Below, piece after piece: positions 1 to 64,000 of a DNA stretch of 64,000 nucleotides. This stretch comes from Cyanobacteria bacterium P01_A01_bin.123 (GTDB lineage: Bacteria; Cyanobacteriota; Cyanobacteriia; Phormidesmidales; Phormidesmidaceae), in NCBI GenBank assembly GCA_039815185.1, contig JBCBZT010000011.1, positions 32,001 to 96,000 of the forward strand, written 5' to 3'. The translations under genes and the position numbers were made by a program. Each line of letters opens with the position of its first letter. Positions within the stretch are counted from its first letter, which is position 1. The notes under the pieces are model-generated. The model made no database searches. It was given only the letters and a program-made list of their open reading frames with translations, and was not told the origin of the DNA.

Positions 1-47
1 CAGGGTAATTAGGCTAGAGTCTAGAGTTCTCGATACAGGTACACGCT

Positions 48-1043
48 ATGGTTGCAAGTGCATCGCTTCGTCAAGTTCCCGCTGAAAAATCGGTTCAATC
101 GCTTCACTCTTTCTCAAAAACCTGGGCCCAACGATATGTGAGGCAGGTCAACGATCGACGCATCCTTGAATCTGCCCTGTATCAAGCTCCTCTATCCCGT
201 GAGAGGCTGGCCGAGCAAATGATTCAGTCGCTTAGACCGATTAGCGCTAGGGCTTGGTCGAAGACAGAAGCCTTGCTTGCTAAAGAGATCGTGAATCATC
301 AACTGAGTCAGGATTTGATTGATCCCTGGGCGATCGCGGAAGATGTGTATCACGTTTATGTTCAAGCTTTGACTAGCTATGCTAAAGCATTGCCCTCTGA
401 ACGCTTTGCCATTGAAATCGCCCAGCAGCTAGGCCGCATCCGACAAAAATATACGGCTGTTGATCCGCGCGTAATTGCTTTTGTCAGTATGCAGTTTCAC
501 TACACCGGGCAGCTGCTCTTGGAGACCCTATCTTCCCCCCATCGGGCCCGGCTGCAACTGTTTTTTAAGGCGATTGATGATCATTTGTACATGCCTTTAC
601 ACCGTGCCTATGATGCGGCAGCTAACTACGATTACCGCGATATGGAGCTGCAAAGCGTTCGTTGTCTCCTCCCTGAAAGTAGCCGCATTGCCAAACAGAT
701 CGTCAATCAGGTGCATCAGGCTTTTCACAACCATCGTTGCTATAGTGGCCCCCTCAATGATTTAACCGTGCAAGCCGCGAGCATTCGTGATGTAGAGATG
801 TTTCAGGCCTACTTATGGGTTTGCATTTTAGAGCGAAATATTCACTCAGTGCAGCAAGAATTGTTTCCGCTATGCGTGATGCTCTATCCCACGCTTAATG
901 TGTCCTGGTCAATGGTGCGACAAATGTTAACTCACCTTGATAGCAGTATCCATCGCTTGCTAACGCCTGAGCAATGGCAGGTTTGTGTACCTTACTTGGG
1001 AGCGATGCATCAAATCTTTTCCCGCGAGGTTTTTGATTCATAG
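48..1043 (+). CDS. hypothetical protein (helical, possibly globin/phycobiliprotein-like fold)
   Basis: 331-aa ORF; RDVEMFQAYLW segment faintly resembles the phycobiliprotein RDxxxxLRY helix; no firm family. Confidence 0.6.
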   Translation: MVASASLRQVPAEKSVQSLHSFSKTWAQRYVRQVNDRRILESALYQAPLSRERLAEQMIQSLRPISARAWSKTEALLAKEIVNHQLSQDLIDPWAIAEDVYHVYVQALTSYAKALPSERFAIEIAQQLGRIRQKYTAVDPRVIAFVSMQFHYTGQLLLETLSSPHRARLQLFFKAIDDHLYMPLHRAYDAAANYDYRDMELQSVRCLLPESSRIAKQIVNQVHQAFHNHRCYSGPLNDLTVQAASIRDVEMFQAYLWVCILERNIHSVQQELFPLCVMLYPTLNVSWSMVRQMLTHLDSSIHRLLTPEQWQVCVPYLGAMHQIFSREVFDS

Positions 1044-1143
1044 GGAATCTCGCTATTTGGGGTGAAGGGTTTGGCTTACGAATACTCAAGAAAACGCTAG
1101 CCTAGATCGAGTCATCGTGATTCCGTTTTTTTGAGAGCATCTT

Positions 1144-1992
1144 GTGACTCAGCCCGAAGTTTTACGCAACCTGCTGGATGCCGTGGCCCAAGGACAGGTC
1201 AGTCCTGAATCGGCCTACACCAAGCTCCAGCACCTCGACTATGAAGCTATTGAAGACTTTGCCAAAATCGATCACCACCGTGCCCTACGAACTGGCTTTC
1301 CAGAAGTGATTTGGGGGCCAGGAAAAACCGCATCGCAAATCGTGGCGATTATGCGCGCCATGCGCGATCGCAACTCAGTGGTAATGGCAACTCGTATTGA
1401 GCCGGAAGTGTATGAAACGCTGCGATCGCAGTTGCCAGACTTGATTTACTACGCAGCAGCCCGCATTTGCGCCTTGGGTGCGCTCAACTCAGCCCCAACG
1501 CAACCGGGAATCATGAGCATAATTACCGCCGGGACGGCTGATTTACCTGTAGCTGAAGAAGCGGCGATTACGGCTGAACTCTCAGGCTTTCAGGTGCGGC
1601 GATTGTGGGACGTGGGGGTTGCCGGCATCCATCGCCTGCTCAGCAATCGCCACGTGATTGATCAAGCCGATGTGTTGGTTGTTGTAGCAGGTATGGAGGG
1701 GGCACTCCCCAGCGTGGTCGCGGGGATGGCCAATTGTCCTGTAATTGCGGTTCCCACCAGTGTCGGCTATGGGGCCAATTTCGGTGGACTCGCCCCATTG
1801 TTAACCATGCTCAATTCTTGCGCAGCGGGTATTGGTGTGGTGAACATTGACAACGGCTTTGGAGCAGCCGTGCTAGCAGGACAAATTTTACGTACTGCGG
1901 CCCGGCTTGGCTCAAGCGAAAGAACCAAAGGAAGCCAAGAGGAGGGTATATATTTACGGGAGCTAGGCACCAGAATTCGGGCATCAGAATAG
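1144..1992 (+). CDS. larB: LarB/CpmA family (AIR-carboxylase-like) protein
   Basis: AKIDHHRALRTGFPEVIWGPGK, TAGTADLPVAEEA, VAGMEGALPSVV, PTSVGYG, VVNIDNGFGAA motifs. Confidence 0.9.
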   Translation: MTQPEVLRNLLDAVAQGQVSPESAYTKLQHLDYEAIEDFAKIDHHRALRTGFPEVIWGPGKTASQIVAIMRAMRDRNSVVMATRIEPEVYETLRSQLPDLIYYAAARICALGALNSAPTQPGIMSIITAGTADLPVAEEAAITAELSGFQVRRLWDVGVAGIHRLLSNRHVIDQADVLVVVAGMEGALPSVVAGMANCPVIAVPTSVGYGANFGGLAPLLTMLNSCAAGIGVVNIDNGFGAAVLAGQILRTAARLGSSERTKGSQEEGIYLRELGTRIRASE

Positions 1993-2075
1993 TTTTCTTC
2001 TGCCAACTCGATAACCCTCTACCCACTGAATACTCAGGGGATAAACGGCAATACTCCCAATGCTGACTGCTCTGG

Positions 2076-2465
2076 CTACAAAGTTTCCAGATACTGCAGC
2101 AGATCAGCCATTACCTCGGCTTCAGGTTGAAACTGAGGCATGGGTGGGGTTTTACCGCCAATCACCTGTTCGATCAACCCAACTTCTGACTTACGTTCAG
2201 AAATGCCTTGTAAGCTAGGGCCGACCTCACCAGAAGCTTCTAACCCATGACAGGTGGCACAGTTCATCTGAAATATCAATCGTCCATGGGCAGCATCGCC
2301 GTTGAGAGATAACACTTCTAGTATGTAAGGATCAGACACCTTGAAGTGCTGGATCCCAATGACGACGAGCACGATCAACACAACAGCCGCAACCAGCGCG
2401 GCTACCAATCTCTGAGGGCCACGAGCTGCCGGATTAACTTTGGTTTCAAAAGTCTCTTGTGTCAA
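2076..2465 (-). CDS. cytM: cytochrome cM
   Basis: N-terminal TM helix, CATCH heme motif, PPMP axial Met; divergent from petG. Confidence 0.85.
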   Translation of the reverse strand: MTQETFETKVNPAARGPQRLVAALVAAVVLIVLVVIGIQHFKVSDPYILEVLSLNGDAAHGRLIFQMNCATCHGLEASGEVGPSLQGISERKSEVGLIEQVIGGKTPPMPQFQPEAEVMADLLQYLETL

Positions 2466-2817
2466 GGGTAACGTGTTGATTCGTTAAAACTATGATGTCT
2501 TATGATTACATAGCTTAAAGTTTTCTCATCAACCCAGGCAAGGGGAACAGTACAAAAAACATCTTGGAAACTCAGTTTTTCCTCAAAATTATTGGGATGA
2601 AGGCGCTTTAGAGGGGCACAGTCGCAGTTCAAGTCCTTGGAAAGGCGTTGCAGTTTTTAACAATGGGTGGCAATTCCTATTACTATAAGTGAAGGTGATT
2701 ACATCAGACGCTCTGTCACATTGCTGCTTGGGTAAAGCGATTCAGCAACACTCAGCATATTCAGCAATGTGGTTCAAGCTATATTTAACGTGCCGTTATC
2801 GATGAAGGAGAATTGAC

Positions 2818-2931
2818 GTGGTTGAGCCTCTGCTGAGTGGAATTGTGTTGGGTTTGATTCCTGTAACGTTGGCAGGCCTATTTTTTGCGGCCTATATGCA
2901 ATACCGCCGGGGCAATCAGTTTGATCTGTAG
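2818..2931 (+). CDS. petG: cytochrome b6f subunit V (PetG), 37 aa; missing from the ORF track
   Basis: Manual translation from GTG after [46 protein letters not shown]. Confidence 0.97.
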
Positions 2932-3003
2932 CTTCAGTTCCGGTTATGGCTCAGAGTTGGGGGTTGATTCATCCCGATGGCGCTTCATCCCTATCACTCG
3001 TTG

Positions 3004-3027
3004 AAAGCCCGCGATCGCGGGCTTTTT
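3004..3027 (+). terminator. hairpin terminator downstream of petG, centred on a HIP1 site
   Basis: AAAGCCCGCGATCGCGGGCTTTTT: palindrome followed by T-tract. Confidence 0.6.
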
Positions 3028-3033
3028 GCATAT

Positions 3034-3138
3034 TATGGCGCTGGCCAGATGGCTTAATGCACCGAGTATCACTGGGATGCTGAGTCCACAAGCAATCTGG
3101 CTCGCCGTAGCGCACAAAGCTTTGTGGCTACCGTTAAT
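3034..3138. mobile_element. 105-bp MITE/REP-like dispersed repeat, copy A (diverged ends)
   Basis: Alignable to the copies at 11918, 29655, 32507 and 38840; core CACAAAGCTTTGTG palindrome. Confidence 0.85.
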
Positions 3139-3154
3139 AGCTCCGTTCAAGCCC

Positions 3155-5587
3155 CTATAGCTGAGCCAGTAATCCAGGTAGCAGGGCTGAAGGGACTTGG
3201 GCTAGCGCTTCTTGCTGCCCCGCCAACCCGAGCAATTGATAGTGGGCCCGAATGGTTTGAGCTAAAGTTGTCAGGGCTGGATCAGAAACGGACAACACTG
3301 TGTGGCTAGCGACTGCGATCGCGGCTAAAGCATGGGTCAGCGCTCTAGCGAGGTGTAACGATTGCGTTTGACCAGCTAACTCCTGGTTTTCTGCCAACTG
3401 CCGATAGAGTACCGCCAGGCTATGGTGGGTCGTTTTGGGATCAAAGCTCAGTAGCGAAGTCCCACCCTGCTGAGTTTGTAACCGCTGCACCGCCTTCAGT
3501 GCCGATTGGTAAGCTGCGATCGCCCGTCGCCATAGTTTCCGTTGTCGATGGGCAGACTCACTTTGTAGTTTGGCCAATTCCCAATAGGCCGTACCCAGAT
3601 TGTTTTGAGTGGAGGCACAACCGATTGGGTCAACGGCTAAGGTGCGATAGGCCAGGGCGCTGTGGTAGGCCGCGATCGCTTGTTTGAGCATCAACCCAGG
3701 CTGCTGGAACTGGGACAGACTCCAGTAGGCAATCCCCAGGTTGTTTTGGATCATGGCATAACAGCCCGGATCTTGATGGGGTTGGCAATGGTGGCGAGCT
3801 TCGAGATAGGCCGTAATGGCGTGGTCGAGGTAAGGTCGGGCCGTACCATACTGTGCAAGCCGCCAGTAAATAGCTCCCAAACTGTTTTGCAGCGAGGCAT
3901 ATTCTAACGGCGCAGCCTCCGCCTGCAGATGCTGGAGTGCTTTATGATAAGCCGCGATCGCTTGCTTAAGATAATGCTCTGGCTGGTCGTGGTTAGCCAA
4001 AACGCTGCAGACCGCTGCCAAGTTACTGTGGAGACGACTGAGAGCATCCGGATCTGCTGCTGCATACTGAGTGCCCTTTTGATAAGTTACCAGCGCCTTT
4101 TGGAGCAGTGATAGGGCTTCAGTAGGCACCTCAATTTGTTGAGCTTGCAGCCAATAGAGACTGCCTAAATCATTCAGTAAATCGCTTTGCCCTGGGGCGG
4201 TGATAGGTAATTCCTGATGAGCGCCTTCATAAGCGGCAATCGCAGCGTTAATCAAGTGTGCGTGGCTTTCTCCTGCGGTCAAGCGATCGCGATAATGTTG
4301 CCCCAACGCCCAATAAGTGTTGGCTAACACGACTGTATCAGTACCCTGTTGGGTGAGTTGTTCAATCCGTTGAAACAGCGTTATTTCTAGAGGCATTTGC
4401 TGGGGAGCAGCCCGACGCAAGGCTACCAAACTATCCGAGTCAGGCCTCCTCTCCGTGAGGGGAGCCTCGATCAAGGAAGGGAGCGGTGGAGAAGGGGGAG
4501 TTGCAGGTTGGCGATTTAAAGACGCGATCGCTAAAGCTGGCGGCACAACTCCTGTTTCCTTCCCAGCTTCTTCATGAAGGGTTGCCTGGGGCTGAATGGG
4601 GTGCGGTTCATCCCGATCGGGAGCCGACTTAGCAGACTGGGCGGGATAAATGATTGGATTGGGCCGTTCACCACCAGTCCCCGTCTCTGTAAGGGCTGAC
4701 TTTGAGGCCAGATCGCCCCAGAGTTGCGACCGATGAGCCTGCAAGGGTTGCTGCTGAGTGCGCTTGATCCGGCGGGATGGCGCCAAATCCTTTTGGCGAA
4801 TCGACAAGGGGCGGGGGCGTAATCCAAGATTCTCCTCATCCTGCGGATGCTCACGGCGATCCGCTGTCTGGATTTGGGGAGATTGGGGGGCTGGCTGCAT
4901 AAAGGTCAGAGCCGGGGGCGGAGTTCCTGTCGAGAGCCATTGGCCATCGGGCAACGGCTCTGTTTCCATCGGCGTCGGTTCGCCCGCGAATTCGAACACG
5001 CCTGTTCGACAGTGCCAAAACTCGGGAGCAGCCTGCTGAATCGAACGAAACCAGGGCCACGGTAACCAAATCAATAGGCTACAGTCTAATTGATTAACCA
5101 GCGTTTCAATCGATTGCAACGAATTTAAAAATTGCCGCTGTTGCGCCCCAGACTGACGAGTCAGATGTTCGACCCCTACAATTTGCAAACACCACTCCTG
5201 AGCGGTTGGGTTGGGGATAGTCTGGCGCGATCGCTGTAAAGTGCTCCACACCTGCCGTCTTAGACCTGGCCCATGGACATCTAACCCCAGTGTGACGACC
5301 TGTGGCGCTCCGGGTTGAACGGGAAACGTACTCCCTCGGCTATCCAAACTATCCGTTAGCGATTTTGCCGAATCGTCCCCCCTCATCGCCCCCTTTTTTC
5401 GGGAGCAATTATCTTGGGAGAAATCATCGGCGAGTTGCGCGATCAAACGGTTCCGCAAATTCAGATCATCACAGACCGCAATCAAGATTTGGTGCCTTAA
5501 CTTTAGGGTCAACGCGAGTTTTAACCGCTCATAGGTGCGGTGATTTAACCCTAAAACGCGGCGAGATGGCAGCTCAGACACAACCAT
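3155..5587 (-). CDS. tetratricopeptide repeat protein with Pro-rich linker
   Basis: Repeated QNNLGxAYWxL...AIAAY TPR units in the C-terminal half. Confidence 0.85.
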   Translation of the reverse strand: MVVSELPSRRVLGLNHRTYERLKLALTLKLRHQILIAVCDDLNLRNRLIAQLADDFSQDNCSRKKGAMRGDDSAKSLTDSLDSRGSTFPVQPGAPQVVTLGLDVHGPGLRRQVWSTLQRSRQTIPNPTAQEWCLQIVGVEHLTRQSGAQQRQFLNSLQSIETLVNQLDCSLLIWLPWPWFRSIQQAAPEFWHCRTGVFEFAGEPTPMETEPLPDGQWLSTGTPPPALTFMQPAPQSPQIQTADRREHPQDEENLGLRPRPLSIRQKDLAPSRRIKRTQQQPLQAHRSQLWGDLASKSALTETGTGGERPNPIIYPAQSAKSAPDRDEPHPIQPQATLHEEAGKETGVVPPALAIASLNRQPATPPSPPLPSLIEAPLTERRPDSDSLVALRRAAPQQMPLEITLFQRIEQLTQQGTDTVVLANTYWALGQHYRDRLTAGESHAHLINAAIAAYEGAHQELPITAPGQSDLLNDLGSLYWLQAQQIEVPTEALSLLQKALVTYQKGTQYAAADPDALSRLHSNLAAVCSVLANHDQPEHYLKQAIAAYHKALQHLQAEAAPLEYASLQNSLGAIYWRLAQYGTARPYLDHAITAYLEARHHCQPHQDPGCYAMIQNNLGIAYWSLSQFQQPGLMLKQAIAAYHSALAYRTLAVDPIGCASTQNNLGTAYWELAKLQSESAHRQRKLWRRAIAAYQSALKAVQRLQTQQGGTSLLSFDPKTTHHSLAVLYRQLAENQELAGQTQSLHLARALTHALAAIAVASHTVLSVSDPALTTLAQTIRAHYQLLGLAGQQEALAQVPSALLPGLLAQL

Positions 5588-6070
5588 GTGTAATGACGGA
5601 AAGCAGGAAAACGCAAGTGATGCATCAATCTTCCTAGAATCCCAGGGTCAGTCAGGAATAACCTCGCGGCTGAATTGTGTCTGCAGATCCTAGATGTGCT
5701 TCAGTCAATTTGGCTCCACTGAATAATCCATCGAGTACCGCTGAACCGTTTTACCCGCGCAGCGACGGGCACGCACAACCCGACCGGACGAAAACTCAAG
5801 AAACAGATTGTGGCGCTTGCCATGGCTGGGCATTGCGATCTGCCTCTTTTAATATGAATATAAACAAATCGTTACAAAAACGTGGTTTACTTTGGTTCTG
5901 GCTCCAGTAGGATGGCCTTCTAATACCCATCACACGCTCAGGCGTTGCAAAATCGAGTTGTATATGATGATTAAACCTGTGTGAGCTTATAGCTAGCTTG
6001 CCTGAGGTTAACTGGTAGCATAAAAGACATTTGTGGCGAAATTTTCTCAAAGAGAGTCAGGAGGCAATCC

Positions 6071-6697
6071 GTGCAGCAATGTGGATTTGGGACAGTATTG
6101 GCAGATAAACCACAACCTAAGGCCGCCACGGGCAGTCTGATTATCTTTACTGGCCCCAGTGGTGTCGGCAAAGGGACCTTGCTTAAAGCACTCGTGAAGC
6201 GTCATCCTCATCTTTATGTTTCGATATCAGCGACAACTCGCAGCCCTCGTCCAGGGGAAGTACATGGTCAGCACTATTACTTTGTCAGCCGTGAGCACTT
6301 CCAGCACATGATGATGACCGGAGAGCTATTGGAATGGGCCGAGTTTGCAGGTAATTTTTACGGCACGCCTAAACAGGCCGTCATCGATCAAGTTCACGCA
6401 GGCCAGTCTGTAGTCTTAGAGATTGAACTAGAGGGAGCACGCCAGATACATCGCGCGTTTCCGAATGCTTGCCGGATTTTTATCTTGCCGCCGTCTATTG
6501 ACGAGTTAGAACATCGGATTCGCCTACGGGGACAAGACGATGACAGTGCGATCGCTCAGCGTCTAGAGCATGCTCGGAGAGAGATTGAAGCCGCCGCTGA
6601 ATTCGACGTCCAAATTGTCAATGATGATTTGGAACAAGCCCTACAACAGCTTGAACAAGTCTTGTTTTCGGAAGTGTCTATCTCACCTGCCAATTGA
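6071..6697 (+). CDS. gmk: guanylate kinase
   Basis: GPSGVGKGT P-loop, SATTRSPRPGEVHG, YGTP; start codon uncertain. Confidence 0.95.
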   Translation: MQQCGFGTVLADKPQPKAATGSLIIFTGPSGVGKGTLLKALVKRHPHLYVSISATTRSPRPGEVHGQHYYFVSREHFQHMMMTGELLEWAEFAGNFYGTPKQAVIDQVHAGQSVVLEIELEGARQIHRAFPNACRIFILPPSIDELEHRIRLRGQDDDSAIAQRLEHARREIEAAAEFDVQIVNDDLEQALQQLEQVLFSEVSISPAN

Positions 6698-6788
6698 GTT
6701 GCAGGCTAACGGTTAATCGTCCCTCCAGGCCTGACAGTCAAGAAGCTTGCAGTCCTTAAGGGGCTGAAACTTTCGCAGCGAAGTTGTT

Positions 6789-6828
6789 TATGGCAACCCC
6801 CACAAAGCTTTGTGCCGTAACGGCCTAT
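6789..6828. repeat. partial, degenerate copy of the 105-bp element
   Basis: CACAAAGCTTTGTG core at 6801-6814, between convergent gmk and ftsI. Confidence 0.55.
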
Positions 6829-6856
6829 CAGCTCCCGATTAGTCAACTATCCATCA

Positions 6857-8680
6857 CTAACTGGGCGTGGGCGGAATGCCTTCTATGCTGACAAGCGACT
6901 CAATCATCGTTTTGACAATCGGTGCAGCAACCGTTGATCCGTAGGCGTCGTCACCCTTGGGGCTATCAACAACAGCCAAGATCACGTAGCGGGGGGTTTC
7001 AACTGGCAAGATACCCACAAAGCTAGTGATTCGTTCTCGCGTGTAGTAGCCATTGAGCGCTTTTTGAGCAGTTCCAGTTTTGCCACCAATGCGGTAGCCC
7101 GACACTTGAGCTGGTTCACCCGTCCCGTCTTGGACGACGGCTTCCATCATCTTCAGCACTTCAGTGGTGGTCTGGGGCGAAAAGACCTGTACGGCGTCTG
7201 ACATTTCTGGCTGCCACTGAGCCTCCCCTTGCGAATCAATTAATCCTTTGACCACGTGGGGCGTGACCAAACGCCCGCCGTTCGCCAGGCTGGCCTGCAA
7301 TTGGAGCATCTGCAGCGGTGTCATCGCAAACCCTTGGCCAAAAGCAGTAGTGGCAGGTTCAATCCGACTGCGCATAAATTGCGCCTGGTTCTTGAGTTGA
7401 GCCGTGGCTTCTGCAGGTAGATCAATCCCGGTGGGTTGACCTAAGCCTAGCTTGACTAACCAATTAAAGTAGCGTTCGGGTTCTAATTGAGCCATCAGGT
7501 GCACCATACCCACATTGCTAGAATGCTGGAGTACCTGGGCTAGCGTTAAGGTGCCGCGCCCCCCGGCTGAGGCATAATCAGCATTTTTGATTTCCCACTT
7601 ACCAATTTTTATGTGGCCCTGATCGTAAACAGTGGCATCAGCAGCAACTCCTTCTTCTAGAGCGATCGCGACGTTAATCGGCTTAAAGGTAGATCCGGGT
7701 TCATAGAGATCGCTGACGGCCCAGTTTTTAATCCATTCCAAATCAGCATCAAAATACGTGTTGGGGTCAAAGGAGGGTTCAGTCACCATCGACAAAAGCG
7801 ATCCATCTTTTGCATCCATCACCAGCACGGTGCCTCGTTCTGCCCCATACTTCTGGATCTGTTGGCGCAAGCTGATTTGAGCGACCCGTTGTAACCGGCT
7901 ATCTAGGGTGAGTTGCAGCTGGAGATCATCACTAGATAGAGCCTGATCTGTTGGATCCAGGACAAATCGCTGGGATGAATTGGCCTCAGCCCTTTGCCCT
8001 AACGGGGTCAATAGCTCCTCTCGATTGGTGTATTCCAACCCGGCTTGGGCATTACCTTCTAGGTCGACGTAGCCAACAACCTCGGAGAATAAATCTTGTT
8101 GCGGGTAGAACCGCCTCAGATAAGGAATTAGCTCTAGGCCATCCTGTCTCAAATTATGGATTTTGCGGGCGACCTCTTCGGATAGATCTTTGGCAACGGT
8201 GATCCCAGTTTGTTGTTGGCCAAAGGTTTCTACTAATGAAGCCGGGGGTTGATTGAGCATTGGCCCCAGAACATCAGCAATGACTTGCCCCGATTGCTTA
8301 AATAAGAGGGGGTGTGCATAGAGGGTAAACCTGGCCTGATCGATGGCCAGTACGTTCCCCTGGCGATCCACAATTGGGCGGCGTTCCGCAGGTGGATTGA
8401 GGCCATAGAACTGTTGCTGCTGGTGAGCCATGCCTGCTAGGGCTGGCCCTTGTAACAGTTGCAGTTGGGCAAGCCGACCGAGCAGCCCAACCATCGCCAA
8501 CATCAGCACAAGCCAAACAAATAAAGCTCGGAGTTTTAGTGCAGGTGGGCGATAGCGACGGGCCCGTCTAGAAGATTTGGCGGAACGGCGACGGCGATGG
8601 CCTGCTGGGGCCGATCTTTGTCTTTGACCATCGCGACGGGTTAGGAGAGCAGGGGAAGCCATGAACAGCAGGTCAGCCAA
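6857..8680 (-). CDS. ftsI: class B penicillin-binding protein (FtsI/PBP3)
   Basis: EPGSTFK (SxxK), SSN, KTGTAQK motifs; N-terminal TM. Confidence 0.9.
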   Translation of the reverse strand: MADLLFMASPALLTRRDGQRQRSAPAGHRRRRSAKSSRRARRYRPPALKLRALFVWLVLMLAMVGLLGRLAQLQLLQGPALAGMAHQQQQFYGLNPPAERRPIVDRQGNVLAIDQARFTLYAHPLLFKQSGQVIADVLGPMLNQPPASLVETFGQQQTGITVAKDLSEEVARKIHNLRQDGLELIPYLRRFYPQQDLFSEVVGYVDLEGNAQAGLEYTNREELLTPLGQRAEANSSQRFVLDPTDQALSSDDLQLQLTLDSRLQRVAQISLRQQIQKYGAERGTVLVMDAKDGSLLSMVTEPSFDPNTYFDADLEWIKNWAVSDLYEPGSTFKPINVAIALEEGVAADATVYDQGHIKIGKWEIKNADYASAGGRGTLTLAQVLQHSSNVGMVHLMAQLEPERYFNWLVKLGLGQPTGIDLPAEATAQLKNQAQFMRSRIEPATTAFGQGFAMTPLQMLQLQASLANGGRLVTPHVVKGLIDSQGEAQWQPEMSDAVQVFSPQTTTEVLKMMEAVVQDGTGEPAQVSGYRIGGKTGTAQKALNGYYTRERITSFVGILPVETPRYVILAVVDSPKGDDAYGSTVAAPIVKTMIESLVSIEGIPPTPS

Positions 8681-8685
8681 TAAAA

Positions 8686-9285
8686 TCAGTAGCCTAAGGG
8701 TTGAATAAAGGGGCGTTGCCCTAGGGTAGTAGGAATGGTGTTCGCGGAGGGAATCGGGTCTGGCTGCTGGTGGGTTGTTTCAGCAGTTGGAGATGAGGAA
8801 TTCAGAAACAGCATGCCATTTGGTCGTGGGGTATGAAGCCCAGCACCAGGGGCCTTAGCTTGTTCTGCCATATGGTGCTTTAAGACTTCATTAGCGGTGG
8901 TTAACTGTTGGCGATCGCGCTGTAACCCCGATAGTCGCTGCACCCCATGACTCACTTGACCATTGAGCGATACCGTACTGCTATAGAGGGCCAAGACAGA
9001 TACGAGCAAGGTACCTGTGATCACGGTGGTGCCTTGCTGACACCGCAACAATAGCTTTAGCCACAGGGGCCGAGGGGGCGGCCCGGGCAAAGGGACGACA
9101 GGAGTCAGATGGCGAGCTGTGGAAGAGGTTGACCGCAATTGCGGTCTATCTTTTTGAGCCAGAAACGCCACTGTTTGAGGGGGCTGGGGCCGGGGCGCTG
9201 TTCGCCCCTGGGAATAGCGATCTTTCTTGATCTGTGTTGAATGATCGCCAGATCGAACAGAATGGGACTTTAAGGCCGCAACCAT
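8686..9285 (-). CDS. FtsL-like membrane/coiled-coil protein
   Basis: Single TM followed by coiled coil, directly upstream of ftsI; ends PLGY. Confidence 0.6.
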   Translation of the reverse strand: MVAALKSHSVRSGDHSTQIKKDRYSQGRTAPRPQPPQTVAFLAQKDRPQLRSTSSTARHLTPVVPLPGPPPRPLWLKLLLRCQQGTTVITGTLLVSVLALYSSTVSLNGQVSHGVQRLSGLQRDRQQLTTANEVLKHHMAEQAKAPGAGLHTPRPNGMLFLNSSSPTAETTHQQPDPIPSANTIPTTLGQRPFIQPLGY

Positions 9286-9622
9286 GCATCAACTCCTGAA
9301 TAAATAACGGTGACTATCCTTAAAAAGCACCAACCTTAAAACGTCGTCTCCTAGAGACAAGTCGCCATAAAATCAGTGGGTCACCGCGCAACCCTGCCTT
9401 GCTTTACCAATCGGCGCAAGTTAAGGGCAATGCTACCGTGCACAGCGGATAACAGCAATACTTTAACGACCAAAATCAGATATTGACCGAGAGTCGTATT
9501 ACATTTTCCAAAGACGCAACTTAGATCTCATCAAAAAGTCTGTGGTTTCTTAGAGATTGAAATTCTCTACGGTGAGTTATTGACACTAACTTATACCCAA
9601 TTAATCAATCATCTACGCTAAG

Positions 9623-9649
9623 AAAAAAGCCGCCATATGCGGCGGCTTT
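9623..9649 (-). terminator. rho-independent terminator of ilvB
   Basis: AAAAAAGCCGCC-ATATGC-GGCGGCTTT. Confidence 0.7.
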
Positions 9650-9682
9650 AGCAACAATATCTGGACCCTGTAAAGTCTATGG

Positions 9683-11566
9683 CTATAGCTTTGTACCGCA
9701 ATCGGGACAGAAGGTATTGATAGAGGGATTCTTAGAGCCACAGCTACTGCAGGTGATCACCTCAATTCCTTGGGATTGCGGGGGCTGCTTTGGCAAGCCG
9801 ATCATCTGGGCATTGCTCTTGCCAGGGGCCACCATGGGATAACAGTTTTCATCGCGGCGCACCCGCACATCCATCAGCACCGGGCCGTCATGGGCTAACA
9901 TCTCTTCGATGCCTTGGTCTAACTCAGCGCGATCGTGAATCACCATACCTCGCACACCGAAGGCCCTTGCCAGCAGTTCAAAATCAGGCATGCCCACTTC
10001 CATATTGGACGAGGAATAGCGTTCACCATAAAAAGTCTGTTGCCACTGACGCACCATTCCCTGCCAGCCGTTGTTAATAATCACGGTCTTCACGGCAATA
10101 CCGTATTGGGCGAGAGTAGCCAGTTCTTGCAGGTTCATTTGAAAGCTAGCATCGCCACTAATACAAATCACCTGCTCATCCGGCATCGCCACTTTGACGC
10201 CCATCGCAGCAGGCATACCAAAGCCCATGGTGCCCAAGCCAGCACTGGAAACCCAGCGACGGGGACCGTTCTTAAGGAACTGCGCTGCCCACATCTGGTG
10301 TTGTCCCACATCCGTGGTGTAATACGCCTCTGGCGCCCGCTGACTCAGGGCGACAATCACTTCTTGAGGAGATAAAGCATGGTCATAGCTGGGCACCTGC
10401 AAGGGATAATCTTGACGCCACTGATCAATGCGATCGCGCCAAGACCGGGTGCGCTGGGGTACAACCTCAACCTGATCTGCCTCTAAACGCCTGAGCAAGT
10501 CTTGCAGCACCCGGCGCACATCACCCACTATGGGCACCTTGGGTGCCCGATTCTTACCCACCTCAGCAGGGTCAATGTCAATATGAATCACCTTAGCGTG
10601 GGAAGCAAATTCATCCAGTTTGCCGGTCACGCGGTCATCAAAGCGGGCGCCAACGGCGATCAGCAAATCACATTCACTAACGGCAAAGTTAGCATAGGCC
10701 GTCCCGTGCATACCCAACATGCCAACAGAGAGGGGATGGTGCTCATCAAAAGCGCCCTTACCCATCAGGGTTGTGGTCACTGGAATATTGAAATATTCGG
10801 CCAGCCTGTGAATTTCGTGATGGGCTCCAGCTGTGATTGCCCCGCCCCCCACATACATCAGCGGCTGCTCAGCCGCCTGGATCAGGTTAATGGCATGACT
10901 GATCTGACGAGGATTGCCCTTAACCGTAGGTTTGTAACCGGGCAATCGCACTGCTCCAGGCTCCACAGGGCGATAGTCACACATGGCGAGCCCGATATCC
11001 TTAGGAACATCGATCAGCACTGGTCCTGGACGTCCCGTTGCCGCAATGTAAAACGCTTCAGAGACAATCCGCGCCATTTGTGCGGGATCGCGCACAACAT
11101 AGGAATGCTTCACGATCGGCAGGGTAATCCCGTAAATATCCGTCTCTTGGAAAGCATCACTGCCAATCGCGTTGCTCGGCACCTGCCCAGTAACCACCAC
11201 CATAGGGATGGAGTCCATCTGAGCCGTGGCTATCCCAGTTACCAGGTTAGTGGCCCCAGGCCCAGACGTACCAAAGCAGACACCAACTTCTCCCGTAGCC
11301 CGGGCATATCCATCAGCCGCATGGGAAGCCCCTTGCTCATGGCGCACCAAAATATGCTGCAACTTGCCATCAGCCTCAGCCCGATAGAGCTCGTCATAAA
11401 TGGGCAAAATCGCGCCCCCCGGATACCCAAAAATATGCTTAACGCCGTGGCGCACTAGGCTGTCAATCAAGGCAAAAGCACCCGTCGCCCGAGTCACAGC
11501 GACGTTCTGAACCTGCACGGGAGAGATCGTCATACCGAATCGCTTATCTGTGATAAAAGTTTTCAC
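9683..11566 (-). CDS. ilvB: acetolactate synthase large subunit with C-terminal zinc ribbon (start probably ATG at 11533)
   Basis: [32 protein letters not shown]...NN TPP motif. Confidence 0.95.
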
Positions 11567-11917
11567 GCAACTATCTTGTCTCGAGACAAGACAATCTTGG
11601 TTAGCTTTTATCCTATCTTTTCGTTCTTGATTTTGATGAGGGGATTGGGAAAAAGATCCGTAATTCCACGGCTTGAAAACCAGGCTAGACCATCCTCCAA
11701 TCCTATGTTTCGTAGTCCAAGATACACTTCAGCCACCGCAATTTTTGTCATCTAGTTTTAATACATTTGATACAAAACTTCAGCAAAGGACTGCTTTAGA
11801 GGAAGATGTCAGGTGTCAGGCGCGCACACGTTAGAGACAACCCATCTCCCCCTTTATGCCAATAGACTGAGTCCGTTTACCGCTTCACCAGAGGCTATGG
11901 GGCAGAAATGAGGTGTC

Positions 11918-12022
11918 AACAGCCGTAGCCACAAAGCTTTGTGCGCTACGGCGAGCTAGATTGCCTGTGTGTTAAGCATCCCAGCGATACTAGGTGCATT
12001 AAGCAATCTGGCCAGCACTATA
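11918..12022. mobile_element. 105-bp MITE/REP-like repeat, copy B
   Basis: AGCCGTAGCCACAAAGCTTTGTGCGCTACGGC...GCAATCTGGCCAGCACTATA. Confidence 0.85.
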
Positions 12023-12024
12023 AA

Positions 12025-12061
12025 TTAAGCGTGGTAAGGGAATAACCAATACCACGCTTAA
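12025..12061 (-). terminator. hairpin downstream of rpsN
   Basis: TTAAGCGTGGTA...TACCACGCTTAA, 12-bp perfect stem. Confidence 0.6.
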
Positions 12062-12131
12062 TATGACCGACTAAATCCACAGTGAGCCTTGCGGGCTGAG
12101 CTGTAAGTTCTAGCTGTAATGCCCCACTGGA

Positions 12132-12434
12132 CTACCAGCTAGACTTCACCACACCGGGCAATAGCCCATTGTGAGCCATGTCTCGCAAGGCATTGCGGCA
12201 CAAGCCAAAATCACGATAAACGCCACGAGGGCGACCTGTGAGCCAGCAGCGATTACGCACTCGTGTCGGTGCACTGTTGCGAGGAAGCTGCTGAATCTTA
12301 CGATGAATTTCTAGCTTCTGCTGCTGGTTGCCAGCATTGGCAAATTCTTCCATCAATGCTTGGCGCTTCGCGGCATATTTTTCAACGATCTTTTTGCGCT
12401 TAACGTCACGCGCAATCATGCTTTTCTTAGCCAT
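12132..12434 (-). CDS. rpsN: 30S ribosomal protein S14
   Basis: MAKKSMIAR...[12 protein letters not shown]...LPGVVKSSW. Confidence 0.98.
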
Positions 12435-12608
12435 GCAGCTTTACTCAGTCACTTTTGAATGAACAATACACATTACTCTGCCAGAAAACCAATTCAGCGA
12501 TACCTTAGGCACCTTCAGCAATGTGATCCGGGCAATATACCTTTTTATAAAGGCAGAGTCTAATATTATAAGCCAAAGCTATGTTCAAGCCAAGGGGAAA
12601 GTGAGTAT

Positions 12609-13316
12609 TTACTTCCCTGGCGTACTGTTCATCGGCTTTTTGCGGGATTTAGGCGCAGGCGGAGGGGATTGAACGCTGGGGCACAGATCGGCGAGTTGAC
12701 AGCGATCGCAGGCAGGATTTCGCGCCATACATACTGCTCGACCATGATAAATCAAGCGGATTGACCAGTTTTCCCAGTCGGGCTGGGGCAGCAGCTTCAT
12801 CAAATCTCGTTCGATTTTGGTGGGGTCAGTTTGCTTCGTTAACCCCAAGCGCTGGCTCAGCCGCTTCACGTGGGTATCTACTGTAACCCCAGCATTGATG
12901 TTGAAGGCGTGGGCCAACACAACGTTTGCAGTTTTTCGCGCCACCCCAGGCAGTGATGTCAACTCCTCCATGCGCTGCGGCACTTGCCCATCGAAGTCGG
13001 CCATGATTTTTTGGCTGGCAGCGCGGATATTTTTGGCTTTGTTGCGATAAAAGCCCGTCGACTTTACCAGTTCTTCAAGTTCTTCTAGCTCGGCACCCGC
13101 TAGAGCAGGGGCATCGGGGAAACGTTTAAACAGGGCTGGTGTCACCTTATTGACCCGTTCATCGGTACACTGAGCCGACAAAATAGTCGCTACCATTAGC
13201 TGCACCGGGGTTTCATAGGTCAAAGAACAGGTGGCATCCGGGTAAAGTCGCTTGAGGCGTACCAGGATTTCTAGAGCCCGCTGTTGCGTTTTAGAAGCGT
13301 GACGTTGAGGACTCAC
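12609..13316 (-). CDS. nth: endonuclease III
   Basis: LSAQCTD, LPGVARKTAN HhH, VDTHV, Cx6Cx2Cx5C Fe-S motif. Confidence 0.95.
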   Translation of the reverse strand: MSPQRHASKTQQRALEILVRLKRLYPDATCSLTYETPVQLMVATILSAQCTDERVNKVTPALFKRFPDAPALAGAELEELEELVKSTGFYRNKAKNIRAASQKIMADFDGQVPQRMEELTSLPGVARKTANVVLAHAFNINAGVTVDTHVKRLSQRLGLTKQTDPTKIERDLMKLLPQPDWENWSIRLIYHGRAVCMARNPACDRCQLADLCPSVQSPPPAPKSRKKPMNSTPGK

Positions 13317-14398
13317 TGGCGTAGATTTTGAAAAATTTCAAGTTGGGTCGTGTCTCGGACGATGAGAAAAACGCCCAACCCTAACAACAGTACTAATCCG
13401 GTTTGCATGACGTTGTCTTGTACTCGCTGAGGCAGAGGCTTACCCCGCAGAGCCTCAACAATCAGAAACGCCAGTTGACCGCCATCCAATGCAGGTAGCG
13501 GCAAAATATTAATGATGGCTAAGTTGATACTGATGATGGCTGTAAACGGAAATAGGCTAGCGGCATTTTCTTGAGCCAGGTTAGATCCTTGCTCCACAAT
13601 TCTGACCGGGCCACCCACCTGGCTTGCCATTTCAGAAAAATTCGTAGCGAGTGAGACAAACCCTTGCACCGTCCGCAGGAACATCCCCTGAAACTCTTGA
13701 GCAGCAGTAGTGAATATTTCAATGGGATTGCTGGGCCGACGATACTCAACCGTACCGTTGGGATAAAGCTGAACCCCAATCACTGCTCTACCGTCGTTCA
13801 GCTCTGGCGTGACGGTGATGGGGAGTTCGCGATCGCCCCGCTGTATCGTTAAATCGATGGGTTGGTTGGGGCTGCTTTGAATCAGATCGATTAGGTTAGG
13901 GATTGTCTCTTCGGTGGCGGTCAGAGTCTGGCCTTCTGCTGCAATGATCAAATCCCCATTCTGGAGGCCGGCCTGAGCTGCGGGAGAATCTTGGGAGATG
14001 ATCTCAGGGATCAAAACTCCCGGTTGTAAATCGAAGTCAGGGATGCCTACCCCAGTAAACTGGACGACAAAGACAAAATAGGCAAACAGTAAATTCGCGA
14101 TCACCCCAGCACTAATCACAATGGCGCGATCAAGGATGGGGCGATTTCTCAGCAGGTTGGGATCATTCGGAGGAATTTCACTGTCCGGATCATCATCGGG
14201 AAAGCCGACAAATCCACCCAGGGGAATGGCTCGCACCGCATACTCGGTTTGAGAACCCTGGATTTTCCAAAGAATGGGGCCAAAGCCAATCGAAAACCGA
14301 TTGACGTGAATCCCTTGAAGCCGGGCGGCTAAAAAATGCCCCAGCTCATGAACCACAATGAGAATAGCGAGAACGGCGATCGCTGCCAATACGGACAT
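13313..14398 (-). CDS. rseP: RIP metalloprotease RseP (M50, PDZ)
   Basis: HELGH, PDZ region, NILPLPALDGG. Confidence 0.95.
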   Translation of the reverse strand: MSVLAAIAVLAILIVVHELGHFLAARLQGIHVNRFSIGFGPILWKIQGSQTEYAVRAIPLGGFVGFPDDDPDSEIPPNDPNLLRNRPILDRAIVISAGVIANLLFAYFVFVVQFTGVGIPDFDLQPGVLIPEIISQDSPAAQAGLQNGDLIIAAEGQTLTATEETIPNLIDLIQSSPNQPIDLTIQRGDRELPITVTPELNDGRAVIGVQLYPNGTVEYRRPSNPIEIFTTAAQEFQGMFLRTVQGFVSLATNFSEMASQVGGPVRIVEQGSNLAQENAASLFPFTAIISINLAIINILPLPALDGGQLAFLIVEALRGKPLPQRVQDNVMQTGLVLLLGLGVFLIVRDTTQLEIFQNLRQ

Positions 14399-14455
14399 AA
14401 ATAATAGTCGGATGGGGTTTAACTCAAGCGCTTTACTATTCTAGCGTTGCAGCCT

Positions 14456-15787
<1,332 letters not shown>

Positions 15788-15895
15788 TCAGAATATCAGG
15801 AAAAGCTAACCCTCTAAACCGTCTAACCCAAAAGGTTCAGCCGACTTAGAGGGCGATGGTGGATCGAGGCTTGATCACCCCGTTGAGGTCTCGGG

Positions 15896-16135
15896 TTAGG
15901 CGACCTGTTCAACCTCAGCGATTTCAGGAATGAATTCCCGAAGACGACGCTCAATCCCCATTCTTAGAGTCATCGCAGAGCTGGGACAAGAGCCGCAAGC
16001 CCCTTGCAACCGCAACTTGACCACAGGACCATCAAGCTCAACGAGTTCAACGTTACCGCCATCGGCCATCAAGTAGGGACGCAAATCATCAAGCACTTTT
16101 TCAACATTGTTGGAGGTTAATGCCAAAGTTTCCAT
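15896..16135 (-). CDS. nfuA: NifU-like (Nfu) Fe-S scaffold protein
   Basis: [22 protein letters not shown]. Confidence 0.9.
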
Positions 16136-16181
16136 AGGTTACCTTTAGTGAATCTTTATGGGCTTGATTCCATTGTACGGA

Positions 16182-16766
16182 TTAGATCGCTTGAAGTTCA
16201 TCCAAACGGGCTAGCACTTCTTGGCTGTGAATGGGTGGACGGACGCCCAAGAAGCGATCGCGCATAATGCCGTCTGGATCAATCAAATAGGTATGGCGTA
16301 ACGAGCGATAACCCAACCAGGAACCATAGGCTTTACTGACGCTGCCGTTGATATCTGAGAGCAACGGAAAGTCGAGCCCTTCAGCATCACAAAACTGCTC
16401 GTGGGAGACAACGTCGTCTGCGCTGACTCCCAGGATCTGAGCATTGCGGCTCTGGTACTCGGCAAAGTCTTGTTGGAAACGCTTGGCTTCGAGGGTGCAA
16501 CCCGAGGTAAAGTCCTGGGGATAAAAATAAAGTACGACCCATTGCCCTCGATAGTCCGCCAAGGCAATATCTCCGTCTCCTACATTTGTCGGCAATGTAA
16601 AGTTAGGCGCGGGTTCGTCTAGGGGGAGCTGAGGGCCACCCATTGCAATTGCAGGCCCACTCACTTGCAGCCAAAGCAACAGCGCCAGCACACAAGCAGC
16701 CGCCGCACGGGAAAACAGATGACGTCTAGAAAACATAGATTTTGAACCCACAGTTGTTCTTAACAA
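16182..16766 (-). CDS. peroxiredoxin Q/BCP family with N-terminal signal
   Basis: YFYPQDFTSGCTLEA peroxidatic motif. Confidence 0.88.
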   Translation of the reverse strand: MLRTTVGSKSMFSRRHLFSRAAAACVLALLLWLQVSGPAIAMGGPQLPLDEPAPNFTLPTNVGDGDIALADYRGQWVVLYFYPQDFTSGCTLEAKRFQQDFAEYQSRNAQILGVSADDVVSHEQFCDAEGLDFPLLSDINGSVSKAYGSWLGYRSLRHTYLIDPDGIMRDRFLGVRPPIHSQEVLARLDELQAI

Positions 16767-16793
16767 GAGTTTACAACTTGTGTCCGTTCTATG

Positions 16794-17003
16794 TCAGACA
16801 TTCCTGTCGAGCATGCGAGTTCGATGGGGTTGCCGGGCCCTAAAGTATTGCGGCCAGCGGGCAGCGGATACGACGGTAATCCACTGACCCGTATTTGGAT
16901 CGCGATAGGTTTGGAAGGGATTGGTTTTGACTAATTTGCTTTCAGCGGTTGCGGTAGTTTGAGGTTGCTGATCGAAAAACGACTTATCAGACAGTGACTT
17001 CAT
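16794..17003 (-). CDS. small hypothetical protein
   Basis: 69-aa ORF co-oriented with its neighbours; NPFQTYRDPNTGQWITV core. Confidence 0.5.
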   Translation of the reverse strand: MKSLSDKSFFDQQPQTTATAESKLVKTNPFQTYRDPNTGQWITVVSAARWPQYFRARQPHRTRMLDRNV

Positions 17004-17369
17004 ATCGAATCAAAATCCTGCTGTTGTTACCCTGATGATCCACCCAGTTCATAACTGAGTGGTATAGCTCCATAGTGCACATCTGAATCGATGTCTTACA
17101 TCAGATAAAGTGCGCAACTTCGAGACATTGAATCTCTAGGAAATAAACAGTTCTCCGTAATCTCAAGCAATGCCAAAGGCAATACTTGAGTCCAACACGA
17201 GCGTCTCCATCGTTGGAGGAAAGGCGGTTGTAGATGCATAGCGGTTAAGCGTTGAGTAACTGTAACTATCCAGACAAACCTACGCAGTGAGATTTCAGGA
17301 ATCTAGGTCATACGAAGGTGGATTTACTCCCGTCATCAAGACCCTAGCCATCAGTCAACCGTTCCCCAG

Positions 17370-18821
17370 CTACTCCTTAAACAGGTGAAGCTGAACCTCT
17401 GGATTGACCCGCATGATGATGAGCGTCATATCATCTTCGTTCTGATTTTCTGAGCCAATGAATTTTTGCAGAAGCTCAAAAAGGTAATTGAGGACGTCAT
17501 CTGAGCGCTCTAGATTGTTGCAGGCCCACTGAAACGCCATAGATAAGTTTTCTTCGTCAAATCGCTCCCCTTTAGGATTAGCCGCATCGGTAAAACCGTC
17601 GGTATAGTACATTACCGTATCCCCTGGATGGAGCTCAATTTGATCTTCGTAATAGCGAGTTTCCATATCGAGGCCAAGCAGCATACCAACGGTGTCAAGG
17701 CGTTTAATCGTATTGGTTGCGGCTTGCCAAAGCAAGGGCGGATTATGAGCGGCATTACCGTAGGATAGGATGCGCGTTTTAGGGTTGTACTCAGAATAGA
17801 ACAGGGTGACAAACCGATTAGAATTTTCTAAATCGGAGTGCATCACATTGTTGAGGTGCTGAAGAATGCGCGCTGGGGAATGACCGTTTAGCACTTCTGC
17901 CCGCAGCATCCCCCGCAGCATCGTCATGATTAATCCGGCGGGAACCCCTTTGCCCATCACATCCCCAATGGCCAGACTCCAAACGCCAACGGAGGGTTGC
18001 TTCGGGTTGGCGAGCCTCAACTGCTCATAACTGGTAGGAATAAAGTCGTAGTAGTCGCCGCCAACCTTGTTGGCGGTATTACACTGGGCCGCGATGTCCA
18101 TACCTTCGATGGTGGGACAGTGTCGGGGTAACAGTTGTAATTGAATCTCAGCACCAATTTCGAGCTCCCGATCAAGACGTTCTCGCTTCCGTAGTGCGAT
18201 GGTCAGTTCGCTATTCTCAATCGCGACGGCGGTTTGATCAGCTACCAATCGAACCAGTTTTTGTCGGGTTTCTGTCCAGCTGTAGTCTGAATCGCGGCTA
18301 AAGACGTAGAGGCGACCCCGTTCAACATTTTTGACGATGATTGGGGTGCCAAAGATCTTGATGTCATCATCGAGATAACGGTGCACATAGCGATCCAGCG
18401 TCAGCATGGCATTGCGGGCCATGGTGATAGCGCTGCCTGAAATAGACGTAAAGGATTCCGCGACTTTGCGGGTAGCGGCTTCCAAGGCTCGCCGGACATC
18501 TTGACAGTGATGGCTCCCTTGGCAGTGCAATCGCTCAAGACGCACCTGTCCGTTGGGTCGAAAAAGGACTAAAGCCCCTCCAGTTGCGTCGGTGACGCGG
18601 CTAGCAATCATGGGAATCAGTTCGAGGAACTGATTGAGATTGTTGAGGCTGCGTAGGGCAAATCCCAGTGAGCTGAGTAAATCTTGAATTTTGTATTGTT
18701 CGCGCTGGAGCCGTCCGACTAACTCCTTGAGCGCAAAGGCGGGAGCCGCCTCAGAGATGGGGCTCCCGCTGGGTGGCTCAAAAGAAGGATTGGAAGAGGA
18801 TGACATTGGGGTAGCGGTCAT
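17370..18821 (-). CDS. GAF + PP2C/SpoIIE (RsbU-like) phosphatase
   Basis: VGGDYYDF, IGDVMGKG, YTDG, EDDMT motifs; GAF-like LVADQTAVAIEN. Confidence 0.9.
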   Translation of the reverse strand: MTATPMSSSSNPSFEPPSGSPISEAAPAFALKELVGRLQREQYKIQDLLSSLGFALRSLNNLNQFLELIPMIASRVTDATGGALVLFRPNGQVRLERLHCQGSHHCQDVRRALEAATRKVAESFTSISGSAITMARNAMLTLDRYVHRYLDDDIKIFGTPIIVKNVERGRLYVFSRDSDYSWTETRQKLVRLVADQTAVAIENSELTIALRKRERLDRELEIGAEIQLQLLPRHCPTIEGMDIAAQCNTANKVGGDYYDFIPTSYEQLRLANPKQPSVGVWSLAIGDVMGKGVPAGLIMTMLRGMLRAEVLNGHSPARILQHLNNVMHSDLENSNRFVTLFYSEYNPKTRILSYGNAAHNPPLLWQAATNTIKRLDTVGMLLGLDMETRYYEDQIELHPGDTVMYYTDGFTDAANPKGERFDEENLSMAFQWACNNLERSDDVLNYLFELLQKFIGSENQNEDDMTLIIMRVNPEVQLHLFKE

Positions 18822-19072
18822 TCAGGCAGCGAACAGGGGACAAAGAACAGCTCAGAATCAGGGCTTTACCGAATCTTGAATTAAGACAGTTGGGCCAAAG
18901 GTACCTCAGAGCCCTCAATGGGAAAGGCAGGAATTGATTGACAAGGATAGCACCCTCGTCACGATTTCGATCGATTTTTTTTTTGCCTAATGCTGCAAAG
19001 CTTTGAGCACAACAGATACCCCTGGGATAGAACATCGCCCAATCTTAACGGATGGTCTCTCATTCGCCCACG

Positions 19073-19903
19073 TTATTTTGGTTGATTTTGGCCAAGCTGT
19101 TGGTGGCAAAAGGCGATCGCGGTCTGTAAATCCTCAGTCTGACAGGGATAAGCCAAATCAGGACGCGCTAAAATCCAAAGCCGAATGCCCAACTGCTGGG
19201 CCAGCGATCGCTTCACGACTTCTCCCCCCGGTGCACCGGAGGCTTTCGTAATCACCTGGGTAATTTGCCACTGTTGCCACAGGGCAGATTCAAGTTCAAT
19301 TGAGATGGGCGGTCGCAGGGCAATCAGCCGAGTTGGGTCAAACCCTGCCGCTAAGGCGGCACGCAATGCCGTGAACGTCGGTAAAATGCGGGCAAACAGG
19401 CTAGCCCGATTATGCCAGGGTTGAAACCGATAGAGATGCCGGGAACCCAACGTCAGAAGCACCCGTTCGCCAGCTAAAACCGCATCGGTCAAAATCTCGT
19501 CGTAGCTAGCTATGGTTTGAACCAGCGCAGTGTTCACCCCTGACACATCTGGTTGCGGGGTTGCCTGGGGTCTTTCATAACGGAGGTATGGCAATGGGTG
19601 GTGAGTACAGGCTGCGATCGCGGTTTGGGAAATCTCCACAGCAAACGGATGGGACGCGTCCAACACCGCAGCAATATTATAAGTGGTGAAAAAGTGGGTT
19701 AAGGCCTCTGGGGCGATCGCGCCAACCTGCACCTGGCACCAAGGGGAGGGGGCATAGAGCCCAGCCGCCTCCGGGGTAACCACGGTAATGACATGGGGAA
19801 TTTGCGCCGCCGCTAAAGCCGTCGCCAATTGCCGACTCTCTTGGGTGCCACCAATCAGCCAAAGTTGACGAGGCAATGTCTCAACACCATCGACATCTAC
19901 CAC
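19073..19903 (-). CDS. cobK: precorrin-6A/cobalt-precorrin-6A reductase
   Basis: LIGGTQES, DASHPFA, RYERP, TKASG. Confidence 0.9.
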   Translation of the reverse strand: MVDVDGVETLPRQLWLIGGTQESRQLATALAAAQIPHVITVVTPEAAGLYAPSPWCQVQVGAIAPEALTHFFTTYNIAAVLDASHPFAVEISQTAIAACTHHPLPYLRYERPQATPQPDVSGVNTALVQTIASYDEILTDAVLAGERVLLTLGSRHLYRFQPWHNRASLFARILPTFTALRAALAAGFDPTRLIALRPPISIELESALWQQWQITQVITKASGAPGGEVVKRSLAQQLGIRLWILARPDLAYPCQTEDLQTAIAFCHQQLGQNQPK

Positions 19904-20559
19904 TTCACCTTAAACAACTGGAAGATATCGCCTGCTTGCTGCTTAACGATGCGGGCTTGACAGTCCTTGATCAATTTAGCCCAGTCTGCCATCGATTCCA
20001 GCAGTACTTCCGCGCCTAAATAAGTTTCTAAGATAGCCCAACTCTCAGCCAAAGGCTGCGCCTCGTTCACCACATCAAACACGAATACCCCGTCAGGCTT
20101 CAGCACCTTGCGGACAGCGGTCATAATTCGTTCCCAGTAGTCGAGCGGATAGTAGCAGCTAAACCCGGTGGCAATCACAATGTCGAATTTGACAGTGTCG
20201 TAATCTAGCCGATGGGCAGGCGCTAGGCGTACCCCCTTAAACAATTTTGAATTGAGCTGCGGCCCCCGAGCATTGATGATCCCTTGGGCGACGGGACTAA
20301 TCTCTTGGCCGTAAAAAAAGGCGTTCCACTCACGCCAGGGATAAATTAAGAAGCTGACGCCACAACCCAAATCCAGGCAAGCCTGGTTTTTCTTGGGTTT
20401 AGCCAACTCCCAAAATGGAGAGGCTAACTTAGCCGCCAACGCACCGGAGGCCCGCTCTCGAAAAATATCCATGGCTTCAACTTCGGGCGGCAGTTCCACC
20501 GCATCGCCGCGATAGTCTTGGTCGTAACGTTGCGCGATCGCAGTAAACAGATCATCCAA
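19897..20559 (-). CDS. class I SAM-dependent methyltransferase
   Basis: LDLGCG motif I; LKPDGVFVF. Confidence 0.8.
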   Translation of the reverse strand: MDDLFTAIAQRYDQDYRGDAVELPPEVEAMDIFRERASGALAAKLASPFWELAKPKKNQACLDLGCGVSFLIYPWREWNAFFYGQEISPVAQGIINARGPQLNSKLFKGVRLAPAHRLDYDTVKFDIVIATGFSCYYPLDYWERIMTAVRKVLKPDGVFVFDVVNEAQPLAESWAILETYLGAEVLLESMADWAKLIKDCQARIVKQQAGDIFQLFKVKW

Positions 20560-20752
20560 AGTTTTTACGGATATGCAGGGTTGTAAAGCTTAGCCCCATC
20601 CAGATCCATAAGTCTCCTTAAGCCCAACACTCAAGGGAGTAAATTAGGATGTGGTTTAGGGCAAGTCGTGTTGCCCATCTTAACCTCGTCAACATCTAGA
20701 TCCAACTTTATTCCTTAAGTTCAACACTCAAGGAATAAAGTTGGATATCGTT

Positions 20753-20938
20753 TTACTGCCCTTTCAAGGCTCTAGAGAAGTTTTTGCGATAGGACTTATT
20801 GGTCAGCAAAAACATCGGCCACAGCAGCGTCAGGTAAAGCCGTCCCTGGCTAAAGTTCGTGCGGTGAAACCCCCGCCAAAACCGCCAAGCGCCATAGCCA
20901 TAACCCACTACCAGCACCAAAACCAACAAAAATTTCAT
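20753..20938 (-). CDS. small membrane protein (61 aa)
   Basis: MKFLLVLVLVVGYGYGAWRFWRGFHRTNF...LLWP...YRKNF; ATG at 20938 preferred over the longer ORF. Confidence 0.65.
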   Translation of the reverse strand: MKFLLVLVLVVGYGYGAWRFWRGFHRTNFSQGRLYLTLLWPMFLLTNKSYRKNFSRALKGQ

Positions 20939-21272
20939 TAGCGTATTCTCTTCTCGACAACAGGTCTCGTCTCCCAAAAGGGAGCCATTAAACTCTGTAG
21001 GGCTATGCCCTGCTCGCAGAGTATTCCTCCTCAACCAATCTTTTCATCATCAGCTAGGCCATGCTGCCCCCATTGATCATAGCTAAATCTGTTAAATCCG
21101 CTCTAGTGAAACGACAGAACTGATGCTGTGGAATCCCGGCCAAACATAGATTCGAGGACGCTGATTAGAAATAAATATGCCAATTTCAGGACGAAGGGTT
21201 TCCCAAAGCCCTATAGAATCGGTGTAGACAGACCGCACCGATTAGCGAAATCGATACCATCAAGGAGGGTTT

Positions 21273-23801
21273 ATGCGTGCAGTATTGATGGCCGGAGGCT
21301 CTGGAACTCGATTACGGCCACTCACCTGCGACCTGCCAAAACCGATGGTTCCTATATTGAACCGTCCTATTGCAGAACATATTGTTAATCTCCTGAAGCG
21401 TCACGATATTAAAGAAATTATTGCTACCCTGTTCTATTTGCCCGATGTCATGCGGGACTATTTTCAAGATGGCAAAGATTTTGGGGTTCAAATGACCTAT
21501 GCGGTCGAAGAAGATCAGCCCCTCGGGACAGCCGGTTGCGTCAAGAATATTTCAGAGTTACTCGACGATACATTCGTTGTCATCAGCGGCGACAGCGTCG
21601 CCGACTTTGATCTCACAGCGGCCATCAAGTTTCATAAAGAGAAAGGCTCTAAAGCAACGTTGGTGCTGGCCCACGTTCCCAATCCGATTGAGTTTGGGGT
21701 AGTGATTACCGACCAGGAAAACCGCATCAAGCGATTTTTAGAAAAACCCTCCACGAGTGAAATTTTCTCCGATACGGTGAATACAGGCACCTACATTCTC
21801 GAACCTGAGGTTTTAGAGTATTTGCCTACGGGTCAAGAGAGTGATTTTTCGAAGGATCTGTTTCCCTTACTGCTGGGAAAAGACGAACCTATGTTCGGGT
21901 ACGTCTCCGATAGCTACTGGTGTGATGTGGGCCACTTAGATGCCTATCGTGAGTCCCAGTACGATGCCCTTGAGCAAAAGGTGTTGGTAGACTACGCCTA
22001 TGAGCAGCGATCGCCGGGATTATGGATTGGCAAGAACACTTACATCGACCCTGATGCCAAGCTCAAACCCCCTGTTTTAATCGGCAACAACTGTCGGATT
22101 GGCTCCCGCGTCGTGATTGAATCCGGCACTGTGATTGGCGATAACGTCACTATCGGTAACGACGCCGACTTGAAGCGCCCAATTATTTGGAATGGGGCCA
22201 TCATCGGTGAAGAAACCCACCTGCGAGCTTGCGTCATTGCTCGAGGTACCCGCGCCGACCGCCGCGCCCATGTACTTGAAGGCGCTGTGGTGGGATCTCT
22301 ATCAACGGTGGGTGAAGAAGCCCAAATTAGCCCAGGGGTGAGGGTCTGGCCTAGCAAGAAAATTGAGTCTGGGGCAACCCTTAATATCAACCTGATTTGG
22401 GGCAATACGGCTCAGCGCAACCTGTTTGGTCAGCGCGGAGTGGCCGGGCTTGCCAACATCGACATTACGCCTGAGTTTGCGGTGAAGCTAGGTGCCGCTT
22501 ACGGTTCAACACTCAAGTCTGGGTCGAACGTGACGGTATCCCGCGACCAGCGGAGCATCTCGCGGATGGTGTCGCGCTCCCTAATTGCCGGACTTATGGG
22601 TGTTGGGGTCAATGTCCAAAACCTGGAGGCAACGGCGATTCCTGTCGCCCGCGCATTACTGCCCACCTTAGGCGTCATTGGCGGCATCCATGTCCGCCTA
22701 CATCCGGATCGCCCTGATCAGATTTTGATTGAGTTTTTCGACAAAAAGGGCATCGATATTCCCAAAGGCAAAGAAAAGAAAATCGAAGGGGCCTACTTTA
22801 AAGAAGATTTGCGCCGCGCCCAAATCCATGAAATTGGCAGCGTTTCCTACCCGACTCGGGTGGTGGATATTTATTCCAAGGCCTTTGAAGAACGACTCAA
22901 TATTGAAGCGATTCGGACTAGCAAGTCTAAGGTTGTGATCGATTACGCCTACGCAGTATCCGGGGCGGTATTGCCCCAACTGCTGACAAAATTTGGTTGC
23001 GACGCAGTGGTGCTCAACGCCAGCCTTAGTCAAAATGCCCCTTCTGCTGCTGAGCGAGAGGTGTTATTGGGCCAATTGGGTCATGTGGTGGAGGCGTTGC
23101 AGGCCAACATTGGTGTACAGGTGGCAGCCAACGGCGAGCAAATGGTGTTGGTCGATGAAGTCGGTGCGCCGATTCGGGGAGAAATGCTGACGGCATTGAT
23201 GACCCATATGATTTTGACGGCTCAACCCCGAGGGACAGTGGTCGTACCCGTCCATGCCTCAGGAGCGGTAGAGCAAATTGCCCGTCGCCACGATGGACGA
23301 GTGGTGCGAACCAAGGCCAACCCCACGGCGTTGATGGAAGCTTGCCAGGCTAGCGACAATGTCGTGCTGGGGGGAAGCGGCGAAATGGGCTTTATCTTTC
23401 CCCAATTGCACCCCGGTTTTGATGCCATGTTCTGCATTGCAAAGTTAATTGAAATGCTGACGATTCAAGAGCTATCTTTAGGGCAAGTCTGGGGTGAACT
23501 GCCGCGGATTTCCCATCGCTCTCAAACGGTGCGGTGTCCTTGGACGGTGAAGGGGGCGCTGATGCGTCATTTAGTTGAGACTCATCCGCCTGAATCCCTA
23601 GAGCTGATTGATGGGGTGAAAATTGTCGATCGCCAGCGTGACAGCTGGGTGTTGATTTTGCCCGATGCTGGAGAACCCCTAGTTCACATCTTCGCCAACA
23701 GTGAAGAGCGGGAATGGACGGATGAAAACTTGCGGCAGTATCGAGCACAGGTTCAAGATTTTATTGGCAAAGAACAGGGACTTGAAGAGGTAGTGGTATG
23801 A
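21273..23801 (+). CDS. mannose-1-phosphate guanylyltransferase fused to a phosphomannomutase-like domain
   Basis: MAGGSGTRLRPLT..PKP NTP-transferase motif, hexapeptide repeats, PGM/PMM-like C-terminus; AGGAGG RBS. Confidence 0.9.
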   Translation: MRAVLMAGGSGTRLRPLTCDLPKPMVPILNRPIAEHIVNLLKRHDIKEIIATLFYLPDVMRDYFQDGKDFGVQMTYAVEEDQPLGTAGCVKNISELLDDTFVVISGDSVADFDLTAAIKFHKEKGSKATLVLAHVPNPIEFGVVITDQENRIKRFLEKPSTSEIFSDTVNTGTYILEPEVLEYLPTGQESDFSKDLFPLLLGKDEPMFGYVSDSYWCDVGHLDAYRESQYDALEQKVLVDYAYEQRSPGLWIGKNTYIDPDAKLKPPVLIGNNCRIGSRVVIESGTVIGDNVTIGNDADLKRPIIWNGAIIGEETHLRACVIARGTRADRRAHVLEGAVVGSLSTVGEEAQISPGVRVWPSKKIESGATLNINLIWGNTAQRNLFGQRGVAGLANIDITPEFAVKLGAAYGSTLKSGSNVTVSRDQRSISRMVSRSLIAGLMGVGVNVQNLEATAIPVARALLPTLGVIGGIHVRLHPDRPDQILIEFFDKKGIDIPKGKEKKIEGAYFKEDLRRAQIHEIGSVSYPTRVVDIYSKAFEERLNIEAIRTSKSKVVIDYAYAVSGAVLPQLLTKFGCDAVVLNASLSQNAPSAAEREVLLGQLGHVVEALQANIGVQVAANGEQMVLVDEVGAPIRGEMLTALMTHMILTAQPRGTVVVPVHASGAVEQIARRHDGRVVRTKANPTALMEACQASDNVVLGGSGEMGFIFPQLHPGFDAMFCIAKLIEMLTIQELSLGQVWGELPRISHRSQTVRCPWTVKGALMRHLVETHPPESLELIDGVKIVDRQRDSWVLILPDAGEPLVHIFANSEEREWTDENLRQYRAQVQDFIGKEQGLEEVVV

Positions 23802-24298
23802 ACAACTGCATCTTAATGGCTGAAATCATTCAATCGCCCCAATTGCGATATACCTCCGACAATCAAACAGCGCTGTCGGAGTTCACGGTACAGTTTCCTG
23901 CGACTAGGGCGACTGATCCGCCATCTCAGATGAAGGTGGTGGGTTGGGGTAATTTGGCCCAAGAGATTCAGGAGCGCTACAAAGAGGGCGATCGCGTGTT
24001 GTTGATTGGCCGCATTAATATCAACACGATTGATCGGCCTGAGGGGTTCAAAGAAAAGCGGGCAGAAATGACCGCTCAGCGTATCCAAGCCCTGGATGCA
24101 GCCAGTTTGAATGAGGCATTTACAGCTTCACCAGAGACCCCTATGGCGCCTCCGATGTCGGCGTCGGCTCCAGCAGCGGCAGCCTCAGCACCCCCCAGCC
24201 GCCCAACACCGTCGCCTACGGCCCCCGTTACGCCTACAACACCGGTTACTCCTGCGGCCCCGGCTGAAGAACCCGATTATGATGATATTCCGTTCTAA
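23798..24298 (+). CDS. single-stranded DNA-binding protein-like
   Basis: OB-fold N-terminus (PQLRYT), Pro/Ala linker, acidic DDIPF tail. Confidence 0.85.
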   Translation: MNNCILMAEIIQSPQLRYTSDNQTALSEFTVQFPATRATDPPSQMKVVGWGNLAQEIQERYKEGDRVLLIGRININTIDRPEGFKEKRAEMTAQRIQALDAASLNEAFTASPETPMAPPMSASAPAAAASAPPSRPTPSPTAPVTPTTPVTPAAPAEEPDYDDIPF

Positions 24299-24335
24299 GG
24301 CCCAGTTCAGGATCAGGCCTAATGGTTTCGATGGG

Positions 24336-24439
24336 AAATCTTCTGTAACCGATGGGTCGGTTACAGAAGATTTGTTTGAATTCGACAGGGCAGAATCGAG
24401 CTAAATGCGACTGCTTGCTAATCATTCGCATTTAGCTCG
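24336..24439. terminator. two hairpins between convergent genes
   Basis: AAATCTTCTGTAACCGA-TGGG-TCGGTTACAGAAGATTT and CGAGCTAAATGCGA...TCGCATTTAGCTCG. Confidence 0.65.
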
Positions 24440-24463
24440 TTGATTGAGTCGGCAAAGTGTCCA

Positions 24464-26737
24464 TTATCCTGGGGTGACCGAAACTGCCTTGACCCCCACA
24501 TCACGCGTCAGGACACGAGGCTTCATCAAGATACGCAGCAGCAGCCAAAGGGATTTGAGTTCTCCAGGGGAGTTCCAGCGCTTCCATTGACCGGGGCGGC
24601 AAAATAGCAGTTCGACTAGCTTGCGTCGCTGATCTAAAGTGACGTTAACAAACTGGACACGTACGGCGGTAAAGTCGTCCAGGCAGCGGGTGGCAAGCAC
24701 TTCTGCTTCTAAGATCAGAGCTTCATCGGCAATTTCTAGCTCAACTGGGATCATCTGATCTGCGGTAAGCCGGGGAAAGCCCCGATGATTCAGCGTAATT
24801 TCTGCCCCCACTTCAGACATCATTGTGGTGACACCCCACCAACTGCGATCGCCTAAATTTTCATCCCCCTGAATCTTCAGTCGTGCTACCCGTCTCAAGT
24901 CAAACCAAGGGTTGATATCTGGGAGCGGCACATCCAGCAAAATCAGCAGGGCAATGCCAATCATCACCAAGTTATAGGCGCTCCAAATCCACCCCAACCC
25001 TAACCCCTTGAGTTCTTCAGATGACCAACCAGCGGCCAGACATTGTCCCAAGTTGTGCCAAAGACTGTAGGCTGTCACGATAAATAGCAAAACCAGGGGC
25101 CAAGCTAGCTTCCAATTAAAGTTAAAGCGATCTTGGGTAGTACCCTTGGGTGTGACCTTAAAGCCCTTCGAAAAAGGATTGAGCATGGCCTGAATGACCG
25201 TAGCTGCCAGCGGAAACACCAACACTAGAGAATAAATATCAGACAGCAGCGCCGAACGAGAACGGTTATTTAACCAGGCAAATACGGTTAACTGCACCAA
25301 GTAATAGGGCAGGAAGAAAAACAGCACTTCCTCACTGTTGGCTCGAATCGGAATGATGGTCAGGAATGAATAGGTCAGGGGCATCAACAAAAAATAGATG
25401 CGCGGAATGCTGCTAAACCAGTGGAGTAGCCCTTCCAAATGGCCCAAGCGCTGCACCCAGGTTAGCCCCCGAATGGTGAGGGGATTAGACTCAATAAAGA
25501 AGGCTTGTAGGGTACCTCTGGCCCAGCGGAGTCGCTGAGTTGCATGGGCTGAGATGGATTCTGCAGCCAGACCTGCACTGAGTTTTTCATCGATGTAGAC
25601 CACCTGGTGGCCGCGGGCGGCAAGCTGCACAGACGTGAAATAGTCTTCACTTAAGGAATCGGTGACAAATCCACCTGTATCTTCCAAGGCAGTGCGGCGT
25701 AGTACAAACGAGGTACCTGAGCAGACCACACTCCCTGACCCATCGCGCATGGGCTGAATCTGACGATAGAACACCTCTTCTTCAGGGGTAAGGATTTCTT
25801 CGAGTCCCAGGTTGCGCGCAATAGGGTCAGAGTTATAGAAGGTTTGGGGGGTCTGCACCAGACCGACGGCTGGATCTTGAAAGAAGCCCACGGTGCGACG
25901 CAAAAAGTTGCGGGTGGGGACAAAATCGGCATCAAAGGAGGCAATTAGCTCACCTTGGGTATGGGCGATCGCGTGGTTGAGATTTCCGGCTTTGGCATGA
26001 CTGTTGTCAAGGCGCGTCATGTAGTGGCATCCCAGTGCTTCAGCCATGGCCCGAATCTCGGGGCGGCGGGTGTCATCTAACAGGTAGACCTGCTTATTGG
26101 GATAATCGAGTGCCTGACAACCAATCACGGTGCGCCGCAGAATAAACTCTGGCTCATCGTAGGTGGGAATGAACACATCCACCGACGGTAGATAGGCGCC
26201 ATCATCTACCATAGCTTGCAGTTGATCGGCTTGACGCTTGCGATCGCGCACCCGCAGCAGCAAAAACAGCTGAATGATACTGCCCACCAGGCCAATTATT
26301 TCCATGATGAACAGCCCCAGGCTAAACACCCCATCCAGTGGCGTATCTAGGTTCAGCGTTGAAAGCGATCGCCAGAATAAATAGCGTCCCACTAAAACGA
26401 GCAAGATGCTGATCACTAACCATCGTGACCAAGGCCGCGGTTCGGGAGACACCCGCGTAATCACAAGGGCGACTAGCAAAAGTGCAACCGTTGGTGCCGC
26501 CAAATATTGGCCCGTAACCATAGGCACTTCGGCCCACATGGGCGGATTTTGCTGGAGTGCATTAAGCTGTTCAAAAATATCGCTGATTAGCTCAACGCCA
26601 GTAAACCAAGCCACTGCGACTGCCGCACAAACTAGCACGATAGCGATCATCGTCAACGTTGCCCAGCGCACCCGGAGATCTGAGCGGATGGTGGCTGAGG
26701 CAGTTTGGATGGGATGAACTCTTTGCATGAATGACAT
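24464..26737 (-). CDS. cellulose synthase-like GT2 glycosyltransferase (BcsA-like)
   Basis: DD, HAKAGN, FDAD, QTPQ, SED, QRLRW motifs; multiple TMs. Confidence 0.88.
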   Translation of the reverse strand: MSFMQRVHPIQTASATIRSDLRVRWATLTMIAIVLVCAAVAVAWFTGVELISDIFEQLNALQQNPPMWAEVPMVTGQYLAAPTVALLLVALVITRVSPEPRPWSRWLVISILLVLVGRYLFWRSLSTLNLDTPLDGVFSLGLFIMEIIGLVGSIIQLFLLLRVRDRKRQADQLQAMVDDGAYLPSVDVFIPTYDEPEFILRRTVIGCQALDYPNKQVYLLDDTRRPEIRAMAEALGCHYMTRLDNSHAKAGNLNHAIAHTQGELIASFDADFVPTRNFLRRTVGFFQDPAVGLVQTPQTFYNSDPIARNLGLEEILTPEEEVFYRQIQPMRDGSGSVVCSGTSFVLRRTALEDTGGFVTDSLSEDYFTSVQLAARGHQVVYIDEKLSAGLAAESISAHATQRLRWARGTLQAFFIESNPLTIRGLTWVQRLGHLEGLLHWFSSIPRIYFLLMPLTYSFLTIIPIRANSEEVLFFFLPYYLVQLTVFAWLNNRSRSALLSDIYSLVLVFPLAATVIQAMLNPFSKGFKVTPKGTTQDRFNFNWKLAWPLVLLFIVTAYSLWHNLGQCLAAGWSSEELKGLGLGWIWSAYNLVMIGIALLILLDVPLPDINPWFDLRRVARLKIQGDENLGDRSWWGVTTMMSEVGAEITLNHRGFPRLTADQMIPVELEIADEALILEAEVLATRCLDDFTAVRVQFVNVTLDQRRKLVELLFCRPGQWKRWNSPGELKSLWLLLRILMKPRVLTRDVGVKAVSVTPG

Positions 26738-27282
26738 AGACTCCTAGCACATTGCTGCTCGAACACAACCAATCAACAAAGCGAATCCAAAGGATACACT
26801 CAAACAACTATTAAGGTTTGCGGATAAGGTTTTGCGGATGGCCCCAAGTAGCGAGATACCGCTGCAACCGCGCAAGGCACTGTAATGGCCGCTACAAGTG
26901 CCTTCAACCTAGGCGATAACTATTCCCTATGCTGCCTTAAAGACAACAATTTCCACGGGGCAATAACCGAGTTAAACCGCTGAGCCAAACAATTTTATGT
27001 AGGAAGATTGATTTGAGCAATTATATGCAAAAACATTAGAGGACTTAATCAGTACAGCTAAAGTCACGAATTGGATTTATTGACCCACAGCACGCGACGC
27101 CTCCCATGACCTTAGCAAGCACGCCAAGCCCATACTGACGGCGTTGTGCCCAGCTGGCTTGAAGGACAACTGAGAATTAGCTGAATCAGGTTGCAGAATA
27201 TTTTATTTCCCTATCAGCTCGGCTGACCCAGTGCCGCTTAAACTAGGTATCAAATTCTGCTGTCTCCGGAATAGGTTCTGCG

Positions 27283-28032
27283 ATGAATACGGTTGATGTC
27301 TTGAGGTTGCTCCATCCTGCGATCGCGGTTGCGGTTGTTTTTCCATTAATTGGTATCGTGACTTACTTTTCTTTGCAAACTCGTCAGCGACGGCTAAAAG
27401 CCGCTGCTAAAGAGAAGACAAAAATTGCCCCGACCGTTGGGTTAGAGCATGTCCAGGTAGGCCGATGGCTAGCGGGTTCTGTCGTCGGAATTGCCCTGTT
27501 GGGCTTAGTTCACCCGATCTCTAAGACCCTGATCGCTAAAAATGCCTGGGCTGAAGATCGCTTTCAGGTCATTTTTATCGTGTTGATGTTTGTCGCGACC
27601 ATTGCCTCTCTTGTCCTGCTATATCGGGCAAAGAAACCGCTATGGCGTGGCATCTTTGCCTGGTTAAGTAGCATGGGCCTAATCATTCTGGGGTGCCAGG
27701 AAGGCGTCTTCCGGCGCGGCTATGAGTGGTTTGTGTCGCACTATTACTACGGCATGATCGCTGCCGTTTTGATGGTGATTTCGGTGGCGGTTTTGCCTGA
27801 AATCTACAAATCAAAACCCTGGCGACGGGCCCACGTTTTCCTCAACTGCGTTGCCCTACTGTTTTTCTTAGGCCAAGGCATCACGGGTACCCGCGATCTG
27901 CTCGAAATCCCCTTGGTATGGCAAGAACCCGCCGTCTACCAGTGTGATTTTGTTAACCTAGTTTGTCCCCAAGCGGAACAAAGCCATGAGTTACAGGAAG
28001 GTCTGCAAGTGGGATTGAAGTTAGGGGACTAA
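27283..28032 (+). CDS. DUF4079-like membrane protein
   Basis: LLHP start, TM His residues, GQGITG near the C-terminus. Confidence 0.7.
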   Translation: MNTVDVLRLLHPAIAVAVVFPLIGIVTYFSLQTRQRRLKAAAKEKTKIAPTVGLEHVQVGRWLAGSVVGIALLGLVHPISKTLIAKNAWAEDRFQVIFIVLMFVATIASLVLLYRAKKPLWRGIFAWLSSMGLIILGCQEGVFRRGYEWFVSHYYYGMIAAVLMVISVAVLPEIYKSKPWRRAHVFLNCVALLFFLGQGITGTRDLLEIPLVWQEPAVYQCDFVNLVCPQAEQSHELQEGLQVGLKLGD

Positions 28033-28727
28033 GCGATCGCAGCCAATTGAGTCACCAAGCTTTTGAACAGCGCTAAGCCATCTGTGCTACCCAGCAGTAC
28101 ATCGGACGCCCGCTCAGGGTGGGGCATCATGCCCAACACATTACCTTGGCAGTTACAGATGCCTGCAACATTGTTCAGCGACCCATTGGGGTTGCTGGAT
28201 TCAGTCGCTGTTCCTGTCGCGTCACAATAGCGAAATACAACCTGATTGCTATCTTCTAGGGCTTTCAGCGTGTCGCCATCGGCGTAATAGCAGCCTTCCC
28301 CATGGGCGATGGGGAGGGTAATCACCTGCTGGGCTTTGTAGTGGTGAGTCCAAGGTAAGGTGGTGCGCTCAACGGTCATCGAGACGCGATCGCAGATGAA
28401 GTGTAAATCTCGATTGCGGACCAGTGCTCCCGGCAACAACCCCGCTTCGGTCAACACCTGAAAGCCGTTACAAACCCCCAGCAACAATTTGCCTTGGTTG
28501 GCATGGTCAATGGCCGAGCGCATGGCGGCAGAAAATCGCGCGATCGCCCCGCAGCGGAGATAATCGCCATAGCTAAACCCGCCCGGTATGACCACTACAT
28601 CAATATCCGACAAGTCGCTATCTTCATGCCACACCATCCGTGTCGGCATTTTTAGAATGTCGCGGGTGACATAGGCCACATCGCGATCGCAGTTTGAACC
28701 TGGAAATACAAGAACACCAAATTTCAT
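28029..28727 (-). CDS. purQ: FGAM synthase subunit PurQ
   Basis: FPGSNCD, PGGFSYGDYLR, GVCNGFQ, MMPHPER. Confidence 0.97.
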   Translation of the reverse strand: MKFGVLVFPGSNCDRDVAYVTRDILKMPTRMVWHEDSDLSDIDVVVIPGGFSYGDYLRCGAIARFSAAMRSAIDHANQGKLLLGVCNGFQVLTEAGLLPGALVRNRDLHFICDRVSMTVERTTLPWTHHYKAQQVITLPIAHGEGCYYADGDTLKALEDSNQVVFRYCDATGTATESSNPNGSLNNVAGICNCQGNVLGMMPHPERASDVLLGSTDGLALFKSLVTQLAAIA

Positions 28728-28728
28728 A

Positions 28729-28998
28729 TCAAGCGACTACCCCCACGGGCTCCAAATCGAAGCGATATTTCTCAATGACTGGATTTGCCAAAAGCTGATC
28801 ACAGAGGCGATCGAGTTGTTGTTTGGCCGCGTCTTCACTGTCAGCGGTGAGGGTGACCTCAACGTACTTACCGATACGTAGGCGCTCGACGTTGTCGTAC
28901 CCCAGGTGCTGAAGACTAGATTGTACTGCCGTTCCCGCCGGATCGAGCACGGAAGGCCGGAGGGTGACATAAATCTGAGCCTGATACGTTTGCGCCAT
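28729..28998 (-). CDS. purS: FGAM synthase subunit PurS
   Basis: VLDPAG, RIGK, LLANPVIE; adjacent to purQ. Confidence 0.95.
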   Translation of the reverse strand: MAQTYQAQIYVTLRPSVLDPAGTAVQSSLQHLGYDNVERLRIGKYVEVTLTADSEDAAKQQLDRLCDQLLANPVIEKYRFDLEPVGVVA

Positions 28999-29231
28999 AC
29001 TAAAGCTGCCACTCTACAAAACCATTAAACCCCTAGCTCGCCTAAAGCTCCACCCCCCCATTGCTGATCCCAAATCTTAGAAGTTTGGCTATAGAGCTAT
29101 AGATTGTAAGGATCCCCCGCTGTCGCTGCCCCTTTGCAAAGGGGGCTATCCCAATGGGGATAGGACTTGCTTCCCTCCACCCTCCCCCTCGATCTCACTC
29201 TGTGCCAGGCTATTCTGGCAGAATAAAGAAA

Positions 29232-29651
29232 ATGCCTATCTATCTGCAAATGCCCACCAAACGAACCCGTAGCCAAAACCAGGTGTTTATAGCGCTGCAA
29301 AGCTTGAATCAAGCGATCTCGGCACAAGATCTCCACATGGAGTTGAGGAAGCATCACCGAATTGGCTTGGCGACGGTGTATCGGTCTTTGGATGTTCTTA
29401 AGTTGGAGGGGGTTGTGCAAGTCCGCACATTGCCCAGTGGGGAATCGCTCTACAGCTTGGTTAAAGAAGATCGGCACCACCTGACTTGTTTGCAGTGTGG
29501 CAATTCGATCGCGATCGCGGAGTGCCCCGTCCACGATTTAGAGCATCATCTCAATCAATCGCATCAATTCAAAATCTTTTATCACACCCTTGAATTCTTT
29601 GGCCTTTGCCCCCAGTGTCAAGAAAAAAGTGCGCTAGAACCGACCGCTTGA
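29232..29651 (+). CDS. zur: Fur-family regulator, Zur/FurB-like (start 29232 or 29250)
   Basis: GLATVYRSL, HHLTCLQC, CPQC. Confidence 0.8.
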   Translation: MPIYLQMPTKRTRSQNQVFIALQSLNQAISAQDLHMELRKHHRIGLATVYRSLDVLKLEGVVQVRTLPSGESLYSLVKEDRHHLTCLQCGNSIAIAECPVHDLEHHLNQSHQFKIFYHTLEFFGLCPQCQEKSALEPTA

Positions 29652-29654
29652 TTA

Positions 29655-29759
29655 TATAGCGCTGGCCAGATTGCTTGATGCACCTAGTGTCGCTGGGATG
29701 CTCAACACACAGGCAAATTGGCTCACCGTAGCACACAAAGCTTTGTGACTACGGCTATA
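29655..29759. mobile_element. 105-bp MITE/REP-like repeat, copy C
   Basis: TATAGCGCTGGCC...GACTACGGCTATA termini; begins 3 bp after the zur stop. Confidence 0.88.
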
Positions 29760-29814
29760 GAATCTTGCGGCGTTCAGCTTCTGTCTCGAAAGCTTCTTGG
29801 TGAAAAGTCTCACG

Positions 29815-29845
29815 CTCCAAAATCGTAAATCCAAAATCCAAAATT
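29815..29845. repeat. heptamer tandem repeat (STRR-like)
   Basis: CCAAAAT CGTAAAT CCAAAAT CCAAAAT. Confidence 0.6.
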
Positions 29846-29857
29846 TGCAGCAGCAGT

Positions 29858-30004
29858 GAGCCGGAAAACTCTTCGGAAACCCTACCAAGCTATCCGGCTC
29901 TGGTTTATTTTCGGAGGTCGTTGCCTTCCTCGCCGGAACAGATTGGACTCCCCAGTGTACGCTCGACCGAATCCCTCCGAGCAATTCTGGCAAGTTGGGA
30001 GTAC
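29858..30004 (-). ncRNA. structured region resembling the 3' flank (spacer) of a cyanobacterial DGR template repeat
   Basis: Minus-strand stems GAGCCGGA/TCCGGCTC (enclosing GGTAG...CCGAAG), GCTCG/CGAGC, ACTCCC/GGGAGT; resemblance to DGR spacers is from recall, not a search. Confidence 0.45.
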
Positions 30005-31585
30005 TCACGCCAAACCGCAAACCACCCGAAAACCAACATCGTCGCAGCAATCGCCGGGATCGTTGTAGTAGCGAAAAGCAGACCGACAACCCGCCGGATT
30101 GAAGAGCCACGAACCACCGCGCAGCACACGAAGTTCACTATTTCCGCCCCTAATCCAGGCACTGCTATCACGGGGCGCACCCTGGTAATTTTCATGCCAA
30201 TGATCGGCACACCATTCCCAAACGTTGCCATGCATGTCGTGTAAGCCGAAGTCATTGGGCGAGAAACTGCCGACCTTGATCGTTTCTTCTCGATATCTAC
30301 CCTTAGCCCCAGCACCGTAGATGTAATTTCCGTGGTAGTTGGCTTGCTCGGGGGTGATCGTCTCGCCAACGTAAAACGGCGTTGTCGTGCCAGCCCGACA
30401 GACATATTCCCATTCGGCTTCGCTGGGCAGTCGATAGCGCTTATTGGTTTTGTGCGACAGGCGATCGCAAAACTCAACCGCATCATGCCAAGAAACCTGC
30501 TCAACGGGGCGATGATTTCCTTTAAAGTGAGACGGATCTGGATCCAGATCCGTCTCGATTTTGGACAGTTTTGTGGCCACACTCCACCATTGCGCTTGGG
30601 TGACCGCAAACTTCCCCATGAAAAAAGACTGAATTTCTACCCGATGCTGGGGGCCTTCGCGATCCTCGCGTTCAACCTCTTTGGCAGGGGAGCCCATGAT
30701 GAACAGATCACCGGGAATAGCCACCATGTCGAGTGTTCGGCCACTGCCTAAATCCTCCTGAAAATTCTGGTGATGGCTGGGCGGCTGCGTGGGCACAGAC
30801 CGTTTCACCGATGCGGGCTGTTTCAATGGGGGTGCCGATGGCGACAACACCTGCACCTTAGACAAGATCTCAAAGGCAAACGCACTGGCATGACGAGCCG
30901 CAATTTCTTGAGAGCCCTGTTGATCAGACGCTGTTTTGTGGTCAATCAGGTCAGAAATACCCCGAATCACCAACGCAGCCACCTGCTGATTCGCATGGAC
31001 AGCATCCAGAAAGCCAAAGCCTTCCATTTCAACCGCCAGGGCATCGCCATAGTACGATCGCAAAAACTGGAAGACCTCAGATTTTGTTGACGCCACCACT
31101 TTTTCGCCTGCCGCGATCGGCCCGACAAATGCTCTTGGTTGAGCAGACGGTTGAGACGTTAATCTCCTCAACCAATCCGATTTCCTGGCTTCGGCTTTAG
31201 CGCGTTGTTCCAGACGATAGGCACTAAGCCCCAGGGTAGGTCTAGGTCTGAATGTCTCCCCCGCTTTCCCCGATTCATAGCCATAAATTTTGGTGGAAGC
31301 GACCACATCCCCCAGCCGCACATCCTTAATGCCGCCAGCCACCCCGACGAAGAGAATAACATCGGGCTTGAAATGAGCGATTGCCCTTTCGGCTTCGGCT
31401 GCTGCCCCCGCATTGCCCGCTCCCACTTCAGCAATGCCCACATTCCAGGTCTGTCCATTGGCAGCAAACGTTCCCCGCTCGTAAATGGTTCCCTGGGGAT
31501 GGGTCTCTTCCTGGAGTGCATCCAGATGTATCCGCACGGCCAAGTATTCAACCTGTAGGGCAGTCAAGATTACGGCACGCGGCAT
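30005..31585 (-). CDS. PNP/MTA-SAH nucleosidase domain + FGE-sulfatase (SUMF1/CLec) domain protein; candidate DGR target
   Basis: N-term ILTAL..EY, VGVAGG, VEMEG, IRGISD; C-term [28 protein letters not shown]...RSA.R...GFRVV. Confidence 0.9.
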
Positions 31586-31749
31586 GGGCTAATCTTCGAG
31601 CAGTGTAAATATCCACTATTGTGGCGATTCAAGGCCGATTTGCCCAGCATCTAGAGAACCGTCATAGCTTGCAGAAATTGGTTTGTCGCTCAGTTACCCC
31701 GCCACTCAGCCACAATGAAAATAGGTTCTCTAAATGTCTAGCCCTAATC

Positions 31750-32301
31750 ATGAGCGATAAAGACTCAACCCTCGAAATCCTGCTCGCCGAATACAACTGC
31801 CTCAAGTCAGAACAAGCCCAGCGGATTGGCTTTCGAGATAACCTCCTGTACGTCACCCTCGGCGTCTTTGGGGCCGTGGTCTCATTCGCCGTCTCCGATC
31901 CCGCCCACTACTACGCGCTGCTCGTGATCCCCTGGGTCTGCCTGATCCTCGGTTGGACCTACGTCGTCAACGACGAAAAGATTTCATCCATCGGTAGGTA
32001 CATCCGCTACAAACTGGTTGACAAAGTCAAAGACCATACGGGCTATGCCGATCTAGAAACCCTGTTTGGCTGGGAGATCGCCCACCGCGATGACAAACAC
32101 CGTAAACGCCGCAAAATTCAGCAGTTGATCGTGGACGAGATTACGTTCGTCTTTTCCGGCGTGATTGCCCTATCCGCATTCTGGTTTTTGGTACCCAAGC
32201 CTCCGCTAGGTGTGACGATTCTGTCCTGGGTAGAGCTTCTGCTGTTAATCGTGCTGGGAGTCGAGACGTTTATTTACGCTGATCTGGCAAAAGGTCGTTG
32301 A
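31750..32301 (+). CDS. hypothetical membrane protein (about 4 TM)
   Basis: ATG at 31750 (MSDKDSTLEILLAEY..LK.EQ..RIGFRDNL); hydrophobic segments. Confidence 0.7.
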   Translation: MSDKDSTLEILLAEYNCLKSEQAQRIGFRDNLLYVTLGVFGAVVSFAVSDPAHYYALLVIPWVCLILGWTYVVNDEKISSIGRYIRYKLVDKVKDHTGYADLETLFGWEIAHRDDKHRKRRKIQQLIVDEITFVFSGVIALSAFWFLVPKPPLGVTILSWVELLLLIVLGVETFIYADLAKGR

Positions 32302-32336
32302 TCCGCTAGAAGCGCTAGAGGTAGATAAAAATCTAA

Positions 32337-32407
32337 GGCCCCCCCTAGCCCCCCAATCCTGGGGAGGACAAGGCTCAAAGCCCCCAATCTTGGGGGTTTG
32401 GGGGCCT
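32337..32407. repeat. GC-rich palindromic REP-like repeat
   Basis: GGCCCCCCCTAGCCCCCAATCCTGGGG...GCCCCCAATCTTGGGGGTTTGGGGGCC. Confidence 0.55.
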
Positions 32408-32506
32408 CAAACATCTTTGATAACTTTAACAGTCGCTTTCTCTCAGAAATATCTTTTGGCTAAAGAATCAGCCCTAACCAGGATCGGGGAGCAGGAGGGC
32501 TCCCAG

Positions 32507-32611
32507 TATAGCCGTAGCCACAAAGCTTTGTGCGCTACGGCGAGCCAGATTGTTTGTGTGTTGAATATCCCAGCGGTACTAGGTGCATTAAGCAATCTGG
32601 CCAGCGCTATA
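32507..32611. mobile_element. 105-bp MITE/REP-like repeat, copy D
   Basis: TATAGCCGTAGCC...GGCCAGCGCTATA. Confidence 0.9.
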
Positions 32612-32759
32612 TATTTTTTTGGAGAAATCACCCAACAGGCGATCGCAGATTGGCATTCTTGGGTCAATCAGGGTGTCGTGAAAAACAGCGACGCCAGAGG
32701 ATGACATCGCTGTTTTGCTGTGTGAGATGAGGGGTGAATCCTTGAATTCACCCTGCTGA

Positions 32760-33719
32760 TTAAGAGAGTGTCTCGTTATCGGTGACGATTGACCTCATCC
32801 CCTCAAGGGTTGCAGGGATGCTGCGGGGATCCATAAACATCACCTTGCTGCTGCCGCTGGTACCAATCTCCTGACCCATATCGAAATAACCCTTAGCCAC
32901 CAAAAACTGGAGGGCTTTGTTGGCATTGGGATCTTCTCTCAAGGTTTTCGCAATCACCTGCATGGCCTCAGAGGTAGCTTGGGCTTTGAGCACCTGTTCT
33001 TGGCGATAAGCTTGAGCCCGTAACACAATGGTCTTTTGATCCGCTTCAGCGGCCAAGATGGCGGCTTTTTGTTGCGCCTCTGCCGAGAGCACTTCCGCTT
33101 CCGCACGACCGCGGGCACTGTTCACAGCGGATTCCCTTTCCCCTTCAGAGGTCAAGACAGCGGCCCGCTTTTGCCGTTCTGCAGTCATTTGCAGTTCCAT
33201 GGAATCTTGAACGGCTTTGGAAGGCATAATGTCGCGCAGCTCAACGCGGGTTACCTTGACGCCCCAGGGATCGGTGGAAATATCGAGTTCCCGCAGCAGC
33301 AGTTCATTGATCTCAGAACGAGCGGTGAAGGTTTCGTCGAGTTCGAGTTTGCCGATTTCTGCCCGAATTTGGGTCAGCACCAGATTGACGATGGCCGCTC
33401 TCAAGTTTTCGACTTTGTAGTAGGCCTTTTCCAGATCGACGATGCGCCAATAAACGACCGCGTCAGCGTCTACGGAGACATTATCGCGGGTGATACAGGG
33501 TTGTTTGGGCACATCTAACACCCGTTCGCGCACGGTTTGGCGATAGGCGACGCGATCCACAAAGGGCACCATAAAATTGAGCCCTGGATTCAGCTTTTTG
33601 CCGTTATAGCGACCCAGGGTTTCAACCAGGGCTTCGTCTCCCTGGTTAATGATTTTGACAGAACTGGCGGCAACAGAACCGCCAAGGGCCAAGATAATCA
33701 GAAAAGCAAATGGGTTCAT
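32760..33719 (-). CDS. SPFH/band 7 (stomatin-like) protein
   Basis: [28 protein letters not shown]. Confidence 0.92.
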
Positions 33720-33740
33720 AAATTAAAGCCTCTTGAATTT

Positions 33741-34166
33741 TTAAGGATGCAGTTCGCGCTCTGGAATAACAAACAGCGTATTGCCTTTGCGACCTACCAC
33801 AAGAACAGGTTCGTTGGCATCAATGGTCGTGGTGCGATCTTCGCAGCGGGCTTGCCAAGAATTGCCTTCGTACAGGACTCGTCCGGCTTCGCCGGGGGCG
33901 ATCGCGGTTAGGGTTCTGCCCTCAGTCTCTTCTGCGATCGCCCGGGGTGTCTTCTTGGGGCTAAATCGCTTGAGTAAGACAATAAACAGGAGCGAAAACA
34001 CCATCCACAGCACAACTTGCAGGTTGAAGGAGGGCACGACCAGGGTTAGCAAGGCCACAACAAAGGCCGCCACCCCTAGGGCAGATTCGACAAAGGCAGT
34101 TGGTACTAGCAGCTCTAAGAAGCACAGCGCGGCACCAATAATGACCCAGAACAAGGCGAGACTCAT
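33741..34166 (-). CDS. NfeD family protein (short form; ATG 34166)
   Basis: TM N-terminus, GRVLYEGNSWQA OB-fold; paired with SPFH gene. Confidence 0.88.
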   Translation of the reverse strand: MSLALFWVIIGAALCFLELLVPTAFVESALGVAAFVVALLTLVVPSFNLQVVLWMVFSLLFIVLLKRFSPKKTPRAIAEETEGRTLTAIAPGEAGRVLYEGNSWQARCEDRTTTIDANEPVLVVGRKGNTLFVIPERELHP

Positions 34167-34557
34167 AGTCAATCCCGGTTTTCTAACTAAACCTCGTCCA
34201 CATCCAGATCCATCATTGTCCCCTAAGCTAAAAGCCCAAGGTATCAAATCGGATGTGGTTTAATTCACAATTTTTCGATCCAATTCCGTACACTAAGCCT
34301 AATCCAGTGCAAAATTTGATGCTTCTCTTTAGGGAAAATCGTTGCGTTAGACGGGCACAAAGGCCGCTAAAACGCTAAGAGGACTACAAATTTCGCAGGG
34401 AACTGGGTCAAAATTTTTGAGTGCCCCGAGCGAATTGTCTAAAATCCTCTAGGATTAATCTAACTTTGACGACGAAGTCTGTATTCACCTGATTACTTTG
34501 TCTTAAGACCTGATGAATTGTCTTAACAGATAAACACCTAAACACCGTCCCGCTGCT

Positions 34558-36636
34558 TTGGCCATGAACGTTTCTGAGTCAGTCCCATTCCGTGTAAAAC
34601 AGTATCTCTGGGCCGTTGGCGCAGCAGCAGCGGCTGTGGGAGTGGGTAAGCGTGTGGGAGATCGCTATCAGGTGGTTGCCCCCCAAATCTGGCTCGACAC
34701 CCAACCCGATGATCTACCAGAATTCCCTGAAACGCCTCCTGAAGCGGCCTTACCTTACCTATTGGCCCACCCCCATCGACTCCACGTGCCAGGAGTCTAC
34801 GGGGTTGTGTCACCCCAAAGGGGCGCAGAGATTGGTCAGTCCCAGAGGGGCGCAGAGATTGGCCAGTCCCAGAGGGGCGCAGAGATTGGCCCGCCTCAGA
34901 AGAACACAGAGCGCGACGCGTCCCAAGCCGCCATAGAGGTCGGATTATCTCAGCGGGACTCAGAAGTTTTATCGTCTCCTTGGGATACAGAGGTCGAGCC
35001 ATCTCCTTGGGATACGGAGATCGAATCGCCTCAAGCAGAAGCAGAGGGAGGGGCGTCCCCAGCGGAACCGCCGATTCTGCTGCTTGATAATGCGCCGATT
35101 GATCGCGGCGGTAAGCTGTATCCAACACTGCAAGACCGTTGGGCTGATACCGTTTCGGTGCGACAACTGCATTGGCTGTGGCAACTCCTTGAACTGTGGA
35201 CACCGCTTAAACAACTGGGCCTAGCAGCCAGCTTACTTGAGCGCGACAATATTCGGGTGGAAGGTTGGCGAGTGCGGTTGCGGACGCTCCAAGCGGTGCC
35301 AGTCGATCCGGCCCTGTCTGATTTGCTGCGGAGTTGGCAGCCCTTGCTGAAGCAGGCACAGCCGCCGATTGCCGAAGCGCTGGCTGCAGTACTCAATCCA
35401 AATAACCCAGAAGCGTCTACCCTAGAGGCGATCGCGGCAGGGTTAAACCAACTCCTGCTTAAACAAACAGGGCAGTTGTCGATTCAGCTTTATGCTGGGG
35501 GCGCAACCACGGCTGGCCCGCTACACAAACGCAATGAAGACGCCTGCTATCCCAATAACTTAGACAAGCTGCAGACAGCACCGGGCATTATTCCCAACAT
35601 TGCCATTGTGTGTGATGGGTTGGGGGGCCACGAAGGGGGCGAAGTCGCTAGTCAGATGGTGGTGCGATCGCTCCAGCTCCAGCTCCGGGCTTTGCTGCGA
35701 GAGGTGATCGAGCAACCAGACTATCAATCACCAACCCGCATTGCCGAGCAAATCGAAGCAGCGGTCAGGGTAGTGAATAATTTAATCGCTAAACAAAACG
35801 ATAGCCAGGGGCGTAGCGATCGCCAACGCATGGGGAGCACCCTAACAATGGCGTTACAGCTCCCCCAGCGCGTCCGTACAGCCCAAGGTTGGGTCGCTAC
35901 CACCGAAGTCTACATTGCCCACGTGGGTGACAGCCGCGTCTACTGGATTACCCCCTCCTACTGCCACCTGCTGACCTTAGACGACGATATTGCGAGCCGG
36001 GAGGTTATAGCGGGTCGCAGCCTTTACCTCCAGGCAAAACAGCGACCCGATGCTGGGGCCTTGACCCAAGCCATTGGAACCCGCGAATCAGATGCCCTGA
36101 GGCTGCATATTCAACGGTTCATCATTGACGAAGAGGGCTTACTGCTGGTGTGTTCGGACGGCCTTAGCGACAATCGCCGGGTGGAAGAATCTTGGGCCAA
36201 CTACATTGGGCTGATTGTCAAAGACATCGTCACCTTAGAGGCAGCAGTAGAGTCTTTGATTGAGCTAGCCAATCAAAAAAACGGGCATGACAATGCTTCA
36301 GTGGTGCTGATGCGTTGCCGCGTCTCTCCAGAAGTCGTCCGCCCCGGCTCCCTCACCACTCGCCAAGACAACCTCCAGTTTGAAATGACCGAAGCCTCTA
36401 AAGCCCTACTCTACGGCGAGATTGACCCGGTGACAGGGAAACCTCCTGAAGCAGAACCCATCGAACTTGCGCCTGAGCCTAGCAGCTTCCCCCTCTCATC
36501 AAAGCAAATCCTAGGCGCGATCGCAGCATTAGTGCTAATCCTTGGCGTCGGTTGGGCCAGTTGGTGGTTCTTTGCCCGTTCTGGCAACAACGCACCGCCC
36601 GATGAGGGCAACACGCCGACCCAACTTGAACCTTAG
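34558..36636 (+). CDS. PP2C-family Ser/Thr phosphatase with degenerate kinase-like N-terminal region and C-terminal TM
   Basis: RNEDA, VCDGLGGHEGGEVAS, MGSTL, HVGDSR, CSDGL, GHDN. Confidence 0.88.
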   Translation: MAMNVSESVPFRVKQYLWAVGAAAAAVGVGKRVGDRYQVVAPQIWLDTQPDDLPEFPETPPEAALPYLLAHPHRLHVPGVYGVVSPQRGAEIGQSQRGAEIGQSQRGAEIGPPQKNTERDASQAAIEVGLSQRDSEVLSSPWDTEVEPSPWDTEIESPQAEAEGGASPAEPPILLLDNAPIDRGGKLYPTLQDRWADTVSVRQLHWLWQLLELWTPLKQLGLAASLLERDNIRVEGWRVRLRTLQAVPVDPALSDLLRSWQPLLKQAQPPIAEALAAVLNPNNPEASTLEAIAAGLNQLLLKQTGQLSIQLYAGGATTAGPLHKRNEDACYPNNLDKLQTAPGIIPNIAIVCDGLGGHEGGEVASQMVVRSLQLQLRALLREVIEQPDYQSPTRIAEQIEAAVRVVNNLIAKQNDSQGRSDRQRMGSTLTMALQLPQRVRTAQGWVATTEVYIAHVGDSRVYWITPSYCHLLTLDDDIASREVIAGRSLYLQAKQRPDAGALTQAIGTRESDALRLHIQRFIIDEEGLLLVCSDGLSDNRRVEESWANYIGLIVKDIVTLEAAVESLIELANQKNGHDNASVVLMRCRVSPEVVRPGSLTTRQDNLQFEMTEASKALLYGEIDPVTGKPPEAEPIELAPEPSSFPLSSKQILGAIAALVLILGVGWASWWFFARSGNNAPPDEGNTPTQLEP
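34814..35056 (+). repeat. in-frame 27-bp tandem array (9 units, 3 near-identical)
   Basis: CCCAGAGGGGCGCAGAGATTGGCCAGT x3, then six diverged units in register. Confidence 0.8.
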
Positions 36637-36671
36637 AGTTGCGCTTAGCTGATCAAGCGAATCGGTTTGAT

Positions 36672-36815
36672 AGGGAGTGGGGGAGTGATGGGGTAGGGGA
36701 GTTGGGGGAAGATGGGGGAAGTGGGGAGGAGAATTCGCTAACGCTCCTAACTCGATCCCCTAATCACTTCTAAACCCATTTCCCGATCACTCCATCACCC
36801 CATCACCCAAACCCA
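36672..36815. repeat. G-rich/C-rich imperfect inverted short-repeat tract between convergent genes
   Basis: GGGAGTGATGGGG... arm and ...CATCACCCCATCACCC arm. Confidence 0.55.
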
Positions 36816-36820
36816 CCGTC

Positions 36821-37285
36821 TTAACCCAAAGCCGTCTCAATCGCAGCTTTTAAGTCAGCATCATCAGGGGCGACTTGGGGTTCAAAGCGGGCCTTGACTT
36901 CACCATCACGGCCCACAACAAACTTGCCAAAGTTCCAGGCGATATCTGGCCCATCACCCACAAGAAACTGATAAAGCGGGCTGCGATCAGCACCGTTCAC
37001 GTCTTGCTTTTCCAGCAGGGGAAAATCGACGTTGTACTTACTTGCTGTAAAGGCTTTGATCTCTTCGGGGCTGCCGGGTTCTTGGCTGCCAAACTGGTTG
37101 CAGGGCACGCCAATGACCATAAAATCGCGATCGCTATACGCCTTATTGAGAGCGACTAATCCATCATACTGGGGAGTCAGGCCACACTGACTGGCAACGT
37201 TGACAAATAGGACAACCTTACCGCTCACGGTATCAGGGGAGACGGGTGCTCCGTCTAGGGTGGTTAGAGGAGTGGGCAAAGGCAT
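36821..37285 (-). CDS. glutathione peroxidase family (Cys-type)
   Basis: NVASQCGLT, PCNQFGSQEPG, WNFGKF. Confidence 0.93.
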   Translation of the reverse strand: MPLPTPLTTLDGAPVSPDTVSGKVVLFVNVASQCGLTPQYDGLVALNKAYSDRDFMVIGVPCNQFGSQEPGSPEEIKAFTASKYNVDFPLLEKQDVNGADRSPLYQFLVGDGPDIAWNFGKFVVGRDGEVKARFEPQVAPDDADLKAAIETALG

Positions 37286-37345
37286 AGTAAATCACTCTTA
37301 CGCAACGCCTTCCATTATCAACCAATCGAGGCACGTCTGTTTACC

Positions 37346-38797
37346 CTATTGGGCTGAATCAACCTCTGATAATTGTGGGGTTGATGAACGGTGGGGACTC
37401 AGGGCAGCCCCGAGTAAATATCCCCCAACGCAAATCAGCAACCCGTAAACGTTTACGCCCAAATCCAGGGCATATTTGCCGCCACCCATCACCATCCACG
37501 CGGGGAAGATATGGGTACTCAGGGCATTTTCAAGCACGCGTAAGATGCCAAAGGTGAGCCCTGGCCAAAAGGCGAGGTGAAAACTCAAACGCCCAGCCTG
37601 TGGGATGAATGCCAAGAGGAAAATCGGTGCTAGCCCCATCACCATGGTGCCGCTGATGGTTGTGGCTTGAATGATCGCAGGGCCGACCCTGTCGCCCATG
37701 TAGATACTGAGCAAAGGAAGATTGCCTAAGAGTGCGATCGCGATAATCCACCAACGCCCCAGAAAAGCCTGCTTTTCGGTAGGGGCCCCTTTGCGGTTAT
37801 TCCAATCTCGTGCACCCAGCTTGGCCACACTAGAGAAGGTCGAATCTAAGGTAGACCCAGCACTGGTGAGCATAATGGCGTTGAACACCAACAACATCGG
37901 CAGGCCAAACAAGGCCGGTACCGCCAAGGAAGGACTGCCCTCAACGCCAAAGGCACGGGCATAAAGCCCCACACTACTAAAGAGAAAAATAAAGCCGCCG
38001 CTGATTAACCCAGCCAAGACAAACCCTTTGACCATCGTCTTAGGCCCGGTGATAAAAGCGCGATCAGTCATCACCGGATCATGGAACGGATAGCTAAAGA
38101 TTTGCACAAAGGCTAGACCGCAAAAGGTCAGTCCGGCCAAACTGGTTTCACCATCCGCTTGGGGAAGCCCTTGGTTGATCAAGCCAGGGCCGAGGGTTGC
38201 CAAAATCACGACTAGCAGCAGCGCCGCCAGTACCATTTGTGCGCCGTCAGTGAGCAAGCTGGAGCGCAATCCTCCCAGCAGGCTGTAATACACTGTGAAC
38301 GCCGTGACCATTAAGGCCGCAATCCAGTAACCGCCGCTGCCCTCAGCCCCAAAATAAAGGGAGAACACCTTTGTGTTAGACCACACTTCATTGATCAGGC
38401 GGACAGCGATCGCGATCAAAAACAAGCGGGCACACCATTTGCCATATTTACCGACTAAAAACTCAGGAATAGACCGATAGCCACCCCGCATCCGAATAAA
38501 GTAAAGGGCGACTGCTGCCGTAATAAAACTCAGGTAGTAAATGGCATAGCCCAGGCCACCGAGAATGCCAAAGGAATTGCCCAAGCTAGCTGCATTGTCA
38601 ATCGACTTGGCAAAAATCCAGGAGATCGCTGCACTGGAGACCAGTAGCCAGAGCCCTGGCGCTCGCCCCTGTTGAGACTGCCCTTCAAAAAACTCAGAGG
38701 CAGAGACCTTTTCCGGGGTCGTCGTTTGGACAATGCGATAGATAAAGAAGCCGTAGCCAGCCAACAGTGCCCACGTAATCGCAGTAGATAGCAACAT
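37346..38797 (-). CDS. sodium:solute symporter-like transporter
   Basis: About 13 TMs; GGLRSSLLTD and SAGSTLDS SSS-type motifs. Confidence 0.8.
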   Translation of the reverse strand: MLLSTAITWALLAGYGFFIYRIVQTTTPEKVSASEFFEGQSQQGRAPGLWLLVSSAAISWIFAKSIDNAASLGNSFGILGGLGYAIYYLSFITAAVALYFIRMRGGYRSIPEFLVGKYGKWCARLFLIAIAVRLINEVWSNTKVFSLYFGAEGSGGYWIAALMVTAFTVYYSLLGGLRSSLLTDGAQMVLAALLLVVILATLGPGLINQGLPQADGETSLAGLTFCGLAFVQIFSYPFHDPVMTDRAFITGPKTMVKGFVLAGLISGGFIFLFSSVGLYARAFGVEGSPSLAVPALFGLPMLLVFNAIMLTSAGSTLDSTFSSVAKLGARDWNNRKGAPTEKQAFLGRWWIIAIALLGNLPLLSIYMGDRVGPAIIQATTISGTMVMGLAPIFLLAFIPQAGRLSFHLAFWPGLTFGILRVLENALSTHIFPAWMVMGGGKYALDLGVNVYGLLICVGGYLLGAALSPHRSSTPQLSEVDSAQ

Positions 38798-38839
38798 AGC
38801 GTTGTGTTGTAAAAATTAGAACTCAAAACTCAAACTTGC

Positions 38840-38944
38840 TATAGCCGTAGCCACAAAGCTTTGTGCGCTACGGCGAGCCAGATTGCCTGTGTGCTGGGCA
38901 TCCCAGCGAGACTAAGTGCATTAAGCAATCTGGCCAGCGCTATA
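38840..38944. mobile_element. 105-bp MITE/REP-like repeat, copy E (overlaps the 3' end of the upstream CDS)
   Basis: TATAGCCGTAGCC...GGCCAGCGCTATA. Confidence 0.9.
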
Positions 38945-39769
38945 AATCAGCGCACAAGCTGCCTGCTCAGTCGGCGGCAAAATTTCGGCACAGGTCGTCC
39001 AGATGCCGGTTTCTAGTGATTCTGCAAATTCTTCAGGGAGCCCCTCTGCCCGCATCGCAGTCGCCACCGCACTGACGTCATAGTCCAGCGTCATGAGTCG
39101 AGGTAAAATCTCAGTGTCACGTCGTTCCAGCAAACCGTAGTGAACGTGGCGTTGGCCATTATTGGCGGGGCGACCGAGTACCCCAACGTTGAACCAGAAA
39201 CCTAGACGACCATCGGCCTGAACCACCTGCCGAACCCAAGGCAATCCCGAATGGGTAACGCAGATACCATCAACGCCGTAGCGCAAAAGATAGTCACAAA
39301 TCTGCTCATCTGAGGTCTCGGTTTCCCAAACAAACTCGTTGACCCGATCTGGGCTACCGTGGCAAAGCAATACGCTGCGATCGCCCCACGCTATGCGCAT
39401 CTGCTGAGGTAGCGTCTGCAGCCAGTCTCGATGGTGGATAGCCGTGTGGTCATAGGTGTAGTCATAGCTGATTTGGGCAAATCGGCGATCGCGCTCATCT
39501 GAATACCCACAGCCACAATCCCGTGCACCGTTGCCAATGGCGTCATCGTAATTTCCCTGGATACACATCACCCCCGCCTGCCGGATCAAATCCAGTGTCA
39601 GATTAGGACGGGGGCCAAATCCACCGATATCGCCCAGACAGAAGCGATGGGTAACCGTTTTAGTCGTGGCTAGGAACGCCTCAACTGCTGCAAAGTTACT
39701 GTAAGGTCCGCCGCATAAGGCAAGACGCAAACAGTCAGGTGACACCGTTAAAGTAGGAACATCGGCCAT
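38921..39769 (-). CDS. calcineurin-like metallophosphoesterase family protein
   Basis: CLGD, GNYD, CHGSP, THSG, N.G..G motifs; CGCGY insert. Confidence 0.8.
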   Translation of the reverse strand: MADVPTLTVSPDCLRLALCGGPYSNFAAVEAFLATTKTVTHRFCLGDIGGFGPRPNLTLDLIRQAGVMCIQGNYDDAIGNGARDCGCGYSDERDRRFAQISYDYTYDHTAIHHRDWLQTLPQQMRIAWGDRSVLLCHGSPDRVNEFVWETETSDEQICDYLLRYGVDGICVTHSGLPWVRQVVQADGRLGFWFNVGVLGRPANNGQRHVHYGLLERRDTEILPRLMTLDYDVSAVATAMRAEGLPEEFAESLETGIWTTCAEILPPTEQAACALIYSAGQIA

Positions 39770-40369
39770 AGTTTGGGTAAGCGCAGGGGCTAATCAGACA
39801 ACAAATTGAGTCTCAGTCAAACCCCGCAGGACTTGCTCACAGTGAACAAGCTAGAGGTTTAAAGCCGAGTTAAGTTTGAGTATTCCTGATTTAACCAGAA
39901 ACCCGCTGAACTGCGGATGAATTTTCCCTGAGAAATAAGCAGTCTGCCCAAAAAGATGCCTATACGAGGCTCAGCTCAGTCCTTTGGCGTTTCCTGATAG
40001 GCAAAATTCCAGGTCTGAACGTGGAAACGGTTTAAAGCAAGCTCTCACTGAGCTGAATAGATAGAAGAACGTTTGAGATCACCGCAACCAGACTCAGACT
40101 AACGAAAGCTGATTATGCTGCCCTGCTGCGATGGCAAGGCTCGCTTTAAAGTAGCTTTTGGCAGTAACCCTGCTGCCGATTCAGCACAGGAAAGTCCTTT
40201 CTCTAACCTTAACTTTCGGCTGTTCTAATGGGTGAGGCAAAATAAATCTTGGCCACATCCAAACCTGTCGCTTTTCTTAAGTTCAGTATTCAAGCTTGCA
40301 AACCAGACGGGGTTTAGCCTGAAAGTTTTTGACAATTTCCCCTGAGTTCTGCCAGTCAATATCTTTAAC

Positions 40370-42121
40370 TTGAAATCTATGCCATCCAGCTCTAAATTGT
40401 CTTCAGTCTGGCAGCGTCTAAAAAGTGGAAGAATAACCTGTGAGCAAGCGCTAAACCTGTTACGTAACGACCAGGGAAAATTAGCGTTAGAGCTGCTAGA
40501 CAGGGAAGTTGAGCGTCGCTTTTTCCAAAAGTTTCCCGATCTCACGACGCTGCCCCCAGTTATCCCCCTATTGCTGTGGCGCAACTGCTACTACTTAGGC
40601 AGTCCCCATCACTTGACCGCTGAGGTTGTCAGCCATTTACAAGCCTATACCCAAGCAGACGTCCAAATTCTCCCCATTACGGCGAAGTGCTATCGCAAGT
40701 GGTACCACGCTAAAAATTTAGACCCTGCCAGCATTAATGCTGGCCAACTGCTCAATCCACTGACCGGCCAGCATGAGCAAGAAGATATTAGCGAAACAAC
40801 TGAACTGTTTTTGTCTCACGCTGTCGATCAGGTGGAACGGATCAAAACTATCATCGCGAGTGCCCTGCGCAACCGCGCCAGTGACGTTCATTTAGAACCC
40901 ACCCCCGATGGGCTCCGCGTCCGTTATCGCATTGACGGGGTGCTGCGCGACATTACCCTATTGCCAGCTGAGTTGGGACGTCGGGTCGTGGTGGCGCTCA
41001 AAGTGATGGCAAACATGGATATTTCTGACAGCCGTCGCCCCCACGATGGTCGCATTGGAGAAAGATATGCGTCAGAGGCGGGAGCCGACTTGGGCATGGA
41101 TATGCGCGTGAGCACATTGCCCTGTGTCGGCGGCGAGAAGGCTGTTGTGCGCCTGCTGCCGCGAAAAAATCCCTTTTCCACCGTTGATAAGCTGGGCTTT
41201 TCACCCACGGTCTTACCAACTTATAAGACCTGGTTACAACAGCCCCAGGGGTTGATTATCTTTACCGGGCCAACCGGTTCGGGTAAGACCAGCACGCTTT
41301 ATACCAGTTTGCAGGCGATCGCCCAAGAACATGTCAACGTCGTCACGGTAGAAGACCCGGTCGAGTACGTGTTGCCGCGCATCACTCAAACCCAGGTCAA
41401 CGAGGCCGCAGGCATGACCTTCGCCGCCGGTATCCGCGCTATTTTACGCCAAGATCCCGACATCGTTATGGTAGGGGAAGTCCGCGACCCCGAAACTGCT
41501 GAAACCGCTATTCGTGCTGCCTTAACGGGGCACTTGGTCTTCACGACGCTGCACACCAACGACGCCATCGGGGCCATTCCGCGCCTTAAGGACATTGGCC
41601 CTGATCCGGGGTTGGTGAGTGATGCCTTGTTGGGGGTAATTGCCCAACGCTTGGTTCGACGGATCTGCCCCCACTGTGCTGAACCCCACTTACCCAAACC
41701 TGAAGCGCTAGAACGCTTTGGCTTGCAAAGCAAGACCGTGGATATCAGTAATTGTCGGATCGGGCGCGGTTGCAACCAGTGTTTTGGCTCTGGCTATTTG
41801 GGTCGCGAAGCCGTTGTGGAGATGGTGGAAGTAAACGACACCATTCGAGAAATCATCCATGAAGGCAATACTACGGATCTACGTCACTATCTTCACGAGA
41901 TTGATTTTATGAGCTTCCGTAAGGCAGCGGTAGAGAAGGTCATAACCGGAATCACTACTTTTGATGAAGTGTCCCGTGTGTTACCCCACAGTGCCCTACG
42001 TAGACCCCAGACAGTCCGCAGCCAAAAGCTGAAGTCAGAGCTACGATGGCCCACACAGCCGGCAACGGCTAATACGCCAAAGTTGATCGCACCCCTAGTG
42101 CATCCAGACCCCCGTTCATAA
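40370..42121 (+). CDS. GspE/PulE/PilB family ATPase
   Basis: ASDVHLEP, GPTGSGKTS, EDPVE, LRQDPD..MVGEVRD, TGHLV.TTLH, CxxC...CxxC. Confidence 0.92.
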   Translation: MKSMPSSSKLSSVWQRLKSGRITCEQALNLLRNDQGKLALELLDREVERRFFQKFPDLTTLPPVIPLLLWRNCYYLGSPHHLTAEVVSHLQAYTQADVQILPITAKCYRKWYHAKNLDPASINAGQLLNPLTGQHEQEDISETTELFLSHAVDQVERIKTIIASALRNRASDVHLEPTPDGLRVRYRIDGVLRDITLLPAELGRRVVVALKVMANMDISDSRRPHDGRIGERYASEAGADLGMDMRVSTLPCVGGEKAVVRLLPRKNPFSTVDKLGFSPTVLPTYKTWLQQPQGLIIFTGPTGSGKTSTLYTSLQAIAQEHVNVVTVEDPVEYVLPRITQTQVNEAAGMTFAAGIRAILRQDPDIVMVGEVRDPETAETAIRAALTGHLVFTTLHTNDAIGAIPRLKDIGPDPGLVSDALLGVIAQRLVRRICPHCAEPHLPKPEALERFGLQSKTVDISNCRIGRGCNQCFGSGYLGREAVVEMVEVNDTIREIIHEGNTTDLRHYLHEIDFMSFRKAAVEKVITGITTFDEVSRVLPHSALRRPQTVRSQKLKSELRWPTQPATANTPKLIAPLVHPDPRS

Positions 42122-42148
42122 ATCCAGCGCCATTGCGCCTCTAGAAAA

Positions 42149-42230
42149 GTACTCCAGTGTCGCTGGGATGCTCAGCACACCAGCAATCTGACTCGCAGTA
42201 GCGCACAAAGCTTTGTGCGCTACTGCTATC
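42149..42230. mobile_element. truncated copy F of the 105-bp element
   Basis: Perfect 32-nt palindrome GCAGTAGCGCACAAAGCTTTGTGCGCTACTGC at 42195-42226. Confidence 0.8.
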
Positions 42231-42608
42231 CAGCAGAACGACTGACACCAGATCTAACACCGAAAAACAAAGGTTTCGGAACTTTTATGCGACCACCAAG
42301 GTCAAGCAGACACAATGCCAACCCAGAGCGCTGTGGCCTTGGAGCGTTGTTGGTATCAAGTCATAACCCTATCCGAAACCCATGCATTAATTCCGGCACA
42401 AGCTGGAATCTTGAACCTGAGCAACGCTAGTCATGTGACTAAAGCCGTTATGCAAACGCATAGAATTTCGCAACACTTACCTTATAAAGAGAAAACTTAA
42501 GGTAGCCAAAATAACAGTAAGCAGATTTTTTTTCGCTACATTAAATTAACTGTCAAATCGCAGCCTGATGCCGTTCAAGTTATCGATGATGTAGCGATAT
42601 GGGATGAA

Positions 42609-43790
42609 ATGATGCCTGCTGAAAATCTACCAACACAATGGCAAATTTTATTGCGATCTCTGTTGATTTTCCTAATATGGCGTTGTTCATTATATTTATT
42701 GACTTTCTTTGGCCTCCACTTGACTGAAGAATTTGATTTCGAGAAATATGGCTATGCAGAAGGGGTCATTAATGCTGGCAAAGAATGGCAAGCCTTTCCC
42801 AATCATTACTTTTTTGATAGTTTCTTTCGATTTGACAGTACCTGGTTTGACAGCATTATTCGGGGTGGATATTCTATCCAGGACTATCAAAGTAATGTTG
42901 CCTTCTTCCCTTTATATCCTTACCTATCGCGCTGGTTTGGATATGTTATAGGTAATCATTTTTTGGCTGGCTGGCTCATCTCCAATCTAAGCTTGATTGG
43001 CAGTATATTCTACATTTACCGCATTGGCTTACTTTATTTCAAGGCCAAAACAGTTAAACGTGCTCTAGTGCTCTTGCTAATATTTCCCACTTCGTTTTTT
43101 CTGAGTGCTTTTTATAGCGAGGCTTTGTTCCTCTTTACAAGTGCAGCCAGTTTTTACTACTTTCTAACTCAAAGATACAGTTGGGCTGGGATTTTAGGCA
43201 TGCTTGCAAGCCTCACTAGATTTAGTGGAATTCTTTTATTCTTTGCTTTCATTTCTGACATTGCTTACTATTGTTGGAAAGGTAAGCAAAAGCTACATCT
43301 TGAGATGATCTTCTTGACGCTGATTCCAGCAGGCGTCGTCATCTTTATGCTCATTCTCTATGTTCAAGTGGGCAATCCATTAGCATTTATAAATGCGCAG
43401 TCGAGTTGGGGCAGAGAGAAAACTTATCCTTTGCTAACACTGATTAAAACCCTAAACGAAATTAATTTTCAATTTCCGCGAGAACCTAACAACACTTTTT
43501 TGTTATTTGATTGGCTCAGTGCAGTTGGATTCTTAGCAATATCAAGCATCATGGCCTTTAAAAAATATCGATTGAGTTTATGGATTTATGCTGCTTTTAG
43601 TATCCTCTTGCCGCTGTCTACAGGCACTCTGCTTTCTATGATGCGCTTCTGTGCCGTGGTATTTCCAGTCTTCTTCTTCATTGCTGAAATGGCACGTAAG
43701 CCACTCGTCTATCAGTACTTAATTTTTACATTCACCTTCTTGCTTTCAATTTATAATCTTCGATTTATGAACTGGTTCTTAATGATTTGA
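42609..43790 (+). CDS. GT-C mannosyltransferase family (PIG-V-like) membrane protein
   Basis: RFDSTWF, AFFPLYP, FP.SFFLSAFYSEALF, SMMRF; multi-TM; AT-rich. Confidence 0.8.
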   Translation: MMPAENLPTQWQILLRSLLIFLIWRCSLYLLTFFGLHLTEEFDFEKYGYAEGVINAGKEWQAFPNHYFFDSFFRFDSTWFDSIIRGGYSIQDYQSNVAFFPLYPYLSRWFGYVIGNHFLAGWLISNLSLIGSIFYIYRIGLLYFKAKTVKRALVLLLIFPTSFFLSAFYSEALFLFTSAASFYYFLTQRYSWAGILGMLASLTRFSGILLFFAFISDIAYYCWKGKQKLHLEMIFLTLIPAGVVIFMLILYVQVGNPLAFINAQSSWGREKTYPLLTLIKTLNEINFQFPREPNNTFLLFDWLSAVGFLAISSIMAFKKYRLSLWIYAAFSILLPLSTGTLLSMMRFCAVVFPVFFFIAEMARKPLVYQYLIFTFTFLLSIYNLRFMNWFLMI

Positions 43791-43801
43791 ATTCAGTTGA
43801 T

Positions 43802-43844
43802 GTAACGGTAAGTACAAACTGCGCTTAGGGTTGCCCGCTAGATT
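43802..43844 (+). promoter_or_regulatory. NtcA-activated promoter for phyH-puuD
   Basis: GTA-ACGGTAAG-TAC (43802-43815), 23-nt spacer, TAGATT -10 box. Confidence 0.7.
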
Positions 43845-43889
43845 AGTAGACTCCGCATAGTGCTCCCTGCTCCATTACTTGCCTCACCC

Positions 43890-44786
43890 ATGACCTATCA
43901 ATCTCTCCAGCTCGCCGACAGCCAAATTCAGCAGTTTCAAGCCGACGGCTTTTTGATCTTAGAAAACTTCATCGAGATGGATTTAGTCGAGCGAGTGCGC
44001 GATCGCATCGAGCCGTTATTCCACGGCAAGTTTGAAACGGGCATCTATCCCGATGAATGGTACTGGCGACCGGGGTTGAGCCTGCCCGATGTCACCCGTG
44101 AAATCTGCAATGCTTGGAAATGCGATCACACCATTGCCAGCGTCTCCCTCTCTGCCACAGTCGGTCGTCTCAGTGCCCAACTCGCAGGTTGGCCCGGAGC
44201 CCGCATTGGTCAAGATAGCCTGTGGTATAAGCCCCCCGGTGGCGGCAAAGAGATTGCCCTGCATCAAGACGGGGCATATATCGACTATCTCGCACCCGCC
44301 GAAATGATTACCTGCTGGATTGCCCTGGATGACGTCAACCTCGACATCGGTACCCTGCAATACGTCCGTGGATCGCACCGCTGGCCTTTACTGTCTTCTC
44401 TAGAGGGTGAATTCCACGCCCCCACCAAAGACTACCGCTGGGCCATGCTAGAAACCGCTAGAGCAGCAGGCGTTAATGAACCTGAGATCGTCCCCGTCAC
44501 CATTCCCGCTGGGGGCTGTGCCTTCCACCACGGCCTCACCTGGCATGGTTCCGGCAAAAACCTCAGCCAAAGCCACCCCCGACGCAGCCTCGGCATCCAC
44601 ACCATCAGCTCCGAAGCCCACTTCAGCGAGCACCCCGCAGGCTACATTTACGGACGCTACAAACATGTCAACGACAATGTGATGGATGAATCCTTTTTCC
44701 CCATTTTGTGGACTGAGGGTGGTCATCGTTCGTCACACTTGGCGGATTACTGTAAGGACGCGATCGCGCCGTTAGCGTTGGTTTAG
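43890..44786 (+). CDS. PhyH-family Fe(II)/2-oxoglutarate dioxygenase
   Basis: GFLILENF, LHQDG (HxD), CWIALDD, WHGSGKN..RR. Confidence 0.9.
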   Translation: MTYQSLQLADSQIQQFQADGFLILENFIEMDLVERVRDRIEPLFHGKFETGIYPDEWYWRPGLSLPDVTREICNAWKCDHTIASVSLSATVGRLSAQLAGWPGARIGQDSLWYKPPGGGKEIALHQDGAYIDYLAPAEMITCWIALDDVNLDIGTLQYVRGSHRWPLLSSLEGEFHAPTKDYRWAMLETARAAGVNEPEIVPVTIPAGGCAFHHGLTWHGSGKNLSQSHPRRSLGIHTISSEAHFSEHPAGYIYGRYKHVNDNVMDESFFPILWTEGGHRSSHLADYCKDAIAPLALV

Positions 44787-44968
44787 GGAGCAGGGGCAAG
44801 GGGCGCGAGGGAAGCAAGGGGAGCAAGGGAGCAAGGGAGCAACGCAACTCTGCTGCATCTTAAACTCACCTAGAACTCTTCATAAATCTTGCTCCCCCTG
44901 CTCCTCCGCTCCCCCTACCTCTCCATCTCCCCCCCTCCGCTCCCTTGCCCCCTATCTATCCATCTCCC
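44787..44968. repeat. GGGAGCAA/TTGCTCCC inverted short-repeat tract
   Basis: Purine-rich arm and pyrimidine-rich arm between phyH and puuD. Confidence 0.55.
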
Positions 44969-44969
44969 A

Positions 44970-45695
44970 ATGCCTCCCCTGATCGGCATCACCACCTACG
45001 GACGCAATGCCCATAATCAATTTCACCTCTATGCCAACTACGTTGAAGCAGTACGCCTCGCGGGAGGTGTCCCAGTCCTGCTGCCCCCTAGTGAAGCCCA
45101 ACTAGAGGTCTTGCTAAAACGACTCGACGGCATCATTTTCACCGGGGGAGGGGATGTGTCTCCTGACTGCTTCGGTGGGGACAGCCATCCGATGATCTAC
45201 AGTTTGGATTTAGAGCGCGATCGCTTTGAGTTGCAATTCGCTAAACTTGCCCTCAATGCAAACGTGCCAATTTTGGGCATTTGCCGGGGGCTACAGGTGC
45301 TCAACTTAGCCAGTGATGGCGATAAACTGATTCCCCACGTTCCAGATGTCTTCACAACCCTGGGCCACCGCATCGAACCCTCTAATGTAGAAACGCGGGC
45401 TCAGCCGACAAACCACTGGGTACAGGTAAATCCTGAAAGCCACCTAGCCCAAATCGTTGAAGCAGAGCGTATTCCCGTTGTCTCTTGGCATCACCAGGCG
45501 ATCAAAACTGCACCACCGGGCTGGCAAGCCGTAGCCCATGCGTCGGATGGTTTGATTGAGGCGATTGAGCACCCCTATCACCCCTGGCTCCTTGCAGTTC
45601 AGTGGCATCCTGAAATGTCCATTGATGATGGGTATCAGTTGAAGATTTTTCAGGCTTTTGTCGCTGCTGCGAACGGTAATCGGCAAATGACGTAG
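44970..45695 (+). CDS. gamma-glutamyl-amide hydrolase (PuuD-like, peptidase C26)
   Basis: PLIGIT, TGGGDV, GICRGLQ, HHQA, VQWHPE; ATG at 44970. Confidence 0.9.
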   Translation: MPPLIGITTYGRNAHNQFHLYANYVEAVRLAGGVPVLLPPSEAQLEVLLKRLDGIIFTGGGDVSPDCFGGDSHPMIYSLDLERDRFELQFAKLALNANVPILGICRGLQVLNLASDGDKLIPHVPDVFTTLGHRIEPSNVETRAQPTNHWVQVNPESHLAQIVEAERIPVVSWHHQAIKTAPPGWQAVAHASDGLIEAIEHPYHPWLLAVQWHPEMSIDDGYQLKIFQAFVAAANGNRQMT

Positions 45696-45769
45696 CACTT
45701 GCTATGTTGGCTATGGCGTCTCCCGAAGGGAGAAATCCCCAAGCCAATCCCCAGCTTAATTCTGTACGC

Positions 45770-47830
45770 TCAGACCCTATCGGCGAAGTGATCCAGTAGC
45801 TCTCGGTGCAGAAAGCGATAGCTGCCGCCAACCCGCTGCAATAGGCGACGCTCTACACAGTAGTTGAGGAACTGGGCTAAGTTCCAGGGAGCGATGCCCT
45901 GCTGCCAGAGTACCCAGCGCAGGCAAACGTGCTGAGCGCAGGCCAAGCCGCCGCCAGATAAAAAACCAAAGAGCAGCGCACCAAAAATGCCGGGGAGGAT
46001 GAAGCTGGGAAAGATTTGCCAAAGCGTACTTAAAATCGCTTGTCCACTCTCTCCCTCAGCAACACCTTGGGCAACAGTTGAAGGAAGTTCGCCAAGACTT
46101 GCAAGAATGATGCCAAAGGGATAACTGAGGACTGTTGTCCATAGACAGCTTTTCAGAGAATTCCAGATGCCTTGATTGGGGTGTGATCGCACTTGTAAAT
46201 CTTGCTTCAGCCCTCCAATCAGCCCGAAAATCAGTCCTACAATCAGCCCTACAATCAGCCCTCCAATCAGCCCTCCAATCAGCCCTCCAATCAACCCTCT
46301 AATCAGCCCTCTAATCAGCCCTACAATCAGCCCTACAATCAGCCAACCTTTCAAACTGTCTAAAATTTCTCGTCGCACCTCGTATGACATCGAAATTTTG
46401 AACGTCTCAACAGAGGCGATATCATCCAGCCATCCAATCAGCCATCCAATCAGCCCTACGATCAGCCCTCCAATCAGCCCTACGATCAGCCCTCCAACCA
46501 GCCCTAAAATCAACCCTAAAATCAGCCCTAAAATCAGCCCTAAAATCAGCCCTAAAATCAGCCGATATTGCCGTCTAGCTTGCTTTGCCTCTAGCCAGCT
46601 TGGCTGTATCTGTTCAATCAGCAGTTCCACCCGGTTGGCTTGCTGCAACTGTCGCGCAATCCAGGCTAGGGGCTGCTGAGTGCGTCGCCGATTAGGTTCC
46701 TGTGCCAGGGTTGGGTAAGCCCAGCCTTTTTTCGATAAATCTTCCCGACGATTGCTTTCCCGCACTTCGTGCGACAACTGCCAGTCAATATACTGGCGGA
46801 TCAACTCTGTTTTATTTTCAAAGGGCGCTTTCGGGTCGTAAGTCCGCGCTGCCAGCGCCACGAACAGCGGTACCCGCAGCAGCCCCGGATCCCCCTCTGC
46901 GGTTGGCTCCAACAGCTTTCCGAGCCGAGGATTGGTGGCAATCGCCGCCCACAGCGGCGACTGCCGCGCCGCCAAAAAGATTTGGATCTGCTCATCGGTC
47001 AACAGCTCTAAGCGGATTGCCCCGTTCAGCGTGTTCAGCTTAATGCCCGCCTGAGTAAATTCCTTGGTTCGGCAACACACCACCAGATGGGGATACTGCC
47101 CCGCAAATTCCTTCAGTTTTTGAGTGCATTTTTGCTGCCGTTCCATTCCCAGCTCATCCAGGCCGTCCATCAGCGGCAGCAGCGCCTGCTGATCCAGCCA
47201 TCGTTCATACAGCTTGGCTTTGCGATTGCCCCCGTGCTGCTCATACAGTTGCTCAATCAGCCAATCGCGAATGCTTTGATTATCTTTCCGCCAAGTCGAG
47301 AGTTCAAACACCACCGGAATCACCGTTTGCGGCTGAGCCAGGGCACCGCACATCAGTTGCTCCGCTAACCCCAGCAGCGCCGTCGTTTTCCCCGCACCGG
47401 GGGTCCCCAGAATCAGCAGCTTCCGGGCGATGTCCTCCCGCCCAAAGGTTTCAATCAAAAGCTGACGCGGATCGAGGGTGTCCTCTGGCTTCCCCTCAAT
47501 CTGCAACACTCGCTCCGCTTCCAACGGCGACCGCCCCACCCAACTCAGCTGCTCCCGAAAGTTGACGGACATCAGTGCCTTATCCCGACCCAACGTATCC
47601 ATCAGCCGTTTACGAATCTCAGGCAGTTGCTTTTCCTTCAGCAGCCGCATTGCCCAGTGCCAGTCCACCCCTGATGATGCAGACTGCCCGAACTGCACAA
47701 GAGCCTTATTGATCGTGACCTGATTATCGTGGCTATTTTCAAAGCTAACGGCATCTCCCCCGGCCTGGGTGAGCTGAACCTGGCTATTCTGAATTTGGCT
47801 ACCTTCGATGTTTTGGTCTTGCCCTGCCAT
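45770..47830 (-). CDS. NACHT NTPase with multi-TM Gly-Leu-Ile repeat region and Q/N-rich N-terminal motif
   Basis: GTPGAGKTT Walker A, LMDGLDEL Walker B, GGSYRFLHRELLDHFA C-terminus. Confidence 0.9.
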   Translation of the reverse strand: MAGQDQNIEGSQIQNSQVQLTQAGGDAVSFENSHDNQVTINKALVQFGQSASSGVDWHWAMRLLKEKQLPEIRKRLMDTLGRDKALMSVNFREQLSWVGRSPLEAERVLQIEGKPEDTLDPRQLLIETFGREDIARKLLILGTPGAGKTTALLGLAEQLMCGALAQPQTVIPVVFELSTWRKDNQSIRDWLIEQLYEQHGGNRKAKLYERWLDQQALLPLMDGLDELGMERQQKCTQKLKEFAGQYPHLVVCCRTKEFTQAGIKLNTLNGAIRLELLTDEQIQIFLAARQSPLWAAIATNPRLGKLLEPTAEGDPGLLRVPLFVALAARTYDPKAPFENKTELIRQYIDWQLSHEVRESNRREDLSKKGWAYPTLAQEPNRRRTQQPLAWIARQLQQANRVELLIEQIQPSWLEAKQARRQYRLILGLILGLILGLILGLILGLVGGLIVGLIGGLIVGLIGWLIGWLDDIASVETFKISMSYEVRREILDSLKGWLIVGLIVGLIRGLIRGLIGGLIGGLIGGLIVGLIVGLIFGLIGGLKQDLQVRSHPNQGIWNSLKSCLWTTVLSYPFGIILASLGELPSTVAQGVAEGESGQAILSTLWQIFPSFILPGIFGALLFGFLSGGGLACAQHVCLRWVLWQQGIAPWNLAQFLNYCVERRLLQRVGGSYRFLHRELLDHFADRV
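46206..46563 (-). repeat. two blocks of 12-bp coding tandem repeats (GLIx)n
   Basis: ATCAGCCCTCCA/ATCAGCCCTAAA units at about 46206-46345 and 46427-46563. Confidence 0.85.
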
Positions 47831-47884
47831 TATTGCCGCTTATCCTGCCTGCTTTCTCTGGTGCCCTTGCCCCTTACCGTTGAG

Positions 47885-48367
47885 CTACAGCCCAAAGAAC
47901 GTAACCGCTACCCCAATCCACGGCGCAACCGCCTTAAACACCTCCGTCCCCGTTTGCCAAAGGCTCTTACCCGCTTCAGTGCTGTCCTTCAGCGTTTTCA
48001 GCGTTTCGCTAACCTGCTTCAGGTTTTGTCCCACCAGTTCCTTATTGGGGGTTTCCTTTCCCGCCGCTCGCTTCGCCGGACGCAGATAATCCAGCAGTTC
48101 CTCCTGCATCGCTGGGGTGAGGGCAGTGCCTTTCACAGCCGCTTCCAATTGTTCAATCAAGCCAACCACCTCTGCGCCGGTTAGCCCCTGCTGCTGAGCT
48201 TGCAGATCTCCAGTTTGGTTCTGCTCAAGGTCCCGCCCCGCTTGGCCCATTTGCACCATGCCCCCGGTTAGCGTGACGTTGCTGAGGCTTTGGGACTGAT
48301 CGGGCTTACCTGATTTCGGAGACTTCTTCCAAAACATTTTTTGCGAGCCGCTAGTTTGTCCCATCAT
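47885..48367 (-). CDS. small protein: N-terminal Q/G-rich motif + helical domain with hydrophobic C-terminus (start may be 48337)
   Basis: 160-aa ORF co-oriented and ending 54 bp upstream of the NACHT gene. Confidence 0.75.
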   Translation of the reverse strand: MMGQTSGSQKMFWKKSPKSGKPDQSQSLSNVTLTGGMVQMGQAGRDLEQNQTGDLQAQQQGLTGAEVVGLIEQLEAAVKGTALTPAMQEELLDYLRPAKRAAGKETPNKELVGQNLKQVSETLKTLKDSTEAGKSLWQTGTEVFKAVAPWIGVAVTFFGL

Positions 48368-48446
48368 ATTCGCTTTTTAAGAGCGTCCATTAGACAAACT
48401 GCGATCTTCAATAATCTTGTGCTTGAAGGTCATTTGTGGCGATCGC

Positions 48447-48703
48447 AACGGCAAACAATCTCCAGCCCCCAAACCATAGCCGATAAAATCGTCCTCATCC
48501 CCGAATCAGAAGAGGATATCGACCCAGGTGACGATCCCACAGAAACTGTAATTGAGGGTATTCGTGAAGGCTGGCAGCAAGCTCTTACCGCCGAAGTGTA
48601 ACCTGTTTCAAAACTTTGGGACAGAATGGAGTCGAATGATTCACCAATTCAAGTTGGCTTCACGAAACGCTTTGAGAGGGCGTTTGAAAAGCGCGATCGC
48701 TGA
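48447..48703 (+). pseudogene. degraded type II toxin-antitoxin pair (antitoxin fragment + RelE/HigB-like toxin 5' fragment)
   Basis: DDPTETVIEGIREGWQQALTAEV*PVSKLWD, then MESNDSPIQVGFTKRFER* truncated. Confidence 0.55.
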
Positions 48704-48924
48704 GATGTTGCAACCATAGACACTCTAAATCATGAAGGTTATCGAAAAGACATCTACAACTTTGAAGCTAAAGTCGGCAAAAACGGCTTACCCCCTACTC
48801 GACTAGCCGTTCACGCCACGATTCTTCCTCAGCCTTTGACTCGTTTCTGGAGCCCTCAAGCGATGTCTGTCAGGGCTGCATTCTGCTAACGCTATAATCC
48901 AGGTACCTCGTTCCTGTTCTTTGT

Positions 48925-49509
48925 ATGGCCTTAATTACAGCCAAGCGCTTCAGCGTAGAAGAGTACCATCGCTTAACAGAGCTGGGCTTTTTTCAGAGTG
49001 ATGAGCGGCTTGAGTTGATACACGGGGAAATTATCCAGATGGCAGCCAAAGGTGTTGCCCATGAAGTGTTTTTGACACGCTTGCTGAGAGAGCTGCCCAA
49101 ATGTTTGGCAGAAACGGTTACCCTCCGTTGCCAATCCCCCATCACCTTGTCACCAGACAGCGAACCCGAGCCAGACTTTGCGATTGTCCGCAATCGAGAC
49201 GATGATTACTTTGAGGGGCACCCTCAGCCAGCCAATATCCTATGGCTAATCGAGGTATCTGACTCATCACTCGCTTATGATCAGTCGGTCAAGCTGGCGA
49301 TGTATGCTGCCCACGGCATTACACACTATTGGATTTTCAACTTACTGGATAGCGTTCTAGAGTGCTACAGCGACCCCTATCAAAATCAGCAAGGGACTTG
49401 GGCCTATCGGATGAAGCGAATTTATCTGCCGACAGAAACAGTTATGATTCCCCAGCTGGATACTCAATCATTGCTGGCGCTGGGTAAGGTATTTCCACCA
49501 AATCAATAA
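48925..49509 (+). CDS. Uma2 family endonuclease
   Basis: FSVEEYH, ELIHGEII.M, PEPD, IEVSDSS, YWI. Confidence 0.9.
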   Translation: MALITAKRFSVEEYHRLTELGFFQSDERLELIHGEIIQMAAKGVAHEVFLTRLLRELPKCLAETVTLRCQSPITLSPDSEPEPDFAIVRNRDDDYFEGHPQPANILWLIEVSDSSLAYDQSVKLAMYAAHGITHYWIFNLLDSVLECYSDPYQNQQGTWAYRMKRIYLPTETVMIPQLDTQSLLALGKVFPPNQ

Positions 49510-49517
49510 GCAGAATA

Positions 49518-50099
49518 TCAGCCCCTGCGTTTCAACCAATGAAAAATCATCTCAGCAGAAAGCTGTAAGTCAACATCTGGCAAACAGGGCAGTAAGCTAG
49601 CCCCGCTTAATAACGTTGGCAGACGATTGGGTTGATAGCAAAAAACCGATTTTTCTTGGGGGTCAAGCAACCAGCCTAATCGCGTTCCGTGCTCAAGACA
49701 GTGCAGAATATTGCCAGTGACTCGGGTTTGACTTTGATTCGGCGATAAAATCTCAATCACCCAGTCGGGCGCGAATTTAATGCCACCACTAGAAATCTCG
49801 CCATCCTCGTCAACTGGAATTTGATCACTCGCTGCGACGACAATATCGGGCACAATCGAGCGTCCCCCGAACGTACACCGTAGCTCTGGAAATGCTTCAT
49901 AAGCACTCTCTAAAGCGTCAATGGCTGCAACTAGTTTTTTCTGCAAGAGGCTGTGTTTACTGCCACCCATCGGTTTTTGGCTGATTTTGCTGTTGCCGTA
50001 TTCCCAAGCAGGCGATTCGTCAATATAAGGCAGTTGTAAGAATGCCTGGAGTGTCATGGATTGGGGAGGAGCAACCGTCATCTCAAGCCTCTCAATCAT
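49518..50099 (-). CDS. Uma2 family endonuclease
   Basis: FPELRCTFGGRSIVPD, APDWVIEILSP, GWLLDP. Confidence 0.9.
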   Translation of the reverse strand: MIERLEMTVAPPQSMTLQAFLQLPYIDESPAWEYGNSKISQKPMGGSKHSLLQKKLVAAIDALESAYEAFPELRCTFGGRSIVPDIVVAASDQIPVDEDGEISSGGIKFAPDWVIEILSPNQSQTRVTGNILHCLEHGTRLGWLLDPQEKSVFCYQPNRLPTLLSGASLLPCLPDVDLQLSAEMIFHWLKRRG

Positions 50100-50109
50100 T
50101 ACCGTAAGA

Positions 50110-51510
50110 TTAACGCCTTTTCAGATGCCAACCGCGAGGTTGCGTAAATGTGCGAATGCCTTCTAAAGAAAGCGTTGCCCCCAACCCAGAATGTCCCCGC
50201 CCCGTCCACGGCAGCGGTGGACTCACCCGATCGCAGCAGTTCCAGTAGGCCGTACCGCTATTCACCTGGCCCAAAATTTTCAGGGCGCGATCGCGCTCAG
50301 CCCCATACACCGCAGCCGTCAACCCATAGGGCGTATCGTTCATTAACGCGATCGCTTCGGCATCACTGTCCACCTTTTGAATGCCGATCACCGGGCCAAA
50401 AGTTTCATCTCGCATCACCGCCATGTCATGATTGACACCCGTCAACACCGTGGGTGCAAAGTACCAACCTTTCCCATCGATGGGGTGACCGCCAGTCTGT
50501 AAAGTAGCGCCTTGGGCGATCGCATCTTTGACCTGTCGTGTTAGCTCGCTCAGATGGGGCTTGCGGCTGACCGGGCCGAGATAGGTCTTGGCATCGCTCG
50601 GGTTACCCATCACAAACCCATGAACCGTATCCAAAAACGCCTCTAAAAAAGCATCGTAGACATCAGCATGGACATAGATGCGCTCTACCGCACAGCAGCT
50701 TTGGCCGTTGTTATAAAAGGCCCCATCTGCCAGGGCAGCGGCCACAGCCGCGACATCGGGCACATCGTCACGCACATAGGCCGGATCTTTGCCGCCCAGT
50801 TCAAGCTGCACCTTGATCAGTTGGGCGGCAGCAGCAGCGGCAATCTTTTTGCCCGTGGCGTAAGACCCCGTGAAGCAGATCGCGTCTAAGGGTTGCTCCA
50901 GCAAGGCAGCACCTGTCAAACCACCCCCAATGACTGGGATGAAAACATCTTCGGGAACGCCTGCGGTGTGGAGCAACTCAGCGATCGCCAACCCGGTCAA
51001 TATCGAAAACTCGGACGGCTTGTACAAAACCGTATTCCCTGTCAGCAGCGCCGGAATAAACACGTTGGAACCCACAAAATAGGGGTAGTTCCAGGCAGAA
51101 ATGTTGGCAACTACCCCGAGTGGGTCATGGGTAATCACCTCTTCTAACGCCGCCATACCGGGGATGGTGACAGCATCCTGCTTAACGATCTCTGGGGCGA
51201 TTACCTGAGCCACATGATGGGTAAAAAAGTTGATCCGCTCTACCGTGGTGCCGATTTCAGCATTGGCCTGGGTGATGGGTTTGCCCGTTTCTGAAGTTAG
51301 GGTGGCGGCTAATGCAGTCTGTTGCTGCGTGAGTAAACCTTGAAACCGGGCGATCGCGTCAATTCGATCTGCCAATGGACGAGCTGTCCAAGTGGGTTGA
51401 GCCGCTCTAGCTGCCGTGACTTTGCGTTGCACAGCGGCGGCATCGTCTATGGGGACTTCTTTAACCAGCGCCTCAGTGGCTGGGTTGATGATCGAAAGGA
51501 CGTCACTCAT
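50110..51510 (-). CDS. aldehyde dehydrogenase
   Basis: AWNYP, KPSE, FTGS, LELGGKDP, GQSCC, ETFGP. Confidence 0.93.
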   Translation of the reverse strand: MSDVLSIINPATEALVKEVPIDDAAAVQRKVTAARAAQPTWTARPLADRIDAIARFQGLLTQQQTALAATLTSETGKPITQANAEIGTTVERINFFTHHVAQVIAPEIVKQDAVTIPGMAALEEVITHDPLGVVANISAWNYPYFVGSNVFIPALLTGNTVLYKPSEFSILTGLAIAELLHTAGVPEDVFIPVIGGGLTGAALLEQPLDAICFTGSYATGKKIAAAAAAQLIKVQLELGGKDPAYVRDDVPDVAAVAAALADGAFYNNGQSCCAVERIYVHADVYDAFLEAFLDTVHGFVMGNPSDAKTYLGPVSRKPHLSELTRQVKDAIAQGATLQTGGHPIDGKGWYFAPTVLTGVNHDMAVMRDETFGPVIGIQKVDSDAEAIALMNDTPYGLTAAVYGAERDRALKILGQVNSGTAYWNCCDRVSPPLPWTGRGHSGLGATLSLEGIRTFTQPRGWHLKRR

Positions 51511-52706
51511 GCGGCAAAAGCATCTTCATAGATGGCATAAAAGTCGGCTTTAGACACGGGACGCGGATTCAGCGGGTGGCAACCATCCTGTAACGCCACG
51601 CCCACTAATCGATCCGCTACATCAGCAGGCACCCCTAACTCACTTAGGCTAGCGGGGATGCCAATGGCTTGACGCAGGGTGATGATCCAGTCGATAAAGG
51701 CCTCGCCTGAGGTTGCCCCTGGTGTCACGATCCGCGCCATGCGTAGAAATCTTTCGGGTTCCACGGGCAGGTTAAACCGCATCGCCGCTGGCAGCATCAT
51801 GGCGTTAGCCAATCCGTGGTGGGTGTCGCACACTGTCGAGAGGGCATGGGCACAAGAATGAGTGACGCCGAGCCCTTTTTGAAACGCGATCGCCCCCATC
51901 ATCGACGCATTCAACATGCCGCCCCGTGCGCTCAAATGGGCGTTAGCTTCTGCTGCGCTCAGCGTTTCCCCAGCTGCTAGTCTCTGGGCAAACATCACGC
52001 AATCTTTAAGATGCTCAGCCACTAGGTAGATGCCCTCTAAGGCAATCCCGTCGCAGATGGGGTGAAAGCCTTTGGCCAGAAATGCCTCAATCAGATGAGT
52101 CAGCGCATCCATACCAGTTGCAGCGGTAATTTTGGCGGGTAGCCCCAACAGCAATTCTGGATCGGCCAGCACGACTTTAGGCAGGAGTTGTGGGTCAAAA
52201 ACGATCTTTTTCGCGTGGGTCTGATCATCAGAAATCACCGCACTGCGACCCACTTCGCTACCCGTCCCTGCCGTAGTTGGAATCGCCACGATCGCTGGAA
52301 CGCTTTGATCCACCGGACGGGCATCGGGGCGACCGTCTTCGTATTCAAACAGGTGACCGGGGTGATTAGCCATCAGCGCGATCGCCTTAGCCACATCCAT
52401 CGGTGCCCCACCGCCAACCGCAACGATGCCGTCGGCCTGATGTTGCCGATAGGCGGCTAGCCCTGCGTTGACCTGAGAGACCACTGGGTTGCCCCAAACC
52501 CCGCTAAATGTGTTCACTTTCAAGCGGGATAGGGAATCTACCAGGGGATTAAACCAGGGGAGTTGAGACACGTCGCGATCGCTGACCAACAGCGGCCGCT
52601 GTATACCCAATTCAGTCACCGTGTCTAACAGCCTGCTCCGCACCCCTGCCCCAAAGTGAATCGTGGTGGGAAAGCCGTAGGTATGGACCAAACTAGCAGT
52701 TGACAT
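51507..52706 (-). CDS. iron-containing alcohol dehydrogenase
   Basis: GGGAPMD, PTTAGTGSE, DALTH, H..AH, HHG; 4-bp overlap with ALDH. Confidence 0.92.
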   Translation of the reverse strand: MSTASLVHTYGFPTTIHFGAGVRSRLLDTVTELGIQRPLLVSDRDVSQLPWFNPLVDSLSRLKVNTFSGVWGNPVVSQVNAGLAAYRQHQADGIVAVGGGAPMDVAKAIALMANHPGHLFEYEDGRPDARPVDQSVPAIVAIPTTAGTGSEVGRSAVISDDQTHAKKIVFDPQLLPKVVLADPELLLGLPAKITAATGMDALTHLIEAFLAKGFHPICDGIALEGIYLVAEHLKDCVMFAQRLAAGETLSAAEANAHLSARGGMLNASMMGAIAFQKGLGVTHSCAHALSTVCDTHHGLANAMMLPAAMRFNLPVEPERFLRMARIVTPGATSGEAFIDWIITLRQAIGIPASLSELGVPADVADRLVGVALQDGCHPLNPRPVSKADFYAIYEDAFAA

Positions 52707-54018
52707 AATGATCCATCTCCCAGGGAGTTATTTGGGCACTGTACTGACGCCACTCTTCGGACTTAAATTCAAAAAACGTCTTCGTGGCAGCTTTGCCGAG
52801 GGATTCCATCAGCAGTTCATCCTGTTTCAGACACTCAATCGCTTCCAACAAGTTCGAGGGGAGCGTTTCTAAATGGGGAAACTCACTGCCTCGGGTAAAC
52901 AGGTTTTCATCAATGCGTGGCCCGGGCATCATCTGCTGCTCAATGCCATCGAGCCCAGCCACCAGCAGCCCAGCTAAGGCTAGATAAAGATTGGTCGAGC
53001 CATCGATTACACGGCACTCAAAGCGTCCTGCCTCTGGAATTCGCAACATATGCGTGCGATTGTTGCCCCCGTAGGAAATGTAGCGTGGGCTCCAGGTGCT
53101 GCCAGAGGTCGTCATCGTCGCTCCCAGCCGCCGATAGGAGTTAACCGTCGGGCTAAACAGGGCTAAAAGCCCCTTAGCATGGGCCAAAACCCCCGCTAAA
53201 AACTGGTAGCCCGCCGGAGATAGCCCGCCCTCATCAGCGCCTGCCTCAAAGGCATTCGTCTCCCCTTGCCAAAGGCTGTTGTGAACATGGGCACCGTTGC
53301 CAGTCAGGTGGCTAAAGGGTTTGGGCATAAACGTTGCCGTCAATCCCCGTTGCTCTGCCAGGGTCTTGACCATGTACTTAAAGAACACATGGCGATCGGC
53401 AGTCACCCTAGCATCGCTGTAGGTCCAGTTGATTTCAAATTGACCGTTGGCATCTTCGTGATCGCACTGGTAAGGTTCCCAGCCCAGATCTTCCATGTAG
53501 GTGACTAGCGTCGAGATAAAGTCATACTGCCGCATCAAATTGAGCTGGTCGTAGCAGGGGCGTTCCGCCGTATCTTTGCTATCTGCGATGGTGTAGCCCG
53601 TCTCAGTTGCCTTGAGCAAGAAAAACTCGGCCTCAACCCCAGCCTTGTAGCTGTACCCCATCTGAGTGCAGCGCGCCAACGCCCGATTGAGAATCATCCG
53701 GGGAGCCGCCTCAAAGGGTTCATCATCAAAGTACACATCGCTCGCCACCCAGCCCACCGTTGGCTGCCACGGCAGCACAATCAACGACTCAGGATCGGGA
53801 ACTGCCGCAATTTCAGCTGAATCTGGCCCTAAACCTAGGTTGGAGGCAAAGGACGCAAAAAAAGCGCCGTCTTTTTCAACCGAGGCAATCTTAGCTGCGG
53901 GTACCAGCTTGGCCCGTGTCCCCCCCAAAAGATCGGTGTAGGAAACCAGAAAAAACTTTAGCCCCAAGGCTTTCGCTTTTTCGGCAAGGGATGTCTGCTG
54001 CGGCAGGGTTCCGACCAT
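52693..54018 (-). CDS. GlnT/GmaS-like glutamine synthetase-family gamma-glutamylamide ligase
   Basis: RAKLVPA, GVEAEFFL, DHEDANGQFE, ATFMPKPF, GNGAHVH, NRTHMLR; N-terminus resembles GmaS/type III GS. Confidence 0.85.
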   Translation of the reverse strand: MVGTLPQQTSLAEKAKALGLKFFLVSYTDLLGGTRAKLVPAAKIASVEKDGAFFASFASNLGLGPDSAEIAAVPDPESLIVLPWQPTVGWVASDVYFDDEPFEAAPRMILNRALARCTQMGYSYKAGVEAEFFLLKATETGYTIADSKDTAERPCYDQLNLMRQYDFISTLVTYMEDLGWEPYQCDHEDANGQFEINWTYSDARVTADRHVFFKYMVKTLAEQRGLTATFMPKPFSHLTGNGAHVHNSLWQGETNAFEAGADEGGLSPAGYQFLAGVLAHAKGLLALFSPTVNSYRRLGATMTTSGSTWSPRYISYGGNNRTHMLRIPEAGRFECRVIDGSTNLYLALAGLLVAGLDGIEQQMMPGPRIDENLFTRGSEFPHLETLPSNLLEAIECLKQDELLMESLGKAATKTFFEFKSEEWRQYSAQITPWEMDHYVNC

Positions 54019-54084
54019 GGTTGACGTCTCCAGTTTGAGTATTTCCTCAGGAGTTCATCTTTATGGGCGAAAACACAACGTTTT

Positions 54085-54098
54085 GTATATTCCAATAC
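54085..54098 (-). promoter_or_regulatory. NtcA box upstream of the GS-like operon
   Basis: TTTT-GTA-TATTCCAA-TAC-AAAA extended palindrome; AAAGAT after a 22-nt spacer on the minus strand. Confidence 0.7.
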
Positions 54099-54293
54099 AA
54101 AAATTGCAAAATCTAATCGAAATCTTTTTAGCCAAGACATTTGAGAAACTGACTGCGATCGCACGATATCTCGGACAAAAAGTTGATATTTTTCGTAACT
54201 ATGAATTTGAGCATTTTCGGAGATGCAAAAGTACCTCATTTTTGTGTAATCCCAAAGGGAGAGGACTCAATTAAGAGACTTTTCTAGTGATTG

Positions 54294-54335
54294 GTAGCAG
54301 CTAATACAATCTTTTGGTGTCAGAAAATGCAGACT
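54294..54335 (+). promoter_or_regulatory. NtcA box upstream of amt
   Basis: GTA-GCAGCTAA-TAC, 22-nt spacer, CAGACT (imperfect -10). Confidence 0.65.
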
Positions 54336-54635
54336 CGTTAACAATTAATTCTCCTCAGCACCGAGACGCAGTCTATGTCTGAAGCTGCTTCATGTCTTTG
54401 CGTCCATCAATTTGTGTAAGCCCGATGTGTGACCAGCTTGTCGGCTAGTTTGCCAAATTTGCCAAAGAATCAGGGAGTCTATCTAAGAATTCCCCCTGCG
54501 TTTGATTGAGAAGATTGGCGTTACATCATTCGTGAGGTTAGAAGTATCTAAAACTCTGAGCAGAAGTTTATGTCAGAAAAATTAGCGGTTTGAAGCCTTG
54601 TTTTTGTTGTGGGGCTGTTTGTTAACTAGGAGGGG

Positions 54636-56027
54636 TTGAATATGGAGCCTGAAGCACAAGCGTTTCTAGGTACCTTTGTCACGGAGACCTACTATTATTG
54701 GGCCTCTGTGTTTATGTTGATTATTCACGTAGGCTTCTTGGCCTATGAGGGGGGAGCATCTCGCGCCAAAAATGTTTTGGCGACGATGGTTAAAAACCTA
54801 TTAACCCTTTCGGTGGTAGGGCTTTCATTTTACTTTTTTGGCTGGTGGGTCTATGCCGGCTTTTCGATATTCCCTCGATTTGGCGGAATTATCGGGCCTT
54901 GGACAACTGCCTTGCCTGAGAATCTCGGTACCCTCGACGGTGAGGGCCTGCTTGGCTTTGTCGCCACAACCTATCCCTGGTCTGCCGAGATGGGGCCAAA
55001 CATTGCTGACAACCTAACGGGTGTCTTCTGGTTTGCCTTTGCCCTGTTTGCCATGACGACCGCTTCGATTATGTCTGGGGCAGTCATTGAGCGGATTCGT
55101 CTCGGGGCTTACTTGATTTTGGCCGCGATTTTAGGCGGCTTCCTTTGGGTTGTGGCTGGTTCCTGGGGGTGGAACTACTGGGGTTGGTTCAACACCATGG
55201 GCTATCACGATTTCGGTTGTTCTGCCGTAGTTCACGGCGTTTCTGGATTCTTTGCCCTCGGGGTTCTGATCAATCTCGGCCCCCGGATTGGTAAGTTTGA
55301 TGCCCAAGGCAATCCCCGCGAAATCCTACCCCATAATCTACCGCTGACGATGGTCGGCCTAATGCTGATTTTCGTTGGATTCTATGCGTTTCTGGCGGCC
55401 TGTGTCATCTTTGGCCCTGGTGCCCTGGTGGAATCGACCATCTACGGTTCTCCCATGACACTGGCTTCGATTGGGGTGAATACGACTCTGGCACTTTGCG
55501 TTGGTATTATTGGGGCCTATCTGGGTTCCAAGGGCGATCCGTTTTTTACCATTTCAGGTGGACTAGCGGGGATTATCTCCGTGGGTGCGGGGCTTGATCT
55601 GTACGCACCGCCATTAGTGCTGCTGATTGCTTTTATCGGTGCTTACACCATGCCGTTTGTCGGTAAGTTCGTGGAAAAAATGGGCATCGACGATGCCGTT
55701 GGAGCCTTTGCCGTCCATGGCTATTGTGGTGTGATTGGGTCTATGGCAGTGGGTGTAATGGCCACGGGGTACACCGTAGGCAATTACCCACCAACGAACT
55801 TCATGGCCCAACTGGTGGGTACCTTCTTGTGCACCATAGTGTTGGGTCTAATTCCCGGCTATGGGTGTAGCTGGGTGCTGAAAAAGCTGAATCTACTGCG
55901 AGTCCCGCCTGAAGAGGAAATTGAAGGGCTTGACCTGGGTGACTTTGGACTTGAGGGCTATCCCGAATACACCCTCAAACTTGAAGAATCGGTGTCTGAA
56001 GGACATCTACATGTCTCAGTGAAGTAG
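54636..56027 (+). CDS. ammonium transporter family protein (atypical Amt)
   Basis: SGAVIER, HDFG....VH, LGPRIGKF, PHNLP, IDDAVGAFAVHG; AGGAGG RBS. Confidence 0.9.
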   Translation: MNMEPEAQAFLGTFVTETYYYWASVFMLIIHVGFLAYEGGASRAKNVLATMVKNLLTLSVVGLSFYFFGWWVYAGFSIFPRFGGIIGPWTTALPENLGTLDGEGLLGFVATTYPWSAEMGPNIADNLTGVFWFAFALFAMTTASIMSGAVIERIRLGAYLILAAILGGFLWVVAGSWGWNYWGWFNTMGYHDFGCSAVVHGVSGFFALGVLINLGPRIGKFDAQGNPREILPHNLPLTMVGLMLIFVGFYAFLAACVIFGPGALVESTIYGSPMTLASIGVNTTLALCVGIIGAYLGSKGDPFFTISGGLAGIISVGAGLDLYAPPLVLLIAFIGAYTMPFVGKFVEKMGIDDAVGAFAVHGYCGVIGSMAVGVMATGYTVGNYPPTNFMAQLVGTFLCTIVLGLIPGYGCSWVLKKLNLLRVPPEEEIEGLDLGDFGLEGYPEYTLKLEESVSEGHLHVSVK

Positions 56028-56123
56028 AGGATAGCGGCTCTATAGACCTTTGAGTATGGCTATGGTAGCGACCCTACAAGAAAACACTGGTTCTGGACAA
56101 GATGATTTGAGGATAGATGCATT

Positions 56124-56588
56124 ATGTTTGTTTGGTTATTAGGAGCGGCAAGCCCGTTTAAAACCTGGGAAGAGTTTGAAGGCGCAATAGATGGGCCGAC
56201 AGGCGGTGCAATTTATACATTTGCCGATCGCCCTGCTCTGATTGGCATCATGGTTTTTGTTGCAGCCCTAGTGTTTTTGTATTTCATCTACGCGTCGTTC
56301 AACATCAGCAGCGGCAAGTCAACAGCAAAAAGCCCACCCGTGCTGGGCATGTTGATTGTTGCGGGTGCGGCTTCAGCAATGGCGTCTCTCTATGAGGGTT
56401 TTGCAGAGCGTGGTGCGGTACAGCAGGCGTCTCGGTCTGGTGAGGCGTCTCAGGTTACGAAGCAATCGAGTAAGGTGCCGATGGCGCTGTTGGGCATGAC
56501 AGGTTTGGCTGGTTTGTCGGGCCGGAAGCGGCGGACTAAGGCGAGTGCTGCAAAGCAATCATCTCGACGCATCCGTTTGCATCGTTAA
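56124..56588 (+). CDS. hypothetical membrane protein downstream of amt
   Basis: 154-aa ORF, 2-3 hydrophobic segments, basic tail. Confidence 0.65.
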   Translation: MFVWLLGAASPFKTWEEFEGAIDGPTGGAIYTFADRPALIGIMVFVAALVFLYFIYASFNISSGKSTAKSPPVLGMLIVAGAASAMASLYEGFAERGAVQQASRSGEASQVTKQSSKVPMALLGMTGLAGLSGRKRRTKASAAKQSSRRIRLHR

Positions 56589-56625
56589 ATCGTTAAGTTG
56601 AAGCTGAAAAGCTTGGTGAGCTAGG

Positions 56626-56674
56626 GCACTTGGGCACCGTCAAGGTTAATTGGCGAGGCTCAGGTGCTTTTTTT
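56626..56674 (+). terminator. probable terminator of the amt operon
   Basis: GCACTTGGGC...GCTCAGGTGC stem followed by T-tract. Confidence 0.5.
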
Positions 56675-57363
56675 AGTGGATAGCTGACTATTGCAGGAAG
56701 TGTACCTAACAGCCATCAATGCCTGACTACCGCCTCTCCAAAATGATCGGAGAATTTGTTTTGCCTAAATTGAGGGTAGTCCCTAAGAGGTAAGGATAGA
56801 GCATCTGATGCATGGTAATAAGGCGATGCAACCCTTAGTAAAATTGAGATTAAGTTTGAGTTAATGTTGCCATCGTAGTGGCTTCAAGAAAAAAACGGAA
56901 GCCGATCTCACCGGGTAATCCTCGCCACAATCAAGTTGCTGATAGTCTTGATCGGTCTGTAAAATTTCGAAACGACGGGCCTTACGCTGATTCTTATTTT
57001 TGAGACGTTCTCCTTTATGACATTTGCCACAATCGGGTTGTATGTGTAGATAAGCTAGCTTGATTAGGCTGCATCGCGACATGCTTTGTCTTATGGTTTG
57101 CAGGGGCAGACTGCAATTGTTGGCGATCGCGTCGATCCCAAGGCTAGACATGGTGCATAAGCCAACTATTCATCACGATTTGCGTGTTCGACTCTCAGAT
57201 TTGAATGGGGTAAAGGACTGGGAAGTTATGTACCAGCCCTACAAGGGGAGTCCTTTCCCAGTCCTAATTTCAGTCACTCACATTCTCAACTCGGAGAACC
57301 AGATCAAGGCTCTGTATTGTTCAGTGCGTCAATAGTCGCCATCATACTAACAGCGGCCTAACG

Positions 57364-58461
57364 TTAGGTCGGTAAGGTGAAATAGAAAGTCGTCCCCTCT
57401 GTTGGCTTAGAATCCACCCAGATGCGTCCACCGTGACTTTCAATAATCTTCTTACAGATGGCTAAGCCAATGCCAGTGCCAGGGTATTCGGATTTCGTAT
57501 GCAATCGCTGAAAAATCTGAAAGATCTGGTCAAAATGCGCTGATTGGATGCCAATGCCATTGTCATGAACCCCAAAGCGCCACCCATGCGCTTGATGCTC
57601 TATTGAAATCCTCACATGGGGAGGCTGTTCTGGACGCTTATATTTAAGCGCATTACTGATTAGGTTTTGAAAGAGTCGGATTAGCTGGGACTCATTGGCG
57701 TAGATTGTGGGGAGTTCATCAGTAGTAATGACGGCGTGGCTATTGTCGATGATGGGTTGTAAACCAGCGAGCACCTGTTTGATCACATCGTTGCAGTCTG
57801 TTGGCACATCCAGCTGCTGATCAGATGTGCCAACCTTAGCGTAATCCAGTAAATCTTGAATCAATTGCGACATGTGCTTACTGGCACTGATAATGTGATC
57901 GATGTACTGGTTGATGGGCTGCTCAGGGCGATCGCGATAGAGACGAGCCAGAATTTGGGCAAACCCCATAATGCCTTGGAGGGGTTGCTTAAGGTCATGG
58001 GAGACTACATGGGCAAATTGCTCAAGCTCCTGATTAGATCGGATTAACTCATCATTCAAGTGTTGGAGTTTATCTAAATTTTGCTGTCGCTCGATAGCAT
58101 AGTGAATCGCTCGAACTAACCAAGATCTTTGGATTTCACCTTTAATCAGGTAGTCTTGGGCACCTTCTCGCAGGGCGGCGATCGCTGTCTCTTCATCATC
58201 TAACCCCGTCAAGACTAAAATGGGCACCTCTGAATTTGCCCCATACATTCGCTTAACGGTATTTAACCCCTGGCTATCTGGTAAGGACAGATCCAACAAA
58301 ATCGCATCAAACGGGATCTCACTCAGACTACCAATGGCTTCCCCAAGGCGCTCAACATGGGTTAGCTCAATATGAGCCACATTGGAGAGAAATTTCCGCA
58401 AGAGATAGGCATCTGCAGCATTATCTTCGACTAAAAGGACTTGGATAACGTCATTGCTCAC
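57364..58461 (-). CDS. receiver domain + histidine kinase
   Basis: LLVEDN, LLDLSLPD, VSHDLKQPL H-box, GTGIGLAI G-box. Confidence 0.92.
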   Translation of the reverse strand: MSNDVIQVLLVEDNAADAYLLRKFLSNVAHIELTHVERLGEAIGSLSEIPFDAILLDLSLPDSQGLNTVKRMYGANSEVPILVLTGLDDEETAIAALREGAQDYLIKGEIQRSWLVRAIHYAIERQQNLDKLQHLNDELIRSNQELEQFAHVVSHDLKQPLQGIMGFAQILARLYRDRPEQPINQYIDHIISASKHMSQLIQDLLDYAKVGTSDQQLDVPTDCNDVIKQVLAGLQPIIDNSHAVITTDELPTIYANESQLIRLFQNLISNALKYKRPEQPPHVRISIEHQAHGWRFGVHDNGIGIQSAHFDQIFQIFQRLHTKSEYPGTGIGLAICKKIIESHGGRIWVDSKPTEGTTFYFTLPT

Positions 58462-58500
58462 GGCTGATTAATCGACCCAGTTAGGCAAGAACTGAGTGCA

Positions 58501-58947
58501 TCATTGCACAATTGGTAACTTCACAACGGTCAACCAGAACTCTTCGATCGACTCTACGACTTTGATAAACTGCTTTAGGGTAACAGGTTTGGTAATGTAG
58601 CAATTAGCCCGCAGCGCATAGCTCTTGAGAATATCTTCCTCTGCTTCTGAGGTGGTGAGTACCACTACCGGAATGGTGTGCAAATCTGGATCTTCTTTAA
58701 TTTCGGTAAGCACCTTACGACCATCTTTTTTGGGTAAATTCAGATCTAATAGGATCAAATCAGGCCGGGGCGCGTTTTGGTAATTGCCGACTTGGCGCAG
58801 AAATGCCATGGCTTCCACCCCATCCTCAACAATGTGCAAATTGTTGGTAACTTTTGCTTTCTCGAAGGTTTTTGCTGTTAATTTGGCATCCCCTGGTGAG
58901 TCCTCTACCAACAAAATGTCAATCAGATTAGATTCCTTGATGTTCAT
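58501..58947 (-). CDS. Rcp1-like single-domain response regulator
   Basis: [42 protein letters not shown]. Confidence 0.9.
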
Positions 58948-58969
58948 AAACAGGTATCTGCTGCCAACC

Positions 58970-61030
58970 CTATCCATTATCAGGCCCAAGATGACTCGGG
59001 AGCGCGAAATAAAAGGATGTCCCCTGTCCTGGTGAGGAGTCAACCCAAATCCGTCCATTGTGACGTTGCAAAATCTTGCGGCAAATAGCCAAACCGATAC
59101 CCGTGCCTTCATAGTGTCGACGCGAGTGCAACCGCTGAAAAATCACAAAAATCTGCTCAAAATAGTCAGGTTCAATGCCGATGCCATTATCACGGATGCA
59201 AAATTCCCACTCTTCCTGATGCAACGTGGCTGAAATGTGAATGCGCGGCGGTTCCTGACTGCGGAATTTGAGGGCATTGCTAACCAAATTTTGAAAGAGC
59301 TGGTGTATCTGAGATGCATCTGCGATCACCTCTGGTAGAGGGTCGTGGGTGACCAGTGCCTGACATTCTTCAATGGCCAGTTTTAAGTTAACCAGCACCT
59401 TCTGCATCACGGCATCACAGGACGTCAGTGCAAATGCTTTCCCCCGTGTACCCACCCGAGAAAAGGCCAGCAAGTCTTTAATCAACTGCTGCATTCGAGT
59501 GGCACCATCGACGATGAAGTCAATATATTCATCAGCTTCTCCATCTAGGCGATCGCGATATTCCTCCGCCAGCAGTTCTGTATAACTGCTAATGGTGCGT
59601 AGAGGCTCTTGCAAATCATGGGAGGCGACATAGGCAAACTGCTCTAGTTCAGCATTGGATCTTTCCAGCTCCTGAGCACGCTGTTCGAGTTCTTGGGTTC
59701 GTTCCTGGACTTTCGTTTCCAACCCTTCATTGAGCTGCCTTAGCGCATCCTCTGCTTGCTTGCGGTCAGTGATGTCAGTATGAATTCCAAGCATCCGCTG
59801 AGCTTTACCAACTTGATCCCACTCAACCACCTTACCCCGATCCAAAACCCATTTGTATTTGCCATCTTTGTGGCGAACCCGATGTTCATTTTGGTAAAGC
59901 GGGCTTTTACCAATCAGGTGTCGGTTCATATCCGCATAGCACTGTGCTTTATCCTGAGGATGAACTCGCGAGTCCCATTCATCCAGGCTGTTACCCACTT
60001 CATGGTTTTCATGCCCCAACATGGCTTTCCACTGATGAGAGTAAAAGACTTCATTTGTCTGCAAATTCCAGTCCCAAACGCCATCACCCGCACCTTCGAG
60101 GGCAAACTGCCAACGGGCCTCACTTTCGCGCAGGGCTGCTTCAGTCTGTTTGCGATCGGTAATGTCCCAGTTTACCCCAATCATGCGTCGGGCTTTATCT
60201 GCCCCATCTCTCAACGTAATCGCATGGGCTTCAATAAACCGAACCTGTCCATCGGGCCACACCACCCGAAATTCGGTATGGAAGTCCTTTTCTCCCTTAA
60301 TAGCGGCCTGAATCTCCGCGTCGGCTGTTTGCATGTCGTCAGGATGAACCCCGCGTTTCCAGGCTTCATAAGCACCACCAAAGGTTGCTGCTTCAATTCC
60401 ATAGAGTTCGTACATACGATCGTCCCAAATGAGCCGATCCTCAACCAAGTCAAAATCCCAGACGCCAATATTGGCAGAGTTTGTAGCTAGGGCTAGCCTT
60501 TGAGTGATTTCATAAATCTGGGCTTCAGTTTGCTTGCGTTCAGTGATGTCGCTAATTGAGCCCGCCATCCGTGTAGGCTTCCCCGTGTTATCCCAAATCG
60601 CTTGCCCCTGGGCATGAATCCAGAGATAGTTGCCTTGCTTATTTTGTAGTCGATATTCCACATCATAGGGAGCTTGACGTTCCAAATGGTCACGCACGGC
60701 TGTCAAGACTCGATCATGGTCGTCAGGATGCAAGCGCGATTCGAACGCACTGAACTGATTTTCCATTTCATGATCTTGGTAGCCCAAGATCGCTTTGAAG
60801 CGTGGCGCATAGTAAACCTCATTGGTGAGCACATTCCAATCCCACAAGCCATCGCGAGATGCCTGCATTGCTAACGTGTAGCGTTCTTGGCTCTCTCGGA
60901 GTGCTGCTTCGGTTTGCTTAAGTGCATCAAGCTTTTCACTCAATAATGTATTGAGTCGTTGTTGTTCTAGGGTCTGTGAATTCATCTTGGGCACTAGCCA
61001 AAAAATATAAAAGTAGACACGGTAAGCCAT
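58970..61030 (-). CDS. multi-PAS sensor histidine kinase (start possibly 60985)
   Basis: Three PAS/PAC repeats (WDW..HPDD..DITERK), [11 protein letters not shown]-box. Confidence 0.92.
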
Positions 61031-61122
61031 GTCCTTATGTCATGCATAACAAATAGATAAGGCCAAGAGCGTTTTCAAGCCGGACATCTTAAACGCGGCT
61101 ATGGCGAAGTCGTTCAGGGAAA

Positions 61123-61156
61123 CTGGGTGCATTAAGCAGTGTAGCCAACACCATAA
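61123..61156. repeat. degenerate terminal fragment of the 105-bp element
   Basis: CTGGGTGCATTAAGCAGTGTAGCCAACACCATA vs CTAGGTGCATTAAGCAATCTGGCCAGCGCTATA. Confidence 0.5.
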
Positions 61157-61459
61157 ACATTCTGATAGTTAATTTTTGAAGGAAGCTACTTGGGCCTGGA
61201 TTGCGGTGATCACCACTGTATTGGCGTAGCAACGAAATGTCACAGCAAAAACATTGATTCATGGTGTTCTCCTAAATTTGCTTGGTTATAACCGACTAAG
61301 TTGAGGATTTTATGAGTAACTCTCCGAAGCCGTAAAGCGTTTCGCTCCGGGCATTACCCCCTTGAGCTCAGTTAAGCGTCGCCTCATAAGTTCCTCAATA
61401 TCATTCATTACACTGCCAAGTGTCTAGTTCATCCAAACGTCAGTTTGAGGGGGGGGGCA

Positions 61460-62998
61460 ATGACAGTTGATTACTTGATTGTAGGAAGCGGTCTATCTGC
61501 GCTGGTCTTCGGTGCGCTCATGGCCAACGCCGGAAAACAGGTGCAAATTTTGGAATCCCATGAGCACCCTGGCGGGTTTGGCCATACCTTTACCATGGCC
61601 CAAAAATACACCTTCAATGCCCAACTGCACTACGTTTGGGATTGTGGCGCAGGCAATACGGTGAACCGGGTGCTGAAACGGCTTGATCTCGATCAGGCTA
61701 TTACTTTTGAACGGTATGACCCGGATGGATTCGATCACATGCGAATGCCCGGTTATGCCCTAGATATTCCCTCAGATGCGGCCACGTTGATTCAGCGACT
61801 CTCTCAGCTTTTCCCTGACCACCAAAAGCCAATCCAGCAATTTATTGACGAAGTTCAAAACGTTCGGGCTGGATTGAAAATCCTGTCTCCACCCGTGCAG
61901 CCCTTAGAACTACTGAAGCACTTGGGTCAGGCAACAGCAACAGCTCGGTATATGAACAGCACCTTACAGGATGTTTTCGATAAGTTTAAGCTGCCCGAAG
62001 CCGCACAAACCCTACTGGCGCTGCAATGGCCTGATTTTTTGTTGCCGCCAAACCAACTTTCCTTTTATGCCTGGGTAATTCTGTTTACCGGCTATCAAGA
62101 AGGTGCATTTTACCCGACTCAACATTTTGAAGCGGTTATCAATGCCTTAGTCAGCGTGATTGAAAACCATGGTGGGCGGGTCTTGCTGAATCAAGAAGTC
62201 GTGAACTTTTTGGTCACAGACAAAACAGTCGAGGGGGTTCAGGCAATTGACCGCCTCACCCACGTGACCCAAGACTTCACTGCCGATACCATCATCTGCA
62301 ATATGGATCCGAAAAAAGCAGCCAAGATGATCGGCATTGAAAAGTTCTCGAAGGCAATCTGCAAAAAGTTGGATTATGACTACTCCCCTTCAAATTTTAT
62401 GGCCTACTGTGTGGTCAAAGATCTAGACCTGCGGGACTACGGATTTGGCAAGTGGAATATCTTTCATACTGAGCATCCCAATCTGAACGATGCCTTTGAT
62501 CAGATGTATGGTCAGAACGATTTTTCCCAGCTCAGCTTTGCCATCACAACACCGACCTTACTGACAGACGAACATCGAGATTGTCCCAAGGATTGCCAAA
62601 TCATTGAGTTTTTAACCGTCGCGAACTACGACTATTTTCGGGAGCTGCTAGCGCGCGATCGCAAGCTTTATAACCAAAAAAAAGCAGAGATTCTAGACCA
62701 CATTCTCGACATTGTTGAAGCCCATTATGTGCCTAACTTGAGAGACCATCTCGTCTTCAAGATCACCGGTAGCCCAACCACCAATGAACGGTTTTGTAGC
62801 TGCCCCAGCGGTAATTCCTACGGATCAAGCCTGACTCCCAAAAATATGGGGCTGGGTCGGCTGAATCATCAGAGTTCGCTAAAGAATTTCTATTTCTGCA
62901 ATGCCTCCTCTGGTTATCCAGGCTTTGCGCCTACCTTTTGGACGGGGGCACTTCTGTATCAAAGACTGTCCGGCGATGTCATTTTAGGGAAGGGCTAA
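61460..62998 (+). CDS. FAD-dependent oxidoreductase, phytoene desaturase/retinol saturase-like
   Basis: IVGSGLSAL Rossmann motif, E.H..PGG, SPTTNERF...G.SYG. Confidence 0.8.
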   Translation: MTVDYLIVGSGLSALVFGALMANAGKQVQILESHEHPGGFGHTFTMAQKYTFNAQLHYVWDCGAGNTVNRVLKRLDLDQAITFERYDPDGFDHMRMPGYALDIPSDAATLIQRLSQLFPDHQKPIQQFIDEVQNVRAGLKILSPPVQPLELLKHLGQATATARYMNSTLQDVFDKFKLPEAAQTLLALQWPDFLLPPNQLSFYAWVILFTGYQEGAFYPTQHFEAVINALVSVIENHGGRVLLNQEVVNFLVTDKTVEGVQAIDRLTHVTQDFTADTIICNMDPKKAAKMIGIEKFSKAICKKLDYDYSPSNFMAYCVVKDLDLRDYGFGKWNIFHTEHPNLNDAFDQMYGQNDFSQLSFAITTPTLLTDEHRDCPKDCQIIEFLTVANYDYFRELLARDRKLYNQKKAEILDHILDIVEAHYVPNLRDHLVFKITGSPTTNERFCSCPSGNSYGSSLTPKNMGLGRLNHQSSLKNFYFCNASSGYPGFAPTFWTGALLYQRLSGDVILGKG

Positions 62999-63003
62999 AG
63001 GCT

Positions 63004-64000
63004 ATGAGAATCGCAATCATTGGAGGTGGCGCCAGTGGCATGGTGACGGCCTACTTGCTCGATCAACAAAGGCATCAGGTCACAGTTTTTGAACGCCAAT
63101 CAGTTTTAGGCGGACACATTCGCACCCTCAACAAAAATGTGCAGCCCAACCATTCAAACTCTGACCAAATCTTGGAAAACGGCGTACTGGAGTTTCCAGC
63201 TGCGTTTCACAACTTCTTGGCGCTGATGCAAACCTTGGAGGTTGAGTTAGACCCCGTTGATATTGGCTCTGCATTGTTTTTGCAAGATGGTCGTCATTTT
63301 CTCTCCAGTACTATGATTCGCAAGAATTTTACGGGGATGCAACGGCTCCTGGAATATCTAAGGCTAGATACGCTGTACGCTCGTTCGGCTGGATTTTGGG
63401 TGAGAATGCAATTTCGAAAGATGCAGGATTTTTATGCCCAGCCCATGTCTCAGCACTTGCCACGCCCCTGTATTCGCAACTGCTGGCTCAAATTGTTGAC
63501 CATGTACAGCTATTCCATGCCCTTTGAGCTGATTGATGATTTTCCCGCAGAGTTGGCGATTCCAGCCCTACGTCAATATATTTTCGTCCATTGGTTCAGA
63601 ATTAAGGGCGGCGTGTATACCTACATTGAAAAAATTCTGGAACGGTTTAGAGGCACAATTTTCCTCAATGCCAACGTGAAAGGGATTACCCGAAATCCTA
63701 ATGGCGTTGCCATCGAGTTGCCCGAGGGATCGCAGTCGTTTGACAAGGTGGTGTTTGCAACACCACCAGATCAGGTGATGAAGCTGTTGGCTGACCCCAC
63801 CCCAGCTGAATGCAAGCGCTTCTCAAGTTGGCGGGAGAACCAAGTGCGAACCCTTCTCCATTCAGATACAACAATGTACGAGCGCTATGGCATTGCCCAA
63901 CCTTCGGAGTTTGACTTTTTCCAAACCGATGAAGGCTGGGGCTACAATGCTTTCCTGAATCAGCTCTGCGGGATTGACTCACCCCAACGTTATAGTTTGG
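63004..64000 (+). CDS. FAD/NAD-binding oxidoreductase (runs off the window edge; missing from the ORF track)
   Basis: Manual translation MRIAIIGGGASGMVTAYLL...VTVFERQSVLGGHIRT; later FDKVVFATPPDQ. Confidence 0.8.
   Translation, partial: MRIAIIGGGASGMVTAYLLDQQRHQVTVFERQSVLGGHIRTLNKNVQPNHSNSDQILENGVLEFPAAFHNFLALMQTLEVELDPVDIGSALFLQDGRHFLSSTMIRKNFTGMQRLLEYLRLDTLYARSAGFWVRMQFRKMQDFYAQPMSQHLPRPCIRNCWLKLLTMYSYSMPFELIDDFPAELAIPALRQYIFVHWFRIKGGVYTYIEKILERFRGTIFLNANVKGITRNPNGVAIELPEGSQSFDKVVFATPPDQVMKLLADPTPAECKRFSSWRENQVRTLLHSDTTMYERYGIAQPSEFDFFQTDEGWGYNAFLNQLCGIDSPQRYSL

Follow-up and report, generated by a model that had tools for sequence, protein, structure and literature searches.

A predicted NtcA-controlled gamma-glutamylation cluster for nitrogen scavenging from small amines in a cyanobacterium

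The genes described here lie in a stretch of 64,000 nucleotides (the window) from Cyanobacteria bacterium P01_A01_bin.123, contig JBCBZT010000011.1, and very probably follow a gamma-glutamylation logic that serves, under activation by NtcA, to scavenge nitrogen from small amines. This logic had been put forward in the original prediction and was borne out by a GmaS-family ligase accompanied by an iron-containing alcohol dehydrogenase (Fe-ADH), an aldehyde dehydrogenase (ALDH) and a hydrolase. On balance, we lean toward NtcA-controlled scavenging of both ethanolamine and methylamine by one cluster. An Amt-type channel and its partner would admit the small amine, and a broad-range GmaS-type ligase, placed in that family by its sequence, would use ATP to convert it to a gamma-glutamylamide. 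With an amino alcohol, most likely ethanolamine, Fe-ADH and ALDH would oxidize the free end to give gamma-glutamyl-glycine, which the PuuD-like hydrolase or another GATase would split into glycine and recycled glutamate; we infer this branch because the dehydrogenase pair appears to descend from ethanolamine-type operons. Methylamine from a Tdm-like/Tmm module is probably also taken by the same ligase, and the PhyH dioxygenase would act on a gamma-glutamylated amine of the wider cluster. Bacteria are known to use this strategy, which this filamentous cyanobacterium would assemble from an uncommon set of components.

Gene calls and Pfam searches of the window recovered all genes of the original prediction with concordant assignments (Table 1). 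These were the ligase, Fe-ADH and ALDH genes as an overlapping operon (14 nt between ligase and Fe-ADH, 4 nt between Fe-ADH and ALDH), the divergent amt, the gene for a 154-aa protein, phyH and puuD. The pathway had been described as split by an inserted block, and the insertion was found, but a five-gene block is also inverted. In five relatives, one of the same genus, the 154-aa gene is adjoined by puuD or phyH, which indicates that the five-gene block was inverted here and that the NACHT/Uma2 block lies at the new junction. The latter was not seen between these genes in relatives, and paralogs of its genes are dispersed across the genome. In a repeat scan of the inserted block, terminal repeats were absent and the sole repeat was a 12-nt one within the NACHT coding sequence. 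No Rfam family matched positions 42000-58000, and scans for sigma-70 promoters and terminators gave counts not above those of shuffled sequences. The window locus is half of a larger cluster, with the Tdm-like/Tmm part on another contig (C76).

Table 1 Features of the amine cluster in the window
Feature	Position	Strand	Remarks
NtcA-type box of phyH-puuD	43802..43815		TAN3T hexamer at 43839-43844, 23 nt downstream
phyH, PhyH-family Fe(II)/2-oxoglutarate dioxygenase	43890..44786	+	PF05721; subfamily uncharacterised
puuD-like, peptidase C26/PuuD-like gamma-glutamyl hydrolase	44970..45695	+	PF07722
Unrelated block (NACHT membrane protein, 160-aa protein, two Uma2-family genes)	45770..50099		at inversion junction
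Aldehyde dehydrogenase, ethanolamine-operon type	50110..51510	-	proposed gamma-glutamyl-aminoaldehyde dehydrogenase
Iron-containing alcohol dehydrogenase (Fe-ADH)	51507..52706	-	proposed gamma-glutamyl-aminoalcohol dehydrogenase
Predicted GmaS-family gamma-glutamylamide synthetase (ligase)	52693..54018	-	TIGR03105 passed
NtcA-type box of ligase operon	54085..54098		-10 hexamer weak in this genome
NtcA-type box of amt	54294..54307		conserved CAnACT hexamer 22 nt downstream
amt, atypical Amt-family channel	54642..56027	+	PF00909
154-aa small membrane partner of Amt	56124..56588	+	conserved columns with Rhodobacterales protein

The ligase passed TIGR03105 (584.8, cut-off 469.6), matched RhGmaS (PDB 7CQL) with an E value of 5.7e-157, and failed the models of canonical glutamine synthetase I (TIGR00653, 297 vs 429) and of PuuA (250 against 650). 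A quick tree placed it in a distinct cyanobacterial clade, sister to GmaS and distant from the ethanolamine-glutamylase branch, to which it is only 29% identical; the sequences compared did not include GlnA4. Among the PuuA, GmaS and GlnA4 types proposed earlier, GmaS was retained on the strength of TIGR03105 and the tree, and the other two were not. Against the genome's own GlnA, the ligase carries FASFA instead of FDGSS and TWSP instead of the EAP flap, as had been noted, and lacks the glutamine synthetase (GS) Asp50' and flap Glu. Its residues K37, Y156, Q184, D186, E188, E195, N197 and flap W309 were identified as RhGmaS pocket residues by alignment to 7CQL, the RhGmaS residues checked being Y147, Q175, D177, E179, E186, N188, K30', A48' and W300 (PMC7948447). 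Across all 80 relatives the RhGmaS-type pocket varied at the A48' position alone (A, C or S), and the loop Trp of canonical GmaS was replaced by Asn in 79 of the 80 clade members. No residue of the Asp50'-equivalent loop of GmaS binds methylamine (PMC7948447). The ligase is thus classed, by sequence, as a GmaS-family gamma-glutamylamide synthetase of a cyanobacterial clade with a changed Asp50'-equivalent loop.

If the name 'type III GS/GlnT' were taken literally, the ligase would be an auxiliary ammonium-using glutamine synthetase induced in nitrogen starvation, with incidental neighbors. The NtcA box, the NCBI name of TIGR03105 and the weak ammonium activity of RhGmaS (Km 8.7 mM, PMC7948447) are consistent with such a role, but the missing Asp50' and flap Glu, the separate canonical GlnA encoded by the genome and the conserved linkage to GATase, ADH and ALDH genes make it highly improbable. 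Together with the TIGR00653 failure, they uphold the earlier view that this is not an ammonium GS.

Ethylamine is nearly as good a substrate of RhGmaS as methylamine (Km 58 vs 27 uM), and the affinity for propylamine is about 70-fold lower; the amines tabulated for this enzyme do not include ethanolamine (PMC7948447). The reported lack of N-methylglutamate synthase genes was confirmed genome-wide for mgsB; mgsA and mgsC gave weak matches only (27-30%, partial, for MgsA and 33-37% for MgsC), and MgsB was found in one of 19 relatives. In one genome (G420), the clade ligase lies directly before soxD/soxA-like genes and mgsABC is also encoded, which points to methylamine. That context, a ligase pocket identical to that of RhGmaS, an Amt of the subfamily found in methylamine clusters and the presence of Tmm and Tdm-like genes in the genome would all fit a plain GmaS for methylamine only, with ADH and ALDH clearing aldehydes (formaldehyde or copper amine oxidase products) and acting on no glutamylated substrates. 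We nevertheless consider this unlikely, as distant lineages with none of the methylamine genes still have the ADH-ALDH pair following a GS-like ligase, and as the pair in the window shows translational coupling to its ligase.

Fe-ADH and ALDH are approximately 40% and 38% identical, respectively, to the characterised ethanolamine-operon type, the ALDH figure being for the ALDH of an RpiR-TRAP-GS-ALDH-ADH operon. The best plasmid matches of both lie in operons ordered like the ethanolamine operon of Phaeobacter MED193. Among 73 metagenome loci with 49-59% relatives of Fe-ADH, a GS-like gene of the ethanolamine-glutamylase branch was located upstream in 48, ALDH was present in 52 and a PuuD-like gene in 33; two carried an ethanolamine-permease homolog, one of which passes TIGR00908. 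The locus combines a gamma-glutamyl hydrolase with a coupled Fe-ADH/ALDH pair whose homologs occur in the gamma-glutamyl-ethanolamine operon. A quick ADH tree did not join the window's ADH clade with support to the ethanolamine-operon ADHs, and in this genome the best EtoX-like transporter match was 25% and no Eat match was found. Fe-ADH was missing from 32 of 99 ligase-bearing genomes, suggesting that the amino-alcohol branch is optional. The sequence evidence points to a ligase swap, in which the Fe-ADH/ALDH pair came from ethanolamine-type glutamylation operons whose ligase belongs to another branch, and ethanolamine, named earlier as a candidate, is a good one given this derivation.

In NCBIfam, ADH and ALDH scored best against the 4-hydroxybutyrate and succinic semialdehyde dehydrogenase models, without reaching the cut-off of either. 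These C4 enzymes, the PuuD-like hydrolase and a copper amine oxidase inside many relatives' clusters, which could act as PuuB, would suit a longer amino alcohol or diamine (aminopropanol, aminobutanol or putrescine). Such a substrate is improbable in light of the ligase's score against the PuuA model, the drop in RhGmaS affinity at propylamine, a separate, more PuuA-like ligase in the genome (435 bits) and the Amt-type uptake, which is fit only for very small amines. The puuD-like product has intact Cys and His-x-Glu motifs and scored 105.9 against PRK11366, below the cut-off of 266, so that neither ligase nor hydrolase passed the models of the PuuA putrescine pathway.

Co-occurrence was assessed in 173 genomes of this order, 99 of which carry the ligase; these genomes are akin, and the figures are accordingly overstated. 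The amt gene was found in 86 of the 99, in agreement with its predicted link to the ligase, and phyH in 81. The claim that phyH and puuD co-occur with the operon held for phyH and failed for puuD, which was present in 14 of the 173 genomes and 10 of the 99 and was rejected as a fixed member. Another class I GATase adjoins the ligase in 30 of 80 loci, and puuD is interchangeable with other GATases. The Tdm-like/Tmm module adjoins window-type genes in relatives. Its Tdm-like protein here scored 836 vs 1100 against NF053776, lacking the N-terminal part and keeping the Cys/His motifs of the aligned part. Tmm, present in four of 20 related genomes, was rejected as a fixed member. A desaturase-like gene, considered with a MetX-like hydrolase as a partner of the ligase, was found in 89 of the 99 genomes and in 30 without the window ligase. 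The 160-aa gene after the Tdm-like gene (working label 'SoxG-like') had no Pfam or NCBIfam match.

PhyH has an HxD...H triad (H125, D127, H219), with K114 and R232 as invariant residues or candidate 2OG ligands. Its structure model (pLDDT 92.2) resembled SnoN and MysH most closely, at approximately 20% identity; triad and fold are those of Fe(II)/2OG dioxygenases. The structure search returned no close template, and the plasmid search gave no match at 1e-30 and only 25-31% matches at 1e-12. Its co-occurrence (phi) was 0.86 with amt, 0.83 with a second, 500-aa GS-like ligase, 0.77 with Tdm-like and 0.64 with the window ligase. A GS-PhyH fusion (P0239) was a frameshift-ridden singleton and was not counted.

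A linear, isopropylamine-like route through all the genes would start with glutamylation of an alkylamine, for example ethylamine; PhyH would then replace the Ipu P450 in a terminal hydroxylation, and ADH, ALDH and the hydrolase would yield an amino acid. Such a route has precedent in the Ipu logic (PMC6776027). It would accord with the ethylamine activity of RhGmaS, with PhyH in 69 of 72 ADH genomes, with a phyH-ligase-puuD run at one locus (L053) and with a Ruegeria plasmid on which relatives of the 500-aa ligase accompany a P450 and ferredoxin. PhyH, however, tracks amt, the 500-aa ligase and Tdm-like better than ADH or the window ligase, 25 PhyH genomes lack ADH, and the 73 metagenome ADH loci, which are more distant, showed no PhyH homolog; we judge the route quite improbable. 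The likeliest role of PhyH is oxidation of a gamma-glutamylated amine from the wider cluster. Tentatively, it may be a gamma-glutamylamide N-dealkylase that hydroxylates the carbon attached to the nitrogen of the amide and replaces the missing Dmm/Mgs enzymes, so that gamma-glutamyl-dimethylamide, -methylamide or -glycine would break down either into an amide bearing fewer alkyl groups or into glutamine and an aldehyde. What hints at this possibility is the presence of PhyH in 75 of 77 Tdm-like genomes vs 15 of 77 for the Dmm catalytic family PF11927, PhyH paralogs in a second run (ligase-PhyH-PhyH-GATase), the association of the subfamily with three different ligase clades, and MysH, a cyanobacterial PhyH-type dioxygenase proposed to hydroxylate a carbon adjoining nitrogen with release of glyoxylate (PMC10666671).

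The GTA-N8-TAC sequences predicted for the three units were found at 43802, 54085 and 54294. The window contains 11 such sites vs 4.69 expected, a number reached in one of 100 shuffles, so that the pattern alone is weak. Upstream of the ligase in relatives, the box occurred in 71 of 84 regions (7.5 expected); the figures were 18 of 20 for amt (2.0 expected) and eight of 18 usable regions for phyH (about 2 expected), and no box preceded the internal genes ADH (0/43) and ALDH (0/34). The conserved form is that of an NtcA-activated promoter, with the box about 22 nt before a -10 hexamer, which is weak for the ligase here. The best reading of these conserved boxes is that the cluster is NtcA-controlled. 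The glnT gene of S. elongatus belongs to an NtcA iModulon (PMC11420160).

Amt scored 218.6 against the canonical ammonium transporter model TIGR00836, below 343.3. It keeps the twin His. The four canonical Amts of the genome share a GW-x-GFN-x-x-S motif, whose residues we assign to the ammonium site and which is replaced here as it is in Rhodobacterales methylamine-cluster Amts. The 154-aa protein had no Pfam or NCBIfam match; its N-terminus is similar to a protein of 58-59 aa encoded after this Amt in Rhodobacterales (seven invariant columns in eight sequences). Judged by these features, Amt and its partner belong to the subfamily of proteobacterial methylamine clusters.

Microalgae are usually unable to metabolise methylamines, according to the part of a review cited here (PMC7574528), and our literature search found no description of the route proposed here in cyanobacteria. 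The ligase's presence in 99 of 173 genomes and its conserved NtcA promoter raise the possibility that cyanobacteria forming mats and biofilms are direct competitors for ethanolamine and methylated amines. The ligase clade is relevant to gmaS marker surveys, and the cluster provides both a candidate for a novel oxygenase step and a naturally occurring GmaS variant whose substrate loop is altered. If PhyH were an N-dealkylase, it would provide, with several GS-like ligases, a Dmm- and Mgs-independent route in filamentous cyanobacteria, by which nitrogen of TMAO, methylamines and ethanolamine would pass directly to glutamine at the cost of 2-oxoglutarate, which accumulates in nitrogen starvation.

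Several known systems share parts of this cluster. Like GmaS of the N-methylglutamate pathway (Rhodovulum sp. 12E13, 7CQL, PMC7948447), the ligase passes TIGR03105, keeps all checked ATP, glutamate, metal and amine-pocket residues and has Ala in place of Asp50' and a flap Trp; unlike it, the ligase belongs to a sister clade with a changed N-terminal loop and a Cys beside the catalytic Asp, and is coupled to ADH and ALDH, with mgsABC absent here and in 18 of 19 relatives tested. The Roseobacter trimethylamine pathway (Tmm, Tdm, Dmm, GmaS, Mgs, Mgd) likewise has Tmm, Tdm, a GmaS-family ligase and the same Amt subfamily with a small partner, whereas here Tdm-like lacks the first 150-180 residues, DmmA was not found, PF11927 is infrequent among Tdm-like genomes and Mgs is mostly absent. 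The Ipu (isopropylamine) and Atd/Npa (aniline/naphthylamine) pathways (PMC6776027, PMC11335346) also have a ligase whose gamma-glutamylamide product is the substrate of an oxygenase, together with a hydrolase of the GATase type, but their oxygenase is a P450 or Rieske enzyme and the candidate here is a PhyH 2-oxoglutarate dioxygenase. MysH (PDB 9C9N) is among the best sequence and fold matches of PhyH, yet acts in another pathway and offers chemical precedent rather than orthology. The gamma-glutamyl-ethanolamine pathway, known from Phaeobacter MED193 (PMC10132767), from Chromohalobacter (as cited in the same paper) and from the Streptomyces GlnA4 cluster (PMC6529630), likewise has a ligase, Fe-ADH, ALDH and gamma-glutamyl hydrolase, with homologous ADH and ALDH. 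It differs in using TRAP or Eat transporters rather than an Amt-type channel, formylglutamate amidohydrolase rather than PuuD/GATase, RpiR rather than NtcA, and a ligase of the distant branch described above.

The genes of the putative amine pathway, their overlaps and three GTA-N8-TAC NtcA-type boxes, at window positions 43802 (phyH), 54085 (ligase) and 54294 (amt), were located by gene, Pfam and box checks where the original prediction had placed them. The prediction that the ligase is not an ammonium-dependent glutamine synthetase (GS) was borne out: in the profile search it passed TIGR03105 (584.8; cut-off 469.6) and failed the GlnA model, and the G000 genome, to which the window belongs, carries seven GS-like loci, one of which is a separate canonical GlnA. 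An affinity with GmaS or PuuA had also been proposed; the GmaS side stood, as a quick tree built from 42 proteins placed the window ligase clade (support 100) as sister to canonical-type GmaS, but the PuuA model was failed. The closest solved structure was 7CQL (E 5.7e-157), the GmaS described in PMC7948447. All amine-pocket residues named in the available text of that paper were retained in the window ligase and, except at the A48' position, were invariant in 80 of 80 relatives. The loop equivalent to Asp50' (GS numbering) is changed across the clade, with Trp replaced by Asn (N60 in the window ligase) in 79/80 and Asp by Gly in 80/80, and a Cys (C185) directly precedes the catalytic Asp in all 80. 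The changed loop may widen the ligase pocket; no methylamine contact is assigned to this loop in the portion of PMC7948447 available.

TIGR03105 was passed in 27 of 401 genomes sampled across the phylum, in at least four gene contexts. The window ligase clade comprised 80 loci (70-89% identity), 75 titled cyanobacterial and five 'uncultured bacterium'; cultured strains that carry it include Halomicronema sp. CCY15110, Leptolyngbya sp. PCC 7375 and Nodosilinea nodulosa PCC 7104. Neighbors included ADH in 37, ALDH in 28, amt in 8, phyH in 8 and puuD in 3, many of the loci being short contigs; a class I GATase different from puuD was present in 30. Among 173 genomes of the cyanobacterial order, the ligase was found in 99, ADH in 72, amt in 96, the Tdm-like (TMAO-demethylase-like) gene in 77, a second, 500-aa GS-like ligase in 91 and a desaturase-like gene in 119. 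A phyH ortholog was present in 94, after removal of 9 genomes with paralog-level matches only from an initial 103. Phi was highest for phyH with amt (0.86), the 500-aa ligase (0.83) and the Tdm-like gene (0.77), followed by ligase-amt (0.73), phyH-ADH (0.70), ligase-phyH (0.64) and ligase-ADH (0.61). On these counts and phi values, the expected co-occurrence with the ligase operon held for phyH but failed for puuD (14/173). Judged from sequence, the window holds a real, conserved amine-scavenging module.

The box pattern was mildly enriched in the window (11 versus 4.69 expected) and occurred 722 times in G000, and its conservation was therefore assessed across relatives, within 350 nt upstream and against base shuffles. 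In these sets, which include the window, count some genomes twice and draw on mutually related genomes, a box precedes the ligase in 71 of 84 cases against 7.5 expected, amt in 18 of 20 against 2.0, and phyH in 8 of 18 against about 2, one mis-cut phyH region of 19 having been left out. No box was found within 350 nt upstream of ADH (0/43) or ALDH (0/34). A TTTACT hexamer approximately 22 nt past the box is kept in most ligase promoters, G000 having a weak version. On contig C76 of G000, NtcA-type boxes also precede the solute-binding protein and 500-aa ligase genes. The module is probably under NtcA control. The available text of PMC11420160 places the S. elongatus gene named glnT in an NtcA iModulon.

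In three relatives (G407, G412 and G556) phyH and puuD come first, the opposite strand then carries the 154-aa gene followed by amt, and the ligase, ADH and ALDH come last. G427, of the same genus, has phyH, puuD, the 154-aa gene and amt in that order, as does locus L075 with puuD missing. From these orders, the block of ligase, ADH, ALDH, amt and the 154-aa gene is inverted in the window. The pathway had been described as split by an inserted block; NACHT and Uma2 genes do occupy the inversion junction, but insertion is only part of the rearrangement, and the inversion itself may be an assembly error. Where the order is uninverted, solute-binding protein and Tdm-like genes lie divergently ahead of phyH, whereas in G000 they are on contig C76. 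The C76 trimethylamine monooxygenase (Tmm) passed NF058570 (787.5 versus 675).

Location and content of features in the window, on other G000 contigs and in relatives
Feature	Location	Strand	Content
Other cluster half	Contig C76, 26085-47042 (L170, L066)		Solute-binding protein, N-terminally shortened Tdm-like, Tmm, MOSC protein, 500-aa ligase, copper amine oxidase; unrelated genes interspersed
Mannosyltransferase-like membrane gene	Window 42609-43790		Low GC (about 40%); ends 11 nt short of phyH box; marks the cluster's left break
phyH-puuD gap	Window 44790-44970		Low complexity, purine-rich then pyrimidine-rich; could pair as imperfect hairpin
NACHT gene repeat	Window 46160-46620		12-nt tandem repeat coding for Gly/Leu/Ile-rich transmembrane repeats
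Symporter region	Window 36821-39769	-	Sodium/solute symporter-like gene, metallophosphoesterase, third ORF (presumably glutathione-peroxidase-like)
phyH-puuD gap of G556	L159, 9500-12400		About 3 kb; repetitive-looking ORF text suggestive of candidate CRISPR-like repeats
Second G000 ligase passing TIGR03105	Contig C101 (L060, 2140-12410)		Arginase-family/HypA/HypB/NMT1-type ABC cluster with MetX-like hydrolase; Rieske oxygenase added in L059, L061 and L062
GS-like ligase run	Contig C92 (L065, 9090-13275)		Ligase, two PhyH paralogs, GATase-like gene; L174 likewise

For the C101-type ligase, an NtcA box was found upstream in 0 of 29 cases; a methylguanidine-type substrate is possible, as a guess.

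In one genome, G420, a window-clade ligase lies 1 nt ahead of soxD-like and soxA-like genes; this genome carries mgsABC and is without the ADH and desaturase-like genes. Because of this context, the single genome suggests that the clade is able to act as a true GmaS. MgsB was detected in the positive control and in 1 of 19 relatives, and Tmm in only 4 of 20 related genomes. The Dmm catalytic family PF11927 was present in 20 of the 173 order genomes, including G000; the 77 Tdm-like genomes had PF11927 in 15 and PhyH in 75. Two cyanobacterial genomes (L046, L047) have gmaS-mgsABC complete, in a cluster that also holds sarcosine-oxidase-like genes. Canonical-type cyanobacterial GmaS without mgs has two characteristic neighbors (L032-L050, L094, L162, L172), one desaturase-like and the other a PRK07581 MetX-like hydrolase. 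Across 36 loci, these neighbors were found in 15 and 13, respectively. The pair, with a GntR gene, often adjoins the window ligase clade too, and is a candidate Mgs-independent route for gamma-glutamylmethylamide.

Nearer ADH relatives were found at 73 metagenome loci (49-59% identity): at 48 of them a GS-like gene from another branch lies ahead of the ADH, the ALDH is present at 52, and 33 have a PuuD-like gene. The top PDB matches of one such other-branch ligase were 11ZS and 5DM3, the latter being the Chromohalobacter enzyme. An ethanolamine-permease homolog was present at 2 of the 73, one passing TIGR00908. Top plasmid matches to ADH and ALDH include operons ordered RpiR, amidohydrolase, TRAP, ligase, ALDH, ADH, the same arrangement as that given for the ethanolamine operon in the available text of PMC10132767; the surroundings of three further ADH plasmid matches were unrelated or unannotated. 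Since ADH and ALDH kin lie behind other-branch ligases, the ligase-ADH-ALDH order may have been retained while a GmaS-type ligase replaced the original. The closest plasmid relatives of Amt (41-49% identity) share its substitutions, and each precedes a 58-59-aa protein that resembles the N-terminal part of the 154-aa protein. Of three records inspected, two have this amt kin beside gmaS-mgs or tmm-tdm-dmm genes.

The PhyH metal triad is intact, and a confident model resembled SnoN, MysH and PHYHD1 at approximately 20% identity, with no close match in the structure search. The PhyH subfamily adjoins three ligase clades, and the C92 paralogs are 46-50% identical to the window PhyH. In Ruegeria, 500-aa ligase relatives are paired with a P450, a pairing not seen in two other records opened. 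As far as the available texts describe, oxygenases of the Ipu (PMC6776027) and aniline (PMC11335346) pathways act on gamma-glutamylamides, and N-C bond cleavage by alpha-hydroxylation is proposed for MysH (PMC10666671). Based on these precedents, PhyH could tentatively, if rather doubtfully, be read as a gamma-glutamylamide N-dealkylase that hydroxylates the carbon bonded to the amide nitrogen.

In literature searched mostly outside subscription papers, neither a characterization of the window ligase clade in cyanobacteria nor a description of Tmm/Tdm-linked amine use in this group was found. Compared with known systems, the module combines familiar chemistry in a new way and in a new host group.

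Follow-up and report, generated by a model that had tools for sequence, protein, structure and literature searches.

In HET-S/NWD2 and other fungal pairs (PMC9815663, PMC12881547, PMC12261475), an N-terminal motif of a NACHT protein templates a neighbouring effector, whose own motif is placed at the C-terminus in the accessible portions of these papers. The BASS screen (Dyrka et al., bioRxiv 10.1101/2020.01.06.895854) covered, according to its available text, only the C-termini of Bell proteins and other effectors, and, as far as their accessible parts go, a methods paper of 2025 and a review of 2026 still put effector motifs at the C-terminus. Since genome screens, as these sources present them, assumed C-terminal effector motifs, an inverted layout would have escaped them. 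NACHT proteins with transmembrane (TM) segments inserted in the module are known as well, and the available part of one preprint reads them as membrane sensors (Kibby et al., bioRxiv 10.1101/2022.07.19.500537).

Here, we describe a gene pair of Cyanobacteria bacterium P01_A01_bin.123 (assembly GCA_039815185.1) that is located in a stretch of 64,000 nt of contig JBCBZT010000011.1 (positions 32,001 to 96,000, forward strand), in the following referred to as the window. An earlier note on this DNA had proposed that a NACHT protein and a small protein encoded upstream of it have a common N-terminal motif and form a candidate amyloid-signalling module. As judged from sequence, the pair is real and undescribed, and it points to a variant of amyloid-type signalling pairs.

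The gene pair and its common motif

Both ORFs are located on the minus strand at the positions given in the earlier note, with a gap of 54 bp between them (Table 1). The true start of the small gene is probably its second Met at 48337, resulting in a protein of about 150 aa, since M[FL]xxK begins 94 of 119 close homologues. Promoter and terminator scans at the locus gave matches at chance level only.

Table 1. Coordinates of the two genes and their parts in the window.
Feature	Position	Strand	Remarks
Small gene, putative effector	47885-48367	-	160 aa from first ATG; N-terminal motif, then four-helix bundle
Small-protein copy of the shared motif	48221-48301	-	Residues 23-49; within AlphaFold2-disordered region
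Four-helix bundle of the small protein	47888-48184	-	Residues 62-160; without Pfam family; PDC-M14B C-terminal homology
C-terminal tail of the small protein, amphipathic/hydrophobic	47888-47962	-	Residues 136-160; W150 and G152 nearly invariant
NACHT NTPase gene with membrane insert, putative sensor	45770-47830	-	686 aa
NACHT copy of the shared motif	47744-47824	-	Residues 3-29; disordered in model
NACHT nucleotide-binding domain	47006-47422	-	About residues 137-275; Walker A G142-T149, Walker B DGLDE 222-226
NACHT hydrophobic G-rich membrane insert	45956-46576	-	Residues 419-625
NACHT most conserved C-terminal segment	45779-45955	-	Residues 626-684; helix-helix-hairpin-helix

To judge by the profiles, the likeness of the two motifs is clear at the family level and marginal for the lone pair. 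Aligned without gaps, the two 27-mers are identical at 8 of 27 positions and have a BLOSUM62 score of 35. This score was reached in 48 of 5000 shuffles, and in the genome 34 of 12,081 ORFs have an N-terminus that attains it as well. A position-specific scoring matrix (PSSM) built from the small-protein motifs of other loci, with the own locus and its nearest relative excluded, gave 71.5 bits for the small protein and 31.8 bits for the window NACHT, which ranks second among the 12,081 ORFs; the next ORF reached 14.3 bits. The reverse PSSM gave 62.3 and 27.0, compared to 15.1 for the next ORF of the same genome. At the family level, the common N-terminal motif is thus confirmed. A third protein with this type of motif was not found by PSSM scan of the genome, which is 99.99% complete.

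In 48 pairs of the window's type, the common core of the motif reads Q-x-Q-x-hydrophobic ... VQ-x-x-QAG[RG]D. The sequence VQMG, which had suggested a link to RHIM, is present in the window but is not a feature common to both partners: the pattern [IV]Q[ILVM]G was counted in 23 of the 48 motifs of small proteins but in only 1 of 48 NACHT motifs, and the RHIM likeness is incidental. The BASS3 signature G-phi-Q-phi-G was found in 0 of 48 motifs on either side, and membership in RHIM or BASS3 was rejected on these counts. Regarding composition (rich in Q, N, S, and G, poor in K, P, and L) and length, the motif fits the description of BASS, V and I being not enriched. It resembles C01/C02-labelled BASS training sequences in the available part of supplement 1 of PMC8086366, a likeness seen by eye in snippets, without profile scores, and with the mapping of labels to BASS numbers inferred. 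NACHT-side motifs are more acidic than small-protein motifs (net charge -2.2 versus -0.7). Heptad-repeat forms of the motif occur in some relatives. A complex prediction with 3+3 motif peptides, the controls not folded, scored 0.01 and speaks neither for nor against an assembly.

In the AlphaFold2 model of the small protein, residues 1-59 are disordered (pLDDT <50). The remainder, previously read as helical, is predicted with confidence as a four-helix bundle (pLDDT about 90; helices 64-80, 85-102, 109-129, 131-151, and 155-158). Among the matches listed, fold searches returned generic four-helix bundles only (best Z 10.9, rmsd 3.2, 103 aligned residues), Bell, HeLo, MLKL, and Bab being absent; Foldseek gave no match at E <0.001 for the bundle, and a PDB sequence search gave weak matches only. 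The 67 diverse members of the small-protein family that were scanned have no Pfam family in common, and none of the EAD, TCAD, and Trypco Pfam families matches the small protein. TCAD2 and DUF4404 are leads from a language model only (0.89-0.90). P107, W150, and G152 are nearly invariant in the family. The last 25 aa are hydrophobic in 54 of 67 members (the first 25 aa in 1 of 67), strongly so (at least 1.6) in 13 of 67. The amphipathic or hydrophobic tail noted earlier is seen in the window protein as well, where it is moderately hydrophobic with a best 19-mer Kyte-Doolittle value of 1.45, below the transmembrane threshold of 1.6.

The larger protein is assigned to the NACHT class by profile (Pfam PF05729, 36.7 bits with a cut-off of 26.7), by fold (AlphaFold2 model with pLDDT 75, best fold matches NLRC4 and NOD2), and by Walker A and a Walker B of the form D[GAS]hDE, whose key residues are invariant in 38 relatives. 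The sequence DGLDE of Walker B agrees with the NACHT signature in the accessible text of Kibby et al. (bioRxiv 10.1101/2022.07.19.500537). No Pfam family match to TPR or WD40 was obtained for the window NACHT, nor were C-terminal repeats of NLR type (TPR, WD40, LRR, ankyrin) found in it, which together with the hydrophobic insert (residues 419-625) supports the description as a membrane-type NACHT without TPR/WD40. The protein contains several G-rich hydrophobic segments. Across the 38 relatives the insert varies between 107 and 301 aa, and in the window it is encoded in part by two 12-bp tandem arrays (46207-46344 and 46427-46563). Residues 626-684 may represent the second half of a winged-helix domain, as read from the predicted secondary structure and an NLR motif. 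Elsewhere in the genome, a NACHT of the same family carries the known adaptor EAD10 in the motif slot.

Pairing, concerted change, and distribution

Close homologues of the small protein numbered 220 among 309 candidates, and wherever the listing gives an NCBI organism name, it is that of a cyanobacterium. A profile search for the family gave 317 representatives at 50% clustering. The motif precedes the bundle, and among the 150 representatives listed the bundle is the end of the protein in 148, supporting the inverted effector layout that had been proposed; in 0 of these 150 is the bundle N-terminal to a whole NACHT. The 52 longer representatives contain pentapeptide repeats (18), CHAT (9), TIR (4), AbiTii, TRADD-N, and PMT (1 each), or no assigned family (18). 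A search for homologues of the bundle with greater length, a weak test, yielded none. One representative, P0133, looks like a deletion fusion. Six matches in proteins of about 500 aa (L060-L065) were discarded as probable chance, scoring <20 bits on rescoring.

Co-occurrence of the motifs in adjacent genes, suggested earlier as a check, is borne out by the loci of close relatives: in 37 of 40 a NACHT gene lies directly downstream of the small gene, and in 1 further locus of the 40 a truncated motif-bearing ORF is found there. With distant members included, 159 loci with the domain were collected, of which 131 are distinct and 120 usable (11 of 131 were excluded as truncated or with too little flank, and 7 more are without a downstream ORF). 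Counting as a motif match a score of at least 40 within 600 nt downstream, a cut just missed by the window's own pair (39), a match was found downstream in 86 of 120 loci, on the opposite strand in 1 of 120, and upstream in 1 of 77. A matched downstream gene accompanies stand-alone copies in 96 of 106 loci and fused copies in 4 of 14. Scanning of 27 downstream partners gave NACHT (14), PDZ (2), nSTAND1, iSTAND, and FGE-sulfatase (1 each), and proteins without family (8). By motif score, the match holds across these partner classes (NACHT, nSTAND1, iSTAND, FGE-sulfatase, and PDZ). The downstream partners are of receptor class, and the fusion partners of the small module include the effector-class CHAT (9 of 52) and TIR (4 of 52). 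A third gene is not conserved, any further gene being present in 6 of the 31 long loci at most.

In the pairs compared, a change of the motif in one protein is accompanied, from species to species, by a change in the other. Own partners score 51.8 and other partners 36.1 (n=113), a difference attained in 0 of 20,000 permutations. When the set was clustered at 50% identity of the domain, 13 of 19 divergent pairs had the own partner in first rank. The window clade is a weak matcher, its representative ranking its own partner 21.5 of 34. A single old duplication followed by drift would match any partner equally; hence, the preference for the own partner indicates co-evolution of the motifs. Indels and substitutions common to both partners occur in several clades. 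One motif column of the window-type pairs is Q/Q in 19 of 48 and non-Q/non-Q in 29 of 48, with 0 mixed. Because this column requires only two changes on the small-protein tree and two on the NACHT tree (with the 45 of 48 NACHTs that are long enough), the pattern represents about two events, not 48. Near-identical small proteins precede two distinct NACHT clades, i.e., partners are swapped. Identical residues use the same codon in 196 of 438 cases in partners and at a rate of 0.40 in non-partners; a recent duplication as the source of the motif was rejected, synonymous codons being not shared beyond the non-partner level, and it is selection rather than recent copying that maintains the match. 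Pairing and co-evolution both support a conserved two-gene module with matching N-terminal motifs.

By hand count from a listing, 61 of the 401 class genomes contain strong matches to the family (at least 100 bits); matches at E 1e-6, weak relatives included, are present in 120 of 401. The family is also present in Microcystis, Chamaesiphon, and Acaryochloris and is not restricted to filamentous cyanobacteria, the host type named earlier. The whole cassette occurs in 1 of 30 near relatives, and on plasmids of Nostoc and Acaryochloris. In 54 loci with enough flank, the NACHT is intact in 36, broken in 5, and absent in 13. On plasmid epsilon of Nostoc PCC 7120 (WP_010994161-164), two modules with almost identical motifs lie in tandem; the bundle forms the end of one, and a different helical domain the end of the other. 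PADLOC matched 14 of 98 neighbours scanned (of 217 representatives), mostly with generic domains and without a control set, and the neighbourhoods are no clear defence islands. The window neighbourhood consists of ordinary metabolic genes. No relatives were found in viral contigs or phage records.

Proposed mechanism and competing explanations

We propose that this cyanobacterial two-gene cassette operates like HET-S/NWD2 and Bell/BASS, with the effector inverted. The membrane NACHT would sense a cue, probably via its variable membrane insert. Nucleotide exchange and oligomerisation are established behaviour of STAND proteins, and by this analogy the NACHT, with its Walker motifs intact, would exchange nucleotide and then oligomerise. 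The clustered N-terminal motifs may form a cross-beta seed that would template its counterpart at the N-terminus of the small protein; of this, the match and the co-evolution are observed, and templating is what we infer from them. Conversion could destabilise the four-helix bundle and free the C-terminal hydrophobic helix. As the weakest step, the freed helix might damage the membrane and cause cell death or arrest as defence. As neither a third motif protein in the genome nor a conserved third gene was found, we expect the output within the pair, and the bundle is favoured as the effector since it is the constant element beside receptor-like partners. In our estimate, the whole chain through defence, in which a membrane NACHT sensor would act by amyloid-type templating on an inverted effector directed at the membrane, has an even chance of being correct. 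Against it speak the only moderate hydrophobicity of the tail, the bundle behind motifs in CHAT, TIR, and pentapeptide fusions, the small share of fused loci with a matched downstream gene, the weak matching in the window clade, the missing enrichment of V and I, and neighbourhoods that are no clear defence islands.

The same motif coupling would also be expected if the small protein acts as a cap, adaptor, or inhibitor rather than as a killer. The membrane insert of the NACHT would then provide the output by forming a pore on oligomerisation, or the NACHT would be restrained by the small protein. Due to the position of the bundle behind motifs in CHAT, TIR, and pentapeptide fusions, a general cap or adaptor fits equally well; the bundle also follows the motif in fusions with AbiTii and TRADD-N, and on the epsilon plasmid of Nostoc PCC 7120 an almost identical motif is followed by another helical domain in place of the bundle. 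Further points in this direction are the several G-rich hydrophobic segments of the NACHT and a small-protein tail below the usual transmembrane threshold. On the other hand, the same small protein pairs with FGE-sulfatase, iSTAND, and nSTAND1, so that the bundle is constant and the variable part receptor-like, and the available part of the Kibby preprint reads the TM regions of bacterial NACHTs as sensors. We regard such a role of the small protein as unlikely, although it is the most serious of the alternatives.

Somewhat less probable still is a docking of the two motifs by finite beta-strands or a short beta-solenoid, as an EAD-like homotypic adaptor without self-propagating amyloid. Co-evolution demonstrates matching, not fibrils, and the heptad-repeat versions of the motif in some relatives as well as the systematic difference in acidity between the two sides are in agreement with docking. 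However, both motifs are about 25 aa long, disordered in models, and BASS-like by eye in comparison with the excerpts available, and those BASS motifs that had been examined formed fibrils according to the accessible text.

Matched-motif signalling could also serve a non-immune role, e.g., in development, envelope stress, or cell-cell contact, which is compatible with PDZ-bearing and uncharacterised partners, with the absent defence-island signal, and with the metabolic surroundings in the window. The patchy and mobile occurrence of the cassette (1 of 30 relatives; plasmids), the broken NACHT in 5 of 41 loci carrying NACHT, partner swapping, and the homology of the small protein to a PADLOC candidate make this role improbable. 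Chance, composition bias, or a relic of local duplication, to which the marginal single-pair score might point, is hardly credible and largely refuted by the detection at profile level, the preference for own partners, the changes in concert, and synonymous codons that are not shared.

With regard to the proposed templating, it is tempting to speculate that the family represents a mirror-image amyloid branch in cyanobacteria, in which an unnamed four-helix effector carries the amyloid motif at its N-terminus and a membrane-targeting helix at its C-terminus, with co-evolving motif variants and interchangeable receptors (membrane NACHT, nSTAND1, iSTAND, FGE-sulfatase, PDZ). It would constitute a new cell-death executor separate in origin from HeLo, Bell, and MLKL, found in about 15% of the class as sampled, and also in Nostoc PCC 7120; we hold this broader claim to be slightly short of an even chance. 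If the mechanism is true, a new death effector would be at hand, amyloid templating would be able to release a C-terminal helix, amyloid signalling would extend to membrane NACHTs and non-STAND receptors, and a concrete handle on cyanobacterial programmed cell death would be gained. The natural matched and mismatched motif pairs provide built-in specificity controls, and with Nostoc PCC 7120 a tractable strain carries a copy on one of its plasmids.

Comparison with described systems

A description of the pair was not found in the literature searched, as far as the available parts of it go, on which the supplements of BASS, Bab/Agp, and PADLOC may bear; the accessible text of the Kaur, Kibby, Nature 2026 STAND, and ParA papers does not describe it. 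Some NACHT-side motifs could be contained in the journal version of BASS or its Table S2. The NACHT half is not new, since the class of NACHTs with TM segments is described in the available part of the Kibby preprint. Thus, the suggestion of an undescribed system stands for the pair and not for its NACHT.

Effector-associated domains (EADs; Kaur et al., PMC7159879, PMC8195603) resemble the motif in that, according to the accessible text, the same module recurs in adjacent products and couples sensor and effector; they differ in that the small protein has no EAD, TCAD, or Trypco Pfam match. PDC-M14B, a PADLOC candidate (Payne et al., bioRxiv 10.1101/2024.01.29.577857, available in part), matches the bundle with its C-terminal ~100 positions (64 of 67 members at E 0.001). 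Only positions ~150-266 of its 267-position profile are matched, the N-terminal ~145 positions are unmatched, and PDC-M14B is itself a predicted candidate. No match to the neighbour PDC-M14A was obtained in P0001 or 16 other partners, and membership in PDC-M14 was rejected on the basis of the partial PDC-M14B match and the lacking PDC-M14A match.

The bacterial NACHTs of Kibby et al. (bioRxiv 10.1101/2022.07.19.500537) likewise have TM regions, but the N-terminal effectors and adaptors given in the available part of that preprint include neither the shared motif nor a separate motif-bearing partner gene. The fungal pairs share with the window locus the NACHT N-terminal motif and the neighbouring effector; apart from the C-terminal effector motifs in fungi, the small protein differs by having no HeLo, HeLo-like, or SesA Pfam match (67 members, E 0.01).

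Bab/Agp (BASS11), an antiphage system of E. coli (Ibarlosa et al., bioRxiv 10.1101/2024.11.07.622273), is similar, in the accessible text, with regard to adjacent genes with a common motif, a small bundle of helices of which one is hydrophobic, and reuse of the motif with TIR, CHAT, and NACHT. In contrast to the small protein, Bab has its motif at the C-terminus and its hydrophobic helix at the N-terminus; Agp is a TPR-GreA/B-PIN protein, and the function of Bab/Agp is demonstrated, that of the cyanobacterial pair putative.

Bell/BASS1-10 (Dyrka et al., bioRxiv 10.1101/2020.01.06.895854), as described in its accessible parts, shares with the cyanobacterial pair a small helical protein of about 120-150 aa encoded beside an NLR-type gene, a common N-terminal motif of the NLR that has about 25 aa and is rich in Q, N, and G and poor in K, P, and L, the occurrence in cyanobacteria, and a link of the motif to TIR and CHAT. 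In the window as well, the NLR-type protein has its motif at the N-terminus, matched by one in the product of the neighbouring, collinear gene. However, the positions of motif and helix exclude the small protein from Bell: the effector motif is N-terminal to the bundle here and C-terminal in Bell, and the hydrophobic helix is N-terminal in Bell and C-terminal here (54 of 67 members, compared to 1 of 67 for the N-terminus). The window NACHT has a membrane insert in place of TPR/WD40.

Further copies and NACHT relatives in the genome

A second, divergent copy of the module occurs in the genome of the window (L042), in which a two-residue insertion in the motif is common to both partners and the partner gene is cut off by the contig end. 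Furthermore, the genome encodes at least seven other NACHT proteins of the membrane-insert family with different N-termini, including that of L194 on contig C35; one of them carries the known adaptor domain EAD10. At its C-terminal end, a pentapeptide-repeat membrane protein has a beta-rich low-complexity stretch together with a segment that is distantly related to the bundle (88% probability in hhalign).

The G-rich insert of the window's NACHT is partly encoded by 12-bp tandem arrays, and insert length varies widely among relatives. It is possible that these arrays and the variable insert length permit rapid variation of the sensor.

Coordinates of the cassette surroundings and of related loci
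Feature	Location	Strand	Remark
PNP_UDP_1 and FGE-sulfatase fusion	window 30005-31585	-	
12-bp tandem arrays	window 46207-46563		NACHT insert
Two Uma2-family endonuclease genes	window 48925-50099		upstream flank of cassette
Second module copy	L042 (G000:C39:1-925)		
Pentapeptide-repeat membrane protein	L195:1788-3911 (G000:C19)		bundle relative at C-terminal end
Tandem modules, Nostoc PCC 7120 plasmid epsilon	L178, 647-6413		
NACHT partner, Acaryochloris plasmid pREB6	L179:5410-5700		

Plasmid-borne loci and motif variants

Two motif-matched modules are arranged in tandem on Nostoc PCC 7120 plasmid epsilon, and a further long protein, in which a Walker A-like motif is present, is encoded after them. 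In the first module nearly the same motif precedes a different helical domain at the end of the protein, an indication of an unnamed second bundle family in the same slot. In case of pREB6, the NACHT partner contains an in-frame stop just before the motif.

In L050, L052, L053, and L066-L068 a variant of Nostocalean type was observed, in which the motif of both partners consists of heptad repeats. Here the small protein is paired with an FGE-sulfatase, an iSTAND or an uncharacterised protein. Among the control genomes, Methanosarcina acetivorans also gave a putative sequence match to the profile of PDC-M14B, a PADLOC candidate. Bell domains and NLRs have been reported from this lineage.

Surroundings of the cassette

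Genes resembling the Uma2-family pair adjoin some other loci as well. The fusion of PNP_UDP_1 and FGE-sulfatase is an effector and lectin-fold architecture of conflict systems.
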